Of a stretch of 27,716 nt of DNA, positions 1 to 27,716 are shown one piece after another (positions within the stretch are counted from its first letter, which is position 1; each line of letters begins with the position of its first letter). The translations under genes and the position numbers were made by a program. The notes beneath the pieces are model-generated. The model searched no databases, was not told the origin of the DNA, and was given only the letters and a program-made list of their open reading frames with translations. The stretch comes from a virus (taxonomy: Duplodnaviria > Heunggongvirae > Uroviricota > Caudoviricetes), in IMG/VR virus record IMGVR_UViG_2534681772_000017; one strand, given 5' to 3'.

Positions 1-17
1 AACACGAGCAAACAGAC

Positions 18-46
18 AAAAAAAGGGCCAGCCAATTGGCCAGCCC
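18..46 (-). terminator. Putative rho-independent terminator downstream of int
   Basis: Read on the minus strand, GGGCUGGCC-AAUU-GGCUGGCCC forms a 9-bp stem (two G-U pairs) followed by a run of U (plus-strand A-run 18-24). Could equally terminate a host gene at the prophage junction. Confidence 0.5.
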
Positions 47-172
47 TTCTTAACAGGATGTCGCTTAAGCGAAATCTTAGTTAAGACGCTCCTATTAACA
101 CCACCCAACAAACAAACACTTACCATATAAAACAATTAGTTAATGTAATTTTTAATGCAGCGAATTGCAGTG

Positions 173-1222
173 TTATGCAAGCTCTGCCGCCACATTGTCG
201 CCAACATATAGCGACAACGGATTAAGGGTAACAGCTTGCTCAAGATGGTCAGGCGCAAAGTGTGCATACTTCATTGTTTCTCGAATGTTGGCATGTCCGA
301 GTATTTTCTGCAGCACCAGTATATTTCCGCCGTTCATCATAAAATGCGCACCAAAGGTATGACGCAAAACATGAGTCTTCTGCCCTTCCGTCAGCTCAAT
401 GTTCGTAAGCTTGAGCATCTTCTTAAAGTCTTGATAGCAGGGTTTGAACATTCTCCCCTGACGTTCAGACAACTCGTCGTAGAGCCATTTAGGAATCGGA
501 ACCGTGCGATTCTTCTTACCTTTGGTTTTGGTGAAAGTCAGCTTGCATGGGGAAAGTTGGGGACGTGTAAGTCTCTCGGCTTCTCCCCATCGTGCGCCGG
601 TAGCCAAGCAAACCTTAACAATCATCGTAAGATTTTCTTTGCCATATTGTTCACAGGCTCGGAACAGCTCCGGGAGCTGAGACAAAGTTAGCCAGGACAT
701 TTCTTTCTCAGCTTCTTTGAATACGCGAATCCCGTCCAGTGGATTGGGTAAACTCCACTCCCCTAATCGTCGCAGTTCATTGAACACCGCTTCGAGGTAT
801 TGCTGCTCGCGATTGACAGTTATAGGTTTGGCGATCCACTTCGCCGGGTCTTTGTGATAGCCGTTGTCTATTTCGCCACGTAATCGACGGTCACGGTAAT
901 GAGCCCAATCTTTAGCGGTAAGACGAGATGCAATAGGGTCGCCCAACCCATTACATACAATTTGAAGCTTAGCTAACCGCGACTTACTGGCGACCAGCGC
1001 CTGTCCATGTAAATTATGCCAAAGCTGGATAATCTCACTTAAGCGTCGGCGGTCTTCTTTCTTACCGAGCCACGGCTTATCCTCACTCTCATTTTTCGTG
1101 AATGCCTCGAATGCCTCGGCCTCGCCTTTGGTGTTAAACTGTCGACGTATACGCCGCCCCTCCCGGCCATTTGGATAAAGCTCACAGAGCCATTTGCCAT
1201 TTTTCTGCTTACTAACAGTCAT
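173..1222 (-). CDS. int: Tyrosine site-specific integrase, P2/186 type
   Basis: 349-aa ORF with the C-terminal catalytic region of tyrosine recombinases (HVLRHTFGAH ... LGHANIRETMKYAH). Sits at the prophage edge, as in P2/186. SD GGGGTGA upstream of the ATG. Confidence 0.93.
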   Translation of the reverse strand: MTVSKQKNGKWLCELYPNGREGRRIRRQFNTKGEAEAFEAFTKNESEDKPWLGKKEDRRRLSEIIQLWHNLHGQALVASKSRLAKLQIVCNGLGDPIASRLTAKDWAHYRDRRLRGEIDNGYHKDPAKWIAKPITVNREQQYLEAVFNELRRLGEWSLPNPLDGIRVFKEAEKEMSWLTLSQLPELFRACEQYGKENLTMIVKVCLATGARWGEAERLTRPQLSPCKLTFTKTKGKKNRTVPIPKWLYDELSERQGRMFKPCYQDFKKMLKLTNIELTEGQKTHVLRHTFGAHFMMNGGNILVLQKILGHANIRETMKYAHFAPDHLEQAVTLNPLSLYVGDNVAAELA

Positions 1223-1251
1223 TACATCACCCCGACCGAGAAGCCATTTTC

Positions 1252-1656
1252 TTACTGCAAATCTTTCATTGTAGTAACATGCGTGTTCGACAAAATTGTG
1301 ATTTTAGACTGTTCTTCTTGTTCTTCTCCGGCCTTATCACAAGTTGCTTTTGGCTTCTCAAGCACATAACCCATAGCACTAAATTTATTGAGAATTCGAA
1401 CAGATGTAGTGTTTTTCAGATACGCAGTGTTTTCCTTATGTAGCCATGCAGGGGAACAAACGCTATAAACTGCGGTATCATAAATTTCAGGCGTAATACT
1501 TGCGGCATCCAAAACAACTGTAATCACGCCATTACTATCTTTTATCGACAGTGGTTGCATTTCGTTAAAGGATTTCTTCAGTACAGATAAGTTAGAGGGT
1601 TGAGCTGCTACTGTAAAAGAAGCGAGTAAAGCCAGAGCAAAAATAGAACGTTTCAT
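1252..1656 (-). CDS. Small secreted/periplasmic protein of unknown function (candidate lysogeny-expressed moron)
   Basis: Start refined to the internal Met (MKRSIFALALLASFTVAAQ...), which carries a classic Sec signal peptide and an AAGGA SD. The 134-aa product lies between cI and int on the same strand. Locally AT-rich compared with the rest of the prophage. No family recognised. Confidence 0.6.
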   Translation of the reverse strand: MKRSIFALALLASFTVAAQPSNLSVLKKSFNEMQPLSIKDSNGVITVVLDAASITPEIYDTAVYSVCSPAWLHKENTAYLKNTTSVRILNKFSAMGYVLEKPKATCDKAGEEQEEQSKITILSNTHVTTMKDLQ

Positions 1657-1669
1657 TATCGCATCATCC

Positions 1670-2512
1670 TTAGATATGTTTTTCCAGAGTAAATACAACA
1701 GCACCAGATGGTGTGATTTCTGATAGGTTGCATTCAAAATCAACAGACTTATTTGATAGCCTGACTTTATTACCCGGCAGTCGCACAACGTCGAAAACGT
1801 CGAACGCGCCATCTATCCCGATGAGCCAACGGCCATTGCCGATTTTGCATGCTGAATTATCGACAAGCCAAGATGAGCTAACGCCATCTACAAAAACCAA
1901 ATCATCAGAGTTAGCAGGAATCATTGATGGGTCAGGTTGCCAACGCCCAGCGTCTTTTAGCTCACCAGATTCAAGGCGGGATTTTTTTATCGTTAAAATG
2001 TCCGAAAAGCTAGCCTCCTTACTTTCTCGCATTTTCCCCTTTCCGGTCGCTAACCATTCCAGCGATACACCAGTATCAAGCGCGCATGTCACAACCACAT
2101 CACCGGGGAAGAAATCTCGTCTTACCCAGGTGCTGATAGTGCCTGAGGAGATATCCAACAAATCCCCAAGCTCCTTTTGCATTGTAAAACCATAGGCGTC
2201 AAGGATGCGCCTTAAAACAGGTTTTCCACCACTCGCCAAAATCTCGTCATAAAGTGCTTTTCCTTTCAACGGTGACGAATCTTGCAAATTCAAATTGGAA
2301 ATTTGACCAGTCAGCAGCCAGTTTAAATCAGCACCAGTATCTAATGAGCACTGAATGATGGCTTTGCCTGGAAAACTGTTTCGCTGAACCCAAGTGCTGA
2401 CGCTGTTTGACGGGACGCCAAGCACTTCCGCCAAAGCCTTTTGCGTGCTGACACCATACGCCGAACTTATCCGCTCAATCACATCTTGCGTATTCAAATC
2501 TTCATCATTCAT
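1670..2512 (-). CDS. cI: 186-type CI immunity repressor with tandemly duplicated N-terminal HTH domain
   Basis: 280 aa. Two consecutive copies of a Phage_CI_repr-like motif (ISSAYGVSTQKALAEVLGV...STWVQRNSFPG...CSLDTGADLNWLLTG and ILDAYGFTMQKELGDLLDI...STWVRRDFFPG...CALDTGVSLEWLATG), then a roughly 115-aa C-terminal domain. Divergent from the lytic operon, the usual immunity-region layout. Confidence 0.82.
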   Translation of the reverse strand: MNDEDLNTQDVIERISSAYGVSTQKALAEVLGVPSNSVSTWVQRNSFPGKAIIQCSLDTGADLNWLLTGQISNLNLQDSSPLKGKALYDEILASGGKPVLRRILDAYGFTMQKELGDLLDISSGTISTWVRRDFFPGDVVVTCALDTGVSLEWLATGKGKMRESKEASFSDILTIKKSRLESGELKDAGRWQPDPSMIPANSDDLVFVDGVSSSWLVDNSACKIGNGRWLIGIDGAFDVFDVVRLPGNKVRLSNKSVDFECNLSEITPSGAVVFTLEKHI

Positions 2513-2625
2513 TTATCAATCACTCAAAATCGATTTACAGGAACTCATTTTCGATTTAAAGTGGCATTCATCGACCAAGATGCACACCACTGCACTACAT
2601 TTCAAACAACAGGAGATAATGCGAT
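2513..2625. promoter_or_regulatory. Divergent immunity-region promoter/operator (pR/pL-like switch)
   Basis: 113-bp AT-rich gap between the divergent cI and apl-like genes. Contains the 10-bp palindrome AAATCGATTT (2527-2536), a second TCGATTT element 21 bp downstream (2551-2557) and a third TCGA core at 2571-2574. Confidence 0.6.
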
Positions 2626-2997
2626 ATGTCAGATGCAAAATCAATCTCGACGCACGACTCGCAAAACTCACAAAATCAAACTGTGCTGTTAGATCCAACG
2701 CAGTTTGATGCCATCGTTACCGCCATGCTTCCAGCTCTGCAGACAATGATTCGCTCCGCAATGTCCGACACCATGACAGTGAAAGACTTCGCCGCTACTC
2801 GCGGTGTTAGCGAGCGTCTGGTCTGGCAATGGCTCGATGAGGGCATCCTTCTCAAAGCTCCGACCAAAGACTTTTCCAACAAAGAGGAAGCCGCTAAACG
2901 AAGCCGAACCCTCGTAAACGTAAAAGCATGGCGCGATAAGCTGACTCAACAAGCGATTGATTGTCGCTACATCGACCAGCGCACCGCTCTTAACTGA
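2626..2997 (+). CDS. Apl/Cox-like small DNA-binding protein (lytic-switch regulator / excisionase-like)
   Basis: First gene of the rightward operon, divergent from cI. AGGAGA SD 9 nt upstream. Contains a probable HTH segment (TVKDFAATRGVSERLVWQWLDEGIL). Function assigned by position and motif, not strong identity. Confidence 0.5.
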   Translation: MSDAKSISTHDSQNSQNQTVLLDPTQFDAIVTAMLPALQTMIRSAMSDTMTVKDFAATRGVSERLVWQWLDEGILLKAPTKDFSNKEEAAKRSRTLVNVKAWRDKLTQQAIDCRYIDQRTALN

Positions 2998-3029
2998 ATT
3001 TGATTATGCAAGTTAGAGGGAATTTAACC

Positions 3030-3539
3030 ATGTTTGATTTTCAGGTTTCCAAACATCCCCACTATGACGATGCATGCCGCATTTTCGCGCAGCGTCACAA
3101 CATGGCGAAGCTGGCCGAGCGTGCGGGTATGAACGTTCAAACGTTACGTAACAAGCTCAACCCGGAACAGCCTCACCAGTTTACGCCGCCTGAATTGTGG
3201 CTACTGACTGACCTGACCGAAGACTCAACCCTCGTTGATGGTTTTTTGGCGCAGATTCATTGCCTGCCATGCGTGCCGGTTAATGAGCTGGCTAAAGACA
3301 AATTGCAGTCTTATGTCATGCGAGCAATGCGTGAACTCGGCGAGCTGGCGAGCGGTGCGGTATCTGATGAACGTCTGACCTCTGCCCGTAAGCACAACAT
3401 GATTGAAAGCGTTAATTCTGGCATTCGCATGTTGTCGTTGTCGGCGCTGGCGCTGCATGCGCGTCTGCAGACTAATCCCGCTATGTCGAGCGTCGTCGAT
3501 ACCATGAGCGGTATTGGCGCATCCTTCGGGCTGATTTGA
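3030..3539 (+). CDS. cII: Phage regulatory protein CII (186 CII / CP76 family)
   Basis: Start set at MFDFQVSKHPHYDD (SD GAGGGA 8 nt upstream), which closely resembles the 186 CII N-terminus as I recall it. Occupies the expected position after apl. Confidence 0.8.
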   Translation: MFDFQVSKHPHYDDACRIFAQRHNMAKLAERAGMNVQTLRNKLNPEQPHQFTPPELWLLTDLTEDSTLVDGFLAQIHCLPCVPVNELAKDKLQSYVMRAMRELGELASGAVSDERLTSARKHNMIESVNSGIRMLSLSALALHARLQTNPAMSSVVDTMSGIGASFGLI

Positions 3540-3546
3540 GGTGCGT

Positions 3547-3747
3547 ATGCTGAAAAGTGAACCGTCATTCGCGTCTCTGCTCGTTAAGCAAAGCCCTGGC
3601 ATGCACTACGGACACGGCTGGATCGCAGGTAAGGACGGCAAGCGCTGGCACCCGAGCCGCTCACAGGCTGATTTACTGGCTGGCCTCTCTACTCAAAAGC
3701 AGGGGGAATCATGGCTATCGAAGCTGTTTCCGCGACTGTTACGCTGA
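3547..3747 (+). CDS. Small early protein, possibly Fil-like (host filamentation / division inhibitor)
   Basis: 66-aa ORF with SD GAGGTG. Motif HYGHGWI...GKRWHP.RSQ..LL resembles Fil-family proteins of P2-like prophages as far as I recall; sits where 186 fil sits. Low certainty. Confidence 0.4.
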   Translation: MLKSEPSFASLLVKQSPGMHYGHGWIAGKDGKRWHPSRSQADLLAGLSTQKQGESWLSKLFPRLLR

Positions 3748-4049
3748 AAGCGGGTGAACGTCTGGCCGGTCTCAATCATGTAGCTGAATTGCGTGCGAGA
3801 TATTGGGGTGATAGCTGGAAAGAGGTCGAGCGTTTTGTCGATGATATGCGCGATAAACGCGATCCACTATTTGAAGAAAATAATCGGGCGCTGGCCGCTA
3901 TCTTCTTTCTGGCAAAAATACCGGCGGCTCGTCATGAGCTCGAATTAAGTGAGCTGACTACTGACGAGAAAAAGGCGCTTATTACAGCGATGAATCATTT
4001 TCGTGCAGTAGTGAGCTTATTTCCCAAACGGCTAACCATGCCGAATTAA
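3711..4049 (+). CDS. Hypothetical early protein (in the position of 186 dhr)
   Basis: 112-aa ORF with SD AGGGGGA directly upstream of the ATG. Overlaps the preceding ORF by 37 nt. No motif recognised. Confidence 0.45.
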   Translation: MAIEAVSATVTLKAGERLAGLNHVAELRARYWGDSWKEVERFVDDMRDKRDPLFEENNRALAAIFFLAKIPAARHELELSELTTDEKKALITAMNHFRAVVSLFPKRLTMPN

Positions 4050-4116
4050 TCCAAACAGAAATTTAATGGCGTAAACCCGCAGGGCTTCTTATTGCCCGAA
4101 ATCAGGAGAGTTAATT

Positions 4117-4344
4117 ATGCGTAATACCGAAATCCGTAGTTTTAACACTGATAGTGATGCGCTGGCCGTATTGCTGACCGATGCAAAAAAAGAGGAGCGT
4201 AAAGACCGCGCGCTCGCTGTTTCAATCCGTCTTGAGGCGCTGGCTATCCATATCACCAAAGAGGGCATGAGCGGCACCGAAGCTGCCGAACTGCTGCGCC
4301 GTGAAGCAACCCGCTTTGAGAATGAATCACAGGAGCTGCACTAA
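4117..4344 (+). CDS. Hypothetical small early protein (DUF2732-like)
   Basis: 75-aa ORF with SD AGGAGAG upstream. Its stop overlaps the next start (TAATG). Confidence 0.5.
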   Translation: MRNTEIRSFNTDSDALAVLLTDAKKEERKDRALAVSIRLEALAIHITKEGMSGTEAAELLRREATRFENESQELH

Positions 4345-4565
4345 TGGCCGACGCAATGGATTTTGCACAACAGCGTGAGCAGGAAGACCGCGAGCGCCAC
4401 ATCAACAACGCGCGCAGCCGTATCGCTGCGCCTTCTCGTTTCCTCTGCGAAGAATGTGACGCACCAATCCCGGAAGCTCGCCGCATTGCGATTCCGGGCG
4501 TGGCCTTTTGCGTGACCTGCCAGCAAATCGCAGAACTCAAATCTAAACATTACAGGGGTGTATAA
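4344..4565 (+). CDS. TraR/DksA-family C4 zinc-finger protein
   Basis: 73 aa with CEEC...(16 aa)...CVTC four-cysteine motif near the C-terminus, typical of phage TraR-like zinc fingers. Translationally coupled to its neighbours. Confidence 0.7.
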   Translation: MADAMDFAQQREQEDRERHINNARSRIAAPSRFLCEECDAPIPEARRIAIPGVAFCVTCQQIAELKSKHYRGV

Positions 4566-4838
4566 ATGGGTATACGTATCGAAGTCGGCGACAAATGGGT
4601 AATTACCAGTGACCAATATCAATTCATCCTGAATGAAAAGAAAGTCGCTCAATCCGGTAAGAAAGCTGGCGAGGAATGGCTCGACACCATCGGCTATTAC
4701 CCGAAGATTAACCAGCTTATTTCCGGGCTGATTCATCATCATATTCAGCAGTCATCAATTACCACGCTTGACGCAATGGCATCTGAAATTGAGCGTATCG
4801 GAGAAATGTGCGCCTCCTCTATCAAGGCGGTGGCATGA
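4566..4838 (+). CDS. Hypothetical early protein
   Basis: 90-aa ORF, start directly after the previous stop (TAAATG). Conserved position in P2-like early operons. Function unknown. Confidence 0.5.
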   Translation: MGIRIEVGDKWVITSDQYQFILNEKKVAQSGKKAGEEWLDTIGYYPKINQLISGLIHHHIQQSSITTLDAMASEIERIGEMCASSIKAVA

Positions 4839-5116
4839 GAAAAACACATCAACTAAAAATTCGGCCTGAGTTTTTTCAGGCTGTCATCAATGGAACAAAA
4901 AAAGCCGAGTTTCGCCGTGCTGACCGTGATTTTGCTGTAGGGGATTTACTTTGCTTAAACGAGTACGGAGCCTGCGTATATGACCCGAAAAAGGTCGGTT
5001 TTACCGGCGCTTTTGTCTACGTGCTGGTGACTCATGTAACTGACCTTAGCGAGTGGGCTCCCGGCTATGTGATGCTAAGCATACAGCGTAGACAAATGGG
5101 GGAACTATGCGGGTAA
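4835..5116 (+). CDS. ASCH/DUF3850-like small protein
   Basis: Start set at MRKTHQLKIRPEFF (ATGA overlap with the previous stop). Motif HQLKI..EFF..V..G.KKAEFRRADRDF.VGD.L fits the DUF3850/ASCH beta-barrel fold, which is predicted to bind RNA. Confidence 0.55.
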   Translation: MRKTHQLKIRPEFFQAVINGTKKAEFRRADRDFAVGDLLCLNEYGACVYDPKKVGFTGAFVYVLVTHVTDLSEWAPGYVMLSIQRRQMGELCG

Positions 5117-7341
5117 GCGTTAACTTTGCTTACCCGTGGAATGCCCCACGGTCGGCAATAGCCAGCCCATACCTTACATATGACCAACAGCATCGCCGCG
5201 ACCGTATGTTCGCGGCTTTGCTGCATGCGAGAAAAGTGCTTTCTCTCCAGCCCGAGTGCGTGCGCTTTGACGTTTATCGCACCGCTGCGGTGCTGGAGCA
5301 AAATCAGGGCAGTCAACGAGCCAATGCCTTTTTAATCAGCTTCTGCAAAAAGGCATTGCCACGTCTTGAACTGGTCGCAAAAAAATACGAGTGCGCGGGT
5401 ATCAACAGCAATGTATCAGCCGCTGTTTTCGATGGTCATTTTGATACCGAGCTTATGCAATATCTGGCGTCACGCATGGTTAATATGGTCGCCAGATATA
5501 ACCGCCTCCCTGACATGTCGCGCGCCGATATTGACCTGCTGGGCGCTGATATTGCTAATTTCATTCGCGCTGAACTGGCAGAGCATGACGACGCTGATTC
5601 TGATTTTGGTGAGCTGGCGACGCTGCATGGTTGGTATATGCGAGCAGGGTTAATTACGCTGCAGTTTGGCATTACTCCTCCGCATTGGGCGGGAACAACC
5701 ACAAAATACTTTGACCCGGATAAAGTTGCCCCGGCTATCGCTCGTATGTTTAACGATGTGTGGTGGCGTGGTCGCCTGCGTCGCATTGCGGCTGCATGGC
5801 GCGAACACCTGCAAATCGCAGTCGGAAATGTCAGCAAAAAACGACACGCATACGCGAGTAAAAACTGCGTGACCGACTGGCGTGAGCAAAAGCGCCGCAC
5901 GCGCGAGTTTCTCAAGGGGCTGGATCTCGAAGACGAAGACGGCAACCGCATCAGCCTGATTGAAAAATACGACGGTTCGGTCGCTAACCCTGCGATACGC
6001 CGCTGCGAGCTGATGACCCGCATCCGTGGGTTTGAAAACATCTGCAATGAGCTCGGTTATGTCGGTGAGTTTTACACCCTGACAGCACCGTCTAAATATC
6101 ACGCCACCACCAAAGCAGGCTACCGTAACAGTAAATGGAACGGAGCCAGCCCGTCGGACACGCAGAGTTATCTAACCGGCCTTTGGGCGCGCATTCGTGC
6201 CAAGTTGCACCGGGAAGAAATCCGCATTTTCGGCATACGTGTTGCCGAGCCTCATCACGACGGGACGCCTCACTGGCATATGCTTATGTTCATGCTGCCG
6301 GAAGACGTCGAGCGTGTGCGCCTCATCATTCGCGATTATGCGTGGGAGGAAGACCATCACGAACTGAGAAGCGATAAAGCCAAAAAGGCACGCTTTCACG
6401 CCGAGGCCATTGACCCGGAAAAAGGCAGCGCTACCGGCTATGTCGCTAAATACATTTCAAAAAATATCGACGGCTATGCTCTCGATGGTGAGACCGATGA
6501 CGAAAGCGGCGAACTACTGAAAGAGACAGCACCCGCCGTTTCAGCATGGGCGGCGCGCTGGCATATCCGTCAGTTTCAGTTTATCGGCGGTGCGCCGGTG
6601 ACGGTCTACCGTGAGTTGCGTCGTCTCGCCGATACCGAGACCGCGCACGGTCTGAGCGTTGAATTTGCCGCTGTCCATGATGCCGCTGACGCCGGTGACT
6701 GGGCTGGTTACGTTAATGCGCAGGGTGGGCCGTTTGTCCGTCGCGATGATTTGCAGGTGCGCACACTGTATGAACCGCGCGCTGATTTTAATCAGTATGG
6801 CGAGGAAACCGTCTGTATCCGTGGTGTTTACGACTCTGTTGTCGGCGCTGGTACCCCTATTTTAACCCGGTTAACGCAGTGGAAAATTGTGCCTAAGCGT
6901 GCCGTTGATTTGGCCGTTGACGTTAAGGGCGCTCCTGCGCCCTCTCGGAGTTCTGTCAATAACTGTACGGGAAGCGAAAGCGATCCACCGATACTGGATT
7001 TAACAAAACCGCTGAGTCGGCGTGAAAGACGAGAGCTGACGAACCGACTAAGGAAGCAAAAGCCAGCAATACGGCGAAAATTCATCCACGGAACGGATGA
7101 GCAAAACGCAGCTATAGCGAAAACTATCGACGAGATACATCTGACAACCGGCATTAATATCAGTCGGGGTGAAGCCCTGCACCTGATGGCCGGTGGTAAA
7201 AGTTGTTTTGATGGCAAATGGCTACGCGGAACGGCCAAAGGAGAAATATTTTCCGCTGCGCCATCGCATGAGGCTAAAGCTCGGAAAATCCTTAATCGTG
7301 TTGCGGCGATGGCTGAAGCATCAAAACCAATACATGATTAA
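5107..7341 (+). CDS. A: Replication initiation endonuclease, P2 gpA type (rolling-circle initiator)
   Basis: 744 aa. N-terminal YPWNAPR (P2 A has YAWNAPRE), HUH motif GTPHWHMLMF and the catalytic tyrosine motif GYVAKYISKNIDGYALDG. SD GGGGGA 4 nt before the ATG. Confidence 0.95.
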   Translation: MRVSVNFAYPWNAPRSAIASPYLTYDQQHRRDRMFAALLHARKVLSLQPECVRFDVYRTAAVLEQNQGSQRANAFLISFCKKALPRLELVAKKYECAGINSNVSAAVFDGHFDTELMQYLASRMVNMVARYNRLPDMSRADIDLLGADIANFIRAELAEHDDADSDFGELATLHGWYMRAGLITLQFGITPPHWAGTTTKYFDPDKVAPAIARMFNDVWWRGRLRRIAAAWREHLQIAVGNVSKKRHAYASKNCVTDWREQKRRTREFLKGLDLEDEDGNRISLIEKYDGSVANPAIRRCELMTRIRGFENICNELGYVGEFYTLTAPSKYHATTKAGYRNSKWNGASPSDTQSYLTGLWARIRAKLHREEIRIFGIRVAEPHHDGTPHWHMLMFMLPEDVERVRLIIRDYAWEEDHHELRSDKAKKARFHAEAIDPEKGSATGYVAKYISKNIDGYALDGETDDESGELLKETAPAVSAWAARWHIRQFQFIGGAPVTVYRELRRLADTETAHGLSVEFAAVHDAADAGDWAGYVNAQGGPFVRRDDLQVRTLYEPRADFNQYGEETVCIRGVYDSVVGAGTPILTRLTQWKIVPKRAVDLAVDVKGAPAPSRSSVNNCTGSESDPPILDLTKPLSRRERRELTNRLRKQKPAIRRKFIHGTDEQNAAIAKTIDEIHLTTGINISRGEALHLMAGGKSCFDGKWLRGTAKGEIFSAAPSHEAKARKILNRVAAMAEASKPIHD

Positions 7342-7401
7342 TTCATATCCATATCATGCACATACGGCAATCGCCCTATTCGTTTTTTTTCTTCCCATCT
7401 T

Positions 7402-7435
7402 TTGCCAATACGTGCTACTGTATAAATATACAGTA
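7402..7435 (+). promoter_or_regulatory. SOS-regulated promoter with LexA box
   Basis: TACTGTATAAATATACAGTA at 7416-7435 is a perfect CTGT-N8-ACAG LexA operator. It overlaps an AT-rich -10 region and lies downstream of a -35-like TTGCCA (7402-7407). Directly upstream of the 7455 ORF. Confidence 0.85.
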
Positions 7436-7454
7436 ACCCTATGGGAGGGATTTC

Positions 7455-7637
7455 ATGGTTGGCGAACATTTCAGCCGAACGCAGCAAAAGTGGGCTTGTG
7501 TGCAATTTATTGCCGAGGTATCTCTGATTGCAAACTGCAAGCCATCAGACTTAAAGCTCGCGCTCACTCTCATTGCAGACCTAGCAAACAGCGAAAATAA
7601 CGAAACCGAAGATGATATTTTTTATAAGGCTGATTAG
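7455..7637 (+). CDS. Small SOS-induced ORF, possible N-terminal part of a Tum-like antirepressor
   Basis: 60-aa ORF with SD GGGAGGGA 5 nt upstream, immediately downstream of the LexA box. Ends at a TAG that is in frame with the DinI-like ORF that follows. Confidence 0.45.
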   Translation: MVGEHFSRTQQKWACVQFIAEVSLIANCKPSDLKLALTLIADLANSENNETEDDIFYKAD

Positions 7638-7640
7638 ATT

Positions 7641-7874
7641 ATGAGAATCAATATCACGTTGGATAAAGAGCAAAAAATTAGTCAGGCAACGTTGGATGCG
7701 CTTGAGGCTGAGCTGTACCGCAATCTGCAACCTATTTACCCAAAGACCGCTATCCGCATTCGCAAGGGCTCCGCAAATGGCGTTGAGCTAAGCGGTTTGA
7801 AACTGGACGAAGATAAAAAACGAGTAATGGAAATCATGCAGCAGGTATGGGAGGACGATAGCTGGTTGCATTAA
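7641..7874 (+). CDS. DinI-family protein (DinI/Tum C-terminal domain-like)
   Basis: 77 aa (MRINITLDKEQKIS...LDALEAELYRNLQPIYP...EIMQQVWEDDSWLH) with the DinI-like pattern of an N-terminal MRIE/N beta strand and an acidic, Trp-containing C-terminal helix. In the same reading frame as the 7455 ORF. Confidence 0.8.
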   Translation: MRINITLDKEQKISQATLDALEAELYRNLQPIYPKTAIRIRKGSANGVELSGLKLDEDKKRVMEIMQQVWEDDSWLH

Positions 7875-7968
7875 CAAATGCCGCCGGTGCTGAAACTCGC
7901 TTTCAGTGCTGGCGGGGTTGAACAACGAGCCCCGCGAGGCGTTAGCCTGCCCCGTAGAGACCGCCCCC

Positions 7969-7997
7969 AACCGGCACGATTAAAGCCGGTTTTTTTA
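7969..7997 (+). terminator. Putative intrinsic terminator after the SOS operon
   Basis: AACCGGC-(9 nt)-GCCGGTT stem followed by a T-run, about 100 bp downstream of the DinI-like stop. Confidence 0.5.
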
Positions 7998-8156
7998 TGC
8001 CATTTTTCCGCGATTTCTCCGCTTTTTAGCCGTGCATGCAACAGGTGCATGGTTTTGCATGCGTCGTGGTTGCCCGTTCTGGCCGTGCGCCGTCAGTGCT
8101 GGCGCGGATCCAGAGTGGTCATGCAACTGCATTAAAACCGACCCATAAAGCGGGCA

Positions 8157-8175
8157 GGCGTGGCGGGGAAAGCAT
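8157..8175. other. cos site (19-nt cohesive-end sequence of P2/186 type)
   Basis: GGCGTGGCGGGGAAAGCAT lies between gene A and the portal gene. From memory it matches the 186 cohesive end and differs at 2 of 19 positions from P2 cos (GGCGAGGCGGGGAAAGCAC). Flanked by TGCATGC-type and GT-rich repeats. Confidence 0.7.
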
Positions 8176-8318
8176 TGCGCGCCAGAGGTGGTGCGGAATA
8201 ATAAAAATTATCGTCTGAGCGCGTCGTGATGGCGCTGTCGTGGTTGCTGTTGGTTCGTTGGTGGTCGGGTGTGGTCGTGCGTGCGTGGTGCGTCTGAGGC
8301 GTGATGATGGCGGGGTAT

Positions 8319-8342
8319 GAAAAAGCCGCCATGCTGGCGGCT
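8319..8342 (-). terminator. Intrinsic terminator downstream of portal gene Q
   Basis: Minus-strand hairpin GCCGCC-AGCAU-GGCGGC followed by UUUUU, 10 bp past the Q stop codon. Confidence 0.7.
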
Positions 8343-8352
8343 TGAGGGGGAG

Positions 8353-9399
8353 TTATTCCGGGTTGTCGAGGGTGTACTCTTTGAACCTGATGACCTCCAT
8401 ACCGAGCCAGTCGTTTACCTCCCTGAACCTGTCCTGCAGGGGTGACAGCTCGTTACGCACAAATACCTTTGCCACCTTCTCAACGTCACCGAGTGAACCT
8501 ATATTCTCGGGCTTGCCGCCCATGAGCTGGAACGGTACGCGGTGCGCGTCCATCAGGTCGGCGGCGCTGGCTTTCTTGATGTTGAAAAAGTCATCCTTTG
8601 TAGCGACCTCGCTCAGTGGCAAGATTTTGATGCCGTCCGGTTTTGCGCCCGGAGCGTAGAAAAACAGGTTCTTAAAGTTGCCTAGCCCTTTCGAGTTGCG
8701 CATCGCCTCGCGTAGCGATTCGACGTCGGTCGCGCTCTGCGCCGGGTCGGTCACATACATGATGTAACCCGCGTGCGCGCCGTTCTGGTAATACTTGCGG
8801 CGGAACAGCGTAGCGGATTCATTCAGCCAGGCAGAATTAAGCGCGCTGAGATATTCGGGCAGGCCGTAAATCTCCTGATTTATATCGGGCTCCAGCAGGT
8901 GAAACACGGTGTCAGGTGCGAACTCATGCGGCAGAGTGAAGTTTTCCACAAACCAGAAAATCGAATCATCGACCCCGCGCCGGGTGTATTTGGCCGGTGA
9001 GGCCAGCAGCTTGATTAACTGGCCGGTGACGCTGTGGCGCTGCTCAAGAAAGGCGTTGCCGAATACCAGATAGTCGAGCGCAAAGCGGCTGAAATCCTGA
9101 CGGGACAGCAACGGGTGCGGAATGTAGGTGCTCGCTAGCACGTTGCGCTTAACGTAAATCGGTGAGCTGTGATGTACAGCAGAGCGCAGGCTCTTTGCCA
9201 GCCCGGAGAAGCTGACCGGCGGCTCGTACCATTTGCCGTTACTGATGCACTCGACGTAATCCAGAATGTCACGCTTATCGAGTACCGGCACCGGCTCGCC
9301 GAAGGTGAAAGCTGTTGTTTTTGGCGGTGCGCTGGCGGTCAGGTGTTGTGGCTTGCTGGCCTTCTGCGCAGCGGCTTTGCGGGATTTTTGCTTACCCAT
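8353..9399 (-). CDS. Q: Capsid portal protein (P2 gpQ)
   Basis: 348 aa, size and sequence character of P2 Q. Leftward orientation next to cos and sharing an overlap with gene P, as in P2/186. Confidence 0.93.
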   Translation of the reverse strand: MGKQKSRKAAAQKASKPQHLTASAPPKTTAFTFGEPVPVLDKRDILDYVECISNGKWYEPPVSFSGLAKSLRSAVHHSSPIYVKRNVLASTYIPHPLLSRQDFSRFALDYLVFGNAFLEQRHSVTGQLIKLLASPAKYTRRGVDDSIFWFVENFTLPHEFAPDTVFHLLEPDINQEIYGLPEYLSALNSAWLNESATLFRRKYYQNGAHAGYIMYVTDPAQSATDVESLREAMRNSKGLGNFKNLFFYAPGAKPDGIKILPLSEVATKDDFFNIKKASAADLMDAHRVPFQLMGGKPENIGSLGDVEKVAKVFVRNELSPLQDRFREVNDWLGMEVIRFKEYTLDNPE

Positions 9400-11168
9400 T
9401 AGTTGAACTCCAGAATAGATTTAGGCTGCATTCCGCTACCGGCGGAAAGCGGTTCGTTTAACAGGGCGTGCATGGTCGCCCATGCGATATCGGCGTGACT
9501 GGCTTCCTCGGTGCGGCTGGCCTCGTAGGTGGCGCTGCGCCCGCTGCTGGTCATGGTTTTGCGGATGGACATAAACGACTGCGTGACGTCTGTCGCCCCG
9601 GCGTCGTATTCCAGACAGCCACGGCGAATGGTGTCTTTTGCCTTGAGCACCATCGCGGTTTTCATTTCAGGTGTGTAACGGATGCCGCGTGCCGCCGGGT
9701 AGAATGAGCGCACCAACTGATAAACGCCGAGGCCGAGGCCGGTCGCGTCAATGCCGATGTATTCAACGTTATATTTCTCGGTCAGCTTGCGGATCCCCTC
9801 TGCCTGTGCGGCAAAGTCCATGCCTTTCCACTGATGACGCTCCAGCATGCGGAACTTGCCACCCGAGACCACCGGCGGCGCGAGTACGACGCACCCGGCG
9901 CTGTCGCCGGTGTGTGACGGGTCGTAGCCAATCCAGACAGGACGCGAGCCGAACGGATGGTCGGCGAACGGGGCGAAGTCCTCCCATTCTTCCATCACGT
10001 CGACCATGCAGCGCTGCAGCTCCTCGAACGGGAATACCGACGCTTTATCGTCGACAAATTCGCACATAAACAGGTTTTTAAAGTCCTCATCACTGTTTTC
10101 GCGTTTGAGCTGGTCGAGGTCGAACAGGGTGCAACCACCGGCAAGGGCATCCTCAATGGTGACAATCTGCCGCCACTGGCCATCGTCGCAGAGCTGGCCA
10201 CCGGCGAGCGCGCTGTGACTGATGTCGATTTCGATGCGGTCGGAAATCCGGCTGCGCCCCTTGTTGAACAGCTCGCCAGACCAGAAGGGGTAAGCGCCAT
10301 GCGCCAGCGTGGAAGGTGTCGAAAAGTATGTTGAGCGCAGGTGCTTCTGCGAGGCCATGCCCGACGCGACTTTGCGCAGCTTCTGAAAATTCGGGATCCA
10401 GAATATTTCATCGACATACAGGTCGCCGTTATGGCTCTGCGCGGTGTTGGAATTGGTACCGAGAAAAATCAGCTTTGCGCCGTTGTTGCCGATGACAATC
10501 GGGTCGCCGGTCAGGTCGACGTCGACCAGACGCGCAAACTGGATGATGTACTCGCGGAACACGTAAGCCTGCGTTTTACTGGCCGACAAAAATATCTGGT
10601 TGTGGCCGGTCTTGAGCGCGCGCAGCAGCGCCTCGCGGGAGAAATAGAACGTCGCGCCAATCTGGCGGGATTTGAGAATATCGCGAATACGGTGCGCCAG
10701 CCCTGCGCGGTACCACTGCAACTGGTACTCGAAAGACTGGTCGAAAAATAGTTCCTCCAGTTTCTCGATAGCCTCGTCGCTGAAAAAGTTCTTTTTCGGC
10801 TTTTTACGCTCGCCTTTGTTGCGGTTGGCGACATTGGGGTTTAGGTCGACCTCGTTGCCGGTCTGGCTGTAGCGGTTAACGCGCGCCAGTCGCTCAATCT
10901 GCCGCCCGAGCAGGTCAATTTCTTTGAAATCGCCGCCTGACTTTTGCGGCTTGGCGATGAGCTGAATCAGGCGCGCCTCAAGGCTGCTTTCGACGCGGGA
11001 AATCGGTGCGATACCGTCCCAGCCGTCGCGCTGCTTCCAGCTCTGCACGGTCGGGCGCTTGACCTGCAGCATTTCGGCAATCTGTGGCACGGAAAAGCCC
11101 TGCCAGTAAAGCAGCGATGCCTGCCGTCGCGGGTCATGCAACAAGGTTGTATCGGTGGAGATGGTCAT
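9399..11168 (-). CDS. P: Terminase large (ATPase/nuclease) subunit (P2 gpP)
   Basis: 589 aa (P2 P is about 590). Adjacent to and co-oriented with Q, divergent from the O-N-M operon. Confidence 0.93.
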   Translation of the reverse strand: MTISTDTTLLHDPRRQASLLYWQGFSVPQIAEMLQVKRPTVQSWKQRDGWDGIAPISRVESSLEARLIQLIAKPQKSGGDFKEIDLLGRQIERLARVNRYSQTGNEVDLNPNVANRNKGERKKPKKNFFSDEAIEKLEELFFDQSFEYQLQWYRAGLAHRIRDILKSRQIGATFYFSREALLRALKTGHNQIFLSASKTQAYVFREYIIQFARLVDVDLTGDPIVIGNNGAKLIFLGTNSNTAQSHNGDLYVDEIFWIPNFQKLRKVASGMASQKHLRSTYFSTPSTLAHGAYPFWSGELFNKGRSRISDRIEIDISHSALAGGQLCDDGQWRQIVTIEDALAGGCTLFDLDQLKRENSDEDFKNLFMCEFVDDKASVFPFEELQRCMVDVMEEWEDFAPFADHPFGSRPVWIGYDPSHTGDSAGCVVLAPPVVSGGKFRMLERHQWKGMDFAAQAEGIRKLTEKYNVEYIGIDATGLGLGVYQLVRSFYPAARGIRYTPEMKTAMVLKAKDTIRRGCLEYDAGATDVTQSFMSIRKTMTSSGRSATYEASRTEEASHADIAWATMHALLNEPLSAGSGMQPKSILEFN

Positions 11169-11333
11169 TGATGCCTCGCCGTAGTGGATTCAGGGCAAGG
11201 CTACTTAATGGCCGTCAGTGATTCGCTAAGGTGCTGTTGTGTGGGCGGTTATCCAGTCGTCATTGGTGGTCTGGCGTGTCCCGAGTCTGGAAACTGGCGG
11301 TGACCAGTAACCCCAACCTCAGGACTCCTGACA

Positions 11334-12188
11334 ATGGCAAAAAAAGTCTCAAAGTTCTTTCGCATCGGCGTCGAGGGTGATACCTGCGACGGGCGCATTA
11401 TCAGCGCCGGCGATATTCAGGAAATGGCCGAAACCTACGACCCGCGCGTCTACGGTTGCCGTATCAACCTTGAACACCTGCGCGGCCTGCTGCCCGATGG
11501 CGTATTCAAGCGTTATGGCGATGTGGTCGAACTGAAAGCCGAGAAGATTGACGACGATTCTGCGCTTAACGGCAAATGGGCGTTGTTCGCTAAAATCACC
11601 CCGACCGATGACCTTATTGCGATGAATAAAGCCGCGCAGAAGGTCTACACCTCAATGGAAATCCAGCCGAATTTTGCCAATACCGGCAAATGCTACCTCG
11701 TCGGCCTTGCGGTCACCGATGACCCGGCGAGCCTCGGCACTGAATACCTCGAATTCTGCCGCAACGCGAAGCACAACCCTCTGCAGCGCTTTAAGGCCAA
11801 CCCTGAAAACGTCTTTTCCGCTGCCACGCTGGCCGAGCTGGAATTTGAAGACGTTCCCGACACGGTGCTCAACAGCCTGGCTGATAAGGTGAAAGCCATT
11901 TTCAGTCGTAAGCAGGTCAGCGACGATGCGCGCCTGAATGATGTGCATGAAGCGGTGACCACCGTCAGCGAGCATGTGCAGACCAATCTGACCGCGCAGG
12001 ATAAGCGCATTTCCGATATGGAAACCGCGTTTGCCACTTTCAAACAGGAACTGACCGGCAAGGTTGACGAAACCAGCCAGGCATTTTCCGCCCTGAAAAC
12101 CACCCTCGACAAAACCGAAAGTTTCAGCCAGCCGCGACGCACAAAAGCCAGCGGCGGTGGCGGTGATGAGCTGCTGACCGACTGCTGA
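11334..12188 (+). CDS. O: Capsid scaffolding protein (P2 gpO)
   Basis: 284 aa, identical in length to P2 O. First gene of the rightward capsid operon. Confidence 0.9.
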   Translation: MAKKVSKFFRIGVEGDTCDGRIISAGDIQEMAETYDPRVYGCRINLEHLRGLLPDGVFKRYGDVVELKAEKIDDDSALNGKWALFAKITPTDDLIAMNKAAQKVYTSMEIQPNFANTGKCYLVGLAVTDDPASLGTEYLEFCRNAKHNPLQRFKANPENVFSAATLAELEFEDVPDTVLNSLADKVKAIFSRKQVSDDARLNDVHEAVTTVSEHVQTNLTAQDKRISDMETAFATFKQELTGKVDETSQAFSALKTTLDKTESFSQPRRTKASGGGGDELLTDC

Positions 12189-12263
12189 TAAACCGCAGAC
12201 CGAAACCGGGCGGTAACCCCGCCCGATGCTGTGACTAACCGATTAATTCAAACAGGAAATACT

Positions 12264-13331
12264 ATGCGTCAGGAAACCCGTTTTAAGTTCAATGCCTATC
12301 TGACCCAGCTCGCCAAACTGAACGGCATCAGCGTTGATGACGTCAGCAAAAAATTCACCGTCGAGCCGTCCGTCACGCAAACGCTGATGAACACCGTGCA
12401 GGCGTCATCTGCATTTTTGCAGATGATTAACATTCTGCCGGTCGCAGAAATGAAGGGCGAGAAAATCGGCGTCGGTGTGACCGGCACCATCGCCAGCACG
12501 ACCGACACCTCGGGTGACAAAGAGCGCCAGACCGCAGATTTCACCGCGCTTGAGTCCAACAAGTACGAGTGCAATCAGATTAACTTTGACTTCCACCTGA
12601 CCTATAAACGCCTCGACCTGTGGGCGCGTTTTCAGGACTTCCAGCGCCGCATCCGCGACGCCATTGTCCAGCGTCAGGCACTGGATTTCATCATGGCCGG
12701 TTTCAACGGTACCACCCGCGCTGATACCTCAGACCGCAGCAAAAACCCGATGCTGCAGGATGTGGCCGTCGGCTGGCTGCAGAAGTACCGCAACGAAGCT
12801 CCTGCCCGCGTGATGAGCAACATCACCGACGCTGACGGTAAGGTCGTTTCGGCGGTGATTCGTGTCGGTAAGAACGGCGACTATGAGAACCTCGACGCGC
12901 TGGTGATGGATGGTACCAACACCCTGATTGACGAGATTTATCAGGATGACCCGAAACTCGTTGCCATCGTTGGCCGTAAGCTGCTGGCTGACAAATATTT
13001 CCCGCTGGTCAACAAACAGCAGGAAAACACCGAGTCGCTCGCGGCGGATATCATCATCAGCCAGAAGCGCATCGGCAACCTGCCAGCCGTGCGCGTGCCG
13101 TACTTCCCGGCGAATGCGGTGTTCGTGACCACGCTGGAAAACCTCTCTATCTACTTCATGGATGAGAGCCACCGCCGCAGCATTGATGAGAACCCGAAAA
13201 AAGACCGCGTGGAAAACTACGAGTCGATGAACATCGACTATGTGGTCGAGGCGTATGCCGCCGGGTGCCTGCTGGAAAACATCACCCTCGGCGATTTCAC
13301 CGCACCTGCAGCACCGGAAAGCGGAGCCTAA
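12264..13331 (+). CDS. N: Major capsid protein (P2 gpN)
   Basis: Start set at MRQETRFKFNAY (SD AGGA), which matches the P2 N N-terminus as I recall it. 355 aa. Confidence 0.95.
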   Translation: MRQETRFKFNAYLTQLAKLNGISVDDVSKKFTVEPSVTQTLMNTVQASSAFLQMINILPVAEMKGEKIGVGVTGTIASTTDTSGDKERQTADFTALESNKYECNQINFDFHLTYKRLDLWARFQDFQRRIRDAIVQRQALDFIMAGFNGTTRADTSDRSKNPMLQDVAVGWLQKYRNEAPARVMSNITDADGKVVSAVIRVGKNGDYENLDALVMDGTNTLIDEIYQDDPKLVAIVGRKLLADKYFPLVNKQQENTESLAADIIISQKRIGNLPAVRVPYFPANAVFVTTLENLSIYFMDESHRRSIDENPKKDRVENYESMNIDYVVEAYAAGCLLENITLGDFTAPAAPESGA

Positions 13332-13334
13332 ACC

Positions 13335-14084
13335 ATGACGAGCCCCGCACAGCGTCACATGATGCGGGTCTCGGCCTCTCAAGCCGCGCAGCGGGAACAA
13401 GCCCCGCTGCGCCATGCAACCGCCTACGAGCAGATGCTGGTAAAGCTGGCCGATGACCGTCGCACGTTAAAAACCATCCGTTCAAACGAACTGAAAGCCG
13501 CGAAAAAGCGCGAGCTGTTGCCGTTCTATGCGCCGTGGGTCGCCGGTGTGCTGGCTGATGGCCGTGGTGCGCAGGATGACATTGTCATGACCGTCATGCT
13601 GTGGCGTCTCGATGCCGGTGATATCGCTGGCGCGCTGGAAATTGCGCCCTACGCGCTGAAATACGGCCTCACCTCTAACCATCGCCGAACCACGCCTTAC
13701 ATGCTGGTTGAGGAGGTGGCACTTGCCGCGCTGCGCCTGCGCGATGCCGGTGAGCCTGTCGACCTCGCATTACTGCTGACCACCCTCAGCCTGACCGACG
13801 GTGCTGACGTTCCCGATATGGTGCGCGCTCGTCTGCATAAGGTGACTGGCCTGACCCTGCGCGATGCCGGTCAGGACGCCGAAGCGCTGGCGCAGTTTCA
13901 GCGCGCAATGCAGCTCGACCGCAATGCCGGTGTGCGCAAAGAGATTGAGCGACTGGAGCGGGCATTGAAGCCTAAGCCCGATGCCGCGCCCCGTAAAACG
14001 ACTAAACCGCGCACGCGCAAACCTGCCACCAGACCGGCGGCAAAGCGCGGGCGTCCACCAAAGGCGGTAAAAACCGCCGGTTAA
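13335..14084 (+). CDS. M: Terminase small (endonuclease) subunit (P2 gpM)
   Basis: 249 aa with a basic Lys/Arg/Pro-rich C-terminal tail. Position after N. Confidence 0.9.
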   Translation: MTSPAQRHMMRVSASQAAQREQAPLRHATAYEQMLVKLADDRRTLKTIRSNELKAAKKRELLPFYAPWVAGVLADGRGAQDDIVMTVMLWRLDAGDIAGALEIAPYALKYGLTSNHRRTTPYMLVEEVALAALRLRDAGEPVDLALLLTTLSLTDGADVPDMVRARLHKVTGLTLRDAGQDAEALAQFQRAMQLDRNAGVRKEIERLERALKPKPDAAPRKTTKPRTRKPATRPAAKRGRPPKAVKTAG

Positions 14085-14177
14085 CTGAACGCTCCCCGAG
14101 CCGGGCGGCACGCCGGTCAAAGCGGGTTTTGACCCTGACGGCGACCGGCGTCCACCGCCCAACCTAATGAGGTTGTC

Positions 14178-14687
14178 ATGACGACAGTAATACTGAATCA
14201 GCCCGACGAACCGCAGGACGTACCGGGCGTGGTGATTCCAGCACCGGAGACGGGCGACGCAGTGATTAAAAACACGTTCTTTTTCCCTGATGTGGATCCG
14301 AAGCGGGTGCGCGAGCTGATGCGCCTTGAGCAGACGGTTTCCGATGCGCGCCTGCGCAACGCCATCAAGACCGGCATGGCGGAAACCAATGCAGAGCTTT
14401 ACGACTACCGGCTGCGCCAGATTGCCGCCGGGTTTAAGACACTGGCCGACGTGCCTGACGCCGAGGAAATCGACGGCGAGAATGTGCGTGTTTTCCACTA
14501 CCTGAGCGCCGTGACGGCGATGGCGACAGCCACCCTGTATGAGCGTTATCGCGGGGTTGAGGCCACCGGCAAGGGTGACAAAAAAGCCGACAGCGTCGAA
14601 ACCACCATTGATGACCTGTGGCGGGATATGCGCTGGTCGGTCTCGCGCCTGCAGGATAAGCCGCGCTGCATCGTGGGCCAGCTCTGA
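14178..14687 (+). CDS. L: Head completion/stabilisation protein (P2 gpL)
   Basis: 169 aa, the same length as P2 L. SD GAGG upstream. Confidence 0.9.
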   Translation: MTTVILNQPDEPQDVPGVVIPAPETGDAVIKNTFFFPDVDPKRVRELMRLEQTVSDARLRNAIKTGMAETNAELYDYRLRQIAAGFKTLADVPDAEEIDGENVRVFHYLSAVTAMATATLYERYRGVEATGKGDKKADSVETTIDDLWRDMRWSVSRLQDKPRCIVGQL

Positions 14688-14890
14688 TGAAAGTCTACGC
14701 GATGCAGGGCGATACCCTCGACGCGCTTTGCGTCCGGTATTACGGGCGCACTGAGGGCGTGGTCGAGACGGTGCTGCAGGCTAATCCCGGCCTGTCTGAG
14801 CTGGGCGTCATTCTGCCGCATGGCACGGCGATTGACCTGCCAGACGTTGAAACATCACCCACGGCGGAGACCCTGAACCTATGGGACTGA
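14687..14890 (+). CDS. X: Tail protein X (P2 gpX, LysM-like)
   Basis: 67 aa (MKVYAMQGDTLDALCVRYYG...). Start overlaps the L stop (TGATG). Confidence 0.88.
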   Translation: MKVYAMQGDTLDALCVRYYGRTEGVVETVLQANPGLSELGVILPHGTAIDLPDVETSPTAETLNLWD

Positions 14891-15102
14891 GTATGGAAAA
14901 AATCACCACGTTTATCGCCTACTGGCTGGCCGTTGGGCTGGCGTATTTCGGGGCAATGTCGCCCGAAAAACTGGCGCTGTATGTGGGTAGTCTGTGCGCC
15001 ATTTTTACGGCGGCGGTGAATTTCTGGTACCGGCGCAAAACCTTTCGTTACCTGACCGAAATGGGAATCGACAAAGGGGTGACCCGTGAGCTCAATCGTT
15101 AA
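14881..15102 (+). CDS. Holin, probable class II / pinholin type
   Basis: 73 aa with two predicted TM segments (ITTFIAYWLAVGLAYFGAM; LALYVGSLCAIFTAAVNFWY) and a charged C-terminus. Immediately upstream of a SAR endolysin. The start could instead be the ATG at 14893. Confidence 0.6.
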   Translation: MGLSMEKITTFIAYWLAVGLAYFGAMSPEKLALYVGSLCAIFTAAVNFWYRRKTFRYLTEMGIDKGVTRELNR

Positions 15103-15595
15103 ACGTTGCAGTGTGGCCGCAGTGCTGGCGCTGGCGGCACTGATGCCTGATTTTCGTCTGCTGAATACCTCGCCTGACGGTCTGGCGCTGATTGCCGACC
15201 TCGAAGGGTGTCGCCTGACACCTTACCAGTGCAGCGCGGGCGTGTGGACGTCAGGCATCGGCCACACTGCCGGGGTGGTACCGAAACGGGATATCACCGA
15301 GCGCGAAGCGGCGGCAAATCTGGTCGCAGACGTGCTGAACACCGAGCGCCGTCTCGCGGTCTGCGTGCCGGTCACCATGCCGCAGTCGGTTTACGACGCG
15401 CTCGTCAGTTTCTCTTTTAACGTCGGCACCGGCGCGGCCTGTCGCTCTACGCTGGTCTCTTACATCAAGCGTCATCAGTGGTGGCAGGCATGCGACCAGC
15501 TCACCCGTTGGGTGTACGTCAACGGGGAGCGTAGTACCGGCCTCGAAAATCGACGCCAGCGTGAGCGTACTTACTGCCTGAAGGGGGTGAAATGA
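15086..15595 (+). CDS. SAR endolysin, P1 Lyz-like lysozyme with cysteine cage
   Basis: 169 aa. N-terminal weakly hydrophobic SAR segment (MSSIVKRCSVAAVLALAALMPDF) containing one Cys. Motif LEGCRLTPYQCSAGVWTSGIGHT parallels P1 Lyz AEGCRRDPYMCPAGVWTDGIGNT. C-terminal RRQRERTYCLKG resembles lambdoid and P21-type lysozymes. Confidence 0.9.
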   Translation: MSSIVKRCSVAAVLALAALMPDFRLLNTSPDGLALIADLEGCRLTPYQCSAGVWTSGIGHTAGVVPKRDITEREAAANLVADVLNTERRLAVCVPVTMPQSVYDALVSFSFNVGTGAACRSTLVSYIKRHQWWQACDQLTRWVYVNGERSTGLENRRQRERTYCLKGVK

Positions 15596-16005
15596 AAGTG
15601 TTAGCCGTGCTGTTAGTGTTGTCCGTGCTCGGGCTGCTGTGGTTGCGCCATGAGAACGGCAATTTAACCCGCTCCTTTGAGACAGCAAACCGCGTCGCGA
15701 GCGAACAAAAGACGACGATTGGCATGCTGAAAAATCAGCTCAGTGTTGCCGGTCAGATTGCCAGACGTAATGAATCCGCGCAGGTGGTTCTGCGCGAACA
15801 GCTCGCAAAGGCTAGCGAGGAAGCCAGCCGCCGCGAGCAGACGATAACGAGGTTACTTAATGAAAATGAAGCCTTTCGCCGCTGGTATAACGCTGCTTTG
15901 CCTGATGTTGTGCGTCGGCTGCACACCCGCACCGCCTGTGCCAGCGCCGGTGATTGTGGTCAGCGGATGCCCGAGGGTGAGCCTTTGCCCGATGCCGGGA
16001 AGTGA
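15592..16005 (+). CDS. Inner-membrane spanin (Rz / LysB-like)
   Basis: 137 aa with an N-terminal TM helix (VLAVLLVLSVLGLLWL), then a charged, coiled-coil-like periplasmic region. Directly follows the endolysin. Confidence 0.7.
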   Translation: MKVLAVLLVLSVLGLLWLRHENGNLTRSFETANRVASEQKTTIGMLKNQLSVAGQIARRNESAQVVLREQLAKASEEASRREQTITRLLNENEAFRRWYNAALPDVVRRLHTRTACASAGDCGQRMPEGEPLPDAGK

Positions 16006-16150
16006 CCCGAAAACCAATGGCGACCTGAGCGCGGATATCCGCCGTCTTGAGGGCGCGCTGACCGCCTGCGCGCTACAGGTCAAAACCGTCAAACACTGTC
16101 AGGATGAACTCGATGCAGAAGCACAAAAGCCTGCGCAAGGCGCTGATTAA
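15860..16150 (+). CDS. Outer-membrane lipoprotein spanin (Rz1 / LysC-like), overlapped architecture
   Basis: 96-aa ORF in another frame that starts inside the Rz gene and runs past its end. Lipoprotein-like signal (MKMKPFAAGITLLCLMLCVGC) followed by a Pro-rich segment. Confidence 0.6.
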   Translation: MKMKPFAAGITLLCLMLCVGCTPAPPVPAPVIVVSGCPRVSLCPMPGSDPKTNGDLSADIRRLEGALTACALQVKTVKHCQDELDAEAQKPAQGAD

Positions 16151-16580
16151 CGCCGTGCCGCAGCTCCGAAATAACCCCGATATGCTGCGCCTGTTTGCCG
16201 ACAACGGCCATACCGATTCCCGGCTGGCGAGCTCGCTGTCGTTTGAAAAGGTGTACGTGCTTAACGTGGTGGTGACCGACTTCACCGGCGACCTCGATTT
16301 GATATTCGTGCCGGTGCAGGCGTGGCTGCGTGAACATCAGCCAGACATTATGACCACCGACGACGGCCGGGAAAAAGGATTCACCTGGATTATTGATATC
16401 AATAACGACGATTCGCTTGATATCAGTATCAGCCTGAGGCTCACCGAGCGCACGCTCGTCAAAGAGGTCGACGGCGCGCTGCACGTCAGCTATGCCCCTG
16501 AGCCGCCGCTGCCTGAGCCGGTGACGCGCCCGGTCGAGCTGTACGTTAACGGCGAACTGGTGAGTAAGTGGGATGAGTGA
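16113..16580 (+). CDS. R: Tail completion protein (P2 gpR)
   Basis: Start set at MQKHKSLRKAL (SD AGGA), matching the P2 R N-terminus (MLKPDSLRRAL) in pattern. C-terminal PVELYVNGELVSKWDE resembles the end of P2 R. Confidence 0.85.
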   Translation: MQKHKSLRKALINAVPQLRNNPDMLRLFADNGHTDSRLASSLSFEKVYVLNVVVTDFTGDLDLIFVPVQAWLREHQPDIMTTDDGREKGFTWIIDINNDDSLDISISLRLTERTLVKEVDGALHVSYAPEPPLPEPVTRPVELYVNGELVSKWDE

Positions 16581-17022
16581 ATTAACCGCGCTGCAGGAAC
16601 GCCTTGCCGGTCTGATTGCCAGCCTGTCACCGGCGGCACGTCGGCAAATGGCGGCTGAGGTTGCGAAAAAGTTGCGTACCAGTCAGCAACAGCGCATCAA
16701 GCGCCAGCAGGCACCCGACGGCACCCCGTATGCCGCGCGTAAGCGCCAGCCGGTGCGGAGCAAGAAAGGTCGGATTAAACGTGAAATGTTCGCCAAACTG
16801 CGCACCAACCGCTTTATGAAAGCTAAAGGCAGCGACAGTGCGGCGGTGGTGGAGTTTACCGGCAAGGTGCAGCGCATGGCGCGGGTGCATCAGTACGGGC
16901 TCAAAGACCGGCCAAACCGCAACAGCCGGGATGTGCAGTACGATGCCCGCCCGTTGCTCGGTTTCACCCGCGACGATGAGCAGATGATTGAAGACGTCAT
17001 TATCAGGCACCTCGGCAAATAA
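16573..17022 (+). CDS. S: Tail completion protein (P2 gpS)
   Basis: 149 aa. Start overlaps the R stop (ATGAGTGA). Conserved position. Confidence 0.85.
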   Translation: MSELTALQERLAGLIASLSPAARRQMAAEVAKKLRTSQQQRIKRQQAPDGTPYAARKRQPVRSKKGRIKREMFAKLRTNRFMKAKGSDSAAVVEFTGKVQRMARVHQYGLKDRPNRNSRDVQYDARPLLGFTRDDEQMIEDVIIRHLGK

Positions 17023-17090
17023 ATATTGTGTGAACCACCACCGGAGCCGCGCGAATTGGCGCGACTCCAGACCAGAGGCATCCTTGCACT

Positions 17091-17726
17091 ATGAATACGT
17101 TATCCACGATACAGGAGCTCGCACGCGCGATTCGCAACCTCATCCGCTCAGGTGTGGTGACTGAGGTTGATACCGTGCAGGGGCTGTGCCGCGTACAAAG
17201 CGGCGGGATCCAGACAACATGGCTGAACTGGCTGACCACCCGCGCCGGTCGTTCGCGGACGTGGTGGGCTCCCTCGGTCGGTGAGCAGGTTCTGCTGCTG
17301 GCAATCGGTGGTGAGCTTGATACCGCTTTCGTGCTGCCGGGTATTTTCTCCGACGATAACCCCGCTCCGTCGGCCTCGGCGGATGCGTGGCATGTGGCTT
17401 TCCCTGATGGTGCGGTCATTGAGTACGAGCCCGAAACCGGCGCGCTGACGGTCAGCGGCATAAAAACGGCCGACGTGACGGCATCGGAGTCCATCACCGC
17501 AACCGTGCCGCTGGTACTGGTGAAAGCCTCGACCAGTATCACCCTCGACACCCCGGAGGTGATTTGCACCAATAAGCTGACGACGGCGACGCTTGAGGTG
17601 CAGAAAGGCGGCAAGATGAGCGGCAATATCGAACATTCCGGCGGGTCACTGTCGTCTAATGGCAAGGTGCTCCACACCCATAAACACCCGGGCGACAGCG
17701 GCGGGCAAACGGGGGCTCCGTTATGA
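17091..17726 (+). CDS. V: Baseplate assembly / spike protein (P2 gpV)
   Basis: 211 aa, identical in length to P2 V. Followed by W with an overlapping stop/start. Confidence 0.9.
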   Translation: MNTLSTIQELARAIRNLIRSGVVTEVDTVQGLCRVQSGGIQTTWLNWLTTRAGRSRTWWAPSVGEQVLLLAIGGELDTAFVLPGIFSDDNPAPSASADAWHVAFPDGAVIEYEPETGALTVSGIKTADVTASESITATVPLVLVKASTSITLDTPEVICTNKLTTATLEVQKGGKMSGNIEHSGGSLSSNGKVLHTHKHPGDSGGQTGAPL

Positions 17727-18070
17727 CGGCGCGCTATCAGGGGATGAACCGAAATACCGGCCTCGGCATCAGCGACACTGAGCACATCAGTCAGAGCATG
17801 CGCGACATACTGCTGACGCCGGTCGGCTCGCGGGTGATGCGCCGTGAATATGGCTCGCTTCTGTCGGCGCTGATTGATATGCCGCAAAACCCGGCGCTCA
17901 GGCTGCAAATTATGGTGGCGTGCTATTCGGCTATCCAGAAGTGGGAGCCGCGCATCCGGCTTACCGCCATCAGCTTTGAGACCGGCGACGCTGGCGAAAT
18001 GTATGTCGATATTACCGGGATGCGTACCGATACCGGTGCGTCAGTTTCAACCACTGTTTCACTGAGTTAA
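17723..18070 (+). CDS. W: Baseplate wedge protein (P2 gpW, gp25-like)
   Basis: 115 aa, the same length as P2 W. ATGA overlap with V. Confidence 0.9.
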   Translation: MTARYQGMNRNTGLGISDTEHISQSMRDILLTPVGSRVMRREYGSLLSALIDMPQNPALRLQIMVACYSAIQKWEPRIRLTAISFETGDAGEMYVDITGMRTDTGASVSTTVSLS

Positions 18071-18076
18071 ATCACT

Positions 18077-18985
18077 ATGGCAACCGTTGACCTGAGTCAG
18101 TTACCCGTTCCCGACGTGGTTGAGGAACTGGACTATGAAACCATCCTTGCGGAACGCATTGCGACGCTGATTTCGCTCTATCCCGAAGACCAGCAGGAGT
18201 CCATTGCCCGGACGCTCGCGCTTGAGTCAGAGCCGATTGTTAAGCTGCTGCAGGAAAACGCCTACCGTGAAGTTATCTGGCGTCAGCGGGTGAACGAAGC
18301 CGCACAGGCGGTGACGCTGGCCTACTCCGCCGGTAACGACCTCGACGTCGTGGCCGGGAACAACAATACCGAGCGCCTGACCATCACCCCGGCGGATGAC
18401 ACCACCATTCCGCCGACACCTGCCGTTATGGAATCCGATACTGACCTGCGACTGCGCACGCAACAGGCGTTTGAGGGATTGAGCGTGGCGGGTCCGGTCG
18501 GGGCATATGAGTATCACGGTCGCAGCGCCGACGGGCGGGTCGCTGACGTCTCGGTCGCAAGTCCGTCGCCAGCCTGCGTGACGATTACCGTGCTATCGCG
18601 CGAGGGTGACGGCACTGCTAGTCCTGAACTACTGGCGATTGTTGATAAAGCGCTGAATGCCGAAGATGTGCGCCCGGTGGCCGACCGGGTTACCGTCCAG
18701 TCAGCCGAGATTGTGCCGTACCAGATTGACGCGACGCTCTACGTTTACCCCGGCCCCGAATCTGAACCCATCAGGCAGGCATCAGAGCAGAAGCTGCAGA
18801 GCTACATCAGCGCGCAGCACCGCCTCGGGCGTGATATCCGTCTGTCGGCCATTTACGCGGCGCTGCATGTTGAGGGGGTGCAGCGTGTCGAGCTGGCATC
18901 ACCTCAGACCGATATTGTGCTGAGTAAGTCGCAGGCGTCGAACTGCACCGAGTACCAGATAACTATCGGGGGCTCGGATGAGTGA
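18077..18985 (+). CDS. J: Baseplate wedge protein (P2 gpJ)
   Basis: 302 aa, identical in length to P2 J. Conserved order V-W-J-I. Confidence 0.9.
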   Translation: MATVDLSQLPVPDVVEELDYETILAERIATLISLYPEDQQESIARTLALESEPIVKLLQENAYREVIWRQRVNEAAQAVTLAYSAGNDLDVVAGNNNTERLTITPADDTTIPPTPAVMESDTDLRLRTQQAFEGLSVAGPVGAYEYHGRSADGRVADVSVASPSPACVTITVLSREGDGTASPELLAIVDKALNAEDVRPVADRVTVQSAEIVPYQIDATLYVYPGPESEPIRQASEQKLQSYISAQHRLGRDIRLSAIYAALHVEGVQRVELASPQTDIVLSKSQASNCTEYQITIGGSDE

Positions 18986-19586
18986 CAGGCTGTTACCCGT
19001 TGGCTCGTCGCCGCTGGAAGTTGCCGCCGCTGCTGCACTCTCTGAGATTCAGCGCGTGCCGGTACCGCTGCGCACCCTGTGGAACTGGCGCACCTGCCCG
19101 GTAAAGCTGCTGCCGTATCTGGCGTGGGCGCTGTCGGTCGACAGGTGGGATGAGAAATGGCCGGAGGCGACAAAGCGCAGCGTCTGCGCGTCCTCGTTTT
19201 TCGTCCATCAGCACAAAGGCACCATCAGCGCATTGCGTCGGGTCGTCGAGCCGCTCGGCTTTCTGATTGAGGTGCGCGAGTGGTGGCAGCTCAACGAGGA
19301 GCCAGGCACATTCCGCCTCGTTGTTGGCGTCCTCGACAGCGGCATCACTGACGAAATGTATCAGGAGCTTGAGCGACTGATTGAAGACGCCAAACCGGCA
19401 AGTCGCCACCTGACCGGGCTGGCTATCAGTCTGAGCTCGACCGGCGAACTGTATGTCGGCGCGGGATGCTATCACGGCGACGCGCTGACTGTTTACCCCT
19501 ACACCCCCGAGGAGATTGTCGTCGGCGGTGAATATTACCCGGCCTCGGCCATCCATTTGATTGATAATCTGAGAGTGAACGCATGA
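18978..19586 (+). CDS. I: Baseplate protein (P2 gpI)
   Basis: 202 aa. Overlaps the J stop and the H start. Confidence 0.85.
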   Translation: MSDRLLPVGSSPLEVAAAAALSEIQRVPVPLRTLWNWRTCPVKLLPYLAWALSVDRWDEKWPEATKRSVCASSFFVHQHKGTISALRRVVEPLGFLIEVREWWQLNEEPGTFRLVVGVLDSGITDEMYQELERLIEDAKPASRHLTGLAISLSSTGELYVGAGCYHGDALTVYPYTPEEIVVGGEYYPASAIHLIDNLRVNA

Positions 19587-20629
19587 CCGCAAAATATTTT
19601 GCCATTCTGACCAATCAGGGCGCGGCGCGGCTGGCGAACGCGGCGGCACTCGGTACCAAACTCAACCTGACGCAGATGGCCGTCGGTGATGCGAATGGTA
19701 CGTTGCCGACCCCTGACCCGGCGCAGACGAAGCTCATTAACCAGAAACGCATCGCGCCGCTGAACCTGCTGACCGTTGACCCGGCCAATACCAGTCAGAT
19801 TATCGCGGAACAGATTATTCCCGAGAATGAAGGTGGTTTCTGGATCCGCGAGATTGGCCTTTATGACGATGACGGCATTCTGATTGCCGTGGCGAACTGC
19901 CCGGAGACCTACAAACCGCAACTGCAGGAGGGAAGCGGTCGCACGCAGACCATTCGCATGATTCTGATTGTGTCGAGCACGTCGGCTATCACCCTGAAAA
20001 TCGACCCGTCAGTCGTGCTGGCAACGCGCCAGTATGTCGACGACAAAGTTATCGAGGTGAAATCCTATGCTGATAGTCTGCTGGCCGCACACCTTGCAGA
20101 TGCTGACCCGCATCCGCAATACCTGAAAATAACTGACATTGCGAAATATACCCCGGTCGGCGTGCCGCTCCCTTATCCGTCAGCGACGCCGCCGACAGGC
20201 TGGCTGAAATGTAATGGTGCGGTATTTGATAAGGTGAAATATCCGGGGCTCGCCGCAGTATTTCCGTCGGGGAATCTGCCTGATTTACGCGGTGAGTTTA
20301 TCCGTGGATGGGATGATAGTCGTGGTATCGACAACGGGCGTGCGGTGCTTTCATCTCAAGGCCATTCACTCAGAGACCACTCACATAACCAGCAGGTCTG
20401 GACAGGTTCAAATACAACATCGTCAACTATTGGTCAGGCCGGGAGTTATGCTCCGCTAGCAACTGGAGGGGATGGGGGGATTGCCTATACTGACCGGGAG
20501 CCTCAAAGCCTACCTTCAGCAGTAAGAGCTATCGGCACTCGTGGGGTTGCTTCTGACAATGCAGCGAATATTGGCACTGAAACCCGCCCGCGCAACATAG
20601 CATTTAACTACATAGTGAGGGCTGCATAA
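19583..20629 (+). CDS. H: Tail fibre protein (short gpH) with C-terminal tail-collar receptor-binding domain
   Basis: 348 aa. N-terminus follows the conserved P2 H pattern (MAVGD...IAELVIPPE..GGFW.RE.GLYDD.G.LIAVAN). The C-terminal third carries the tail-collar signature (LKCNGAVFDKVKYPGLAAVF...LPDLRGEFIRGWDDSRG...TETRPRNIAFNYIV). P2 H is about 669 aa. Confidence 0.85.
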   Translation: MTAKYFAILTNQGAARLANAAALGTKLNLTQMAVGDANGTLPTPDPAQTKLINQKRIAPLNLLTVDPANTSQIIAEQIIPENEGGFWIREIGLYDDDGILIAVANCPETYKPQLQEGSGRTQTIRMILIVSSTSAITLKIDPSVVLATRQYVDDKVIEVKSYADSLLAAHLADADPHPQYLKITDIAKYTPVGVPLPYPSATPPTGWLKCNGAVFDKVKYPGLAAVFPSGNLPDLRGEFIRGWDDSRGIDNGRAVLSSQGHSLRDHSHNQQVWTGSNTTSSTIGQAGSYAPLATGGDGGIAYTDREPQSLPSAVRAIGTRGVASDNAANIGTETRPRNIAFNYIVRAA

Positions 20630-21225
20630 TGGCAAAAGCAACACTAAACAAAAGTGGTATTGCTATAAAAGCCGGTGATATGACCGTCTATAACTTTGAT
20701 GGTAAAACGCGCGAATATTTATCTGCATCCGTGGAATTTCTTGCCGTTGGTGTCGGTATCCCTGCCAACTCCTGTACCGATGTGCCAGTCGATGAAAAGG
20801 CGGGATTTGCCGTTTGCCGTACAGCCACCCTTGACGGGTGGCGATATGTAACAGACCACCGGGGCGAAACGGTGTATGACACTGAAACCAGTCAACCTGT
20901 CGAGATTACCGAGCTTGGTGACTATCCAGACAACGTGACCACCATCAAGCCACTGACACCTTATGACAGATGGAGTGGTAGCGAATGGGTTACGGATGAG
21001 ACCGCACAGAAAAGCGGTCAGGTACTGGAGGCGAAGCAGCAAAAATCCGCATTGCTGACTGAAGCGCAAAGCGTAATCAGCCTGTGGCAAACCGAGCTGC
21101 AGCTCGGCATCATCAGTGATGATGACAAGGCCAGCCTGATTGCGTGGATGAAATACATTCAGGCACTGAACGCGGTCGACATTTCCACGGCACCGGATAT
21201 CGAGTGGCCGGTTAAACCGGAATAA
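20629..21225 (+). CDS. G: Tail fibre assembly chaperone (P2 gpG / Tfa family)
   Basis: 198 aa, directly after H with a TAATG overlap. Tfa-like N-terminus and conserved position. Confidence 0.85.
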   Translation: MAKATLNKSGIAIKAGDMTVYNFDGKTREYLSASVEFLAVGVGIPANSCTDVPVDEKAGFAVCRTATLDGWRYVTDHRGETVYDTETSQPVEITELGDYPDNVTTIKPLTPYDRWSGSEWVTDETAQKSGQVLEAKQQKSALLTEAQSVISLWQTELQLGIISDDDKASLIAWMKYIQALNAVDISTAPDIEWPVKPE

Positions 21226-21229
21226 TGCA

Positions 21230-21254
21230 GGGCGGGCTGATGCCCGTCTTTTTT
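21230..21254 (+). terminator. Intrinsic terminator after the tail-fibre operon
   Basis: CGGGC-TGAT-GCCCG hairpin followed by TCTTTTTT, 5 bp after the G stop codon. Confidence 0.65.
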
Positions 21255-21356
21255 ATGATTTATTTATGTGCCATCCGCTACCCATCGCCGACAAATAGCC
21301 CCTCACCAGACCAGCCAGGACAATAACACTCGCCCACTAACCACGGAGTTAACCGG

Positions 21357-22535
21357 ATGAGTGATTTTCACCACGGCGTGCAGGTGCTCGAAATTAACGA
21401 CGGCACCCGCGTCATTTCCACTGTTGCAACCGCAATTGTCGGCATGGTTTGTACGGCCAGCGATGCGGATGCCGCGACATTTCCCCTCAATGAGCCGGTA
21501 CTGATTACCAATGTGCAGAGCGCCATTGCGAAAGCCGGTAAAAAAGGCACGCTGTCTGCCTCCCTGCAGGCCATCGCCGACCAGTCAAAGCCCGTCACCG
21601 TTGTCGTGCGTGTTGCCGAAGGTACCGGAGAAGACGCGGAAGCGCAGACCATTTCCAATATCATCGGCGGCACGGATGAGAACGGTAAATACACCGGTAT
21701 CAAGGCGCTGTTGACTGCCGAAGCGGTCACCGGCGTTAAGCCGCGCATTCTCGGCGTGCCGGGGCTCGATACCAAAGAGGTCGCAGTCGCACTTGCGTCG
21801 GTCTGTATCAGCCTGCGCGCCTTTGGCTATGTCAGTGCATGGGGCTGTAAGACTATTTCCGAGGCGATGGCCTATCGCGAGAATTTCAGTCAGCGCGAAC
21901 TGATGGTCATCTGGCCTGACTTCCTCGCGTGGGACACCACCACGAACGCCACCGCAACGGCATACGCAACTGCGCGCGCACTCGGCCTGCGTGCTTACAT
22001 CGACCAGACTGTCGGCTGGCACAAAACCCTGTCTAACGTCGGCGTGCAGGGTGTCACCGGCATCAGCGCATCAGTCTTTTGGGATTTGCAGGCATCCGGC
22101 ACCGATGCTGACCTGCTCAACGAGGCCGGGGTCACGACGCTGGTGCGTAAAGATGGTTTCCGCTTTTGGGGTAACCGCACCTGCTCTGATGACCCGCTTT
22201 TCCTGTTTGAGAACTACACCCGCACCGCGCAGGTGCTGGCCGACACGATGGCCGAGGCGCACATGTGGGCGGTCGACAAGCCCATCACCGCATCGCTTAT
22301 CCGTGACATTGTCGACGGTATTAACGCCAAATTCCGCGAGCTGAAATCTAATGGCTACATCGTGGACGGTGAATGCTGGTTCGACGAGGAATCGAACGAT
22401 AAGGAAACCCTCAAGGCCGGGAAACTGTATATCGACTACGACTATACGCCGGTTCCACCACTGGAAAGCCTGACCCTGCGCCAGCGTATCACCGATAAAT
22501 ATCTGGTGAATCTGGCCGAATCGGTCAACAGCTAA
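21357..22535 (+). CDS. FI: Contractile tail sheath protein (P2 gpFI)
   Basis: 392 aa (P2 FI is about 396). N-terminus MSDFHHGVQV.E...G.R is characteristic of P2-family sheath proteins. Confidence 0.95.
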   Translation: MSDFHHGVQVLEINDGTRVISTVATAIVGMVCTASDADAATFPLNEPVLITNVQSAIAKAGKKGTLSASLQAIADQSKPVTVVVRVAEGTGEDAEAQTISNIIGGTDENGKYTGIKALLTAEAVTGVKPRILGVPGLDTKEVAVALASVCISLRAFGYVSAWGCKTISEAMAYRENFSQRELMVIWPDFLAWDTTTNATATAYATARALGLRAYIDQTVGWHKTLSNVGVQGVTGISASVFWDLQASGTDADLLNEAGVTTLVRKDGFRFWGNRTCSDDPLFLFENYTRTAQVLADTMAEAHMWAVDKPITASLIRDIVDGINAKFRELKSNGYIVDGECWFDEESNDKETLKAGKLYIDYDYTPVPPLESLTLRQRITDKYLVNLAESVNS

Positions 22536-22550
22536 GGAGCCTGAACTAAC

Positions 22551-23069
22551 ATGGCACTACCCCGCAAACTAAAATATCTGAACATGTTCAACGACGGTCT
22601 GAGCTACATGGGCGTTGTTGAATCCGTGACACTGCCGAAGCTGACCCGCAAGCTCGAAAACTATCGCGGCGGCGGTATGAATGGTGCGGCGGCGATTGAC
22701 CTCGGTCTCGACGATGATGCGTTAACCGTCGAGTGGTCTGTCGGTGGCCTGCCTGATGTGGCGCTGTGGGCGCAGTACGCCGCGCCGGGTGCTGACGCTG
22801 TGCCGCTGCGTTTTGCTGGATCCTACCAGCGCGACGACACCGGCGAAATCATCGCGGTCGAGGTGGTCATGCGTGGCCGTCATAAAGAAATCGACGGCGG
22901 CGAAAATAAGCAGGGTGAAAACACCTCGACCAAACTGTCGACCGTTTGCACCTATTACCGCCTGACGATTGATGGTAGCGACGTCATCGAAATCGACACC
23001 GTCAACATGGTCGAGAAGGTGAACGGCGTCGACCGTCTGGAACAGCACCGCCGCGCAATCGGGCTGTAA
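22551..23069 (+). CDS. FII: Tail tube protein (P2 gpFII)
   Basis: 172 aa, the same length as P2 FII. SD AAGGAG upstream. Confidence 0.95.
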   Translation: MALPRKLKYLNMFNDGLSYMGVVESVTLPKLTRKLENYRGGGMNGAAAIDLGLDDDALTVEWSVGGLPDVALWAQYAAPGADAVPLRFAGSYQRDDTGEIIAVEVVMRGRHKEIDGGENKQGENTSTKLSTVCTYYRLTIDGSDVIEIDTVNMVEKVNGVDRLEQHRRAIGL

Positions 23070-23131
23070 TTCCCTGACCGGTCAGCATGGCTGGCCGGTT
23101 ATTAATCCCCTTTCAGAGCAGAGAAAAAATC

Positions 23132-23467
23132 ATGGCTAAAGCACCACGTAAAACCGCTGAATTTGTTGATACGGCTGGCAATGAAATTGACACCGTAAAC
23201 CCGAACGTCGTGACCCTCGACAAGCCGATTAAGCGCGCCGGTCAGACGATTGATAAAGTCACCCTGATTGAGCCGAACGCCGGTACCCTGCGCGGCGTCA
23301 GTCTGGCGGCGGTGGCGCAGTCAGAGGTCGATGCGCTGATTAAAGTGCTGCCCCGCATGACCTATCCCGCGCTCACCACGCAGGAGCTAACCGCGATGAA
23401 CCTGCCCGATATGCTGTCGCTGGCCGCTAAGGTGATTGGTTTTTTGTCACCGGCTTCGGCGGAGTAG
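23132..23467 (+). CDS. E: Tail assembly chaperone E (zero-frame product)
   Basis: Start set at MAKAPRKTAEF. Ends at TAG 23465-23467, shortly after the slippery heptamer T_TTT_TTG (23440-23446). Confidence 0.85.
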   Translation: MAKAPRKTAEFVDTAGNEIDTVNPNVVTLDKPIKRAGQTIDKVTLIEPNAGTLRGVSLAAVAQSEVDALIKVLPRMTYPALTTQELTAMNLPDMLSLAAKVIGFLSPASAE

Positions 23468-23619
23468 ACTTCCCGCCCGACCTGTCGACTGATGACCTGA
23501 TGGCGGATATCGCGGTGATATTCCACTGGCCGCCATCAGAGCTCTATTCCCTGAGCCTGACCGAGCTCATCACATGGCGCGAAAAGGCGCTGCAGCGTAG
23601 CGGAAACCACAATGAGTAA
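23132..23619 (+). CDS. Tail assembly chaperone E+E', made by a programmed -1 frameshift at 23440-23446
   Basis: Hand translation of the -1 frame after TTTTTTG gives ...VTGFGGVDFPPDLSTDDLMADIAVIFHWPPSELYSLSLTELITWREKALQRSGNHNE*, which closely resembles the P2 E' extension as I recall it. Stops at TAA 23617-23619, overlapping the T start. Confidence 0.8.
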
Positions 23620-26053
23620 TAACCTGAGACTTGAGGTGTTGCTGAAAGCGGTCGACCAGGCGACCCGACCGCTTAAATCCATCCAGACCGCGAGTAAATC
23701 CCTGTCGGGTGATATTCGCAACACACAAAAAGGGCTGCGTGACCTGAACGGTCAGGCGTCGAAAATCGACGGCTTTCGTAAGGCAAGCGCGCAACTGGCC
23801 GTAACCAGTCAGGCGCTTGACAAGGCGAAGCGCGAAGCCGGTGAGCTGGCCGTGCAGTTTAAAAACTCCACCAGTCCGACCCGCGCGCAGGCGCAGGCAC
23901 TCGAAGCGGCAAAGCGTGCCGCCTCTGAGCTGCAGACGAAATACAACAGCCTGAGAACGTCGGTACAGCGACAGCGCTCCGAACTGATGCAGGCAGGTAT
24001 TAACACCCGCACCCTGTCTGCCGATGAGCGTCGGCTCAAAACCTCCATCAGCGAAACGACGGCGCAGCTTAATCGACAGCGTGAGGCACTGGCGCGCGTC
24101 AGTGCGCAGCAGGCGAAATTAAGCCGCGTGAAAGAGCGATATAAATCAGGGAAAGAGCTTGCCGGTAACATGGCCGCAGCCGGTGCTGCCGGGGTCGGTA
24201 TCGCGACAGCGGGAACGATGGCCGGGGTTAAATTACTGATGCCCGGTTATGACTTTGCGCAGAAAAATTCCGAGCTGCAGGCCGTGCTCGGGGTCGATAA
24301 GCAGTCGCCAGAAATGGAAGCGCTACGCAAACAGGCGCGCCAGCTCGGCGACAATACTGCCGCCTCTGCCGATGATGCCGCCAGTGCGCAGATTATTATC
24401 GCAAAAGGCGGTGGTGATGCTGAAGCTATTGCGGCCATGACGCCTGTGACTCTCAACCTGTCACTTGCGAACAGAAAAACAATGGAGGAAAACGCGCAAC
24501 TATTGATGGGGACAAAAGCCGCCTTTCAGCTTTCTAATGACGCGGCTGTACATATCGGTGATGTTCTTTCAACAACGATGAACAAAACCACCGCTGATTT
24601 TCAGGGGCTAAGCGACTCATTAAGCTACCTTGCCCCTGTTGCTAAAAATGCCGGGGTGAGTCTTGAACAAGCGGCGGCGATAACCGGCACACTTCACGAT
24701 AATAACATTAGGGGGTCAATGGCTGGGACGGGCGGCGCGGCTGTTATAACGAGACTACAGGCACCGACAGGCAAAGCATATGATGCCCTCAAAGAGTTGG
24801 GTGTTAAAACCTCGGACAGAAAAGGCAATACGCGCCCATTATTTACCATCCTGAAAGAAATGCAGGCCAGTTTTGAGCGCAACAAGCTCGGCACTGGTCA
24901 GAAAGCTGAATATGTGAAAACCATATTCGGCGAGGAGGCTATGAAATCCGCAAGTGTGCTGATGGCGGCAGCGGCCAGCGGAAAACTAGATAAACTCACC
25001 GCGACGATAAAAGCCTCGGACGGTAAAACCGAGGAACTGGTCAAGGTTATGCAGGATAACCTCGGCGGCGACTTCAAGGAGTTCCAGTCAGCGTATGAGG
25101 CGGTCGGCACTGACCTCTATGACCAGCAAGATAGTTCATTGCGCAAACTTACCCAAACCGCCACACAGTATGTGTTAAAACTCGACAACTGGATCAAAGA
25201 TAACAAGGAGTTGGCAGAAACTATCGGCATCATTGCCGGTGGCGCGCTGGCGCTGATTGGTATCATTGGCGGCATTGGTCTCGTTGCGTGGCCGGTTGTC
25301 ATGGGGATTAACGCAATTATCGCCGCTGCTGGAGTGTTGGGTACGGTCTTTACTGTTGCTGGTAGTGCCATTGTGACAGCGCTCGGTGCGATTACCTGGC
25401 CGATTGTGGCCGTCGGTGCGGCGATTGTGGCCGGGGCGCTACTCATCCGCAAATACTGGGAGCCCATCAGCGCATTTTTCTCGGGGGTGATTGAGGGCAT
25501 CATGAGCGCGTTTGCACCGGTCGGGGAAATGTTCGCTCCATTAGCCCCAATCTTTGACGGACTCGGCGAGAAGCTGCGCGGCGTCTGGCAATGGTTTAAA
25601 GACCTGATTGCGCCGGTCAAGGCCACGCAGGAGACGCTTGATAGCTGCAAAAATGTCGGTGTCATATTTGGTCAGGCACTGGCCGATGCGCTGATGTTGC
25701 CTCTGAATATTTTCAATAAGCTGCGTGGTGGTCTCGATGTAATTCTCGAAAAGCTCGGCCTTGTTAAAAAGGAATCGAGCAGTATTGATACGGAAACAGC
25801 AAAAACGCCGCCGGTTGGTCAGGGTGGAGGGTATATTCCGACAACCAGCTCGCTTGGTGGGTATCAGGCTTATCAGCCTGTCACGGCTCCCGCTGGTCGT
25901 ACCTATATTGACCAGAGCAGCCCAACCTATCAAATCAACCTGCCGGGTGGCGGCGCGCCGGGTGGTCAATTGGGTAACCAGTTGCAGGATGCGTTAGAAA
26001 AATATGAACGCGACAAGCGAGCCAAAGCCCGCGCTAGCATGATGCACGATTAA
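23612..26053 (+). CDS. T: Tail tape measure protein (P2 gpT)
   Basis: 813 aa (P2 T is about 815). Coiled-coil-rich N-terminal half, a long hydrophobic Gly/Ala/Ile segment (IGIIAGGALALIGIIGG...AIVAGALLI) and a conserved position after E/E'. Confidence 0.95.
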   Translation: MSNNLRLEVLLKAVDQATRPLKSIQTASKSLSGDIRNTQKGLRDLNGQASKIDGFRKASAQLAVTSQALDKAKREAGELAVQFKNSTSPTRAQAQALEAAKRAASELQTKYNSLRTSVQRQRSELMQAGINTRTLSADERRLKTSISETTAQLNRQREALARVSAQQAKLSRVKERYKSGKELAGNMAAAGAAGVGIATAGTMAGVKLLMPGYDFAQKNSELQAVLGVDKQSPEMEALRKQARQLGDNTAASADDAASAQIIIAKGGGDAEAIAAMTPVTLNLSLANRKTMEENAQLLMGTKAAFQLSNDAAVHIGDVLSTTMNKTTADFQGLSDSLSYLAPVAKNAGVSLEQAAAITGTLHDNNIRGSMAGTGGAAVITRLQAPTGKAYDALKELGVKTSDRKGNTRPLFTILKEMQASFERNKLGTGQKAEYVKTIFGEEAMKSASVLMAAAASGKLDKLTATIKASDGKTEELVKVMQDNLGGDFKEFQSAYEAVGTDLYDQQDSSLRKLTQTATQYVLKLDNWIKDNKELAETIGIIAGGALALIGIIGGIGLVAWPVVMGINAIIAAAGVLGTVFTVAGSAIVTALGAITWPIVAVGAAIVAGALLIRKYWEPISAFFSGVIEGIMSAFAPVGEMFAPLAPIFDGLGEKLRGVWQWFKDLIAPVKATQETLDSCKNVGVIFGQALADALMLPLNIFNKLRGGLDVILEKLGLVKKESSSIDTETAKTPPVGQGGGYIPTTSSLGGYQAYQPVTAPAGRTYIDQSSPTYQINLPGGGAPGGQLGNQLQDALEKYERDKRAKARASMMHD

Positions 26054-26064
26054 GGAGGCTGATA

Positions 26065-26550
26065 ATGATGCTTGCTCTTGGAATGTTTGTGTTTGAACGT
26101 CGCACCCTGCCTTATCAGTCGATGCAGCACTCGAAGAATTACCGCTGGGCGTCTAATGACCGGGTCGGCAAACCGCCTGCGTATCAGTTTCTCGGCGAGG
26201 GTGAAAACGCGATCCAGCTTGCCGGTACGCTTTATCCTGCCATTACTGGCGGTCGTATATCTCTGCTGGCTGTCGAACTGATGGCCGACGAGGGCAGAGC
26301 GTGGCCGCTGATTGAGGGAACCGGCAATATCTTCGGGATGTATATCGTCGAGACGGTGTCGACCACGCATACCGAGTTTTTCAGCGACGGCGCGGCCAGA
26401 AAGATTGATTTCACCCTTTCGCTGAAACGGGTCGACGAATCACTGACGGCAATGTTTGGCGACCTGAATAAGCAGGCCAGTGAGCTTCTCGGTTCTGCCG
26501 GTAATCTGACTGATAAGCTGCAGGGTGCGCTCGGAGGGCTGACCGCATGA
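26065..26550 (+). CDS. U: Tail protein U (P2 gpU)
   Basis: 161 aa with SD AAGGAGG. Position between T and D. Confidence 0.9.
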   Translation: MMLALGMFVFERRTLPYQSMQHSKNYRWASNDRVGKPPAYQFLGEGENAIQLAGTLYPAITGGRISLLAVELMADEGRAWPLIEGTGNIFGMYIVETVSTTHTEFFSDGAARKIDFTLSLKRVDESLTAMFGDLNKQASELLGSAGNLTDKLQGALGGLTA

Positions 26551-27716
26551 TTACGGGCATGACCATTGACGCCGGTGCCAGCCTTGCACCGGCATTTATG
26601 CTGACGCTGAACAGCCAGGACATTACCAGCAATTTTAGTGACCGGCTGATTTCTCTCACCATGACCGACAACAGGGGCTTTGAGGCTGACCAGCTCGACA
26701 TTGAGCTCGACGATACCGACGGCAAAGTCGAGTTGCCCCTGCGCGGGGCGGTGCTGACGCTGTGGCTTGGCTGGCAGGGTTCGGCACTTCTGAATAAGGG
26801 CGATTTCACGGTCGATGAGATTGAGCACCGGGGCGCGCCTGATACCCTGACCATTCGGGCGCGTAGTGCAGATTTTCGCGGAACACTCAATTCACGGCGT
26901 GAAGAGTCATGGCATGACACCACCCTCGGTGAGCTGGTTAGTACCATTGCAAAGCGCAATAAACTGACGGCTAGTGTCGCGGATTCACTGAAAAAAATAC
27001 CGGTACCGCATATCGACCAGTCGCAGGAGTCCGACGCCGTATTTCTGACCCGGCTGGCTGACCGCAACGGGGCAGCGGTGTCAGTGAAAGCGGGTAAGCT
27101 CCTGTTTCTGAAAGCCGGTAGTGCAATGACCGCCAGCGGCAAGCCCGTCCCGCAAATGACCCTGACCCGCAGCGATGGCGACCGTCATCAGTTTGCCATT
27201 GCTGACCGCGGGGCTTACACCGGCGTAACAGCAAAATGGTTGCACACCAAAGACCCGAAGCCGCAAAAGCAAAAAGTGACGCTGAAACGTAAGCCAAAAG
27301 AGAAGCACCTGCGCGCACTGGAGCATCCGAAAGCAAAGCCGGTCAGCAAAAAGACAAAGGCCAAAAAAGAGCCGGAAGCGCGTGAGGGTGAGTATATGGC
27401 CGGTGAGGCTGATAACGTGCTGGCGCTGACGACGGTCTACGCATCAAAGGCGCAGGCGATGCGCGCAGCTCAGGCTAAATGGGATAAGCTGCAGCGAGGC
27501 GTTGCGGAGTTTTCAATTACGCTGGCACTTGGTAGGGCTGATTTATTCCCTGAGGTACCGGTGCGCGTGTCGGGCTTTAAGCGCGTCATAGACGAGCAAT
27601 CTTGGTTAATCAGTAAGGTGACTCACAATCTGAATAATAGCGGCTTCACGACGGGCTTAGAGCTTGAGGTTAAACTGTCTGATGTGGAGTACAGCTCAGA
27701 GGAAAGCAAAGATTGA
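26547..27716 (+). CDS. D: Tail protein D (P2 gpD, late-control / baseplate hub-like)
   Basis: 389 aa (P2 D is about 387). ATGA overlap with U. Ends at the last base of the window. Confidence 0.93.
   Translation: MITGMTIDAGASLAPAFMLTLNSQDITSNFSDRLISLTMTDNRGFEADQLDIELDDTDGKVELPLRGAVLTLWLGWQGSALLNKGDFTVDEIEHRGAPDTLTIRARSADFRGTLNSRREESWHDTTLGELVSTIAKRNKLTASVADSLKKIPVPHIDQSQESDAVFLTRLADRNGAAVSVKAGKLLFLKAGSAMTASGKPVPQMTLTRSDGDRHQFAIADRGAYTGVTAKWLHTKDPKPQKQKVTLKRKPKEKHLRALEHPKAKPVSKKTKAKKEPEAREGEYMAGEADNVLALTTVYASKAQAMRAAQAKWDKLQRGVAEFSITLALGRADLFPEVPVRVSGFKRVIDEQSWLISKVTHNLNNSGFTTGLELEVKLSDVEYSSEESKD

What the first reader, a model, noticed from the sequence alone, without database searches (positions are those of the whole stretch)
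1252..1656. AT-rich signal-peptide gene between int and cI: candidate lysogeny-expressed moron
A 134-aa ORF with a clear Sec signal peptide and a good RBS sits between the CI repressor and the integrase, on the same strand, so it would ride the lysogenic transcript. The stretch is visibly AT-rich relative to the prophage, which suggests separate acquisition. No P2 or 186 core gene with this character is known to me at this spot, and I recognise no family. Periplasmic prophage proteins in this position typically act in superinfection exclusion or lysogenic conversion. This is the best candidate in the window for an undescribed accessory function.
Basis: partly seen in the sequence, partly recalled or inferred. 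Interest (0 to 1): 0.65.

Follow-up and report, generated by a model that had tools for sequence, protein, structure and literature searches.

The report
Periplasmic cargo gene between cI and int
A small, horizontally acquired prophage gene for an exported, uncharacterised protein sits in a swappable slot of the operon that maintains lysogeny, where a cholera phage keeps a protein that blocks superinfecting phages; its own function is untested.

Summary
Window 1252-1656 (-) is a 134-aa ORF with a Sec-type signal peptide. It lies 13 nt after the repressor gene and 29 nt before the integrase gene, with no terminator between them. It is the most AT-rich stretch of the window (GC 0.38 vs 0.55).

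The prophage is PSP3-like (186-type immunity) and sits next to yfiB. The protein belongs to phrog_3807 (unknown function). It has no Pfam, NCBIfam or PADLOC match and no significant solved-structure match, despite a confident AF2 model (pLDDT 89.5). Two cysteines are invariant and the gene is under purifying selection.

It is variable cargo. It occurs in 1 of 5426 complete E. coli genomes. In phage 186, cI and int overlap. In PSP3 and most relatives the slot holds an unrelated periplasmic DUF2511 (YebY-like) protein, and one Escherichia prophage carries both in tandem. Of 59 surveyed 186-type loci, 34 have an empty slot and 19 carry diverse cargo, mostly envelope proteins. Elsewhere the family sits beside ogr or D, always in P2-like phages.

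The closest functional precedent is Vibrio phage K139 Glo. Glo is a non-homologous soluble periplasmic protein in the same operon position and is annotated as involved in phage exclusion. The function of this protein remains inferred. I rate it a new variant of a known kind, of moderate interest.

The parts
1252..1656 (-). orfX: 134-aa precursor of a roughly 116-aa (12.8 kDa, pI 6.1) soluble periplasmic protein, a member of phrog_3807
   Evidence: ORF and translation. phrog_3807 match E 1.1e-48 over residues 1-131. Homologues at 68-99% identity in Klebsiella, Enterobacter, Cronobacter, Citrobacter, Cedecea and Brenneria. AF2 model pLDDT 89.5, pTM 0.80. Purifying selection.
1603..1656 (-). Signal-peptide coding part (residues 1-18, MKRSIFALALLASFTVAA, predicted cleavage before Q19)
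   Evidence: Heuristic n/h/c analysis, with no lipobox. A18 is nearly invariant and Q19 conserved in alignments A1 and A5. Low pLDDT for residues 1-20.
1657..1672 (-). Upstream cassette junction: cI stop codon TAA overlapping the AAGGA Shine-Dalgarno sequence of orfX
   Evidence: Sequence. The motif TAAGG is invariant in all five aligned phages whichever cassette follows, and similarity to the DUF2511-carrying relatives stops here. Related forms (TAAGGGAA, TTTAGGGA) occur in L024, L027, L035 and L038.
1223..1251 (-). Downstream cassette junction with the int ribosome-binding region (GGCTTCTCGGTCGGGGTGATGTA before the int ATG)
   Evidence: Similarity to relatives resumes at a GCCTCGGTG-type motif.
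1670..2512 (-). cI immunity repressor, first gene of the lysogenic operon (280 aa, two HTH stretches plus the CI C-terminal domain)
   Evidence: Pfam PF07022 E 4.5e-54 (2 stretches) and PF16452 E 1.6e-18. RefSeq annotates 'phage repressor protein CI' in the 99.5%-identical E. coli E21 locus.
173..1222 (-). Tyrosine integrase, last gene of the operon
   Evidence: Pfam Int_N E 6.7e-31 and Phage_integrase E 2.8e-19. Annotation in E21.
20..51 (-). Strong GC-rich hairpin followed by a T-run just downstream of int. It is the likely end of the cI-orfX-int transcript and lies in host DNA next to yfiB.
   Evidence: Terminator-like site, 14 pairs with 7 GC. Host junction with yfiB.
2534..2562 (+). Sigma-70-like promoter (TTTACA-17-TAAAGT) facing the lytic apl/cox-like gene (2626-2997 +). 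It marks the switch region upstream of cI.
   Evidence: Promoter scan. The neighbouring genes are cox-like, cII and fil.

Best explanation
orfX is a horizontally acquired, promoterless cargo cassette in the cI-int slot of a PSP3-like (186-type) P2-family prophage.

Shown or strongly supported:
- It is transcribed as part of the lysogenic operon (cI, orfX, int) and translated from a Shine-Dalgarno sequence that overlaps the cI stop codon.
- Its product is exported by Sec, its signal peptide is cleaved after Ala18, and it folds in the periplasm into a compact alpha/beta domain of about 116 residues.

Inferred:
- The domain is stabilised by a C67-C106 disulfide.
- Like Glo, the non-homologous soluble periplasmic protein that phage K139 encodes at the same operon position, it acts in the lysogen's periplasm by binding. 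It would block superinfecting phages, most plausibly other P2-like contractile-tail phages, at a step after adsorption such as periplasmic transit or DNA delivery.

My confidence that it is lysogeny-operon periplasmic cargo is about 0.85. My confidence in the exclusion mechanism itself is about 0.4.
For: Operon context. The spacers are 13 nt and 29 nt, nothing in or between the spacers looks like a terminator or promoter, and there is a terminator after int. The curated phage 186 record shows pL and pE transcribing cI-int-orf69 as one 'lysogenic operon'. The K139 record shows PL-cI-orf2-glo-int.

Cassette nature. DNA similarity to the DUF2511-carrying relatives breaks exactly at the cI stop/SD and resumes at the int RBS. 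The tandem cI-orfX-DUF2511-int arrangements in L024 and L107 have composite junctions. GC is 0.38 against 0.55. The gene is in 1/5426 E. coli genomes.

Export. Signal-peptide features occur in 53/54 and 75/80 relatives, a lipobox in 0/54 and 2/80, and exactly two mature cysteines in 49/54 and 72/80. C67 and C106 are invariant.

Real folded protein. pLDDT is 89.5, and pN is far below pS.

Slot content. 19 of 59 186-type loci carry cargo. By my count, most of these encode a signal-peptide, lipoprotein or transmembrane protein: DUF2511, orfX, TM-WYL, DUF7424 lipoproteins and a GDSL lipoprotein.

Precedent. K139 Glo is 137 aa, has a signal peptide and two cysteines, lies immediately upstream of int, and is annotated 'periplasmic protein; involved in phage exclusion'. 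PMC3952083 describes it as a soluble periplasmic sie protein. PMC9122126 reports a cI-int hotspot with defence systems in K139-like prophages.

Phage association. In 80 IMG/VR contigs the family always lies in P2-like phages next to int, att, ogr or D.
Against: - There are no functional data for any family member, and no paper mentions the family.
- It has no sequence similarity to Glo (BLASTP E 0.66; hhalign aligns only the signal peptide). The analogy rests on position and physical character only.
- There is no PADLOC hit.
- The neighbouring cassette type, DUF2511/YebY, is linked in the literature to copper handling and lantibiotic binding, not to phage (PMC8689200).
- Distant family members also occur outside recognisable P2-like phages: marine islands beside a DUF4236 gene, and an alpha-proteobacterial element.
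- Co-transcription and signal-peptide cleavage are predicted, not measured.
Confidence: 0.4

Rival explanations
1. Periplasmic immunity or decoy protein against an envelope-acting toxin, not against phage. The toxin could be a bacteriocin, a microcin or lantibiotic-like peptide, a T6SS or CDI effector, or a lysozyme. The protein would bind and neutralise it in the periplasm and so give the lysogen a competitive advantage.
For: It shares the slot, sometimes in tandem, with DUF2511 proteins. [quoted passage not shown] Small size, Sec export and a conserved cysteine pair are typical of periplasmic immunity proteins (general knowledge). Distant members occur in non-phage variable islands.
Against: No cognate toxin gene lies next to it in any context examined. 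There is no fold match to known immunity proteins or lysozyme inhibitors. It has no homology to DUF2511 (hhalign probability 3%). The family is tightly associated with P2-like phages.
Confidence: 0.2
2. Lysogenic-conversion or host-fitness factor unrelated to defence. Examples would be periplasmic metal handling, envelope-stress tolerance, or colonisation and virulence. In this reading it is kept because it benefits the host, not because it excludes competitors.
For: It would be expressed from the prophage maintenance operon. The DUF2511 homologue YebY is implicated in copper delivery (PMC8689200). There are weak, non-significant profile matches to heavy-metal-associated domains (ATP7B E 0.77-0.88, ZntA E 0.15-1.5). 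Hosts are mostly opportunistic Enterobacterales.
Against: The HMA matches are not significant and the CxxC metal site is absent. The two invariant cysteines are 39 residues apart and lie in two different helices. There is no link to any metabolic or virulence locus. Other cargo in the slot, such as WYL-domain membrane proteins, points to conflict systems.
Confidence: 0.2
3. A phage life-cycle function: an accessory to integration or excision, to the lysis-lysogeny decision, or to lysis or virion release.
For: The gene lies between two core lysogeny genes and always near int, att or ogr.
Against: Phage 186, 34/59 related loci and nearly all E. coli relatives lack it. Unrelated proteins can replace it. 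A periplasmic location is incompatible with DNA transactions.
Confidence: 0.05
4. A spurious or decaying ORF with no function.
For: The ORF is AT-rich and short, and no family annotation exists.
Against: About 200 clusters of homologues exist at 50% identity. Invariant residues include a cysteine pair. pN is 0.13-0.19 against saturated pS of about 0.7. The AF2 model is confident. The RBS and signal peptide are intact across the family.
Confidence: 0.02

Closest known systems
Glo of Vibrio cholerae phage K139 (Peduoviridae, Longwoodvirus)
   Same: It lies in the lysogenic operon between cI and int, immediately upstream of int (PL-cI-orf2-glo-int). It is of similar size (137 aa against 134 aa), has an N-terminal signal peptide and no lipid anchor, and has two cysteines in the mature part. 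The host phage is P2-related. Glo is annotated and cited as a soluble periplasmic protein involved in phage exclusion (PMC3952083).
   Different: There is no detectable sequence homology (BLASTP E 0.66; hhalign aligns only the signal peptide). Glo's cysteines are near its two termini, while orfX's are at positions 67 and 106. Glo's phenotype was measured; orfX's was not. The folds could not be compared.
PSP3 orf28 / DUF2511 (PF10709; E. coli YebY, Microbispora MlbQ)
   Same: It occupies exactly the same slot with the same flanking junction motifs. It is a Sec-exported small protein with a conserved cysteine pair, and YebY has a proven periplasmic location and disulfide (PMC8689200). It is also AT-rich (GC 0.395 in L024).
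P2-family diversity hotspots (old/tin and Z/fun loci of P2; the cI-int hotspot of K139-like Vibrio prophages)
   Same: It is a small locus between two conserved phage genes with high cargo turnover (PMC9122126; bioRxiv 10.1101/2024.10.15.618418). My survey shows the same behaviour at cI-int in enterobacterial 186-type prophages.
   Different: Cargo here is usually a single promoterless gene embedded in the operon and mostly encodes envelope-targeted proteins. The multi-gene cytoplasmic defence systems (RM, Septu, PARIS) reported for the Vibrio hotspot were not seen.
Envelope-located superinfection-exclusion proteins of other phages (T4 Sp and Imm, HK97 gp15, P22 SieA, T5 Llp, phi80/N15 Cor, TP-J34 Ltp)
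   Same: These are phage-encoded, act outside the cytoplasm, and are expressed in the protected cell. Several sit in lysogeny modules (PMC3952083; the rest is general knowledge).
   Different: Most are membrane-anchored or lipoproteins, whereas orfX has neither a transmembrane anchor nor a lipobox. There is no sequence or fold similarity to them.

Membership tests
PHROG phrog_3807 (unknown function) | Significant full-length match to the family profile | tested here: met
   E 1.1e-48, 165.8 bits, residues 1-131 on profile positions 4-135 of 135. tblastn finds members in Serratia KSP20, Salmonella FSL SP-004, Yersinia P37 and Klebsiella ST147-VIM1phi7.1.
DUF2511 / YebY / MlbQ (Pfam PF10709) | Match to PF10709 at or above the gathering score | tested here: not met
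   No PF10709 hit even at E <= 1, and none in 80 family members. PSP3 orf28 and the L024 neighbour do hit it (E 6e-17 and 1e-18).
DUF2511 / YebY / MlbQ (Pfam PF10709) | Profile-profile or fold similarity to the family | tested here: not met
K139 Glo-type periplasmic exclusion protein | Sequence homology to Glo | tested here: not met
   BLASTP E 0.66. hhalign aligns only the signal peptide, probability 21%.
K139 Glo-type periplasmic exclusion protein | Encoded in the lysogenic operon between cI and int of a P2-related phage | tested here: met
   Window order is cI(1670-2512)-orfX-int(173-1222) on one strand. K139 order is cI-orf2-glo-int.
K139 Glo-type periplasmic exclusion protein | Soluble periplasmic location (cleavable signal peptide, no anchor) | tested here: inconclusive
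   Heuristic signal-peptide features and the absence of a lipobox or second hydrophobic segment support it. No SignalP run and no experiment.
K139 Glo-type periplasmic exclusion protein | Confers exclusion of superinfecting phage | not testable with these tools
   Requires plating and DNA-entry assays.
Moron (Hendrix-type autonomous insert) | Inserted between two genes that are adjacent in related phages | tested here: met
   cI and int overlap in phage 186. They abut within 25 nt in 34/59 related loci.
Moron (Hendrix-type autonomous insert) | Nucleotide composition distinct from the surrounding phage genome | tested here: met
   GC 0.383 and GC3 0.311 against a window GC of 0.549; 0.3rd percentile.
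Moron (Hendrix-type autonomous insert) | Own promoter and terminator | tested here: not met
   No promoter-like or terminator-like site flanks the ORF. The cassette boundaries are the cI stop/SD and the int RBS.
Outer-membrane or lipoprotein exclusion factors (Cor, Llp, Ltp type) | Lipobox with Cys at +1 of the mature protein | tested here: not met
   No lipobox in the window protein or in any of the 54 close relatives (0/54); 2/80 in the wider set.
DUF4431 (label carried by a Dickeya homologue in UniRef) | Pfam match to DUF4431 | tested here: not met
   The UniRef name was seen. No Pfam family at E <= 0.01 in any of 80 members, including that Dickeya protein, P0091.

The most novel reading that the evidence does not exclude
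orfX founds an uncharacterised family of soluble periplasmic anti-phage effectors with no relative among solved structures. The family would be specific to P2-like phages and would block contractile-tail DNA delivery in the periplasm. On this reading, the cI-int junction of enterobacterial 186-type prophages is a previously unrecognised hotspot specialised for single-gene, promoterless, envelope-acting exclusion cassettes that swap or stack via conserved junction motifs (TAAGGGAA... / ...GCCTCGGT).
Probability: 0.3. Interest if true: 0.6.

Novelty: new variant of a known kind. Interest (0 to 1): 0.45.

Why it matters
Few soluble periplasmic proteins are known to interfere with phage entry. K139 Glo and T4 Sp are the classic cases, and a 2026 paper (PMC13128918) still presents periplasmic blocking of phage DNA entry as new. 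If orfX excludes phage, it would add a third unrelated protein type to a slot that already holds Glo and DUF2511 proteins. That would give a simple rule for finding envelope-level defences: look for single exported proteins embedded in cI-int operons of P2-family prophages.

It could also help explain why DUF2511/YebY homologues sit in prophages. In practice, such genes affect the host range of therapeutic and typing phages in Klebsiella, Enterobacter, Cronobacter and E. coli lysogens.

If the gene has no phenotype, the finding is still a tidy example of cassette exchange in a phage operon, but an ordinary one.

Tried and rejected
2. Homology to K139 Glo. Rejected by sequence. The folds could not be compared, because Glo is not an allowed input for structure prediction.
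3. Any annotated family. Pfam, NCBIfam and PADLOC gave nothing for the protein. Pfam gave nothing for 80 relatives. The 'DUF4431' label in UniRef was not reproduced.
4. A solved-structure relative by sequence profile. Only non-significant HMA-domain matches appeared (E 0.15-1.5). They are rejected as evidence for metal binding because there is no CxxC motif.
6. Domain fusions as functional clues. C-terminal copies of the domain are fused to pentapeptide repeats, SH3_3 or Excalibur in a few metagenomic proteins. These are heterogeneous and uninformative.
7. Conserved non-phage neighbours. Marine islands place the gene after a DUF4236 gene, near an AAA_13 ATPase and a reverse transcriptase. This is suggestive of a variable or defence island, but it is a single lineage.
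8. An internal promoter or terminator for independent expression. None was found. In the ogr-adjacent clade the gene is bracketed by terminators, but no consensus promoter was detected.
9. A known ncRNA in the region. No Rfam hit in 1-3200.
10. Literature on the family, on PSP3 orf28 function, or on accession numbers. Nothing was found. Nesper et al. 1999, the primary paper on Glo, is not held. Glo's phenotype therefore rests on the GenBank annotation and on secondary citation.

Full report
**1. Observation**

The minus strand of window 1252-1656 carries an ATG-to-TAA ORF of 134 codons. The mechanical ORF list shows a longer 186-aa frame. The MKRS start is the biologically sensible one:
- It is preceded by AAGGA, 10 nt upstream, overlapping the TAA stop of the upstream gene.
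- It is the start used in RefSeq for the 100%-identical gene of E. coli E21 (WP_000830450.1).
- It is the conserved N-terminus of all homologues.

The upstream gene (1670-2512, -) is a 186-type CI repressor. The downstream gene (173-1222, -) is a tyrosine integrase. The spacers are 13 nt and 29 nt. A pattern scan finds no terminator-like or promoter-like site in the spacers or inside orfX. It does find a strong hairpin with a T-run right after int, at 51..20.

The gene has GC 0.383 and GC3 0.311, against 0.549 for the window. That is the 0.3rd percentile of all 405-bp windows, and the lowest-GC stretch of the whole window overlaps it.

**2. The element and the protein**

The window starts at the end of host yfiB. 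It is a PSP3-like Eganvirus prophage with cI, a PSP3-type cox/apl analogue, cII, fil, replication gene A, portal and so on.

The protein matches only PHROG phrog_3807, which has unknown function (E 1e-48). It has no Pfam, NCBIfam or PADLOC match.

The precursor has a classical Sec signal peptide: MKR, then a 13-residue hydrophobic core, then VAA|Q. There is no lipobox and no further hydrophobic segment. The same features recur in 53/54 close and 75/80 distant relatives.

The mature protein is about 116 residues, 12.8 kDa, pI 6.1. It has exactly two cysteines. C67 and C106 are invariant across 54 sequences, along with P35, W71, N90, G96 and P102.

Among copies from Klebsiella, Citrobacter, Escherichia and Brenneria, nonsynonymous differences are 0.13-0.19 per site while synonymous sites are saturated at about 0.7. 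This shows strong purifying selection.

An AlphaFold2 model built on a 54-sequence alignment is confident (pLDDT 89.5, pTM 0.80). Its secondary-structure order is alpha-beta-beta-alpha-beta-beta-alpha-alpha-beta. C67 and C106 lie on two different helices.

The model has no significant solved relative:
- Foldseek against the PDB gives nothing at E <= 1e-3.
- BFVD returns only family members.
- Sequence profiles against the PDB give only non-significant HMA-domain matches.

An exhaustive HMMER search finds about 200 clusters at 50% identity. None of 80 sampled members has a Pfam domain.

**3. It is variable cargo in a defined slot**

The gene occurs in 1 of 5426 complete E. coli genomes.

In the same place, PSP3, SEN1, SW9, SI22, Midge, RCIP0057 and most related E. 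coli prophages carry a 112-aa DUF2511 protein, PSP3 orf28 (PF10709 confirmed). A DNA alignment shows that similarity between the two versions runs through the end of cI, breaks at the shared TAAGG (cI stop plus SD), and resumes at the int ribosome-binding region. The two proteins are unrelated: hhalign gives probability 3%, with only the signal peptides aligned.

In phage 186 itself, cI and int overlap and nothing lies between them. Its curated record defines the pL/pE-driven 'lysogenic operon' as cI-int-orf69-terminator.

I used the integrase to fetch 80 loci, one per bacterial species, and classified what lies between a 186-type cI and int. Of the 80 loci, 59 have such a cI.
- In 34 of these, cI abuts int within 25 nt.
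- In 6 there is a short, ORF-free gap.
- In 19 the slot is occupied.

The occupants, with some loci holding more than one, are:
- DUF2511, 4 loci.
- The orfX family, 3 loci.
- Membrane-anchored WYL-domain proteins, 3 loci.
- DUF7424 lipoproteins, 2 loci.
- A GDSL-hydrolase lipoprotein.
- Several other signal-peptide or transmembrane proteins.
- Two larger proteins.

By my count, most occupied loci encode an envelope-targeted protein.

One Escherichia prophage (L024) and one IMG/VR contig (L107) carry cI-orfX-DUF2511-int in tandem. The junction between the two cassettes is TAGCCTCGGT followed by AAGGGAATTTATG. That is the motif that normally precedes int, joined to the motif that normally follows cI. 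The cassettes are therefore independent, stackable units with conserved ends, not alleles.

**4. Where else the family lives**

Close relatives (57-100% identity) sit in the same cI-int slot of PSP3-like prophages in Klebsiella, Citrobacter and others.

More distant relatives (30-47% identity) sit at two other positions in P2-type phages: between int/attP and ogr, and between ogr and D. In 80 IMG/VR contigs the arrangements were:
- cI-X-int: 15.
- X next to ogr: 52.
- ogr-X-D: 8.
- X-D: 5.

All are P2-family phages, and the gene is always near the att/int/ogr corner.

Very distant members occur in two further settings. One is an alpha-proteobacterial integrative element, again between an S24 CI-like repressor and an integrase on the same strand. 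The other is a set of marine variable islands, where the gene follows a DUF4236 gene near an AAA_13 ATPase and a reverse transcriptase.

**5. Mechanism**

Shown or strongly supported:
- The gene is real, conserved and horizontally acquired.
- It lies inside the cI-int transcription unit without signals of its own.
- Its product has all the sequence features of a Sec-exported, non-lipidated protein.

Inferred: co-transcription in lysogens (by analogy with the curated 186 and K139 operons), cleavage after A18, and a C67-C106 disulfide.

The closest precedent for function is K139 Glo:
- The K139 operon order is PL-cI-orf2-glo-int.
- Glo is 137 aa, with a signal peptide and two cysteines.
- It is annotated 'periplasmic protein; involved in phage exclusion'.
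- It is cited as the exceptional soluble periplasmic sie protein (PMC3952083).

Rousset et al. also reported a cI-int hotspot with defence systems in K139-like Vibrio prophages (PMC9122126).

I therefore commit to a Glo-like model. orfX would be a periplasmic binding protein that protects the lysogen from superinfecting phages at a post-adsorption, pre-cytoplasmic step. The targets would most plausibly be other P2-like phages, given the family's confinement to that phage group. My confidence in this mechanism is about 0.4.

The rivals are:
- A periplasmic immunity or decoy protein against envelope-acting toxins (0.2). This is prompted by the DUF2511/MlbQ neighbour; PMC8689200.
- A non-defence host-fitness factor (0.2).
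- A phage life-cycle function (0.05).
- A spurious ORF (0.02).

**6. Comparison with what is known, and novelty**

The kind of thing is known: accessory cargo in a lysogeny operon, and an exported prophage protein. So is the slot, through PSP3 orf28, K139 glo and the Vibrio cI-int hotspot.

Three things are not described, as far as I could find:
- This protein family, and its lack of any detectable relative among solved structures.
- The evidence that the enterobacterial 186-type cI-int junction is a cargo hotspot dominated by single promoterless genes for envelope proteins.
- The tandem, stackable cassette architecture with conserved junction motifs.

orfX fails the membership tests for DUF2511 and for Glo homology. 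It meets only the positional and physical criteria of a Glo-like protein. It also fails one criterion of a classical moron, which is having its own promoter and terminator.

I rate it a new variant of a known kind, with moderate interest (0.45). The context is well defined and the question is testable, but no functional evidence exists yet.

**7. Limits**

- No SignalP run was possible, and I had no access to model coordinates.
- The AFDB libraries were unavailable.
- Glo could not be modelled, and its primary paper is not held.
- The survey used one genome per species, simple ORF and HMM rules, and a heuristic for envelope targeting.

Noticed in passing
window 1670-2512 (-): The CI repressor is 280 aa and has two separate Phage_CI_repr HTH stretches plus the CI C-terminal domain. 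The 186 CI gene is 579 nt, about 192 aa. This looks like a duplicated DNA-binding domain, shared with PSP3-type repressors (281-287 aa in relatives).
   Followed up: no
window 7641-7874 (+); low-GC stretch 7275-7679: A 77-aa DinI-family ORF (PF06183, E 7e-24) lies in the short gap between replication gene A and the portal gene. That gap corresponds to the classical P2 old/tin hotspot. The adjacent stretch has the second-lowest GC in the window (0.40). From memory, the 186 antirepressor Tum is DinI-like, so this may be a Tum analogue.
   Followed up: partly
L024 2198-3001 (Escherichia sp. E1V33); IMG/VR L107: Here the arrangement is cI-orfX-DUF2511-int in tandem. The inter-cassette junction TAGCCTCGGT|AAGGGAATTTATG joins the motif that normally precedes int to the motif that normally follows cI. 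This suggests cassettes are gained or lost by recombination at short conserved junction sequences.
   Followed up: partly
L028 2419-2979, L030 2374-2973, L033 2375-2980: In Citrobacter and Pectobacterium prophages the cI-int slot holds proteins of about 190-200 aa with N-terminal transmembrane helices and a C-terminal WYL domain (Pfam E 2.5e-6 and 5.5e-5; weak PADLOC WYL and DRT-associated hits). Membrane-anchored WYL proteins in a lysogeny operon may be a defence sensor.
   Followed up: partly
L031 2302-3000, L032 2315-2989, L093 2254-2979: Other occupants of the slot are DUF7424 lipoproteins (Atlantibacter, Phytobacter) and a GDSL/SGNH-hydrolase lipoprotein (Shewanella). The latter is a plausible surface-glycan-modifying conversion gene.
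   Followed up: partly
L022 3695-8690 (Cohaesibacter sp.): A distant orfX homologue (P0253) lies in an alpha-proteobacterial integrative element, downstream of an HTH_3 plus Peptidase_S24 repressor and on the same strand as the integrase. So an unrelated type of element carries the gene in the same kind of lysogeny-module position.
   Followed up: no
L017-L021 (marine metagenomes, related to Halomonas proteins): Distant homologues directly follow a 414-aa DUF4236 gene in a variable island that also holds an AAA_13 ATPase and, in one contig, a 1326-aa reverse-transcriptase protein. This may be a two-gene unit in a defence-island-like context.
   Followed up: no
window 2626-2997 (+): The first lytic-operon gene is a 123-aa protein of phrog_3554 (unknown function) with only weak Cox-like similarity (phrog_575, E 1e-4). 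It corresponds to the PSP3-type Cox/Apl analogue that PMC3448106 calls a singleton with no detectable relatives.
   Followed up: no
window 1654-1667 (-): A four-codon mini-ORF, ATG ATG CGA TAA, lies between the SD and the orfX start. Its stop overlaps the orfX ATG (TAATG). It is probably chance, but it could affect translational coupling with cI.
   Followed up: no
P0113, P0133, P0167 (metagenomic proteins): A few proteins carry the orfX-type domain fused to other modules. It is at the C-terminus after pentapeptide repeats (P0113) or an SH3_3 domain (P0167), and at the N-terminus before an Excalibur calcium-binding domain (P0133). The domain therefore also works as a module in larger, probably exported, proteins.
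   Followed up: partly

What the first reader, a model, noticed from the sequence alone, without database searches (positions are those of the whole stretch)
1670..2512. CI repressor with a tandemly duplicated DNA-binding domain (single-chain pseudo-dimer)
The 280-aa repressor holds two consecutive copies of a roughly 60-residue 186-CI-type HTH module, about 45% identical by eye, joined by a 30-residue linker and followed by a C-terminal domain. As I recall, 186 CI (about 192 aa) has one such domain and binds DNA as a dimer and higher oligomers. An internal duplication would create a covalently linked pair of DNA-binding domains and implies a different operator geometry.
Basis: seen in the sequence. 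Interest (0 to 1): 0.6.

Follow-up and report, generated by a model that had tools for sequence, protein, structure and literature searches.

The report
Phage repressor with two DNA-binding heads
The immunity repressor of this 186/PSP3-like prophage really carries two helix-turn-helix domains in one chain, and comparison with about 85 related loci suggests that the variable first head reads the phage-specific operators at the lytic promoter while the almost invariant second head reads a conserved palindrome at distant sites.

Summary
The 280-aa CI (1670-2512, minus strand) has two full Phage_CI_repr domains: D1 (residues 10-70) and D2 (99-162). They are 48% identical to each other. A 186-type C-terminal domain follows.

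It is not an assembly artefact. Phage PSP3 and six other isolated phages have the same architecture, as do more than 120 protein clusters and 59 Enterobacterales species genomes. I found no paper that describes the duplication; one paper read PSP3 CI as having a "longer C-terminal domain".

New findings:
- D2 is almost invariant (92% mean pairwise identity although synonymous sites are saturated). D1 is variable (63%, about 26 recognition-helix types).
- Single-domain CIs with a D2-like head have the palindrome AACTTGCAAATGCAAGTT as their pR operator.
- In two-domain phages that palindrome lies inside cI (FL-like), at the apl-end/cII-start junction (FR-like) and on the late-activator promoter. 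The pR operators instead change with D1.

Best reading: a two-headed 186-type repressor with divided labour, not an intrachain pseudo-dimer. D1 would give pR immunity specificity. D2 would bind the conserved distal and late-promoter sites.

This is a new variant of a known kind. The mechanism is inferred from sequence comparison, not from experiment.

The parts
1670..2512 (-). cI gene, 280 aa: tandem-HTH 186/PSP3-type immunity repressor
   Evidence: ORF. Pfam finds 2x PF07022 plus PF16452. 71% identical to PSP3 CI, which is annotated as immunity repressor. Foldseek best hit is 186 CI 2fjr_A, E = 3e-16.
2303..2485 (-). D1: first HTH domain (residues 10-70), variable, recognition helix SNSVSTWVQR
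   Evidence: PF07022 at 88.3 bits when scanned alone. Mean pairwise identity among homologues is 63%. About 26 recognition-helix types occur in 65 loci. dN/dS is 0.1-0.2. 62 of 66 D1 domains form one pure clade.
2219..2302 (-). D1-D2 linker (residues 71-98). The first half is disordered in the model. The second half is a conserved helix LKGKxLYDEI..GGK, whose end matches the N-terminal tail of single-domain relatives.
   Evidence: pLDDT is below 50 at residues 72-80 and there is a helix at 85-93. G84, L87, Y88, G95 and G96 are invariant. DEILASGGK aligns with the N-terminus MQLDELEGGK of the 196-aa CIs.
2027..2218 (-). D2: second HTH domain (residues 99-162), nearly invariant, recognition helix SSGTISTWVRR
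   Evidence: PF07022 at 99.7 bits when scanned alone. Mean pairwise identity is 92%, the highest of any part of the protein. pN is 0.05-0.06 while pS is 0.6-0.9. 76% identical to the N-terminus of single-domain CIs from Rahnella/Ewingella prophages. D2 domains cluster with single-domain N-terminal domains.
1712..1990 (-). C-terminal 186-type oligomerisation domain (residues 175-267)
   Evidence: PF16452 at 67 bits against a cut-off of 27. The model superposes on the 186 CI C-terminal domain 2fkd_A with TM 0.87 and rmsd 2.1 A.
2279..2296 (.). FL-like site ATCTTGCAAATTCAAATT inside cI (codons 73-78, D1/linker junction). It matches the D2-type palindrome AACTTG-N6-CAAGTT with 2 mismatches and lies about 250 bp left of pR.
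   Evidence: It is one of the only two matches with 2 mismatches or fewer in 27.7 kb. At the homologous spot, 55 of 65 loci have the core TTGCAWWTGCAA with at most 1 mismatch, against 0.03% in background windows. Third-codon-position conservation peaks here in the whole gene, permutation p = 0.0004, and GCA is used for Ala in 53 of 54 sequences against 25% usage gene-wide.
2483..2500 (.). Weak D2-type-like site ATCTTGCGTATTCAAATC in cI codons 5-10 (3 mismatches); low confidence
   Evidence: It shares 12 of 15 positions with the FL and FR sites of this window (repeat I2). It is not conserved in other immunity types.
2522..2563 (+). pR operator region: two 21-bp units, ACTCAAAATCGATTTACAGGA and ACTCATTTTCGATTTAAAGTG, that cover the -35 and -10 of pR. 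This is the immunity-specific part of the switch and the presumed D1 target.
   Evidence: Direct repeat with 21-bp spacing, which can also be read as a 43-bp inverted repeat. These are the only two matches in the window. The sequence changes with the D1 helix type across 26 types, while sequence to the right of pR is conserved. 186 pR operators are likewise two helical turns apart (PMC3675496).
2534..2562 (+). pR: -35 TTTACA, 17-bp spacer, -10 TAAAGT; early lytic promoter
   Evidence: It is the only sigma-70-like match in 1100-3700. The same hexamers and spacing occur in nearly all related loci.
2626..2997 (+). Apl/Cox analogue (123 aa), first gene of the rightward operon
   Evidence: ORF. The counterpart in phage Midge is annotated transcriptional repressor Cox. 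No Pfam family.
2997..3014 (.). FR-like site AATTTGATTATGCAAGTT (1 mismatch to the D2-type palindrome). It overlaps the apl-analogue stop codon and lies 16 nt before cII, as FR does in 186.
   Evidence: Best match in the window. 24 of 65 related loci have at most 2 mismatches at the same place, and 7 are perfect. 186 FR lies at the apl stop and 15 nt before cII.
3030..3539 (+). cII (169 aa), lysogeny-establishment activator
   Evidence: PF06892 Phage_CP76 at 159 bits.
7418..7637 (+). LexA box CTGTATAAATATACAG (7418-7433) followed by tumA-like antirepressor gene (7455-7637, 60 aa): the presumed SOS induction route for this non-cleavable repressor
   Evidence: Sequence. The protein is 100% identical to PSP3 TumA. 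PSP3 tumA is reported to encode the antirepressor activity (PMC3121763). CI has no Peptidase_S24 domain.

Best explanation
This is a 186-type CI immunity repressor that gained a second HTH domain at its N-terminus by duplication. It now works as a two-headed protein with divided labour.

- **D2 plus the C-terminal domain** correspond to a complete ancestral single-domain CI. D2 keeps the ancestral specificity for the palindrome AACTTGCAAATGCAAGTT. As D2.D2 pairs from two chains, it binds the conserved sites flanking the switch (FL inside cI, FR at the apl-end/cII-start junction) and, outside this window, the -35 of the late-activator (ogr/pag/B) promoter.
- **D1**, tethered by a flexible linker of about 28 residues, has diverged into many recognition-helix types. 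It binds the type-specific operators over the -35 and -10 of pR and so sets immunity. In this window these operators are two units 21 bp apart, each containing TCGATTT.
- **The C-terminal domain** is assumed to oligomerise as in 186 (dimers forming a wheel). One particle could then hold pR through D1 heads and FL/FR through D2 heads, looping the DNA.
- **Induction** is by the LexA-controlled TumA antirepressor, not by self-cleavage.

Shown by computation: the domain architecture, its distribution, the conservation asymmetry, the two site classes and where they lie. Inferred: which head binds which site, the oligomeric state and the looping.
For: **Architecture**
- Two PF07022 domains and one PF16452 domain.
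- D2 plus the C-terminal domain are colinear with 186 CI. The C-terminal fold matches 2fkd with TM 0.87.

**Asymmetry between the heads**
- Mean pairwise identity is 92% for D2, 63% for D1 and 71% for the C-terminal domain.
- D2 has pN of about 0.05-0.06 while its pS is 0.6-0.9, so selection rather than recent exchange keeps it constant.
- There are 26 D1 helix types. D2 has 11 helix variants, of which SSGT(I/M/V)STW accounts for 52 of 65 loci.

**Identity of the D2 site**
- 196-aa single-domain CIs whose N-terminus is 76% identical to D2, with the same recognition helix, carry AACTTGCAAATGCAAGTT in the pR spacer in 20 of 21 loci.

**Where that palindrome lies in two-domain phages**
- FL-like spot: core with at most 1 mismatch in 55 of 65 loci and in 23 of 26 D1 types, against 0.03% in background windows.
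- Synonymous positions at that spot are frozen: GCA in 53 of 54 Ala codons, AAT in 47 of 48 Asn codons, permutation p = 0.0004.
- FR-like spot: at most 2 mismatches in 24 of 65 loci.
- Late-activator promoter: the site overlaps the -35 upstream of ogr/pag in Midge, PSP3, SW9 and SEN1, which cover three D1 types.
- pR itself is D2-like in only 2 of 26 D1 types.

**pR operators**
- They differ between D1 types and are mostly palindromes of their own kind, for example ATCGCATTTGCGAT, TCGCATTTTGCGA, ATCCATATGGAT and TGCCGCATAATGCGGCA.

**Parallel with 186**
- 186 has the same site layout (pR, FL inside cI, FR at the apl/cII junction, pB). Its FL/FR/pB motif TTCAC-N5-GTGAA differs from its pR sites. 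Its pR operators are two turns apart and loop to FL/FR (PMC3675496).

**Induction**
- tumA with a perfect LexA box is present.
Against: - There is no binding experiment. The assignment of heads to sites rests on conservation logic and on the operator of single-domain relatives.
- In this window's own immunity type the pR units are asymmetric direct repeats (ACTCA...TCGATTTA). Its FL and FR sites have one good half (CTTGCA) and one degenerate half (TCAAAT). This could equally mean mixed D1+D2 contacts.
- Counts of D2-type matches in the window as a whole are not above chance (6 found against 6.1 and 9.5 expected). Only their placement and the cross-genome conservation carry weight.
- I found no clear co-variation between the rarer D2 helix variants (for example STAT) and changes in the FL/FR sites.
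- Kosakonia-type and Serratia-type pR palindromes (TCGCAAATGCGA) resemble the D2 site, so D2 might also contribute at pR.
- The late-promoter site lies outside this window, which ends inside gene D.
- Wheel formation is assumed from a C-terminal domain only 36% identical to that of 186.
Confidence: 0.55

Rival explanations
1. Intrachain pseudo-dimer. D1 and D2 of one chain bind the two adjacent half-sites of each operator, so every operator is a composite of a conserved D2 half and a type-specific D1 half.
For: - In this window the two pR units are asymmetric 21-bp direct repeats, ACTCA-N3-TCGATTTA.
- Its FL, FR and S2 sites share CTTGCA-N4/5-TCAAAT, one D2-like half and one different half.
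- A GAT(C/T) element next to the -10 recurs in nearly all immunity types.
- The flexible 28-residue linker would allow such binding.
Against: - In most family members both operator classes are palindromes, which implies pairs of identical heads.
- Perfect 18-bp D2-type palindromes occur at FL (L050) and FR (PSP3, SW9).
- Single-domain relatives use the same palindrome with one kind of head.
- The bases just before GATC at pR vary with the D1 helix rather than staying fixed.
- AlphaFold predicts no D1-D2 interface (pTM 0.41).
Confidence: 0.2
2. D2 is conserved mainly as a protein-protein surface (TumA antirepressor docking, or pairing of heads), and only D1 matters for DNA recognition. The conserved palindromes would then serve some other factor or purpose.
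For: - TumA is 100% identical in all isolated phages with the two-domain CI, across three D1 types. Otherwise it gives only a weak partial match (44% identity) in one Yersinia phage in the phage collection.
- The 186 Tum is reported to bind CI and block DNA binding (PMC3121763).
Against: - Across the wider family TumA is only 30-92% identical, while D2 and its recognition helix stay fixed.
- D2 keeps every residue that is invariant in the HTH family.
- Its helix is identical to that of single-domain CIs, which must bind DNA with it and whose pR operator is the very palindrome found at FL, FR and pB.
- The palindrome is held by selection on synonymous sites inside cI.
Confidence: 0.15
3. One of the two copies is a decaying, non-functional remnant, or the duplication is an assembly or sequencing artefact.
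For: None beyond the a priori possibility. D1 is the more divergent copy.
Against: - The same architecture is present at 41-100% identity in 7 isolated phages, more than 120 protein clusters and 59 species genomes.
- The two copies share only 48% of residues, so they cannot be an assembly repeat.
- dN/dS is 0.1-0.2 for D1 and about 0.05 for D2.
- Both copies score 88-100 bits against a 22-bit cut-off.
Confidence: 0.02

Closest known systems
Coliphage 186 CI repressor (PDB 2fjr, 2fkd)
   Same: - Same HTH family and same C-terminal domain; D2 plus the C-terminal domain are colinear with it.
- Same gene order: int, cI, then divergent apl-analogue and cII.
- pR operators two helical turns apart, a site inside cI, a site at the apl/cII junction and a site on the late-activator promoter.
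- Induction by a LexA-controlled Tum antirepressor.
   Different: - 186 CI has one HTH domain in 192 aa, which serves both its pR sites and its FL/FR/pB sites. From my own recollection, Shearwin et al. 2002 reported that this single HTH binds two distinct recognition sequences.
- Here there are two HTH domains, each about 41% identical to the 186 domain, and the two site classes appear to be split between them.
- The operator sequences are unrelated to those of 186.
Phage PSP3 CI (AAN08403) and the CIs of SEN1, SW9, SI22, Midge, RCIP0057 and vB_EcoM-613R3
   Same: Same two-domain architecture, 69-89% identical, same switch layout and same TumA. The window's protein belongs to this group. An essentially identical protein (reported as 100% identity; the cluster representative shown differs from the window at one residue, G for S at residue 168) is on record from Klebsiella oxytoca.
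   Different: - PSP3, SEN1 and 613R3 share one D1 immunity type and SW9 and SI22 another. The window shares its D1 type with Midge and RCIP0057.
- None of these repressors has been studied experimentally as far as I could find. Nilsson et al. 2011 described PSP3 CI as having a longer C-terminal domain (PMC3448106).
Single-domain 196-aa CIs of Rahnella, Ewingella, Franconibacter and Chimaeribacter prophages (loci L066-L086)
   Same: The N-terminal domain is 76% identical to D2 and has the same recognition helix. Their pR operator AACTTGCAAATGCAAGTT is the palindrome found at FL, FR and pB of the two-domain phages.
   Different: They have no D1, and the palindrome sits in the pR spacer itself. 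They look like the ancestral state.
Other proteins with two tethered HTH units
   Same: Two HTH units in one chain are joined by a flexible linker. Examples are POU-domain factors and engineered single-chain 434 repressors (both from my own knowledge) and the two-HTH XRE repressor of C. difficile phage phiCDKH01 (PMC11172241). Tandem PF07022 domains also occur fused to Peptidase_S24.
   Different: In those cases the two units (as far as known) contact adjacent half-sites of one composite site. Here the evidence points to two separate site classes, each read by like-with-like pairs within an oligomeric repressor.

Membership tests
186-type CI repressor (Phage_CI_repr + Phage_CI_C) | N-terminal PF07022 helix-turn-helix domain | tested here: met
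   Present twice, at 88.3 and 99.7 bits against a cut-off of 22. The model has five helices per domain.
186-type CI repressor (Phage_CI_repr + Phage_CI_C) | C-terminal PF16452 beta domain | tested here: met
   67.2 bits against a cut-off of 27. Foldseek against 2fkd_A gives TM 0.87 and rmsd 2.1 A.
186-type CI repressor (Phage_CI_repr + Phage_CI_C) | One DNA-binding domain per chain (about 190 aa) | tested here: not met
   Two domains in 280 aa. This is the variant feature.
186-type CI repressor (Phage_CI_repr + Phage_CI_C) | Switch context: cI upstream of int, divergent from an apl/cox-like gene and cII, with pR between them | tested here: met
   int 173-1222, cI 1670-2512, apl analogue 2626-2997, cII 3030-3539 with PF06892. 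pR at 2534-2562.
186-type CI repressor (Phage_CI_repr + Phage_CI_C) | Operators at pR two turns apart, plus distal FL/FR sites and a site at the late-activator promoter | tested here: inconclusive
   Sequence motifs are at the expected places and are conserved across genomes, but no binding data exist. The late promoter lies outside the window.
186-type CI repressor (Phage_CI_repr + Phage_CI_C) | Assembly of dimers into a 14-mer wheel that wraps and loops DNA | not testable with these tools
   Only a single-chain model could be made. The C-terminal domain is 36% identical to that of 186.
186-type CI repressor (Phage_CI_repr + Phage_CI_C) | Not self-cleaving; inactivated by a LexA-controlled Tum antirepressor | tested here: met
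   Met at sequence level only. There is no Peptidase_S24 domain. tumA is 100% identical to PSP3 TumA and follows a perfect LexA box.
Single-chain pseudo-dimeric HTH repressor (two heads of one chain on one operator) | Operators made of two unlike adjacent half-sites, one for each head | tested here: inconclusive
   The window's own sites are asymmetric, but most family members have palindromic sites of two separate classes.
Single-chain pseudo-dimeric HTH repressor (two heads of one chain on one operator) | Defined packing of the two heads against each other | tested here: not met
   The AlphaFold model has pTM 0.41 and linker residues 72-80 below pLDDT 50, so no D1-D2 interface is predicted. 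This is a weak test because only a monomer without DNA was modelled.

The most novel reading that the evidence does not exclude
The duplication split a dual-specificity repressor into two specialised heads. In 186 a single HTH has to recognise two unlike site classes. In the PSP3 lineage, D2 keeps the ancestral palindrome at the looping sites (FL, FR) and at the late-gene master promoter. D1 is then free to evolve new pR specificities.

Immunity could therefore diversify (about 26 types) without re-evolving the long-range architecture or late-gene control. Each repressor dimer would also carry two independent DNA-binding heads and could bridge two DNA segments by itself.
Probability: 0.45. Interest if true: 0.75.

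Novelty: new variant of a known kind. Interest (0 to 1): 0.6.

Why it matters
The 186 switch is one of the few systems where long-range looping, DNA wrapping on a protein wheel and promoter interference are understood quantitatively.

This natural relative has a second DNA-binding head, and its two operator classes appear to be physically separated onto two domains. That gives a direct way to test three things:
- how the 186-type wheel chooses between pR, FL/FR and late-promoter sites;
- how new immunity specificities arise while the rest of the circuit stays fixed;
- whether a repressor dimer with two heads can loop DNA on its own.

It also corrects the record for PSP3-like phages, whose CI was described as having a longer C-terminal domain. 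These prophages are common in Klebsiella, Salmonella, Enterobacter, Serratia and plant-associated Enterobacterales.

Tried and rejected
- **Artefact or decayed copy.** Rejected by the wide distribution and by dN/dS.
- **D2 invariance due to recent recombination.** Rejected because synonymous sites in D2 are saturated.
- **D2 invariance explained by an invariant TumA.** TumA is 100% identical among the isolated phages but only 30-92% identical across prophage loci, so this is at most a partial explanation.
- **Co-variation between rarer D2 helix variants (STAT, APGT) and FL/FR half-sites.** No clear pattern emerged.
- **Whole-window enrichment of the D2-type motif.** Not above chance. Only position and cross-genome conservation are informative.
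- **An exact model of the window-type pR operator.** It can be read as a direct 21-bp repeat, as a 43-bp inverted repeat or as ATCG-N6-CGAT with a degenerate left half. I could not decide from sequence.
- **A promoter for cI (pL).** The scan found none. My by-eye candidate TTGAAA-17-CATCTT on the minus strand is unverified.
- **Literature searches.** I searched for PSP3 CI, PF07022 and tandem HTH phage repressors. No description of this duplication turned up. The library lacks most subscription journals, so absence is not proof.
- **AlphaFold monomer.** It gave no information on inter-domain geometry.
Full report
**1.

The minus-strand ORF 1670-2512 encodes a 280-aa protein. Pfam finds Phage_CI_repr (PF07022) in two stretches and Phage_CI_C (PF16452) at residues 175-267. 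Scanned separately, residues 10-70 (D1) score 88.3 bits and residues 99-162 (D2) score 99.7 bits, against a cut-off of 22.

D1 and D2 align without gaps over 60 residues with 29 identities (48%). The score lies 34 standard deviations above shuffled controls. D2 plus the C-terminal domain align colinearly with 186 CI (2fjr residues 8-182, E = 4e-22). Each head is 41% identical to the 186 N-terminal domain.

An AlphaFold model built on 64 homologues shows three folded domains: five helices, five helices and a beta domain. Residues 72-80 and 161-170 are floppy, and pTM is 0.41. Its best structural matches are 186 CI (2fjr_A, E = 3e-16) and the 186 C-terminal domain (2fkd_A, TM 0.87, rmsd 2.1 A).

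**2. It is not an artefact and not rare**

The window is a 186/PSP3-like (Eganvirus-type) prophage. It ends inside tail gene D.
- The same two-domain CI is encoded by phages PSP3 (71% identity, annotated "immunity repressor"), SEN1, SW9, SI22, Midge, RCIP0057 and vB_EcoM-613R3.
- The 120 best protein clusters, out of 1016 hits, are all 270-287 aa. They include an essentially identical protein from Klebsiella oxytoca; the cluster representative shown differs from the window at one residue.
- A scan of one genome per species returned 59 two-domain loci. They come from Enterobacteriaceae, Erwiniaceae, Pectobacteriaceae and Yersiniaceae, at 41-88% identity.
- In a library clustered at 50% identity, 27 of the 150 best hits to a single-domain profile carry two or three full domains. 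Among these are unrelated architectures such as two HTH domains plus Peptidase_S24.

I found no paper describing the duplication. Nilsson et al. 2011 state that PSP3 CI has "a longer C-terminal domain" (PMC3448106).

**3. The two heads evolve very differently**

Mean pairwise identity among homologues is as follows.

| Region | Mean pairwise identity |
|---|---|
| D2 | 92% (the most conserved part) |
| C-terminal domain | 71% |
| D1 | 63% |
| Linkers | about 58-61% |

Between the window and PSP3, SW9 or SEN1, D2 has pS of 0.6-0.9 but pN of 0.05-0.06. It is therefore held by strong purifying selection, not by recent exchange. D1 has dN/dS of 0.1-0.2, so it is also functional.

The D1 recognition helix comes in 26 versions in 65 loci. 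The D2 helix is SSGT(I/M/V)STW in 52 of the 65 loci. Both heads keep all residues that are invariant in the family.

**4. Origin**

D2 domains cluster with the N-terminal domains of single-domain CIs. The closest are 196-aa proteins of Rahnella, Ewingella, Franconibacter and Chimaeribacter prophages. They are 76% identical to D2 and have the same recognition helix. Their N-terminal tail MQLDELEGGK matches the end of the D1-D2 linker (DEILASGGK).

D1 domains form one nearly pure clade (62 of 66). None of the single-domain sequences sampled is closer to D1 than to D2. The nearest outside relatives of D1 are D2-like domains, at 53-55% identity. The simplest history is one duplication of the N-terminal roughly 88 codons of a D2-type CI, followed by divergence of the new N-terminal copy.

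**5. Two classes of DNA site**

*The D2-type site.* In the single-domain relatives the pR spacer holds the palindrome AACTTGCAAATGCAAGTT in 20 of 21 loci. In the two-domain phages this same palindrome is generally not at pR: only 2 of 26 D1 types have a D2-like core there. It sits instead at three fixed places.

- **Inside cI, at the D1/linker junction.**
  - The core TTGCAWWTGCAA has at most 1 mismatch in 55 of 65 loci and in 23 of 26 D1 types. The background rate is 0.03%.
  - This stretch has the highest third-codon-position conservation in the whole gene, permutation p = 0.0004.
  - Codon choice is frozen: GCA in 53 of 54 Ala codons against 25% usage gene-wide, AAT in 47 of 48 Asn codons, and CTT in 29 of 30 Leu codons.
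- **At the junction between the apl-analogue stop codon and cII.** 24 of 65 loci have at most 2 mismatches to AACTTG-N6-CAAGTT and 7 are perfect.
- **Over the -35 of the promoter of the late activator gene (ogr/pag).** This holds in Midge, PSP3, SW9 and SEN1, which represent three D1 types.

These are the positions of FL, FR and pB in 186. In 186 those sites also share one motif (TTCAC-N5-GTGAA) that differs from the pR operators.

*The pR operators.* They change with the D1 helix type and are mostly palindromes of their own. Examples are ATCGCATTTGCGAT, TCGCATTTTGCGA, ATCCATATGGAT and TGCCGCATAATGCGGCA. Sequence to the right of pR is shared by all types.

**6. In this window**

- pR is TTTACA, a 17-bp spacer, then TAAAGT, at 2534-2562.
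- Two 21-bp units cover its -35 and -10: ACTCAAAATCGATTTACAGGA (2522-2542) and ACTCATTTTCGATTTAAAGTG (2543-2563). They are the only matches in the window. The spacing of two helical turns is that of the 186 pR operators (PMC3675496).
- The two best matches to the D2-type palindrome in 27.7 kb are FR (2997-3014, AATTTGATTATGCAAGTT, 1 mismatch) and FL (2279-2296, ATCTTGCAAATTCAAATT, 2 mismatches). A weaker third match lies at 2483-2500.
- Over the whole window the motif is not more frequent than chance. The argument rests on position and on conservation across genomes.
- The window's own sites are asymmetric, so mixed D1+D2 contacts remain possible for this immunity type.

**7. Induction**

CI has no peptidase domain. 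A 60-aa ORF at 7455-7637 is 100% identical to PSP3 TumA. It follows a perfect LexA box at 7418-7433 and is followed by a DinI-family ORF. This is the split tum arrangement reported for PSP3 (PMC3121763).

TumA is identical in all isolated two-domain phages. It is only 30-92% identical across prophage loci, whereas D2 stays fixed. TumA docking can therefore not be the main reason for D2 invariance.

**8. Interpretation**

The best-supported model is a two-headed 186-type repressor.
- D2, the ancestral head, reads the conserved palindrome at the looping sites and at the late-activator promoter.
- D1, the duplicated and diversified head, reads the immunity-specific pR operators.
- Both act as like-with-like pairs within C-terminal-domain-mediated oligomers.

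It is favoured only by the asymmetry of this window's own sites.

Two conclusions are inference from conservation and from single-domain relatives: which head binds which site, and whether a wheel forms. Footprinting with head-specific mutants and D1 swaps would settle both.

**9. Verdict**

- It is a new variant of a known kind.
- The protein has been in the databases since PSP3 was deposited but appears undescribed.
- Interest is moderately high because it offers a natural dissection of the 186 switch logic.

Noticed in passing
window 7418-7874: Split tum module as in PSP3. It consists of a perfect LexA box CTGTATAAATATACAG (7418-7433), a tumA-like 60-aa ORF (7455-7637, no Pfam family) and a DinI-family ORF (7641-7874, PF06183 at 84 bits). 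TumA is 100% identical in every isolated phage with the two-domain CI but only 30-92% identical in prophage loci.
   Followed up: partly
window 2626-2997 (+): The first gene of the rightward operon, where 186 has apl, encodes a 123-aa protein with no Pfam hit. Its start and leader are conserved across immunity types. The PSP3 counterpart was called a singleton without detectable domains (PMC3448106), and Midge annotators call theirs Cox.
   Followed up: partly
window 1252-1656 (-): A 134-aa ORF with a signal-peptide-like N-terminus lies 13 bp downstream of cI and upstream of int. It has no significant Pfam hit. It occupies the slot where PSP3, Midge and SW9 carry a 112-aa DUF2511 periplasmic protein, so it looks like a swapped lysogenic-conversion cargo gene.
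   Followed up: no
related loci, pR -10 region; window 2551-2562: In most two-domain-CI phages a GATC (a Dam methylation site) directly abuts the pR -10 (..CGATC|TAnnnT). The window and the Kosakonia type have GATT instead. Whether Dam methylation affects repressor or RNA polymerase binding there is unknown.
   Followed up: no
window 2565-2604: A third TCGA element (ATCGAC, 2570-2575) lies 20 bp after the second pR unit, inside the stretch conserved among immunity types. A by-eye candidate for the leftward cI promoter (TTGAAA, 17 bp, CATCTT on the minus strand, about 2604-2576) would face pR as pL does in 186. The promoter scan did not report it.
   Followed up: no
window 2990-3039: Direct repeats TTAACTGAATTTGATT and TTAACCATGTTTGATT lie 34 bp apart around the cII start and overlap the FR-like site. 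This is the place where 186 has the CII-activated pE promoter.
   Followed up: no
proteins P0163, P0167, P0170, P0171, P0208, P0227, P0228: Distant proteins also carry two or three PF07022 domains, fused either to the 186-type C-terminal domain or to a Peptidase_S24 (LexA/lambda-type) domain. Tandem CI-type heads therefore occur in several different architectures, possibly through independent duplications.
   Followed up: partly
loci L071, L076, L077 (Rahnella): These are D2-type CI genes with a longer match (708 nt, about 236 aa) and no ATG near the expected start. The D2-type palindrome is again in the pR spacer. I did not resolve their architecture.
   Followed up: no

Follow-up and report, generated by a model that had tools for sequence, protein, structure and literature searches.

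The window analysed here is the whole stretch of 27,716 nucleotides held in IMG/VR virus record IMGVR_UViG_2534681772_000017, and it opens with the left end of a prophage of the P2 family, 186/PSP3 (Eganvirus) type. From left to right, this end carries:

173-1222, minus strand: integrase, leftmost in the gene order
1252-1662, minus strand: small ORF, with counterparts in Midge and SW9 (both phages) that carry the annotation DUF2511 periplasmic protein
1670-2512, minus strand: cI, encoding a protein of 280 aa with Pfam domains
2626-2997, plus strand: cox/apl-like first lytic gene, encoding a protein of 123 aa
3030-3539, plus strand: cII (Pfam Phage_CP76)
further right of cII: gpA-like replication gene

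From cI to cII the segment was found to be 89% identical to phages Midge and RCIP0057 and 73–79% identical to phages 613R3, SEN1, SW9, and PSP3. A cluster of proteins identical to the CI of the window occurs on 41 contigs, and one of its members is named as coming from Klebsiella oxytoca. A stretch of phage Midge with 89.2% identity to the cox/apl-like gene region is annotated as the transcriptional repressor Cox, and a Pfam search with the 123-aa protein of the window gave no match. The DUF2511-like gene at 1252-1662, on the minus strand between int and cI, is conserved at this place in every PSP3-like phage examined; it is probably a cargo gene expressed during lysogeny (moron).

A consensus-like LexA box (TACTGTATAAATATACAGTA) was identified at 7416-7435, followed by a 60-aa ORF (7455-7637) with no Pfam match and a DinI-family gene (7641-7874). 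This order matches the split tum arrangement (antirepressor and DinI) reported for PSP3 and Fels-2 (PMC3121763), which suggests that SOS induction of the prophage proceeds via an antirepressor and not by cleavage of CI.

The CI repressor was found to contain two tandem HTH domains, with Pfam detecting Phage_CI_repr (PF07022) twice together with Phage_CI_C (PF16452). Its parts, all encoded by cI on the minus strand, are:

aa 1-75, nt 2288-2512: HTH1
aa 95-160, nt 2033-2230: HTH2
aa 175-280, nt 1673-1990: CTD

Residues 97-273 are collinear with residues 8-182 of 186 CI (PDB 2FJR), with E = 4e-22. Because this part aligns end to end, HTH2 and the CTD can be regarded as a complete 186-type repressor to which HTH1 has been added as an extra N-terminal copy. 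Related strings, ATCTTGC(A/G)(A/T)ATTCAAAT, at 2279-2296 and 2483-2500 encode the arm that precedes each HTH (NLNLQD / DLNTQD), suggesting that a trace of the tandem duplication which made HTH1 and HTH2 is preserved at the nucleotide level. Related tandem-HTH proteins are numerous (1016 at E <= 1e-10), and at least 26 variants of the HTH1 recognition helix were present among the loci examined. Across nine representative types, identity to the CI of the window was 44–79% in HTH1, 83–94% in HTH2, and 36–77% in the CTD, making HTH2 by far the most conserved part of the protein. The CTD is itself mosaic, as identity to Midge (locus L001) is 88–100% over 1950-2550 (HTH1 and HTH2) and falls to 56–74% over the CTD (1650-1950), which suggests that the oligomerisation domain has been exchanged independently of the DNA-binding domains. 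A literature search on the tandem-HTH CI architecture or on PSP3-type operators found no paper; in a survey from 2011 the CI of PsP3 is noted only for a longer C-terminal domain (PMC3448106).

Two promoters were assigned to the region at the start of cI and of the cox-like gene:

2534-2562, plus strand: pR, early lytic promoter (-35 TTTACA, 2534-2539; 17-nt spacer; -10 TAAAGT, 2557-2562)
2616-2644, minus strand: pL, predicted lysogenic promoter for cI (-35 TTGATT, 2644-2639; 17-nt spacer; -10 CATTAT, 2621-2616)

Promoter pR was the only match in a sigma-70-like scan of 2400-2750 (threshold 9/12). Its geometry is the same in all 173 related locus records, and the pR of 186 (TTTACT-17-TATATT) is at the equivalent place. 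The predicted pL scores 8/12, under the threshold of the scan, and its assignment is positional. In the 186 record the pL -10 is at -10..-5 and the -35 at +13..+18 relative to the apl ATG, and the predicted hexamers of the window fall at exactly these offsets when counted from the cox-like ATG. A TTG-type -35 and an nAnnAT -10 are kept at the pL offsets in every type, including those with an unrelated cox. Because the pL hexamers are at the 186 offsets and are kept across types, pR and pL are most likely face-to-face, with ~40 bp between their start sites, which would be near 2569 (pR) and 2609 (pL). The region had originally been described as a divergent promoter region, and the genes are divergent, but positional homology with 186 places the promoters face-to-face, which is the normal arrangement in P2-like phages (PMC7498355) and differs from the divergent layout of lambda.

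Between pR and pL there are two TGCAC motifs, at 2581-2585 and 2591-2595, which are 10 bp apart. Related types carry two or three copies of (A/T)GCA(C/G) at 10–11 bp spacing in this interval. The inter-promoter block varies with the type of the cox gene (types F and G have ACACC repeats) and not with the CI type, and the TGCAC pair is likely to represent Cox/Apl-like operator repeats, for which it is the candidate in the window.

The original prediction had singled out three elements in this region as possible operators of the lysis-lysogeny switch, and all three are where it placed them, namely the palindrome AAATCGATTT at 2527-2536, TCGATTT at 2551-2557, and a TCGA core at 2571-2574. The TCGATTT copies at 2530-2536 and 2551-2557 are 21 bp apart, with the third TCGA another 20 bp on. 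The direct repeat is longer than first noted, and the region can be divided as follows:

2522-2540, plus strand: putative operator unit 1 (O-left), ACTCAAAATCGATTTACAG, which contains AAATCGATTT (2527-2536) and overlaps the -35 of pR
2543-2561, plus strand: putative operator unit 2 (O-centre), ACTCATTTTCGATTTAAAG, filling the pR spacer and reaching the -10
2540-2541, no strand: hypervariable 2-bp linker between the units (GG, CG, CA, TA, AG, GA, or TG in close relatives, with both flanks fixed)
2567-2579, plus strand: TTCATCGACCAAG block with the third TCGA (2571-2574, ~+2 to +5 of pR), a doubtful third operator

Units 1 and 2 are identical at 15 of 19 positions at an offset of 21 bp. None of 2000 mononucleotide shuffles of the region reached the same match, and the best result at other offsets from 14 to 28 was at most 11/19. 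Within each unit is a 13-mer of the form ACTCA-N3-TCGAT (ACTCATTTTCGAT in unit 2), the centres of which are at 2528 and 2549. As direct repeats, the units are asymmetric, and dyad pairing about the 186-equivalent centre is seen at only 3 of 9 positions. The ACTCA of unit 1 (2522-2526) may double as the complement of the cI Shine-Dalgarno sequence.

TCGATTT is also over-represented in the window as a whole (12 copies against 4.4 expected). This enrichment was rejected as an operator signal because every other copy is inside a long ORF: nine further copies are codon-driven, mostly by GAA-ATC-GAC (Glu-Ile-Asp), and the only intergenic ones are the three overlapping copies at 2527-2557.

For comparison, cI-cox spacers were collected from annotated phages, GTDB genomes, IMG/VR contigs, and four Logan/NCBI contigs, giving 173 locus records (some contigs being counted twice) with 26 variants of the HTH1 recognition helix. 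The family with the HTH1 type of the window (A-like) comprises 21 unique sequences, including relatives from Erwinia, Lonsdalea, and metagenomes, and overall CI identity within it is as low as 65–68%. Across these 21 sequences the stretches 2521-2539, 2546-2555, and 2557-2563 are invariant, bar three single-sequence changes in the first of them (T2524C, T2530C, and C2531A, all in unit 1), while 2513-2520 and the linker at 2540-2541 are variable. The palindrome AAATCGATTT was present in 35 of 37 A-like loci and in 0 of 136 others. At the palindrome spot the other types have G(C/T)GAT, GGGTG, TTTTG, GCCAT, or GTAT. The GAT core at 2553-2555, 4-2 nt before the -10, has a different distribution, being found in 123 of 173 records and with many HTH1 types (CGAT in 117/173).

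Among the natural variants of unit 1, C2531A changes the palindrome core to AAATAGATTT and occurs in the closest relative of the window (L024, IMGVR_UViG_2907831671_000003) together with D3G in CI. Another locus, L108, carries the natural operator-core variant AAAACCGATTT (T2530C). The base following the GAT core is usually C in relatives (L006, L031, types A2, B, C, F, H, and others), creating a Dam site, GATC, that abuts the pR -10. The window has GATT at 2553-2556, and types A and D are each polymorphic (T or C) at the last base. Dam could modulate the activity of pR or the binding of the repressor.

Repeats of a similar layout were found with the other repressor types. The best direct-repeat offset was 21–25 bp in 18 of the 26 HTH1 variants, with a different sequence in each, examples being CAAAATTAA-N-TTT-N-GC in type E and AATCCC(C)(A)TAAAGAG in locus L142. 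Some types have clear inverted repeats between the -35 and the -10:

type D: ATCGCA-TT-TGCGAT
type A2: GATCGCA..TTCGATC
type G: ATACA-N4-TGTAT
type H: ATCCATATGGAT
type IX: ATCCA-TT-TGGAT

When the -35 is taken to start at position 1, these dyads are centred at 15.5, or at 16.5 in type G, which has an 18-nt spacer. The middle operator of 186 (ATCTCTCAA/TTGGGAGAT) is also centred at 15.5.

The third TCGA behaves differently from the two units. A-like phages show no variation in its block (2567-2579), but types B, C, and E are polymorphic there, with the sequences TACCGACC (in B), CACCGACC and CATCGGCC (both in C), and CATCAACC, and with ACCGAC, TCGG, and TCAA forms; T2571C occurs naturally in types B and C. 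TCAA is found throughout type E and also in a type B recombinant that has an E-like right half. Types F and G, in which cox and the inter-promoter sequence are different, lack the third TCGA, which is present in 93 of the 173 records overall. As it is polymorphic within repressor types and is lost where cox is different, it travels with the cox side rather than with the CI type. It coincides with the likely start site of pR and may be a weak auxiliary contact for CI at most, the evidence being much weaker than that for units 1 and 2. In this it would be comparable to the poorly defined sites which 186 CI touches beyond its strong operators (PMC3675496). Of the operator set originally put forward, the first two elements are therefore retained, since they cover the -35 and -10 of pR, occupy the interval of the 186 CI sites, and are type-specific, while the third, polymorphic and linked to cox, is doubtful.

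In phage 186 the operators at pR are two helical turns apart, as are adjacent CI dimers on the 14-mer wheel (PMC3675496). The 186 record gives three CI sites within 57 bp that begin at the cI start codon and end 13 bp beyond the -10, and places Apl sites between pR and pL. When the two promoters are aligned by their -35, the middle-operator palindrome of 186 (ATCTCTCAATTGGGAGAT) falls at 2548.5 and a site one spacing to its left at 2527.5. The centres of the 13-mers in the two units, 2528 and 2549, are thus within 0.5 bp of the projected centres. Further likenesses to 186 are a homologous repressor with a wheel-forming CTD (HTH2 and the CTD being collinear with the whole of 186 CI), sites that reach from the start codon of cI over both hexamers (-35 and -10) of a TTTAC(A/T)-17-TA.A.T promoter, two-turn spacing (here 21 and 20 bp), a probable face-to-face layout of pR and pL, the presence of a cII gene, and a LexA-controlled split tum-like pair that points to induction by an antirepressor. 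However, 186 CI has one HTH and inverted-repeat sites, whereas the CI of the window has two tandem HTH domains and asymmetric direct-repeat units. The window also has two well-supported sites against three in 186, and its predicted pR and pL start sites are ~40 bp apart compared with ~62 bp in 186.

On the basis of these sequence comparisons, units 1 and 2 probably serve as CI operators, through which pR of a PSP3-type (186-like) prophage would be occluded, a reading to which we give a probability of about 0.7. CI bound to both units would block RNA polymerase at pR, and the silencing of pR would relieve interference on the weak convergent pL (2644-2616) from which cI would be transcribed, as in 186. 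The 21-bp spacing would reflect the geometry of a CI oligomer like that of 186, with its neighbouring DNA-binding units separated by two helical turns. It had been suggested originally that same-face repeats at this spacing are what a repressor with two tandem DNA-binding domains might recognise. Tandem domains are not needed for this, because the wheel of the single-HTH 186 CI gives the same two-turn spacing and the CI of the window contains a complete 186-CI-like HTH2 and CTD. CI operators of the 186 family placed over pR at two-turn spacing are a known kind of feature. What differs here is the tandem-HTH form of the repressor, the asymmetric direct-repeat units, and indications of a specificity cassette made up of HTH1 and operator DNA.

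A different use of the tandem domains can be envisaged, in which one CI polypeptide spans both repeats, HTH1 contacting the first TCGATTT and HTH2 the second, so that the domains themselves set the 21-bp spacing. This would account for the way in which the element before the -35 varies like HTH1 (TCGAT, GYGAT, GGGTG, TTTTG, GCCAT, and others) while the element before the -10 keeps nGAT(C/T) as HTH2 stays conserved. It also fits the identical cores of the two elements, as the HTH1 recognition helix of the window (PSNSVSTWVQRN) is, of the types compared, the closest to that of HTH2 (SSGTISTWVRRD). Nevertheless, we consider it unlikely, given that two-turn spacing is already present with the single-HTH CI of 186 (PMC3675496) and that the inter-domain linker has only ~20 residues for a span of ~71 A. 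Moreover, the dyad sites of types D, A2, G, H, and IX at each position imply two like domains per site and not one, and types F and G have a common HTH2 recognition helix but a different -10-proximal core (GCGATC vs TGTATC).

It is more doubtful still that no protein binds the repeats and that they arise from promoter hexamers, the cI leader and RBS, the AT-rich composition of the spacer, and a local 21-bp duplication carried with the 5' end of cI. Unit 1 does end in the -35 and unit 2 in the -10, but the repeat register is 21 bp and the promoter hexamers are 23 bp apart. Unit 1 could be held by an RBS constraint, since ACTCA at 2522-2526 complements a possible cI Shine-Dalgarno sequence, and hitch-hiking with the adjoining HTH1 coding region could give type specificity; against this, 2546-2555 is invariant with no known RNA polymerase requirement while 2540-2541 vary, and at the same two positions other immunity types have repeats or dyads that are different but no less structured. 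A repressor of the 186 CI family must also bind at pR, where 186 CI binds. The repeats are very improbable as sites for a Cox/Apl-like recombination directionality factor. Such factors bind direct repeats and repress the switch promoters of P2-like phages (PMC7498355), but their sites are 10–11 bp apart, whereas the units are spaced by 21 bp and show no co-variation with the Cox N-terminus. CI types A, B, and C have unrelated left elements and yet share an identical Cox N-terminus and cox-side inter-promoter DNA, which argues that the units are not Cox sites, and the TGCAC pair, which changes with the cox type, is a better candidate for that role.

If the units are taken as CI operators, the manner in which specificity is divided between them can be approached through a comparison with 613R3, a phage of a heteroimmune type (HTH1 type B). 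Identity between the window and 613R3 is 94–100% from ~2550 rightwards through cox and cII, with 92–100% nucleotide identity in the cox-like gene. In 2250-2550, the stretch comprising HTH1, unit 1, and the left half of unit 2, it drops to 44–62%, and across HTH2 it is 76–86%. The DNA to the right of 2550 is likewise common to PSP3. The junction between the window and 613R3 is sharp and falls at ~2547-2551, within the pR spacer, so that the variable cassette consists of HTH1 and the left operator DNA. By this comparison a shared module runs on to cII and includes the second TCGATTT, the -10, and the third TCGA.

A division of labour in which HTH1 sets immunity and HTH2 reads a common core is suggested by the parallel between the variable HTH1 and the variable left DNA on the one hand and between the conserved HTH2 and the conserved GAT core on the other. 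The ancestral HTH2-CTD part, equivalent to the whole of 186 CI, would then most likely read the widely conserved GAT core near the -10, and the appended, variable HTH1 would give immunity specificity through the type-specific left part, from 2513 to ~2550. This proposal is held loosely, at somewhat less than even odds. HTH1 and unit 1 adjoin, so that their co-variation could be linkage in a recombining cassette; the conservation of HTH2 could reflect a conserved antirepressor target; and the GAT core is often GATC, so that Dam methylation could explain its conservation. Assignment of the half-sites to HTH1 and HTH2 by covariation failed, HTH2 being near-invariant and ACTCA occurring with unrelated HTH1 types, as in the centre operator of L109, which has a quite different HTH1. 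A single-HTH relative from Kluyvera (L023) was rejected as a guide to HTH2 specificity, its switch region not being alignable.

A more speculative extension is that the ~300-bp segment at ~2250-2550, with HTH1 and the left operator, might be a swappable immunity cassette, and that the units might be heterologous bipartite sites read by both CI domains. The constant chassis would, with similar reserve, be made up of HTH2-CTD, the GAT-core half-site, the -10, the pR-pL interval, cox, and cII, and would perhaps serve at least 20 specificity types in Enterobacterales.

Direct repeats at an early promoter are also known from the C operators of P2, WPhi, and P2 Hy dis, where two of them flank or overlap Pe and where the operator sequence differs between heteroimmune phages on near-identical genomes (PMC1904268, PMC1904263). 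The window resembles these in having two direct repeats at the early promoter which differ between immunity types. The repressors are unlike, however, that of the window being of the 186 CI family and P2 C being an unrelated protein of roughly 100 aa with a single DNA-binding domain. In the eukaryotic POU domain, two tethered HTH-type domains recognise a bipartite site. Linked HTH modules in CI could similarly each read part of the composite site ACTCA-N3-TCGAT, although this is a likeness of logic only, without homology.

The 186 switch is among the best quantified genetic switches outside lambda, and only the single-HTH form of its repressor has been studied so far. If the appended domain and the adjoining operator DNA do define immunity, this would explain how heteroimmune phages can exist on a regulatory region of 94–100% identity. 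It would also supply natural orthogonal repressor-operator pairs on a common scaffold and a case in which the accommodation of asymmetric sites by a wheel-forming repressor could be tested. The likely positions of pR, pL, and the operators are now fixed for the annotation of this PSP3-type prophage family.

The reference positions of FL and FR in 186 are distal, ~300 bp to either side. A search of the window for further copies of ACTCA-N3-TCGAT, as at a distal FL-like site, found none beyond chance and no convincing candidate. The string ACTCAACAAGCGAT...CATCGACCA at 2944-2978, in the 3' end of cox, mimics unit 2 and the third block at 26-bp spacing. It was rejected as a distal operator because it is coding (LTQQAIDCRYID), is identical in other CI types (B2 and E), and shows synonymous changes within type A. 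Matches to AACTTG-N6-CAAGTT at 2279-2296 and 2483-2500 were likewise rejected as FL-like sites, as they encode the duplicated NLNLQD / DLNTQD arm of CI.

Just past the cox stop there is an inverted repeat, AATTTG-ATTATG-CAAGTT (2997-3014), which differs in sequence from the FR of 186 and is within 1.5 bp of the FR position as counted from the cII ATG. PSP3 and L026 have a perfect version of this repeat (AACTTG..CAAGTT), and types F and H a recognisable one. The ATTATG at the centre of the repeat in the window complements a -10-like CATAAT, which may belong to pE. The first 28 nt of cII (3030-3057) contain a further inverted repeat, ATGTTTG ... CAAACAT, with its halves approximately two turns apart, and at the equivalent position the 186 record annotates a pE-activating CII binding site.

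Follow-up and report, generated by a model that had tools for sequence, protein, structure and literature searches.

The six small genes at positions 3547-5116 of the window, the 27,716-nt stretch of Caudoviricetes DNA analysed here (IMG/VR record IMGVR_UViG_2534681772_000017), very probably make up the central part of the early-lytic (pR-type) operon in a temperate peduovirus resembling 186 and PSP3. A single rightward transcript would start in the cI-cox gap and run through cox, cII and the six small genes into A, the gene of the replication initiator. The products of the six would fall into three classes: a conserved host-takeover core of Fil, a TraR-like protein and DUF2732; the occupant of a three-way alternative slot after Fil, here DUF5347 as the positional equivalent of the host-replication inhibitor Dhr; and optional cargo between TraR and A, here DUF5405 and a putative nucleic-acid-binding protein of the ASCH/DUF3850 type.

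GenBank, Pfam and RefSeq annotation already contain this operon, its gene families and copies that are almost identical. At face value little is at stake, and for the TraR-like protein a homologue, P2 Orf82, has been characterised biochemically. What proves useful is the comparison, which yields an invariant, overlapping DUF2732-TraR pair across the phage group, a replaceable slot after Fil with three alternative occupants, and a TraR-to-A slot rich in DNA-modification genes, in which the stop of the last gene is nearly always coupled to the start of the replication initiator. They raise the questions of DUF2732 as a partner of TraR, of common ground between DUF5347 and Dhr, and of DUF3850 as an eraser or reader of modifications.

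Gene order, coupling and conservation

A sequence-only reading of this DNA had placed six small ORFs between cII and A. We find the same six, all on the + strand, with lengths of 66, 112, 75, 73, 90 and 93 aa. The genes of the region are as follows:

2626..2997, + strand: cox-like first gene of the operon, PSP3-gp30-type Cox/Apl-like protein, 123 aa (phrog_3554)
3030..3539, + strand: cII, 186-type CP76 lysogeny activator (PF06892, 159 bits)
3547..3747, + strand: ORF1, Fil, 66 aa; conserved core at residues 1-50, C-terminal tail overlapping ORF2
3711..4049, + strand: ORF2, DUF5347, 112 aa; in the slot used by dhr in 186
4117..4344, + strand: ORF3, DUF2732, 75 aa; counterpart of 186 orf79 and P2 orf80
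4344..4565, + strand: ORF4, TraR-like C4 zinc-finger protein, 73 aa; counterpart of 186 orf80 and P2 Orf82
4566..4838, + strand: ORF5, DUF5405, 90 aa; counterpart of 186 orf82 and P2 orf83
4835..5116, + strand: ORF6, DUF3850/ASCH (PUA-like), 93 aa; counterpart of P2 orf91, coupled to A
5107..7341, + strand: gene A, rolling-circle replication initiator (PF05840, 439 bits; 89% identical to 186 A)

The start of ORF6 was set at ATG 4835 from its homologues; the mechanical ORF list has GTG 4808 (102 aa). The product of 2626..2997 gives a weak match to the Cox-like excisionase family, and its homologue in phage Midge is annotated Cox.

The same reading had proposed one translationally coupled string of six genes, joined by TAATG- and ATGA-type junctions. 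Such junctions are indeed present: ORF3 and ORF4 overlap by 1 nt (TAATG), the ATG of ORF5 directly follows the TAA of ORF4 (0 nt), ORF5 and ORF6 overlap by 4 nt (ATGA), and ORF6 overlaps A by 10 nt. Further upstream, a gap of 7 nt separates cII from ORF1, with a GAGG ribosome-binding site that overlaps the stop codon of cII, and ORF1 and ORF2 overlap by 37 nt. However, a non-coding, uncoupled gap of 67 nt between ORF2 and ORF3 breaks the string, and the six genes form two tightly coupled blocks: Fil with DUF5347, and DUF2732, TraR-like, DUF5405 and DUF3850 leading into A.

All six ORFs match Pfam families well above cut-off, and a codon-level comparison over 7-67 homologous loci per gene gave median dN/dS values of 0.09-0.20 across the six (0.12 for cII), which points to purifying selection on each of them. 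From the Pfam matches and these ratios together we take the six ORFs to be real genes. Their shortness (66-112 aa) and the several antisense ORFs of like size that overlap them would suit the explanation that some are chance reading frames, but strong PHROG as well as Pfam matches for every ORF, low dN/dS over many loci, and the maintenance of ribosome-binding sites and junction geometry speak against it. The conservation data refute this explanation, whose probability we regard as negligible.

The closest relatives carry the region nearly unchanged. Escherichia phage Midge (PV287706) is 92.9% identical over 2.9 kb and has the same six genes, annotated and in the same order, with only point differences; Klebsiella RCIP0057 is 92.2% identical, and these two and the Yersinia vB_YpM phages show 92-93% nucleotide identity across the region. 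Many other relatives diverge in the cargo segment, with at least 80% query coverage in only 13 of 39 phage records. The region also has matches in 171 of 5426 complete E. coli genomes, always chromosomal, and NCBI annotation already names all six families. Across 58 related operons the core genes recur almost without exception (DUF2732 in 58, TraR in 58 and Fil in 54).

The early lytic operon of 186 (NC_001317) reads apl, cII, fil, dhr, tR1, orf79, orf80, orf81, orf82, orf84, A, and shares with the window the order cII, fil, tR1-type spacer, DUF2732, TraR, DUF5405, A; the Fil core is 88% identical, A 89%, the tM1 hairpin is identical, and in both the last gene is coupled to A. The window differs in its PSP3-type immunity region (280-aa CI, 123-aa Cox-like protein), in carrying DUF5347 in place of dhr, in lacking the DnaQ-like orf81, and in having DUF3850 rather than the PAPS-reductase orf84 as the A-coupled gene. 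The P2 early operon (NC_001895) reads cox, orf78, B, terminator, orf80, orf81, orf82, orf83, A, orf91. It shares the succession of a terminator (a terminator-like spacer in the window), DUF2732, TraR, DUF5405 and A, and two of its products, Orf82 and that of orf91, are homologues of the TraR-like protein (51% identity) and of DUF3850 (45% identity). Unlike the window, P2 lacks cII and Fil proper, although the N-terminus of orf78 is loosely Fil-like by eye; it carries gene B, has orf81 inserted between DUF2732 and TraR, and has its DUF3850 gene downstream of A.

Candidate promoter, spacer and hairpins

The signals that may govern transcription of the operon are as follows:

2534..2562, + strand: candidate pR-like early promoter, TTTACA-17-TAAAGT in the cI-cox gap, consensus match 9/12
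4050..4116, + strand: tR1-type spacer, 67 nt, conserved; aligns with the annotated tR1 terminator region of 186
4068-4081, + strand: spacer hairpin GGCG-TAAACC-CGCA, followed by GGGC-TTCTTATT-GCCC at 4082-4097
4104-4108, + strand: Shine-Dalgarno sequence AGGAG of ORF3, within the spacer
5195..5222, + strand: tM1-type hairpin, GCCGCGA-ccgtatgt-TCGCGGC then TTTGCT, 89 nt inside A

The assignment of the six genes to an early operon is supported by the promoter scan and by a gene order that follows 186, PSP3 and P2. The site at 2534-2562 is the only + strand sigma-70-like site within 2400-5600, its position corresponds to that of pR in the 186 record, and it is the likely start of the operon.

The core of the tR1-type spacer is near-invariant among 67 distinct sequences. 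Its stem is paired in 98.5% of the cells compared, and a double change from G-C to A-U in 4 sequences appears to be compensatory; P2 has a different stem at this position. The hairpin has only 4 bp, and in the window a C-to-A change at 4081 breaks the outer pair. The terminator scan made no call at this hairpin, and the folding z-score of the spacer (-0.34) is no better than that of shuffled sequence, so that it would be at best a weak terminator. A weak hairpin of the tR1 type may be what splits the operon into its two blocks.

The tM1-type hairpin of the window has exactly the sequence of the 28-nt tM1 feature in the 186 annotation, and divergent loci keep a hairpin at this position with differing sequences. 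According to the 186 record (NC_001317), tM1 is the expected terminator of lytic transcripts when A is untranslated, and A appears to be translated only if translation runs to the end of orf84. Since translation of A is coupled to that of the last cargo gene, ribosomes would enter A and cover the tM1 hairpin. Rfam returned no family at gathering score anywhere in the window; the sole sub-threshold match in 2400-5400, to a snoRNA, was dismissed as chance.

Fil, the slot after it, and the DUF2732-TraR pair

ORF1, which the sequence-only reading had guessed to be Fil-like, matches PF10893 with 81.9 bits (cut-off 25) and phrog_816, 'cell division inhibitor', with an E value of 2.7e-36. It is identical to 186 Fil at 44 of 50 residues (88% over residues 1-50), has a median dN/dS of 0.19, and lies directly after cII, as Fil does in 186, PSP3 and 53 related operons. 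By these similarities ORF1 qualifies as a true Fil, a putative cell-division inhibitor of the 186 type. The 186 record (NC_001317) states that Fil overexpression blocks cell division, and Fil of the window would act on the host in the same way; a literature search returned no mechanistic paper on Fil or Dhr.

The slot that follows Fil is occupied by DUF5347 in 34 of the 58 related operons, by U3 (an unnamed family of about 125 aa) in 19, and by 186 Dhr in 5. The earlier mention of dhr among the early genes does not apply to the window: ORF2 occupies the dhr position but gave no BLASTP alignment with Dhr at E <= 100, and the two belong to different PHROGs (phrog_602 for ORF2, phrog_6069 for Dhr). 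ORF2 shares with Dhr only the genomic slot. For U3 as a possible divergent DUF5347, hhalign gave a 29-column C-terminal match at 25% probability, and an exhaustive search did not recover U3. ORF2 is a small helical protein. Two database entries (P0003 and P0042) join Fil and DUF5347 into one protein. One additional G in the run of Gs ahead of the ORF2 start explains them; there is no slippery heptamer, and a programmed frameshift was considered and rejected.

The second block opens with ORF3, which matches PF10809 with 106 bits, and ORF4. DUF2732 homologues form 1062 clusters at E <= 0.001, of which the 120 listed are single-domain proteins of 75-77 aa, and the matches listed comprise close relatives only. 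No characterised homologue was found for DUF5347, DUF2732 or DUF5405, whose PDB sequence matches were spurious only, and a literature search on the three family names returned incidental mentions. The spurious PDB matches, from single-sequence or profile searches with ORF1, ORF2, ORF3 and ORF5, were to designed Kelch repeats, MamM, protein A repeats and galectin-8.

ORF4 had been guessed to be a TraR/DksA zinc-finger protein, and the profiles agree: it matches PF01258 with 42.8 bits (cut-off 24.9) and TIGR02419 with 76 bits (cut-off 59.7), and it matches the F-plasmid TraR chains of PDB entries 5w1s and 6n57 with E values of about 5e-11, residues 3-70 aligning to TraR of 5w1s. Its 73 aa are a TraR-like size, without the DksA coiled coil. 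The N-terminus, MADAMDFA, supplies D3, D6 and A8 of the DxxDxA motif, and the two aspartates are invariant among ORF4, F TraR and the homologues in 186, P2 and PSP3. The zinc-ribbon cysteines C35, C38, C56 and C59 are also invariant, and the conserved PIPxARR stretch reads PIPEARR, as in F TraR. ORF4 resembles F-plasmid TraR and lambda Orf73 in its length, in the position of DxxDxA at residues 3-8, in its C4 zinc ribbon and in PIPEARR, but it is encoded in a phage early operon, whereas their genes are in a transfer operon and in the exo-xis region, respectively. It is 51% identical to P2 Orf82 and 41% to F TraR; P2 Orf82 lacks the Ala of DxxDxA (PMC9239242), which ORF4 keeps.

The DxxDxA motif reaches the RNA polymerase active site, and purified P2 Orf82 binds the DksA site of RNA polymerase, inhibits rrnB P1 with an IC50 of 250 nM and complements a dksA-null strain (PMC9239242). 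By analogy, ORF4 is predicted to bind in the RNA polymerase secondary channel and inhibit rRNA promoters without ppGpp: its acidic DxxDxA tip would project into the channel and shut down promoters of rRNA and ribosomal-protein genes. The statement that none of the six genes can be assigned a function was too strong, given that P2 Orf82, of the ORF4 family, binds RNA polymerase (PMC9239242) and that the 186 record gives an effect for Fil.

In our model DUF2732 is the invariably co-inherited upstream neighbour of the TraR-like gene, the two overlapping stop to start. All 58 captured operons have both genes, and the DUF2732-TraR junction is a TAATG with a 1-nt overlap in 72 of 72 loci. This constancy would also fit a two-protein module in which DUF2732 binds and modulates TraR, as QisA does in vibriophage VP882. 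There the gene of gp60 (QisA) immediately precedes the TraR gene, overlapping it by 4 nt, and the QisA-TraR complex arrests host growth (bioRxiv 10.64898/2026.07.27.740977). However, no similarity could be detected between QisA (199 aa) and DUF2732; gp60 resembles neither ORF3 nor cII, and only its overlapping upstream position is analogous. In P2, orf81 sits between the two genes, and Orf82 alone is active in vitro (PMC9239242). One locus has DUF2732 without TraR (L052) and another TraR without DUF2732 (L059). Since all loci examined come from related phages, the co-occurrence may reflect only shared descent, and we consider a functional module rather unlikely.

Cargo between the TraR-like gene and A

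We read ORF5 and ORF6 as optional cargo in the early-lytic operon. ORF5 matches PF17399 with 69.7 bits; its AlphaFold2 model has a pLDDT of 56.5, too low for a fold search, and the matches of a PDB profile search down to E 0.0036 were all to galectin-8 chains and were judged spurious.

The guess that ORF6 is an ASCH/DUF3850-like protein is borne out by matches to PF12961 (70.8 bits, cut-off 22.9) and PF04266 (24.1 bits, cut-off 21.2) and by similarity of residues 4-83 to PDB 3iuw (E 2.7e-8). The ASCH octapeptide GxKxxExR is intact (GTKKAEFR, residues 20-27, with G20, K22, E25 and R27) and recurs in each of the 11 full-length homologues examined, those of 10 loci and P2 orf91. ORF6 is accordingly classified, by sequence, as an ASCH/DUF3850 member of the PUA-like clan. 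Among characterised or solved ASCH proteins (3iuw, the ac4C amidohydrolases YqfB and TthASCH, and the ribonuclease ZmASCH), ORF6 aligns end to end with 3iuw, and its octapeptide belongs to the 'GKER' class (bioRxiv 10.64898/2026.02.27.708502). It differs in belonging to the phage-enriched DUF3850 branch and in its length (93 aa, compared with 121 aa for TthASCH). RNA binding, ac4C amidohydrolase or nuclease activity has been reported in other ASCH branches (bioRxiv 10.64898/2026.02.27.708502; PMC5615036), and in other ASCH proteins deacetylation of tRNA ac4C reportedly requires the Lys/Glu dyad (bioRxiv 10.64898/2026.02.27.708502). ORF6, with this motif intact, may bind nucleic acid.

The contents of the TraR-to-A slot vary widely among relatives: it may be empty or hold Dam, Dcm, N6 or N4 methyltransferases, a phrog_887 protein ('queuine tRNA-ribosyltransferase', which we infer to be DpdA-like), PAPS-reductase, DndB, a DnaQ-like exonuclease, DUF5405 or DUF3850. 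Dam is present in 18 of 58 operons, DUF5405 in 15 and DUF3850 in 10, and 17 of 57 carry no cargo at all. PSP3 gp35, despite a forced alignment, is unrelated to DUF5405 and DUF3850.

These contents bear on an anti-defence island, in which one or more of the small proteins, especially the swappable ORF2, ORF5 and ORF6, would neutralise host immunity, or ORF6 would edit or read nucleic-acid modifications and so escape restriction-type defences. ORF2, ORF5 and ORF6 do take the variable positions of an otherwise fixed operon, and the classical self-protection and DNA-modification genes in the slot (Dam in 18 of 58, Dcm, N6/N4 methyltransferase, phrog_887, PAPS-reductase and DndB) include neighbours of DUF3850 itself, which adjoins DndB and Dam at one locus (L055) and Dam and Dcm at another (L066). 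ORF6 retains the ASCH Lys/Glu dyad, and for phage fusions of ParB with DUF3850 a role against defence has been suggested, as speculation, in a PNAS survey of 2025 (PMC12704722). On the other side, no similarity to characterised anti-defence proteins was found, the profile library searched being PADLOC, which covers defence rather than anti-defence systems: ORF1-ORF5 had no match in it, and ORF6 had two short ones over residues 6-30 of the ASCH motif (E 7e-5, PDC-M11B, and 1.3e-4), which are not significant. The 186 record marks orf79-orf84 as not essential, including the homologues of DUF2732, TraR and DUF5405; the 17 cargo-free operons of 57 do without such genes; positional guilt is weak in mosaic phage genomes; and the ac4C assays covered ASCH branches other than DUF3850. 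We hold an anti-defence island to be unlikely.

A narrower proposal, which we find doubtful, is that the TraR-to-A interval is a hotspot at which genes for nucleic-acid modification and self-protection are carried as cargo, and where ORF6, possibly with DUF5405, would be an enzyme that erases or reads a base modification (ac4C in tRNA, or an N4-acyl or other mark in DNA), redirecting host translation or evading modification-dependent defence.

ORF5 and/or ORF6 might instead be accessory replication factors that assist the A protein. Their position is directly before A, to which they are coupled, and PHROGs gives the label 'replication initiation protein' to the DUF5405 family (phrog_154) and to the related P2 orf81 family (phrog_265). 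Yet no experiment behind the label could be traced. All 58 operons encode A, but 43 of them lack DUF5405 and 48 lack DUF3850; the 186 record lists orf82, which is homologous to DUF5405, as non-essential, and in P2 the DUF3850 gene is downstream of A. A replication role is, in our estimate, quite improbable.

Under the preferred reading, that of interchangeable cargo in an early-lytic operon, the near-constant element of the slot is its junction with the replication gene: whichever gene is last, its stop lies -11 to +2 nt from the start of A, with exceptions for gp35 (5 loci, +83 to +107) and U18 (2 loci, +6).

Gene content and relatives of the early operon

The stretch of six small genes between cII and the replication initiator gene A is an ordinary, previously annotated early operon of a 186-like prophage. 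In a nucleotide search, the 2.9 kb spanning these genes showed 92.9% identity to Escherichia phage Midge (PV287706), 92-93% to Klebsiella and Yersinia phages and 86% to Salmonella phage PSP3, and Midge has the identical six genes in identical order, already annotated. The backbone is also that of the 186 (NC_001317) and P2 (NC_001895) reference records: 186 displays the order apl, cII, fil, dhr, tR1, orf79 (DUF2732), orf80 (TraR-like), orf81 (exonuclease), orf82 (DUF5405), orf84 (PAPS reductase), A, and P2 the order cox, orf78, B, terminator, orf80, orf81, orf82, orf83, A, orf91 (DUF3850). The window further encodes an integrase, a PSP3-type CI, a portal protein and, after A, a DinI-like protein, and has a promoter-like site in the cI-cox gap (2534-2562). 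In a set of 5426 complete E. coli genomes, 171 contain a match to the region, chromosomal in every case and with all six families already named by RefSeq; only 2 of these reach at least 80% query coverage, because the cargo (the genes between the TraR gene and A) is mosaic.

Genes of the early operon; each of ORF1-ORF6 has a Pfam match far over the cut-off to the family named
3030-3539, + strand: cII
3547-3747, + strand: ORF1, Phage_186_Fil, 66 aa
3711-4049, + strand: ORF2, DUF5347, 112 aa
4117-4344, + strand: ORF3, DUF2732, 75 aa
4344-4565, + strand: ORF4, zf-dksA_traR, 73 aa
4566-4838, + strand: ORF5, DUF5405, 90 aa
4835-5116, + strand: ORF6, DUF3850/ASCH, 93 aa
5107-7341, + strand: A, replication initiator

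The sequence-only reading had described six translationally coupled genes of 66 to 112 aa, including a possible Fil-like, a TraR/DksA and an ASCH/DUF3850-like protein. The sizes (ORF1 shortest, ORF2 longest) and, by the Pfam matches, the three families are right, and all six genes are present, but they form two coupled blocks rather than one. Read from the sequence, cII and ORF1 are 7 nt apart, with the ribosome-binding site sitting over the cII stop, and ORF1 and ORF2 overlap by 37 nt; beyond a 67-nt non-coding spacer between ORF2 and ORF3, the ORF3/ORF4 junction is TAATG, the ORF5 ATG immediately follows the ORF4 TAA, the ORF5/ORF6 junction is ATGA and ORF6 overlaps A by 10 nt. Homologue comparison places the starts of ORF1 and ORF6 at ATG 3547 and ATG 4835, discounting an upstream GTG in each case. 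When each gene's codons in related IMG/VR loci were compared with the window copy, median dN/dS was 0.09-0.20 for all six ORFs and similar for cII (0.12). Given these values and the strong Pfam matches, ORF1-ORF6 are real genes.

Just downstream of A, the DinI-like gene (7641-7874, + strand; PF06183, 84 bits) occupies the place that in 186 is taken by tum, the antirepressor gene under SOS control. Between int and cI, an ORF at 1252-1812 (- strand) has a signal-peptide-like N-terminus and a Midge homologue annotated as a DUF2511 periplasmic protein, and is likely a lysogenic-conversion gene; a Pfam scan of 1252-1665 returned no match.

Core genes, a replaceable slot and optional cargo

We took 80 related loci from IMG/VR by alignment of A proteins and, in each, called the + strand ORFs that precede A. 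ORFs were first labelled by matches to window, 186, P2 and PSP3 proteins; those without a match were grouped by all-against-all clustering, and cluster representatives were scanned against Pfam and PHROGs. Architectures were counted in the 58 operons recovered over the whole stretch between cox/apl and A.

Gene occurrence across these operons identifies ORF1, ORF3 and ORF4 as core genes, ORF2 as the occupant of a replaceable slot, and ORF5 and ORF6 as optional cargo. TraR and DUF2732 are each present in 58/58, Fil in 54/58 and cII in 53/58. Three genes alternate in the slot after Fil, with one and only one of them in every operon: DUF5347 in 34, U3 (phrog_17301, ~125 aa) in 19 and Dhr in 5. 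Gene content between TraR and A is highly variable: Dam-type methyltransferase (18), DUF5405 (15), DUF3850 (10), DnaQ-like exonuclease (7), PAPS reductase (5), phrog_887 “queuine tRNA-ribosyltransferase” (4; presumably DpdA-like), the PSP3 gene gp35 (4), C5 methyltransferase (3), and one each of N6/N4 methyltransferase, DndB, P2orf81 and the unnamed clusters U58 and U18. Of 57 loci in which the segment from Fil to TraR is complete, 17 lack cargo, and the exact architecture of the window recurs in 2/58 operons.

Across the related loci (L005-L084), the TraR-to-A segment (window 4566-5116) is a cargo hotspot for Dam, Dcm and N6/N4 methyltransferases, phrog_887, PAPS-reductase, DndB and DnaQ-like exonuclease. 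A sublineage (L038-L048 and L079-L082) is without cII and Fil and has the order cox, DUF5347, DUF2732, TraR, A.

The tR1-like spacer and coupling into A

The spacer between the two blocks (4050-4116, 67 nt) aligns with the 186 terminator tR1. Among 67 distinct sequences, the core GGCGTAAACCCGCCGGGC...TTGCC hardly varies, and the spacer is conserved more than the genes on either side. The 4-bp stem is paired in 98.5% of cells, with a G-C to A-U double change in four sequences; in P2 a different stem stands here, with the same T-rich tail after it. Only the window has A in place of C at position 4081, so that the outer pair of the stem is lost. The hairpin is weak, as a terminator scan did not call the spacer and its folding does not exceed that of shuffled sequence. 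By analogy with the 186 annotation, the spacer would act as a terminator with read-through.

The DUF2732/TraR junction is TAATG in 72/72 loci. The gene preceding A is almost always start/stop-coupled to it: whichever type of gene this is, its stop falls between -11 and +2 nt relative to the A start, the exceptions being gp35 (5 loci, +83 to +107) and U18 (2 loci, +6). According to the 186 record (NC_001317), translation of A appears to need translation through the end of orf84, and tM1, which lies within the beginning of A, would be the terminator for lytic transcripts if A is untranslated. The 28-nt tM1 sequence of 186 is present and identical in the window at 5195-5222, inside the 5' end of A. 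In divergent relatives these codons still form a hairpin, built from other sequences, suggesting that RNA structure is under selection inside the A coding sequence.

Predicted functions of the six products

Residues 1-50 of ORF1 share 88% identity with 186 Fil, and the tail, which overlaps ORF2, is unlike it. The sole functional statement found for Fil is that of the 186 record (NC_001317), “overexpression blocks cell division”. ORF2 displays no detectable similarity to 186 Dhr, and its family is narrow, with 72 representative clusters in a search of 1.84 billion proteins. Public databases contain Fil-DUF5347 fusion proteins of 147-167 aa (P0003, P0042), in which the frame changes at or near the G-run that is the ORF2 ribosome-binding site (window 3702-3706); these may be artefacts of sequencing or genuine slippage variants. 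In P0362 (213 aa) the DUF5347 domain is duplicated in tandem in one polypeptide, hinting that the single-domain protein may act as a dimer. The N-terminus of P2 Orf78 (L004 1792-1962), EPxxxxxLLxxxSP, resembles the Fil start by eye only, and its PHROG differs from that of Fil.

ORF4 carries DxxDxA (D3, D6, A8), four cysteines and a PIPEARR stretch, is 51% identical to P2 Orf82 and 41% to F TraR, and matches TraR chains from structures solved on RNA polymerase. Purified P2 Orf82 and DksA compete for RNA polymerase, and Orf82 inhibits rrnB P1 (IC50 250 nM) and complements a dksA-null strain; its lower activity was ascribed partly to the absent motif Ala (PMC9239242), which ORF4 possesses. With fair confidence, these motifs, the structural match and the characterized homologue point to ORF4 as an RNA polymerase secondary-channel regulator. 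The earlier view that none of the six could be assigned a function was thus too pessimistic for TraR, given the Orf82 data, and for Fil, given the 186 record.

The DUF2732 family of ORF3 comprises 1062 clusters, and the 120 members listed are single-domain proteins of 75-77 aa. DUF2732 could conceivably be a partner of TraR, by analogy with VP882, in which TraR is immediately preceded by the gene for QisA (gp60), a protein that binds TraR and is required for full growth arrest (bioRxiv 10.64898/2026.07.27.740977). However, DUF2732 and QisA have no sequence relationship, P2 has an extra gene between the DUF2732 and TraR genes, and single loci have one of the two genes without its partner.

The alignment of ORF6 with PDB 3iuw runs end to end, and ORF6 contains the ASCH octapeptide GTKKAEFR; the octapeptide is present in 11/11 full-length homologues checked. 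According to a 2026 preprint that assayed members of other ASCH branches and none of DUF3850, tRNA ac4C deacetylation by these proteins requires the Lys and Glu of this motif (bioRxiv 10.64898/2026.02.27.708502), and a 2025 survey described phage ParB-DUF3850 fusions, only speculating upon their role (PMC12704722). One might speculate that the cargo genes are anti-defence or modification-related: they share their position with methyltransferase, queuine-tRNA-ribosyltransferase-type, PAPS-reductase and DndB genes, and the ORF6 motif is intact, although a profile search against known defence systems gave no match apart from two short hits over the ORF6 motif region (residues 6-30). For ORF5 (DUF5405), structure prediction with AlphaFold2 yielded no usable model (pLDDT 56.5), and its PHROG label, “replication initiation protein”, has no traceable basis. 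DUF5405 variants of 157 aa (P0178, P0194 and others; L021, L029) have a C-terminal DUF7415 extension and are encoded directly before A.

Follow-up and report, generated by a model that had tools for sequence, protein, structure and literature searches.

A tumA-tumB module under predicted LexA control as the probable operon for SOS induction in a P2-like prophage of the PSP3/186 type

By which route can a temperate phage respond to the SOS system of its host, if its CI repressor does not carry the domain for RecA-stimulated autocleavage? This question is raised by a short module behind the replication gene of a P2-like prophage. In a sequence-only reading a LexA operator overlapping a promoter, followed by a 60-aa ORF and a DinI-family ORF, was proposed to couple prophage induction to DNA damage by means of an antirepressor. 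We followed up this proposal in the whole stretch of DNA available for the phage, 27,716 nucleotides of the IMG/VR record IMGVR_UViG_2534681772_000017, which is referred to as the window in the following. The module very probably represents the operon by which a P2-like prophage of the PSP3/186 type is induced in the SOS response (Table 1). Thereby it is the already known PSP3-type tumA-tumB operon, a split form of the tum gene of coliphage 186, and neither a new variant nor a new mechanism.

Table 1. Features of the prophage and of its tum module (coordinates refer to the window).
Feature	Position	Strand	Basis
Integrase	173-1222	-	
cI, 186-type immunity repressor, presumed TumA target	1670-2512	-	Pfam domains, PSP3 CI identity
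Replication gene A	5107-7341		Pfam Phage_GPA, E=8e-132
-35 TTCCCA of p95-like SOS promoter	7392-7397	+	aligns with annotated 186 p95 -35 TTCACA
-10 TACTGT, identical to left LexA half-site	7416-7421	+	homologous to 186 p95 -10; invariant in 23 aligned loci
Predicted LexA operator (SOS box) TACTGTATAAATATACAGTA	7416-7435	.	consensus match, uniqueness, alignment with annotated 186 LexA site, conservation
Shine-Dalgarno sequence GGGAGGG of tumA	7443-7449	+	5 nt ahead of ATG at 7455
tumA, 60-aa predicted antirepressor, homologous to 186 Tum N-terminal half	7455-7637	+	PSP3 identity, phrog_1993
tumB, 77-aa DinI-family protein, homologous to 186 Tum C-terminal half	7641-7874	+	Pfam DinI, PSP3 identity
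13-bp RNA hairpin without U tract, right after tumB	7883-7913	+	RNA fold
Intrinsic-terminator-like hairpin AACCGGC...GCCGGTT, then T7	7969-7996	+	RNA fold and direct reading
cos cohesive-end site GGCGTGGCGGGGAAAGCAT	8157-8175	+	2 mismatches to P2 cos 19-mer; 0.01 chance matches expected
Portal	8353-9399	-	
Terminase, structural genes next	9399-11168	-	

The window is a P2/186-like prophage of the Peduoviridae, Eganvirus-like in its organisation. Behind cI an apl/cox-like gene, cII and early genes are found, followed by gene A, and the tum module is placed between gene A and cos. The SOS operon of coliphage 186 occupies the equivalent genome position. Since GGCGTGGCGGGGAAAGCAT is internal to the window, the latter constitutes an integrated or circularly permuted prophage; given this internal cos site, the tum operon forms the right genome end. 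A 186-aa ORF is listed at 1252-1812 on the minus strand and shares sequence with the 3' end of cI. Instead of this ORF a shorter gene is probably the real one, encoding a DUF2511-like periplasmic protein as annotated in phage Midge (339 nt). Located between int and cI, it is likely to be a lysogenic-conversion gene.

A DNA search detected the module in the PSP3-like phages PSP3, SEN1, SW9, SI22, Midge, RCIP0057 and vB_EcoM-613R3 (94-97% identity). It is furthermore present in 169 of 5,426 complete E. coli genomes, where it is annotated as "DinI family protein | hypothetical protein". For a broader comparison one genome per species was scanned, resulting in 28 TumA loci from Citrobacter, Enterobacter, Escherichia, Yokenella, Kluyvera, Kosakonia, Buttiauxella, Pantoea, Erwinia, Franconibacter and others, with TumA identities down to about 60%. 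Every one of these loci exhibits a CTGT-N8-ACAG sequence, placed 35-41 nt ahead of the start codon of tumA, as well as a gene A match upstream of tumA, which is adjacent in most cases. The promoter region could be compared in an alignment of 23 loci.

The absence of an obvious RecA-autocleavage site from CI, as claimed in the sequence-only reading, agrees with the domain composition of the protein. CI (280 aa) is built from 186-type domains, namely two Phage_CI_repr HTH domains (PF07022, at about aa 8-75 and 98-161) and one Phage_CI_C domain (PF16452), and no match to Peptidase_S24 was obtained in CI at E<=0.1. As the S24 domain is lacking, RecA-stimulated autocleavage is not expected. The repressor shows 71% identity to CI of PSP3, the gap resulting mostly from the first HTH domain, and 31% identity to CI of 186 in the alignment. 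Two HTH domains are present in CI of PSP3, Midge and 613R3, too, whereas the shorter CI of 186 (192 aa) has only one. Because of the additional N-terminal HTH domain the interaction of TumA with CI may differ in detail from that in 186.

The predicted operator TACTGTATAAATATACAGTA agrees with the idealised LexA consensus TACTGT(AT)4ACAGTA except for one base. It is therefore an imperfect palindrome, the strands of which disagree at two central positions. Its position was confirmed to be that given in the sequence-only reading. Within the 27.7-kb window TACTGTATAAATATACAGTA is the only exact CTGT-N8-ACAG sequence. Five further sites contain one mismatch, which corresponds to chance level (6 found vs 8.1 expected), and in none of the shuffled sequences did the 20-mer recur, even with up to 3 mismatches allowed. 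By analogy to the work on 186 and PSP3, we consider TACTGTATAAATATACAGTA a conserved LexA operator to which LexA would be expected to bind.

We placed the promoter by transferring the annotation of 186, which comprises the p95 -35 sequence TTCACA, an 18-nt spacer, the -10 sequence TACTGT and a LexA site starting from the -10. The stretch of the window that begins at the gene A end and includes the LexA box aligns almost base for base with 186, and TTCCCA and TACTGT are separated by a spacer of 18 nt here, too. In the 23 aligned loci, the flanks of which have diverged, CTTC(A/C)CA is nearly conserved and its distance is fixed. The generic sigma-70 scan indicated no promoter at the module, because the two hexamers are weak and agree with the consensus in no more than 8 of 12 bases. 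The conserved box covers the -10 of the putative p95-like promoter, in line with the proposed LexA-type operator overlapping a promoter. The region delimited in that proposal started at 7402 with TTGCCA; the -35 homologous to that of 186 p95 is instead TTCCCA (Table 1). TTGCCA (7402-7407) was rejected as a -35 sequence: no -10-like hexamer lies at a suitable distance from it, TATAAA being only 13 nt away, and diverged relatives have not kept it. Upstream of the p95-like -35, at 7349-7367, the conserved motif CCATATCATG(C/T)ACATAC follows the gene A stop. It is present in 186, too, and in the majority of the 28 related loci, with diverging surroundings.

The 60-aa ORF and the DinI-family ORF reported behind the box are both present, and a GGGAGG-like purine-rich block in front of the first one is kept across the aligned loci. 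TumA is 100% identical to TumA of PSP3, which makes a PSP3-type mechanism the best explanation for the module of the window. The relation to 186 is more distant, with about 22-33% identity to the N-terminal half of Tum. Pairwise BLASTP of the 60-aa ORF against 186 Tum gave no match. Their homology is based on the common profile phrog_1993 (E=2.7e-32 for TumA, E=1.5e-23 for residues 1-61 of 186 Tum), on synteny and on a MAFFT alignment (33% identity), in which the positions in common include an AL-x-LIA stretch and the cysteine at TumA position 28. No Pfam or NCBIfam family was matched by TumA. At 90% identity the TumA family falls into 208 clusters, with lengths of 59-63 aa for nearly all of the proteins. 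All named sources belong to the Enterobacterales, no member contains a Pfam domain, and the proteins are called "hypothetical protein" or, in UniRef, "TumA". AlphaFold2 predicted a helical hairpin (H4-25 and H30-50) for TumA at moderate confidence (mean pLDDT 72); the core of the protein is almost invariant and its tail is acidic. We expect the 60-aa TumA, and not the product of the DinI-like ORF, to act as antirepressor.

TumB was assigned to the Pfam family DinI (PF06183) with E=7.4e-24 (84.3 bits, gathering cut-off 24.2) and is 99% identical to TumB of PSP3. It matches E. coli DinI (PDB 1GHH/7YWA) over the full length (E=2.6e-9). The score in the NCBIfam host-DinI equivalog NF007893 is below the cut-off (52.3 vs 111 bits), indicating a phage paralogue and not the host DinI itself. 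DinI of E. coli is an SOS protein binding to RecA filaments; the likeness of TumB to it is one of sequence, and a corresponding activity of TumB is predicted. Most likely TumB is an accessory protein, which may tune strength or duration of the SOS signal via RecA filaments. The DinI-like nature of the C-terminal half of 186 Tum, stated in the sequence-only reading, was found as well: the DinI domain covers residues 87-145, and TumB is 47% identical to residues 71-145.

The closest known system is that of PSP3 (GenBank AY135486; Eganvirus PsP3). The module DNA is 94% identical, and gene order, the 3-nt gap between the genes, the LexA box, the site after gene A and a long CI with two HTH domains are shared. 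Unlike in PSP3, where orf37 and orf38 are inserted between tumB and cos, both genes are missing in the window. In the PSP3 record tumA is annotated as "similar to 5' end 186 tum; UV induction of prophage" and tumB as "similar to dinI and 3' end of 186 tum". It was described that tum of PSP3 and Fels-2 is broken by a stop codon and that the second half of Tum is DinI-like (Lemire et al., PMC3121763). As far as the account in PMC3121763 goes, antirepressor activity of the upstream gene of PSP3 is known from a personal communication of Christie in Bunny et al. 2002.

In coliphage 186 LexA represses p95, and upon SOS induction Tum sequesters CI, leading to derepression of pR (PMC7708051). The earlier description of p95 as a LexA-repressed promoter driving a Tum protein that inactivates CI matches this report. 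Promoter and operator are homologous in both phages, with the LexA box over the -10, and in 186, too, CI is of the 186 type and devoid of S24. In contrast to the window, however, Tum of 186 is one fused protein of 146 aa, whereas here the two halves are split by the TAG stop of tumA (7635-7637) and the 3 nt preceding the tumB start. The gene orf97 of 186 (p95-tum-orf97) has no homologue here. The 186 record furthermore lists a 76-aa internal-start product (VKVNITLDK...) which 'modulates SOS induction' and whose start corresponds to that of TumB (MRINITLDK...). The split form thus yields separately what 186 gets from one gene. A similar logic is realised in Gifsy-1/2/3 with GfoA/GftA, where a small antirepressor and a DinI homologue are encoded by a LexA-repressed operon and induction does without cleavage of the repressor; unlike here, dinI comes first, the phages are lambdoid and the repressor family is unrelated (PMC3121763). 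For the Gifsy dinI homologues no induction phenotype was seen (Lemire et al. 2011, PMC3121763).

Downstream of tumB the RNA of positions 7872-8005 folds with -52.3 kcal/mol (z = -3.5). Two distinct hairpins are located in this region. The one right behind tumB may be a stability or processing element. The other one, about 95 nt downstream of tumB, was missed by the generic terminator scan because of its 9-nt loop; it matches t95a of 186 in position and is likely to be the end of the operon.

Homology to PSP3 and 186, the conserved box and a CI without S24 support the proposal that SOS induction of the prophage would proceed via an antirepressor instead of CI cleavage. In the lysogen, LexA of the host would cover the -10 and the start region by binding to 7416-7435, thereby exclude RNA polymerase from these sites and keep the operon silent. 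Upon DNA damage, RecA would become active and LexA would cleave itself, so that the promoter would be switched on and a short bicistronic transcript reaching from about 7428 to 7996 might be formed. As in 186 and PSP3, TumA would then be expected to bind the 186-type CI and to prevent it from binding its operators. The early lytic promoter would be derepressed in this way without cleavage of CI. TumB, as a DinI paralogue, may act on RecA filaments in an accessory role.

Three other explanations have to be weighed against this assignment. That the LexA-like palindrome is an AT-rich inverted repeat arisen by chance, or the binding site of another protein, appears hardly conceivable, as zero chance matches are expected for TACTGTATAAATATACAGTA, the box occurs in 28 of 28 loci and its half-sites are invariant in the 23 aligned loci despite their diverged flanks. 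Improbable, although more plausible than a chance palindrome, is a model in which TumA and TumB are obligatory subunits rebuilding the full-length Tum, so that both would be needed against CI. In its favour, both halves form a single polypeptide in 186, and the gap of just 3 nt between tumA and tumB suggests coupled translation. However, within 7 kb no DinI-like gene was detected in 19 of the 28 TumA loci, all of them with LexA box. In PSP3, moreover, it is the upstream gene alone for which antirepressor activity is reported, at least according to the second-hand statement in PMC3121763. A DinI-like gene follows tumA in only 9 of the 28 loci, in one case truncated. As the box is kept in all loci, TumA together with the LexA box represents the core of the system, TumB being facultative.

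Alternatively, the module might be an SOS-induced moron locus providing the host with an additional DinI-like RecA modulator and playing no role in prophage induction. LexA-controlled DinI homologues are indeed a common prophage cargo and their deletion in Gifsy phages was without induction phenotype (PMC3121763); furthermore, the first ORF is labelled merely as 'hypothetical protein' in RefSeq. But the constant element across the loci is TumA and not DinI, TumA has its counterpart by homology in the N-terminal, functional half of 186 Tum, and the genome position is that of the 186 SOS operon. Moreover, a CI without autocleavage domain calls for another induction route. We regard a mere moron function as very unlikely, even less probable than the model of obligatory subunits, and assign the module to SOS induction of the prophage via TumA.

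In Escherichia sp. ESNIH1 (locus L029, positions 7190-7579) a 129-aa ORF with the motif GFPSPAQDY, instead of a DinI-like gene, comes after tumA. This ORF presumably resembles UmuD-type S24 proteins. The LexA-controlled slot behind tumA seems to hold varied SOS-related cargo.

In related prophages the first HTH domain of CI is highly variable and the second one nearly invariant, even in combination with identical TumA. Averaged over pairs of TumA-bearing loci, the identity of CI amounts to 0.74 in the second HTH domain, compared with 0.50 in the first one and 0.43 in the C-terminal domain. The same TumA as in the window occurs in PSP3 and in a Citrobacter prophage with a first HTH domain that is only 53% identical. 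From this it seems that TumA is directed at a conserved part of CI and could cross immunity types. The sequence comparison hints that immunity specificity and antirepressor recognition may lie in separate domains of CI. Co-variation of TumA and CI was stronger for the second HTH domain (Spearman rho 0.61) and the C-terminal domain (0.60) than for the first HTH domain (0.29), values which are confounded by phylogeny and leave second HTH and C-terminal domain inseparable. It is a tentative idea, and one that we consider rather doubtful, that TumA might be a broad-spectrum antirepressor with the second HTH or the C-terminal domain of CI as target. As such it might cross-induce heteroimmune relatives, and the DinI half might be a dispensable add-on which was repeatedly gained, lost or, as in 186, fused.

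Knowledge of a prophage that is predicted to be SOS-inducible by an antirepressor may help to predict induction by DNA-damaging antibiotics in lysogens of Enterobacterales. As RefSeq calls the antirepressor a 'hypothetical protein', the assignment is a small gain for annotation, too. Mildly new are three comparative aspects: the LexA box was found in every locus examined, the DinI-like gene is facultative, and an invariant TumA is opposed to a variable first HTH domain in the tandem-HTH CI.

A different arrangement was observed in the loci L020-L025 from Kosakonia, Enterobacter sp. Bisph1 and Enterobacteriaceae bacterium 89. Here CI is located much nearer to gene A, the gene A match is shorter, and within the 14-kb locus there is no match to cII or portal. 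This suggests a differently organised, degraded or satellite-like element, in which LexA box and tumA are retained.

Follow-up and report, generated by a model that had tools for sequence, protein, structure and literature searches.

A PSP3-type tumA–tumB pair in a P2-like prophage: the in-frame TAG is very probably a genuine gene boundary within a LexA-repressed SOS operon

The DNA analysed here, hereafter the window, is 27,716 nucleotides long and is a P2-like prophage of the 186/PSP3 (Eganvirus) type, whose genes follow one another in the order integrase, 280-aa CI-type repressor, an ORF at the Apl/Cox position, CII, gpA replicase (5107-7341), tumA, tumB, a cos-like 19-mer, and the portal and terminase genes. 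Two small genes, tumA and tumB, sit between the gpA replicase gene and cos plus the portal gene, behind a LexA-type promoter, as is found for an antirepressor of the 186 Tum type. The original prediction had pointed to two ORFs in the same frame with one stop codon between them, and the geometry is real: read from the sequence and the ORF list, tumA runs on the + strand from the ATG at 7455 to the TAG at 7635-7637 (60 aa) and tumB from the ATG at 7641 to the TAA at 7872-7874 (77 aa), the ATT triplet 7638-7640 lies between them, and both 7455 and 7641 are divisible by 3. The fused product of about 139 aa proposed at that time agrees with our count (60 + 1 + 1 + 77 = 139 aa), the length of about 146 aa given there for Tum of phage 186 was right, and the second ORF indeed has a weak and distant Shine-Dalgarno sequence, the only purine-rich match being AAGG at 7626-7629, 11 nt 5' of the ATG. 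The coordinates of the features are collected in Table 1.

Table 1. Features of the tumA–tumB region and of the CI-type repressor gene in the window
Feature	Position	Strand	Basis or remark
CI-type immunity repressor, 280 aa, duplicated HTH	1670..2512	-	71% identical to PSP3 CI, 31% to 186 CI; PHROG phrog_4
p95-like SOS promoter (putative), -35 TTCCCA 7392-7397, 18-nt spacer, -10 TACTGT 7416-7421	7392..7421	+	Alignment to 186 p95 only
LexA (SOS) box TACTGTATAAATATACAGTA, overlaps -10	7416..7435	+	Sole CTGT-N8-ACAG in the 27.7-kb window
tumA Shine-Dalgarno GGAGG	7444..7448	+	6 nt 5' of ATG; G-rich stretch broadly kept in alignment
tumA, predicted 60-aa antirepressor, homologue of 186 Tum N-terminal domain	7455..7637	+	PSP3 identity, hhalign, dN/dS
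tumA–tumB junction TAG-ATT-ATG	7635..7643	+	tumA stop, 3-nt spacer, tumB start
tumB, 77-aa DinI-like protein	7641..7874	+	Pfam DinI, PDB 1GHH, PSP3 TumB identity
13-bp hairpin, strong, without T-run	7883..7913	+	ViennaRNA fold; directly 3' of tumB stop
Terminator-like hairpin AACCGGC-N9-GCCGGTT then T7	7969..7997	+	ViennaRNA fold and sequence
cos-like 19-mer GGCGTGGCGGGGAAAGCAT	8157..8175	+	1 match in window vs 0.01 expected by chance

The p95 promoter and LexA box of phage 186 are homologous to the region upstream of tumA, with a near base-for-base alignment. In 186 the annotated promoter reads TTCACA at -35 and TACTGT at -10; a generic sigma-70 scan called no promoter at the p95-like site of the window because just 7 of the 12 consensus positions are matched. 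The LexA box aligns column for column with the annotated 186 LexA site and is kept in 7/7 aligned relatives. Downstream of tumB, the first of the two hairpins could be a partial terminator like t95a of 186, an RNA-stability element or a packaging-related site, while the second is the probable end of the SOS operon and was missed by a simple terminator scan owing to its 9-nt loop. The cos-like 19-mer lies between tumB and the portal gene, from which it follows that cos is internal to the prophage, the expected location in P2/186-like phages. Elsewhere in the window, a minus-strand ORF between int and cI (1252-1812) possibly encodes a secreted or lipoprotein moron: from an internal start, its product would have an N-terminus resembling a signal peptide (MKRSIFALALLASFTVAAQP...). 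Upstream of that start, the ORF is extended by a long stretch that runs into the end of cI.

TumB belongs to the DinI family. It matches Pfam PF06183 (DinI) with an E value of 7e-24 and a score of 84.3 bits, above the gathering threshold of 24.2, and residues 1-77 align end to end with E. coli DinI (PDB 1GHH; E 2.6e-9), so that the full length of the family is covered, including the acidic C-terminal WEDDSW helix. Against NCBIfam NF007893, the equivalog of chromosomal DinI, it reaches 52.3 bits, below the cut-off of 111, and we therefore regard TumB as a phage paralogue of DinI and not as the host dinI gene. TumB also shares 46-47% identity with the last 76 aa of 186 Tum, and its Met1 (MRINITLDKEQ...) aligns with V71 of 186 Tum (VKVNITLDKDQ...), which is annotated as an internal GTG start. 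The 186 record lists nested tum products, among them a 76-aa "truncated Tum - modulates SOS induction" from this internal GTG, and this annotation indicates that phage 186 makes a DinI-only protein by internal initiation. The complete 186 Tum is a LexA-controlled antirepressor of CI and, according to Lemire et al. 2011 (PMC3121763), has the look of a fusion between an antirepressor and DinI. It consists of two modules in one polypeptide, joined by a linker of about 12 residues with an internal RBS (AAGGAGG) before the GTG, whereas the window has two cistrons; the linker may once have been an intergenic region. Downstream of tum, 186 has orf97.

The upstream gene product has no Pfam or NCBIfam family and falls into PHROG phrog_1993, which is labelled 'unknown function'; moreover, pairwise BLAST gives no alignment between TumA and residues 1-70 of 186 Tum. 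These results speak for two unrelated neighbours, in which case the 60-aa ORF would not be a Tum homologue, and the inducer would lie elsewhere or CI would be cleaved by RecA. When the hypothetical 139-aa fusion is compared with 186 Tum by BLASTP, both halves align (38% identity, E 2e-31), the DinI half driving the score. Profile-profile comparison tells against unrelated neighbours: hhalign of a 26-member TumA alignment against a 26-member alignment of the 186-type N-domain gave 85% (E 6e-6) in register, and when more divergent TumA relatives of about 60 aa were added the value rose to 94.9% (E 4.6e-8, 53 columns), the motif common to both being V-x-x-IA-x7-C-x3-[DE]-x2-[IL]AL-x-LIA-[DE]-[IL]-A. 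The suggestion that the 60-aa ORF might match the N-terminus of Tum is hence borne out at the profile level and fails in pairwise BLAST of the N-halves. An HMM of TumA searched against 1.84 billion representatives did not reach 186-type Tum directly, and a PDB sequence search with TumA retrieved nothing meaningful. In its AF2 model (pLDDT 74.5), TumA forms a hairpin of two helices, 3-25 and 30-45, with pLDDT 86-90 over residues 11-40, after which come a short third helix (48-53) and an acidic tail of low confidence; Foldseek of this model against PDB found no match at E <= 0.001, as expected for a protein so small and helical. Because the profile match comes in the same register, the syntenic position behind a homologous LexA-controlled promoter is identical, and the PSP3 annotation and the literature favour the Tum assignment, it is very unlikely that the two genes are unrelated neighbours.

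The same pair of ORFs is annotated as tumA and tumB in phage PSP3 (GenBank AY135486; AAN08399, AAN08400), where it likewise lies between the replicase gene and cos and has the same TAG-ATT-ATG junction. By tblastn, PSP3 TumA and TumB are 100% and 98.7% identical to their counterparts in the window, the DNA being about 94% identical, which places the locus in the PSP3 type; PSP3 differs in having extra ORFs, gp37 and gp38, between tumB and cos, which the window is without. The PSP3 record describes tumA as 'similar to 5' end 186 tum; UV induction of prophage' and tumB as 'similar to dinI and 3' end of 186 tum'. A passage of Lemire et al. (PMC3121763), which refers to Bunny et al. 2002 and to a personal communication of G. 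Christie, states that in PSP3 and Fels-2 tum is split by a stop codon and that the upstream gene is the antirepressor; the antirepressor activity of PSP3 TumA is thus sourced to the GenBank note and to a personal communication cited second-hand. A literature search under the names tumA, tumB and PSP3 found no relevant paper, and a search of a phage collection with the 63-aa Fels-2-like Tum, aimed at the Fels-2 record, gave fused 186-type proteins only among the matches listed. With blastn against phage records, the locus was found at 94-97% identity in PSP3, SEN1, SI22, SW9, Midge and RCIP0057, in all of which it is annotated as two genes. In Citrobacter sp. Awk 4, TumA and TumB are identical to those of the window and the rest is 87-96% identical. 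Since the locus is the known tumA–tumB operon of the PSP3 type, the arrangement is not new: it is already known from the PSP3 annotation and from Lemire et al. 2011.

Experimental information comes from a syntenic relative. In the Phollow study, deletion of 'tum' from DuoHS, a prophage of E. coli HS, abolished induction by mitomycin C, and so did lexA(Ind-) (PMC12055606). The primers and locus tag in the supplement of that study, together with the HS genome, identify the deleted gene as ECHS_RS04495, which encodes 62 aa, is preceded by the replicase gene and by LexA boxes, and is syntenic with tumA. It ends in TGA, and the DinI-like gene ECHS_RS04500, whose product is 79% identical to TumB of the window, follows 10 nt on, out of frame and with its own GGTGA-type RBS. 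The clean deletion removed the upstream ORF and left the DinI-like ORF intact; in DuoHS, therefore, the small upstream ORF alone is the essential inducer. Its product resembles TumA only marginally (hhalign 53%, E 1.4e-4, in register), so the deletion experiment is to be taken as an analogy from a syntenic relative and not as proof for TumA. A comparable operon design is found in the dinI-gfoA/gftA SOS operons of the Gifsy prophages, which, like tumA–tumB, are LexA-controlled and encode a DinI homologue next to a small antirepressor; in the Gifsy systems the antirepressor acts by binding to a repressor that is non-cleavable (Lemire et al. 2011). Their gene order is reversed, dinI being first, and they belong to lambdoid and not to P2-like phages.

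The junction was surveyed in 112 loci, comprising 28 species-representative genomes, 80 IMG/VR contigs, 3 phage records and the window. TAG, 3 nt and an in-frame ATG follow one another in 55 of them, with a spacer codon that varies; one locus has TAA and 3 nt, likewise in frame; in three, the DinI ORF is out of frame after gaps of 2, 13 and 94 nt (L024, L029 and L091, respectively); and in the remaining 53, TumA is without a DinI-like ORF downstream (TAG 29, TAA 18, TGA 6). The in-frame 3-nt junction is accordingly present in 56 of the 59 DinI-bearing loci, with TAG in 55, swapped tumB alleles included. In 21 of the 28 species-representative loci no DinI gene occurs within 10 kb of tumA. The original prediction had asked whether related prophages carry a sense codon at the position of the tumA stop; none was found, either in the 112 loci or among the best 120 TumA homologues. 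All of these 120 end in ...YKA[DE] and are without a DinI domain; the few longer ones, 74-93 aa, have N-terminal extensions, mostly over-called starts that read through the LexA box, and one longer homologue has a divergent C-terminal tail. The TumA HMM search recovered 37 cluster representatives, nearly all close to 60 aa in length (33-109 aa), with three longer, one of 137 aa and two multi-stretch matches of 773 and 931 aa; no TumA-DinI fusion was seen among those inspected, which were of at most 137 aa. A 137-aa match, considered as a candidate fusion, was rejected as an over-extended ORF.

Several observations from the survey bear on the fate of tumB. Four loci (L071, L072, L080 and L085, at about 1681-1720) have just a tumB stub after the TumA TAG, for instance 'ATT ATG AGA ATT AAT ATC GCC...' or 'GTT ATG TAA', a sign that the DinI-like gene has been lost by a secondary deletion. 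In many E. coli genomes (matches H55-H64), 99% homology to the window ends about 40 nt into tumB (window 7641-7681); these loci carry tumB alleles about 46% identical to that of the window behind TumA proteins at least 97% identical, from which it appears that the modules recombine, with a breakpoint just inside tumB. Among the 81 complete E. coli genomes with the locus, the 30 listed are annotated by PGAP with two intact genes and never with a pseudogene. In an Atlantibacter MAG (L016, 10187-10416), the locus with TAA and 3 nt, the DinI-like ORF after TumA matches TumB in two pieces in different frames, the probable cause being a frameshift in tumB or a faulty assembly.

In IMG/VR we counted 244 TumA-type and 424 186-type loci, roughly 670. 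The 186-type N-domain is fused to DinI in 79 of the best 80 of the 424, a figure that is not a frequency estimate, as taking the best 80 favours fused forms. The same N-domain also occurs as a stand-alone protein of 63-67 aa, and at some loci the 63-aa form is followed by a methylase gene and not by dinI. Both halves of the PSP3-type locus bear the mark of purifying selection: for TumA, dN/dS calculated from codons 1-46 lies at 0.04-0.09, the synonymous differences amounting to 54-94% and thus being near saturation; for TumB, pN/pS is 0.06 between close sequences and 0.3-0.5 (uncorrected) where saturation is reached. We conclude that both are maintained as functional proteins.

The identity with PSP3 tumA/tumB, the homology of the LexA box and promoter, the homology of TumA to the Tum N-domain, the DinI assignment of TumB, the purifying selection and the lack of fused TumA-type relatives are all read from sequence and point to the same arrangement. 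It is highly probable that tumA and tumB form an SOS operon of two genes under LexA repression, located at the right end of a P2-like (Eganvirus) prophage of the PSP3/186 type, and that the TAG is a genuine gene boundary. Among the readings offered by the original prediction, a natural two-peptide arrangement is the one that gains support, from the PSP3 tumA/tumB annotation and from the literature. Phage 186 then represents a variant with both modules fused.

Another of those readings was a gene dependent on read-through, in which some ribosomes would decode the TAG and produce a 139-aa fused Tum resembling that of 186, needed for induction or tuning it. The ORFs are in frame with only TAG-ATT between them, the fused architecture works in 186, and the TAG + 3 nt + ATG junction recurs in 55/59 DinI-bearing loci, among them loci whose tumB alleles share just 46% identity and loci whose TumA shares just 78%. 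In addition, TAG, the rarest stop codon in enterobacteria, ends 86 of the 112 TumA genes. This excess extends to 29 of the 53 genes without a downstream DinI gene and, the count over the 112 loci having been taken without weighting for phylogeny, may reflect shared ancestry. Several findings stand against read-through: the frame is lost in diverged relatives, namely the three out-of-frame loci and DuoHS; TAA and TGA are used as stops as well; about half of the TumA genes are without a downstream ORF to read into; and the RNA fold of the junction shows no significant structure relative to shuffled sequences (z -0.64), with no Rfam match in 7000-8600. The conservation of the junction is itself explicable by the TumA C-terminus, FYKA[DE], by the first 13 codons of tumB, after which the alleles recombine, and by low divergence. 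Nor is the shared frame evidence for a single gene, because among the DinI-bearing relatives it is kept only with near-identical junction DNA and is broken in several diverged ones. In frame, stop codon and RNA structure, the locus thus differs from programmed stop-codon read-through, and the dependence on read-through, unsupported when stop identity and frame vary in diverged relatives and the junction has no RNA structure, strikes us as highly improbable. We give just as slim a chance to low-level amber read-through, or to efficient read-through in supE-type hosts, at the in-frame TAG + 3 nt junction; if it did take place, it would yield a 139-aa TumA-TumB fusion, and hence two antirepressor isoforms whose ratio would be set by the termination efficiency of the host.

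The third reading, that a 186-type fused tum gained a stop codon which inactivated the antirepressor and left the prophage non-inducible, may be invoked from the fused form of 186 and of the best 186-type loci and from the one in-frame stop that parts the halves in the window, but it is rejected as extremely unlikely, for no TumA-type relative has a sense codon at the stop position, the same stop is found in the viable phages PSP3, SEN1, SW9, Midge and RCIP0057, TumA evolves under strong constraint and is often without a DinI gene, the 186-type N-domain likewise stands alone as a 63-aa protein without any DinI gene, and in DuoHS the stand-alone upstream ORF is required for induction. A pseudogene, in the sense of a nonsense-disrupted tum, was considered on its own account and set aside, given the 112 loci and 120 proteins without a sense codon, the dN/dS of TumA and the short-distance pN/pS of TumB.

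Under the two-gene SOS operon, the presumed target of TumA is the CI-type repressor encoded in the same element, as expected for a 186-type system. This repressor matches the PHROG family of transcriptional repressors phrog_4 (E 4e-55) and contains two tandem HTH repeats, at about residues 10-70 and 100-160; the CI of PSP3 (286 aa) has a duplicated HTH like that of the window, whereas the CI of 186 (192 aa) has a single one. The first HTH repeat of the window CI is far more diverged from PSP3 CI than the remainder of the protein. As TumA is 100% identical to that of PSP3 while this repeat has diverged, the comparison of sequences suggests that TumA would contact the conserved second HTH or the C-terminal domain of CI.

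Taking these elements together, the following scenario may be proposed. DNA damage would lead to cleavage of LexA and to derepression of the p95-like promoter, and TumA, a 60-aa helical protein, would be made from its strong RBS. TumA would bind and inactivate the CI-type repressor, and the prophage would switch to lytic growth. That TumA would prevent CI from binding its operators and would be needed for SOS induction receives indirect support from the PSP3 note and the personal communication and, by analogy, from the DuoHS deletion in a distant syntenic relative. TumB would be produced as a separate DinI-like protein, ribosomes probably stopping at the TAG of tumA and restarting 3 nt on. A weak RBS and just 3 nt between stop and start are a typical setting for termination-reinitiation coupling, and the junction is likely a site of such coupling. 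TumB would correspond to the DinI-only product that 186 obtains from its internal GTG, and presumably modulates RecA and the SOS response.

The value of this finding as a discovery is small; its practical value lies in annotation. TumA is under-annotated, being 'hypothetical' in PGAP and of 'unknown function' in PHROGs. In the Klebsiella phage RCIP0057 (L002, 1795-2028), it is the DinI-like ORF that bears the label 'SOS operon TUM protein', and the real TumA is called 'hypothetical protein'. Prophages read as lacking an antirepressor, or as carrying a broken one, would be wrongly predicted to be non-inducible. Within this family of phages, the many stand-alone TumA genes, the swapped tumB alleles and the fused form of 186 show the antirepressor and DinI modules to be separable.

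Follow-up and report, generated by a model that had tools for sequence, protein, structure and literature searches.

The DNA at positions 14881-16150 of a 27,716-nucleotide tailed-phage sequence (IMG/VR record IMGVR_UViG_2534681772_000017; the whole stretch analysed is here called the window) carries genes for host lysis, and raises the question of what kind of lysis system they make up and how it relates to the P2-type late operon in which it lies. The initial annotation, made from the sequence alone, had described a pinholin, a caged endolysin of the P1 Lyz type with a SAR N-terminus and a pair of spanins, together regarded as a P1/P21-style system. Reading of the open reading frames places four co-oriented and overlapping lysis genes on the + strand, encoding a holin, an endolysin, LysB and LysC (Table 1), and the family profile matches, all far stronger than chance would give, bear out all four gene identities as first proposed. 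The genes present, their order, their overlaps and the families to which they belong are observed directly, and the cassette is a standard lysis module of a temperate phage of the 186/P2 type, situated in the late operon between the tail genes X and R. The phage from which it derives is most probably temperate and 186-like (Eganvirus, Peduoviridae).

Table 1. Features of the lysis region and its flanks (positions in the window).
Feature	Position	Strand	Basis and remarks
Tail/baseplate gene X, left flank	14687..14890	+	PF05489 at 2e-30; its end overlaps the start of the longer holin form
Swapped holin and endolysin segment, non-homologous to 186	14861..15608	+	blastn of the window against 186
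Class II (two-TMD) holin	14881..15102	+	73 aa from ATG 14881, 69 aa from ATG 14893; PHROG20 at 1.6e-22
Holin TMD1, ITTFIAYWLAVGLAYFGAM	14902..14958	+	Hydropathy scan; mean KD 1.54; G+A+S+T 7/17
Holin TMD2, LALYVGSLCAIFTAAVNFWY	14971..15030	+	Hydropathy scan; followed by basic tail (RRK...)
GH24 (T4-lysozyme-type) endolysin, SAR-like N-terminus	15086..15595	+	GTG start, 169 aa; PF00959 at 2.6e-39
Endolysin SAR-like N-terminus, MSSIVKR-CSVAAVLALAALM-P	15086..15148	+	Sequence reading; Cys8 codon 15107-15109
Endolysin active-site motif, E40-G-C42-RLTPYQ-C49-SAGVW-T55	15203..15250	+	In register with P1 Lyz E42/C44/C51/T57
lysB, i-spanin	15592..16005	+	137 aa; TIGR03495 159.5 bits, cut-off 92.75; PHROG89 1.2e-54
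lysC, o-spanin	15860..16150	+	96 aa; NF038368 128.5 bits, cut-off 27; PF23793 7.9e-14
Tail completion gene R, right flank	16104..16580	+	PF06891 at 4.7e-42

The cassette would be transcribed within a long late operon equivalent to the O operon of P2, in the order O N M L X - lysis - R S. A scan of positions 11000-17300 gave neither a sigma-70-like promoter nor a + strand terminator, which is consistent with a single late transcript, and neither a scan of the whole window for Rfam families nor a tRNA scan gave a match. Four ORFs antisense to the cassette, on the - strand at 14546-14821, 15251-15688, 15853-16092 and 16089-16484, had no PHROG match and were set aside as chance ORFs in GC-rich DNA. 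Gene R may start at ATG 16104 or at ATG 16113, the latter being the start annotated in relatives (Midge, 186).

Over positions 14600-16600 the window shares 96-98% nucleotide identity with Klebsiella phage RCIP0057 (OR532851), the Yersinia vB_YpM 186-type phages, Erwinia phage EtG and E. coli phage Midge (PV287706), whose published annotation lists a class II holin, a SAR endolysin, an i-spanin and an o-spanin (PMC12697156). With annotated and published copies of near-identical sequence already available, the cassette is an ordinary one and its gene set holds nothing new. Its value for discovery is small, this being the lysis module expected of common enterobacterial P2/186-like prophages, and the practical value of the analysis lies in annotation hygiene.

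The holin and the size of its lesion

Of the two candidate start codons of the holin, ATG 14893 has the better-spaced Shine-Dalgarno sequence and is the likelier. A conserved M-G-L at the upstream start was weighed as support for the longer form and then discounted, since the end of gene X (...L-W-D-stop) overlaps it and dictates these codons. The 69-aa form, which is 100% identical to the Midge product named 'holin class II', has hydrophobic stretches at residues 4-20 and 27-43 on a hydropathy scan, and beyond them its C-terminus is basic. The interval between the two start codons encodes no Lys, and hence there is no dual-start antiholin of the lambda/21 type; the LysA-like gene of Midge and Erwinia phage EtG is also missing from the window. 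Many homologs of this holin are misnamed 'primosomal protein' in the databases.

The holin scores 28.0 bits against the HP1 holin family PF16080, just under the gathering threshold of 28.8, and representatives of clusters near-identical to it have a precomputed match to PF16080 and are named 'HP1 family phage holin' in NCBI/UniRef. Its score against the S21 family PF04971 is 14.0 bits where the threshold is 26 (E 0.051). A comparison of the profile of the holin family with that of S21/EssD by hhalign nevertheless gave a probability of 84% (E 7.5e-6, 31% identity) and covered both TMDs, and in TMD2 a GS-L...T...N-x-[WY] pattern aligns with that of S21/EssD. BLASTP of the holin gave no match to the 186 holin or to P1 LydD, a proven pinholin, and to EssD it matched only over the N-terminal 17 residues. 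On these matches the holin is probably a member of the HP1 holin family, with only a remote relation to S21.

Like S21 and EssD, the holin is of the two-TMD class II topology, has M-[DE]-K at its N-terminus and is basic at its C-terminal end. The differences lie in TMD1, which is 6 residues shorter than that of S21, aromatic-rich instead of Gly/Ser-rich and more hydrophobic (for EssD, an S21-type holin, the same scan gives a mean KD of 0.48 and G+A+S+T of 11/17; compare Table 1), and in the dual-start motif with its Lys, which S21 has and the window's holin lacks. The hydrophobicity/ΔG scale is not decisive on whether TMD1 is SAR-like, because the SAR domains of P1 Lyz and R21, which are proven, also come out on it as good TMDs.

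Genes for SAR endolysins typically adjoin pinholin genes (PMC9025707; PMC6116005), and the mark of a pinholin, as applied to S21 and P1 LydD, is that its holes are too small for a cytoplasmic endolysin, so that it does not allow lysis with lambda R (PMC6116005, PMC9025707). Since P1 Lyz also functions with canonical holins (PMC9025707), a pinholin cannot be deduced from the presence of a SAR endolysin. It is possible, if less probable, that the holin is of the canonical large-hole type and acts as P1 LydA does with Lyz, any membrane lesion being enough to release and activate the endolysin. The S21 family score below threshold, a TMD1 that is as hydrophobic as TMD2 and without the Gly/Ser-rich character of its S21 counterpart, and the lack of BLAST similarity to LydD would all suit such a holin, as would the ability of SAR endolysins to cooperate with canonical holins (PMC6116005, PMC9025707). 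Against it stand the typical pinholin context of a protein with two TMDs in only 69 aa encoded directly upstream of a SAR endolysin (PMC9025707), the profile-profile similarity to S21/EssD, and the N-terminal M-E-K, which mirrors the M-D-K of S21 68. We consider it somewhat more likely that the holin makes small pinholes than that it makes large holes. The initial annotation was thus right in seeing a small two-TMD holin upstream of a SAR endolysin, while the name pinholin goes beyond what its PF04971 score and the composition of its TMD1 support.

A further and rather doubtful reading is that the HP1-family holin is a mechanistically distinct small holin paired with a SAR endolysin whose anchor core, at 13 residues, is unusually short. 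Such a holin could be a pinholin that is triggered without externalisation of TMD1, or a two-TMD holin that makes large holes. This reading draws on the aromatic and fairly hydrophobic TMD1, the lack of a Lys-bearing dual start and the lack of a LysA-type partner. As far as the literature was searched, no experimentally characterised HP1-family holin was found. Abundant as it is, the cassette family would be a convenient set in which to test whether class II holins of the HP1 type act as pinholins and whether the disulfide switch of P1 is general.

Regulatory class of the endolysin

The GTG start of the endolysin is preceded by AAGGGG 6 nt upstream, and the protein matches PF00959 with 134.9 bits (threshold 22.3) over profile positions 2-125 of 125. 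Identity is 97.6% with the 'SAR-endolysin' of RCIP0057 and 94% with the 'SAR endolysin' of Midge. BLASTP against the P endolysin of 186 gave no homology. Among proteins of solved structure the best matches are P1 Lyz (1XJT, 1.6e-22) and R21 (3HDE, 4.7e-21). An AlphaFold2 model had a mean pLDDT of 46 and was too poor for use, the alignment being shallow (29 homologs, all at least 80% identical).

P1 Lyz (1XJT/1XJU) is the prototype of SAR endolysins that are activated by disulfide isomerisation, the bond changing from C44-C51 to C13-C44 upon release from the membrane. Its catalytic triad, reportedly assigned by Xu et al. 2005, is Glu-8 aa-Cys-5 aa-Thr, a Cys standing where T4L has Asp. The residues first noted in the window, two Cys within EGCRLTPYQC and one in the SAR segment, are present as E40, C42, C49 and C8, the last being the single Cys of the N-terminal hydrophobic segment, with no other before residue 42. 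The GTG that includes Cys8 is the correct start of this gene.

The likeness to P1 Lyz extends to the GH24 fold family, the hydrophobic N-terminus with a single Cys and the E-G-C-x6-C-x5-T motif, and both proteins have Cys in the place of the catalytic Asp. The cysteines thus align with C13, C44 and C51 of P1 Lyz as had been supposed, with the reservation that the register of C8 and C13 is only approximate: the SAR Cys lies 32 residues from the catalytic Glu here and 29 in P1, and the two are 3 residues out of register in an ungapped BLAST alignment, whereas MAFFT aligns them after opening a gap. The endolysin differs from P1 Lyz in that the two share only ~31% identity, in its shorter hydrophobic core (13 aa), and in lacking an 11-residue insertion that P1 and HP1 carry after the FNxG motif.

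In the full-length homologs, sampled as 112 cluster representatives, C49 is invariant and C8 and C42 are each found in 111 of the 112. The IVKRC motif is kept in the endolysins of Fels-2 and YenM201 at 63-65% identity, and the three-Cys pattern is found again in the HP1 endolysin at ~30%. Conservation alone is no proof of a regulatory role for these Cys, as four others (C93, C119, C136 and C164) are equally conserved.

It is conceivable, and in our judgement unlikely, that the N-terminus is a cleavable Sec signal peptide or that the enzyme is under conformational control like R21, the Cys being structural and no redox switch being present. The hydrophobic core C8-M20, composed of Ala, Leu and Val and flanked by K6R7 and P21D22, has the length of a signal-peptide h-region, R21 is nearly as close a relative as P1 Lyz, and the equal conservation of the four further Cys could be read in the same sense. 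A cleaved signal peptide would, on the other hand, need no conserved Cys, and inspection by eye revealed no clear A-x-A site with a polar c-region. The SAR Cys and the Cys at Glu+2 and Glu+9 are kept together in 111/112 clusters as well as in HP1, Fels-2 and P1, and this set is missing from R21 and RrrD, which have Val and Asp at the positions of C42 and C49 and no Cys in the SAR segment, so that the window's endolysin does not share the R21-type triad. The Cys and triad pattern accordingly points to an endolysin of the P1 Lyz regulatory type. Its core of 13 residues is shorter than those of P1 Lyz and R21.

The term caged, which had been attached to this endolysin, is better kept for another class. 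Lyz103 of Erwinia phage ERA103 belongs to the same lysozyme family and is likewise a SAR endolysin, reportedly regulated by a thiol in its SAR domain. Its 'caging', according to what Kuty et al. 2010 are said to have reported, is by a disulfide that flanks the catalytic Glu, and there is no catalytic Cys; the P1 mechanism is one in which a catalytic Cys is blocked and the block is relieved by disulfide isomerisation. Because the window's endolysin has no Cys between C8 and E40 and has Cys49 at the catalytic position, as in the P1 subclass, the term does not fit.

Exchange of the holin and endolysin genes

When the window is compared with 186 by blastn, the matches in this region cover positions 13100-14860 and 15609-18091 only, with sharp breakpoints at 14860 and 15609. 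In place of the intervening segment 186 has 826 bp encoding an unrelated holin of the Y type and an endolysin of the K type. On sequence comparison only this segment of ~750 bp, with the holin and endolysin, differs from 186, and the spanins are the native LysB and LysC of 186/P2, with 92% amino acid identity to 186 for LysB and 94% for LysC (against 186 Orf28). Relative to 186, PsP3 and P2, the holin and endolysin pair alone is a different allele, one that is common in the Peduoviridae; pairs of this type are found also in HP1, Fels-2 and Yersinia and Klebsiella phages.

It is very unlikely that a P2-type backbone recently took up the pair from a phage like P1 or from a lambdoid one like phage 21. 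The sharp breakpoints and the standing of P1 Lyz as the closest solved structure would be expected from such an event, yet identity to P1 Lyz is only ~31%, similar to that with R21, whereas it reaches 63-67% with Peduoviridae endolysins (Fels-2, SopEPhi, ENT90 and Yersinia and Klebsiella P2-like phages). HP1 also belongs to the Peduoviridae, and it has the same holin family, which is named after it, and the same Cys pattern. The matches to HP1 and other Peduoviridae indicate exchange between P2-family phages.

The mosaicism pointed out in the initial annotation is therefore real in so far as the holin and endolysin are swapped relative to 186. It is ordinary allelic mosaicism and no notable import from P1 or P21, given how widespread the pair is in the Peduoviridae and how low its identity to P1 Lyz. 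Nor does the description of the whole as a P1/P21-style lysis system hold, since the spanins are native and the extension of lysC into R is the P2 arrangement.

Spanins, proposed course of lysis and related cassettes

LysB has an N-terminal TMD at residues ~3-18, in a segment (VLAVLLVLSVLGLLWL) with a mean KD of 2.49, and two periplasmic Cys, Cys116 and Cys122. The lysC gene lies in the +1 frame relative to lysB, overlaps it by 146 nt and continues for another 145 nt, so that it overlaps gene R by 47 nt (ATG 16104) or 38 nt (ATG 16113). Spanin genes are classed as 'overlapped' or 'embedded' by their arrangement (PMC6139136). Both words had been used for this pair; overlapped is the fitting one, and the extension into R was seen correctly, whereas embedded does not apply to a gene that runs on past lysB.

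The N-terminus of LysC consists of MKMK, a hydrophobic stretch of 16 aa and C-V-G-C21, with a signal peptide at residues 1-20. The lipobox is L-C-V-G-C, and Cys21 (codon 15920-15922) is the predicted site of lipidation, which leaves a mature part of 76 aa with 10 Pro. Because of the Cys at position -3 the strict consensus [LVI][ASTVI][GAS]C is unmatched; such deviations occur among o-spanins (Kongari et al., PMC6139136). The column of Cys21 is conserved in six homologs, including P2, 186 and PsP3, and Fels-2 and YenM201 have a canonical LSGC. A conserved lipobox Cys, on which the identification of this ORF as an o-spanin had been made to depend, is thus present in a non-canonical setting. A second candidate, VSGC at Cys37, was rejected, the corresponding residues being VNGC in 186 and PNAC in P2.

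That the o-spanin should instead be a 52-aa product starting at 15992, as GenBank has it for Midge (159 nt) and for RCIP0057, is scarcely credible, since this product (MPGSDPKTNG...) has neither signal peptide nor lipobox, the NF038368 match already begins at residue 4 of the 96-aa ORF, the N-terminal 44 residues of LysC are conserved as protein in P2, Fels-2 and YenM201, proteins of ~96 aa are annotated in 186, PsP3, P2 and Fels-2 alike, and the PsP3 entry in SpaninDB has 96 aa with a mature part of 76 aa. The 96-aa ORF with its predicted lipidated Cys21 is the correct o-spanin, and the 52-aa entries for Midge and RCIP0057 are wrong.

With the endolysin read as a P1 Lyz-type enzyme, the cassette is very probably explained by a four-step course of lysis, in which export, tethering, release and disulfide exchange are proposed from homologous systems, namely P1 Lyz, phage 21 and the lambda/P2 spanins. 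The endolysin would be exported by Sec and held at the inner membrane by its N-terminal segment, which is short and rich in Ala and Leu, and while it is tethered a C42-C49 disulfide would block the catalytic Cys49 of the E40/C49/T55 triad. The two-TMD HP1-family holin would meanwhile accumulate and, at a set time, permeabilise and depolarise the membrane. Depolarisation would free the SAR segment, and the thiol of Cys8 could then attack the C42-C49 bond, forming C8-C42 and freeing Cys49, upon which the endolysin would refold and degrade the murein. Finally, a complex of LysB in the inner membrane and LysC, as an outer-membrane lipoprotein lipidated at Cys21, would disrupt the outer membrane.

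The spanins of P2, 186 and PsP3 share with those of the window the gene lengths, the 146-nt overlap, an LC[VA]GC lipobox and the run into R, with no notable difference; for PsP3, SpaninDB gives the same 414/291/146-nt geometry. Midge, RCIP0057, the Yersinia vB_YpM phages and EtG have an identical 69-aa holin, an endolysin that is 92-98% identical and the same gene order. Midge and EtG differ from the window, RCIP0057 and 186 in an extra 432-nt LysA-like gene, a 'putative antiholin', between the endolysin gene and lysB, and their endolysin departs from that of the window from residue ~147 to the C-terminus.

In Fels-2 (STM2716/STM2715) and HP1 (hol/lys), as in the window, a small two-TMD holin gene stands directly upstream of a GH24 endolysin gene within a P2-type late cluster, and the endolysins have the SAR Cys and the EGC-x6-C pattern; the Fels-2 record already notes the similarity to P1 Lyz. 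Fels-2 differs in having two extra small ORFs before lysB, and in HP1 the cassette follows the genes for tail sheath and tube and not X. The context in P1 is different again, lyz lying in its own operon with the pinholin gene lydD downstream of it and the holin genes lydA and lydC elsewhere (PMC9025707).

Layout and genomic setting of the lysis cassette

ORF calls place four close-packed genes on the plus strand between tail genes X and R, at 14881-16150. The coordinates and description of the cassette in the initial annotation were confirmed, all four genes being as it had stated. The endolysin gene begins inside the holin gene, with a 17-nt overlap, and the inner ATG of the holin gene has better Shine-Dalgarno spacing than the one at 14881.

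Features of the window. Family search identified the genes of the lysis region only; the remaining genes were assigned by their size and position and by how the best-matching phages are annotated.
Feature	Position	Strand	Remarks
Integrase-sized ORF	173-1222	-	Size, position, best-matching phages' annotation
Replication gene	5107-7341		Size, position, best-matching phages' annotation
Portal and terminase-sized ORFs	8353-11168	-	Size, position, best-matching phages' annotation
Tail gene X	14687-14890	+	PF05489
Holin	14881-15102	+	Small membrane protein, 73 aa; inner ATG 14893 gives 69 aa
Endolysin	15086-15595	+	169-aa lysozyme; GTG start, AAGGGG 6 nt upstream
lysB	15592-16005	+	ATGA overlap with endolysin stop
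lysC	15860-16150	+	+1 frame of lysB
Tail-completion gene R	16104 or 16113-16580	+	PF06891
389-aa ORF	ends 27716		At window end, after late genes

Neither a sigma-70-like promoter nor a plus-strand terminator-like site was found over 11000-17300, which is consistent with one long late transcript similar to the O operon of the P2 annotation. Antisense ORFs across the cassette had no family match, and Rfam and tRNA scans of the window gave none. A G+C-rich hairpin inside lysC (GGCGCGC-N9-GCGCGCT, 16051-16075; about -14 kcal/mol for a stretch of 41 nt) coincides in position with the 'putative transcription attenuator; O operon' of the P2 record. Its stem differs in sequence from that of P2, GCTGGCAC-GCT-GTGCCAGC, and it has no trailing U-run.

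The window amounts to an essentially complete 186-like phage genome; Klebsiella phage RCIP0057 (27.8 kb) matches 93% of it at 94.7% identity. Positions 1-3029, matched by RCIP0057 and Escherichia phage Midge, form a variable, probably early or immunity-side region; matches to Erwinia phage EtG and the Yersinia 186-type phages begin at 3029. RCIP0057, whose endolysin carries the annotation 'SAR-endolysin', matches the 2-kb cassette region at 97.8% identity, and fourteen Yersinia 186-type phages, Midge and EtG match it at about 96%. The Midge holin is 100% identical to the 69-aa form. A 'P1/P2-like' cassette whose SAR (signal-anchor-release) endolysin resembles P1 Lyz has also been described in a Klebsiella phage paper (PMC9902359). 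The cassette is already known and ordinary, and its interest is therefore low.

The endolysin and its cysteines

The endolysin is assigned to the P1 subclass of SAR endolysins. It matches PF00959 (2.6e-39). Among solved structures its closest relative is P1 Lyz (1XJT, 1.6e-22), followed by R21 (3HDE, 4.7e-21). In its sequence, MSSIVKR-C8-SVAAVLALAALM-PDF...L-E40-G-C42-RLTPYQ-C49-SAGVW-T55, the P1-Lyz-like cysteine arrangement proposed initially was recovered by HMMER, BLAST and MAFFT, which place E40/C42/C49/T55 on E42/C44/C51/T57 of P1 Lyz. The equivalence of Cys8 to P1 C13 was upheld in part: MAFFT aligns the two after opening a gap, but ungapped BLAST leaves a 3-residue offset, and the N-terminal Cys lies 32 residues from the Glu versus 29 in P1. 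Cys8 thus matches C13 in kind, as the single Cys of the hydrophobic N-terminal segment, with an approximate register only.

Among 112 full-length cluster representatives from a 5.8-billion-protein search, the SAR Cys is kept in 111, the Cys at Glu+2 in 111 and that at Glu+9 in all. Fels-2 and Yersinia phage YenM201, at 63-65% identity, and Haemophilus phage HP1, at about 30%, share the three-Cys pattern, whereas RrrD/R21 has none of the three and retains the catalytic Asp. At E <= 1e-10 the homologous endolysins fall into 844 protein clusters, spread over Escherichia, Citrobacter, Klebsiella, Enterobacter, Salmonella, Edwardsiella, Yersinia and others. In Fels-2 (L007, 1525) the endolysin is annotated from a start that cuts off the N-terminal MNPSIVKRC with the SAR cysteine, an annotation error. 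Four further cysteines, C93, C119, C136 and C164 (15362-15364, 15440-15442, 15491-15493 and 15575-15577), are invariant in 112/112 full-length homologs; C93 and C119 are confined to this subfamily, while C136 and C164 are also kept in P1 Lyz, HP1 Lys and R21/RrrD, and may form a structural disulfide.

In P1 Lyz the catalytic Cys is reportedly blocked by a disulfide and relieved through isomerisation (Xu et al. 2005). The term 'caged', applied initially to the endolysin, is said to denote the Lyz103 subclass, with a disulfide flanking the catalytic Glu (Kuty et al. 2010); no Cys lies locally before E40, so the endolysin falls outside that subclass and was misnamed. Its hydrophobic core from KR to PD is just 13 residues, the uncharged stretches of P1 Lyz and R21 being longer, and on sequence alone the N-terminus could therefore conceivably be a cleavable signal peptide, which would however leave the conservation of Cys8 unexplained. 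A disulfide switch in this endolysin is the probable reading.

The holin and the spanins

The holin matches PHROG20 'holin' (1.6e-22); against the Pfam HP1 holin family PF16080 it scores 28.0 bits, slightly below the gathering threshold of 28.8. Its two hydrophobic segments, at residues 4-20 and 27-43 in the 69-aa form, and the basic tail behind them make it a class II holin. NCBI and UniRef call many database homologs 'primosomal protein', for example in the Enterobacter cloacae complex, Lelliottia, Salmonella and Citrobacter; evidently an HP1-family holin was misannotated and the error propagated.

A small two-segment holin is encoded upstream of the endolysin, as described initially, but 'pinholin' is unproven, the S21 family PF04971 scoring 14 bits only. 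When profiles of 21 holin-family members and 21 S21/EssD-type holins were compared by hhalign, both transmembrane segments (TMDs) aligned (84% probability, E 7.5e-6, 31% identity), indicating a credible but remote relationship short of family membership. TMD1 of S21 is 6 residues longer; that of the window holin is aromatic-rich (F, Y, W, Y, F), with 7/17 Gly/Ala/Ser/Thr compared to 11/17 in EssD. Between the two candidate starts of the window holin (M-G-L-S-M-E-K) there is no Lys, in contrast to the dual starts of lambda S107 and S21 71 and to M-G-L-K-M in YenM201. As the overlapping 3′ end of X fixes the M-G-L codons, their conservation is uninformative on use of the upstream start. No similarity was found to the proven P1 pinholin LydD. 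A pinholin is favoured by the genomic context, as the gene adjoins a SAR-endolysin gene and such genes usually adjoin pinholin genes (PMC9025707), but P1 Lyz functions with canonical holins too (PMC6116005, PMC9025707). We lean only slightly towards a pinholin, forming small rather than large holes.

LysB matches TIGR03495 (159.5 bits, cut-off 92.75) and LysC NF038368 (128.5 bits, cut-off 27); they are 92% and 94% identical to the phage 186 spanins. As proposed, the o-spanin gene lies in another frame of the i-spanin gene and runs past it into R: lysC shares 146 nt with lysB and extends 145 nt beyond it, the last 38-47 nt within R. P2 lysC also enters R, by 38 nt, so this extension is native to the P2 family, whose arrangement is the prototype for the 'overlapped' class (PMC6139136). 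PsP3 in SpaninDB has identical geometry (414 nt, 291 nt, 146-nt overlap, 96-aa precursor, 76-aa mature).

Cys21 of LysC is the predicted lipidated residue. The claimed lipobox has this column conserved, as LC[VA]GC in the window, 186, PsP3 and P2 and canonical LSGC in Fels-2 and YenM201, but its residue -3 is Cys, off the consensus [LVI][ASTVI][GAS]C; such deviations occur among o-spanins (PMC6139136). VSGC at Cys37, for all its strict-looking form, is ruled out as lipobox, the same site being VNGC in 186 and PNAC in P2; Cys37 more probably belongs among the conserved periplasmic cysteines. Two periplasmic Cys, 116 and 122, occur in LysB. In Midge (L001, 3324-3482) and RCIP0057 (L002, 2893-3051) the o-spanin is annotated as a 52-aa ORF, equivalent to window 15992-16150, with neither signal peptide nor lipobox, an annotation error, and the YenM201 LysC ORF (L008, about 2274) is left unannotated.

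Proposed lysis and relation to known systems

Gene content, family membership and residue equivalence were established directly; the course of lysis is proposed by homology. Sec would export the endolysin, which would stay tethered to the inner membrane, its catalytic Cys49 blocked by a C42-C49 disulfide. Holin triggering would depolarise the membrane and release the SAR segment, upon which C8 would attack the disulfide and free C49; the active endolysin would degrade the murein, and LysB-LysC would then disrupt the outer membrane. The cassette is very probably a lysis module of this kind. The initial interpretation was largely right, with 'pinholin', 'caged' and the origin of the module to be corrected.

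The window is colinear with phage 186 at 91-93% DNA identity except at 14861-15608; in 186 this interval is taken up by 826 bp of unrelated sequence, for a Y-type holin (PF04550) and a K-type endolysin. The proposed mosaicism is thus real as a swap of an approximately 750-bp holin and endolysin allele, with junctions in the final 30 nt of X and the initial 17 nt of lysB, but an origin in P1 or phage 21 was overstated. Midge and EtG carry a 432-nt LysA-like gene for a four-TMD 'putative antiholin' (NF038378 family) between endolysin and lysB (L001, 2427-2947; window counterpart 15526-15615), and their endolysin C-terminus diverges from that of the window. Neither the window nor RCIP0057 nor 186 has this gene, and a lysis-timing gene is thus present in some close relatives and absent from others.

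Import of the module from P1 or phage 21 is rejected, since the endolysin is about 31% identical to P1 Lyz versus 63-67% to its counterparts in numerous other Peduoviridae (among them Fels-2, SopEPhi, SEN8, ENT90 and Yersinia and Klebsiella P2-like phages) and HP1 has the same pair. The Fels-2 record notes '2 transmembrane domains... putative holin' and 'similarity to Lyz [P1]', and HP1, itself in the Peduoviridae and namesake of the holin family, shares both the holin-endolysin pairing and the Cys pattern of the window.
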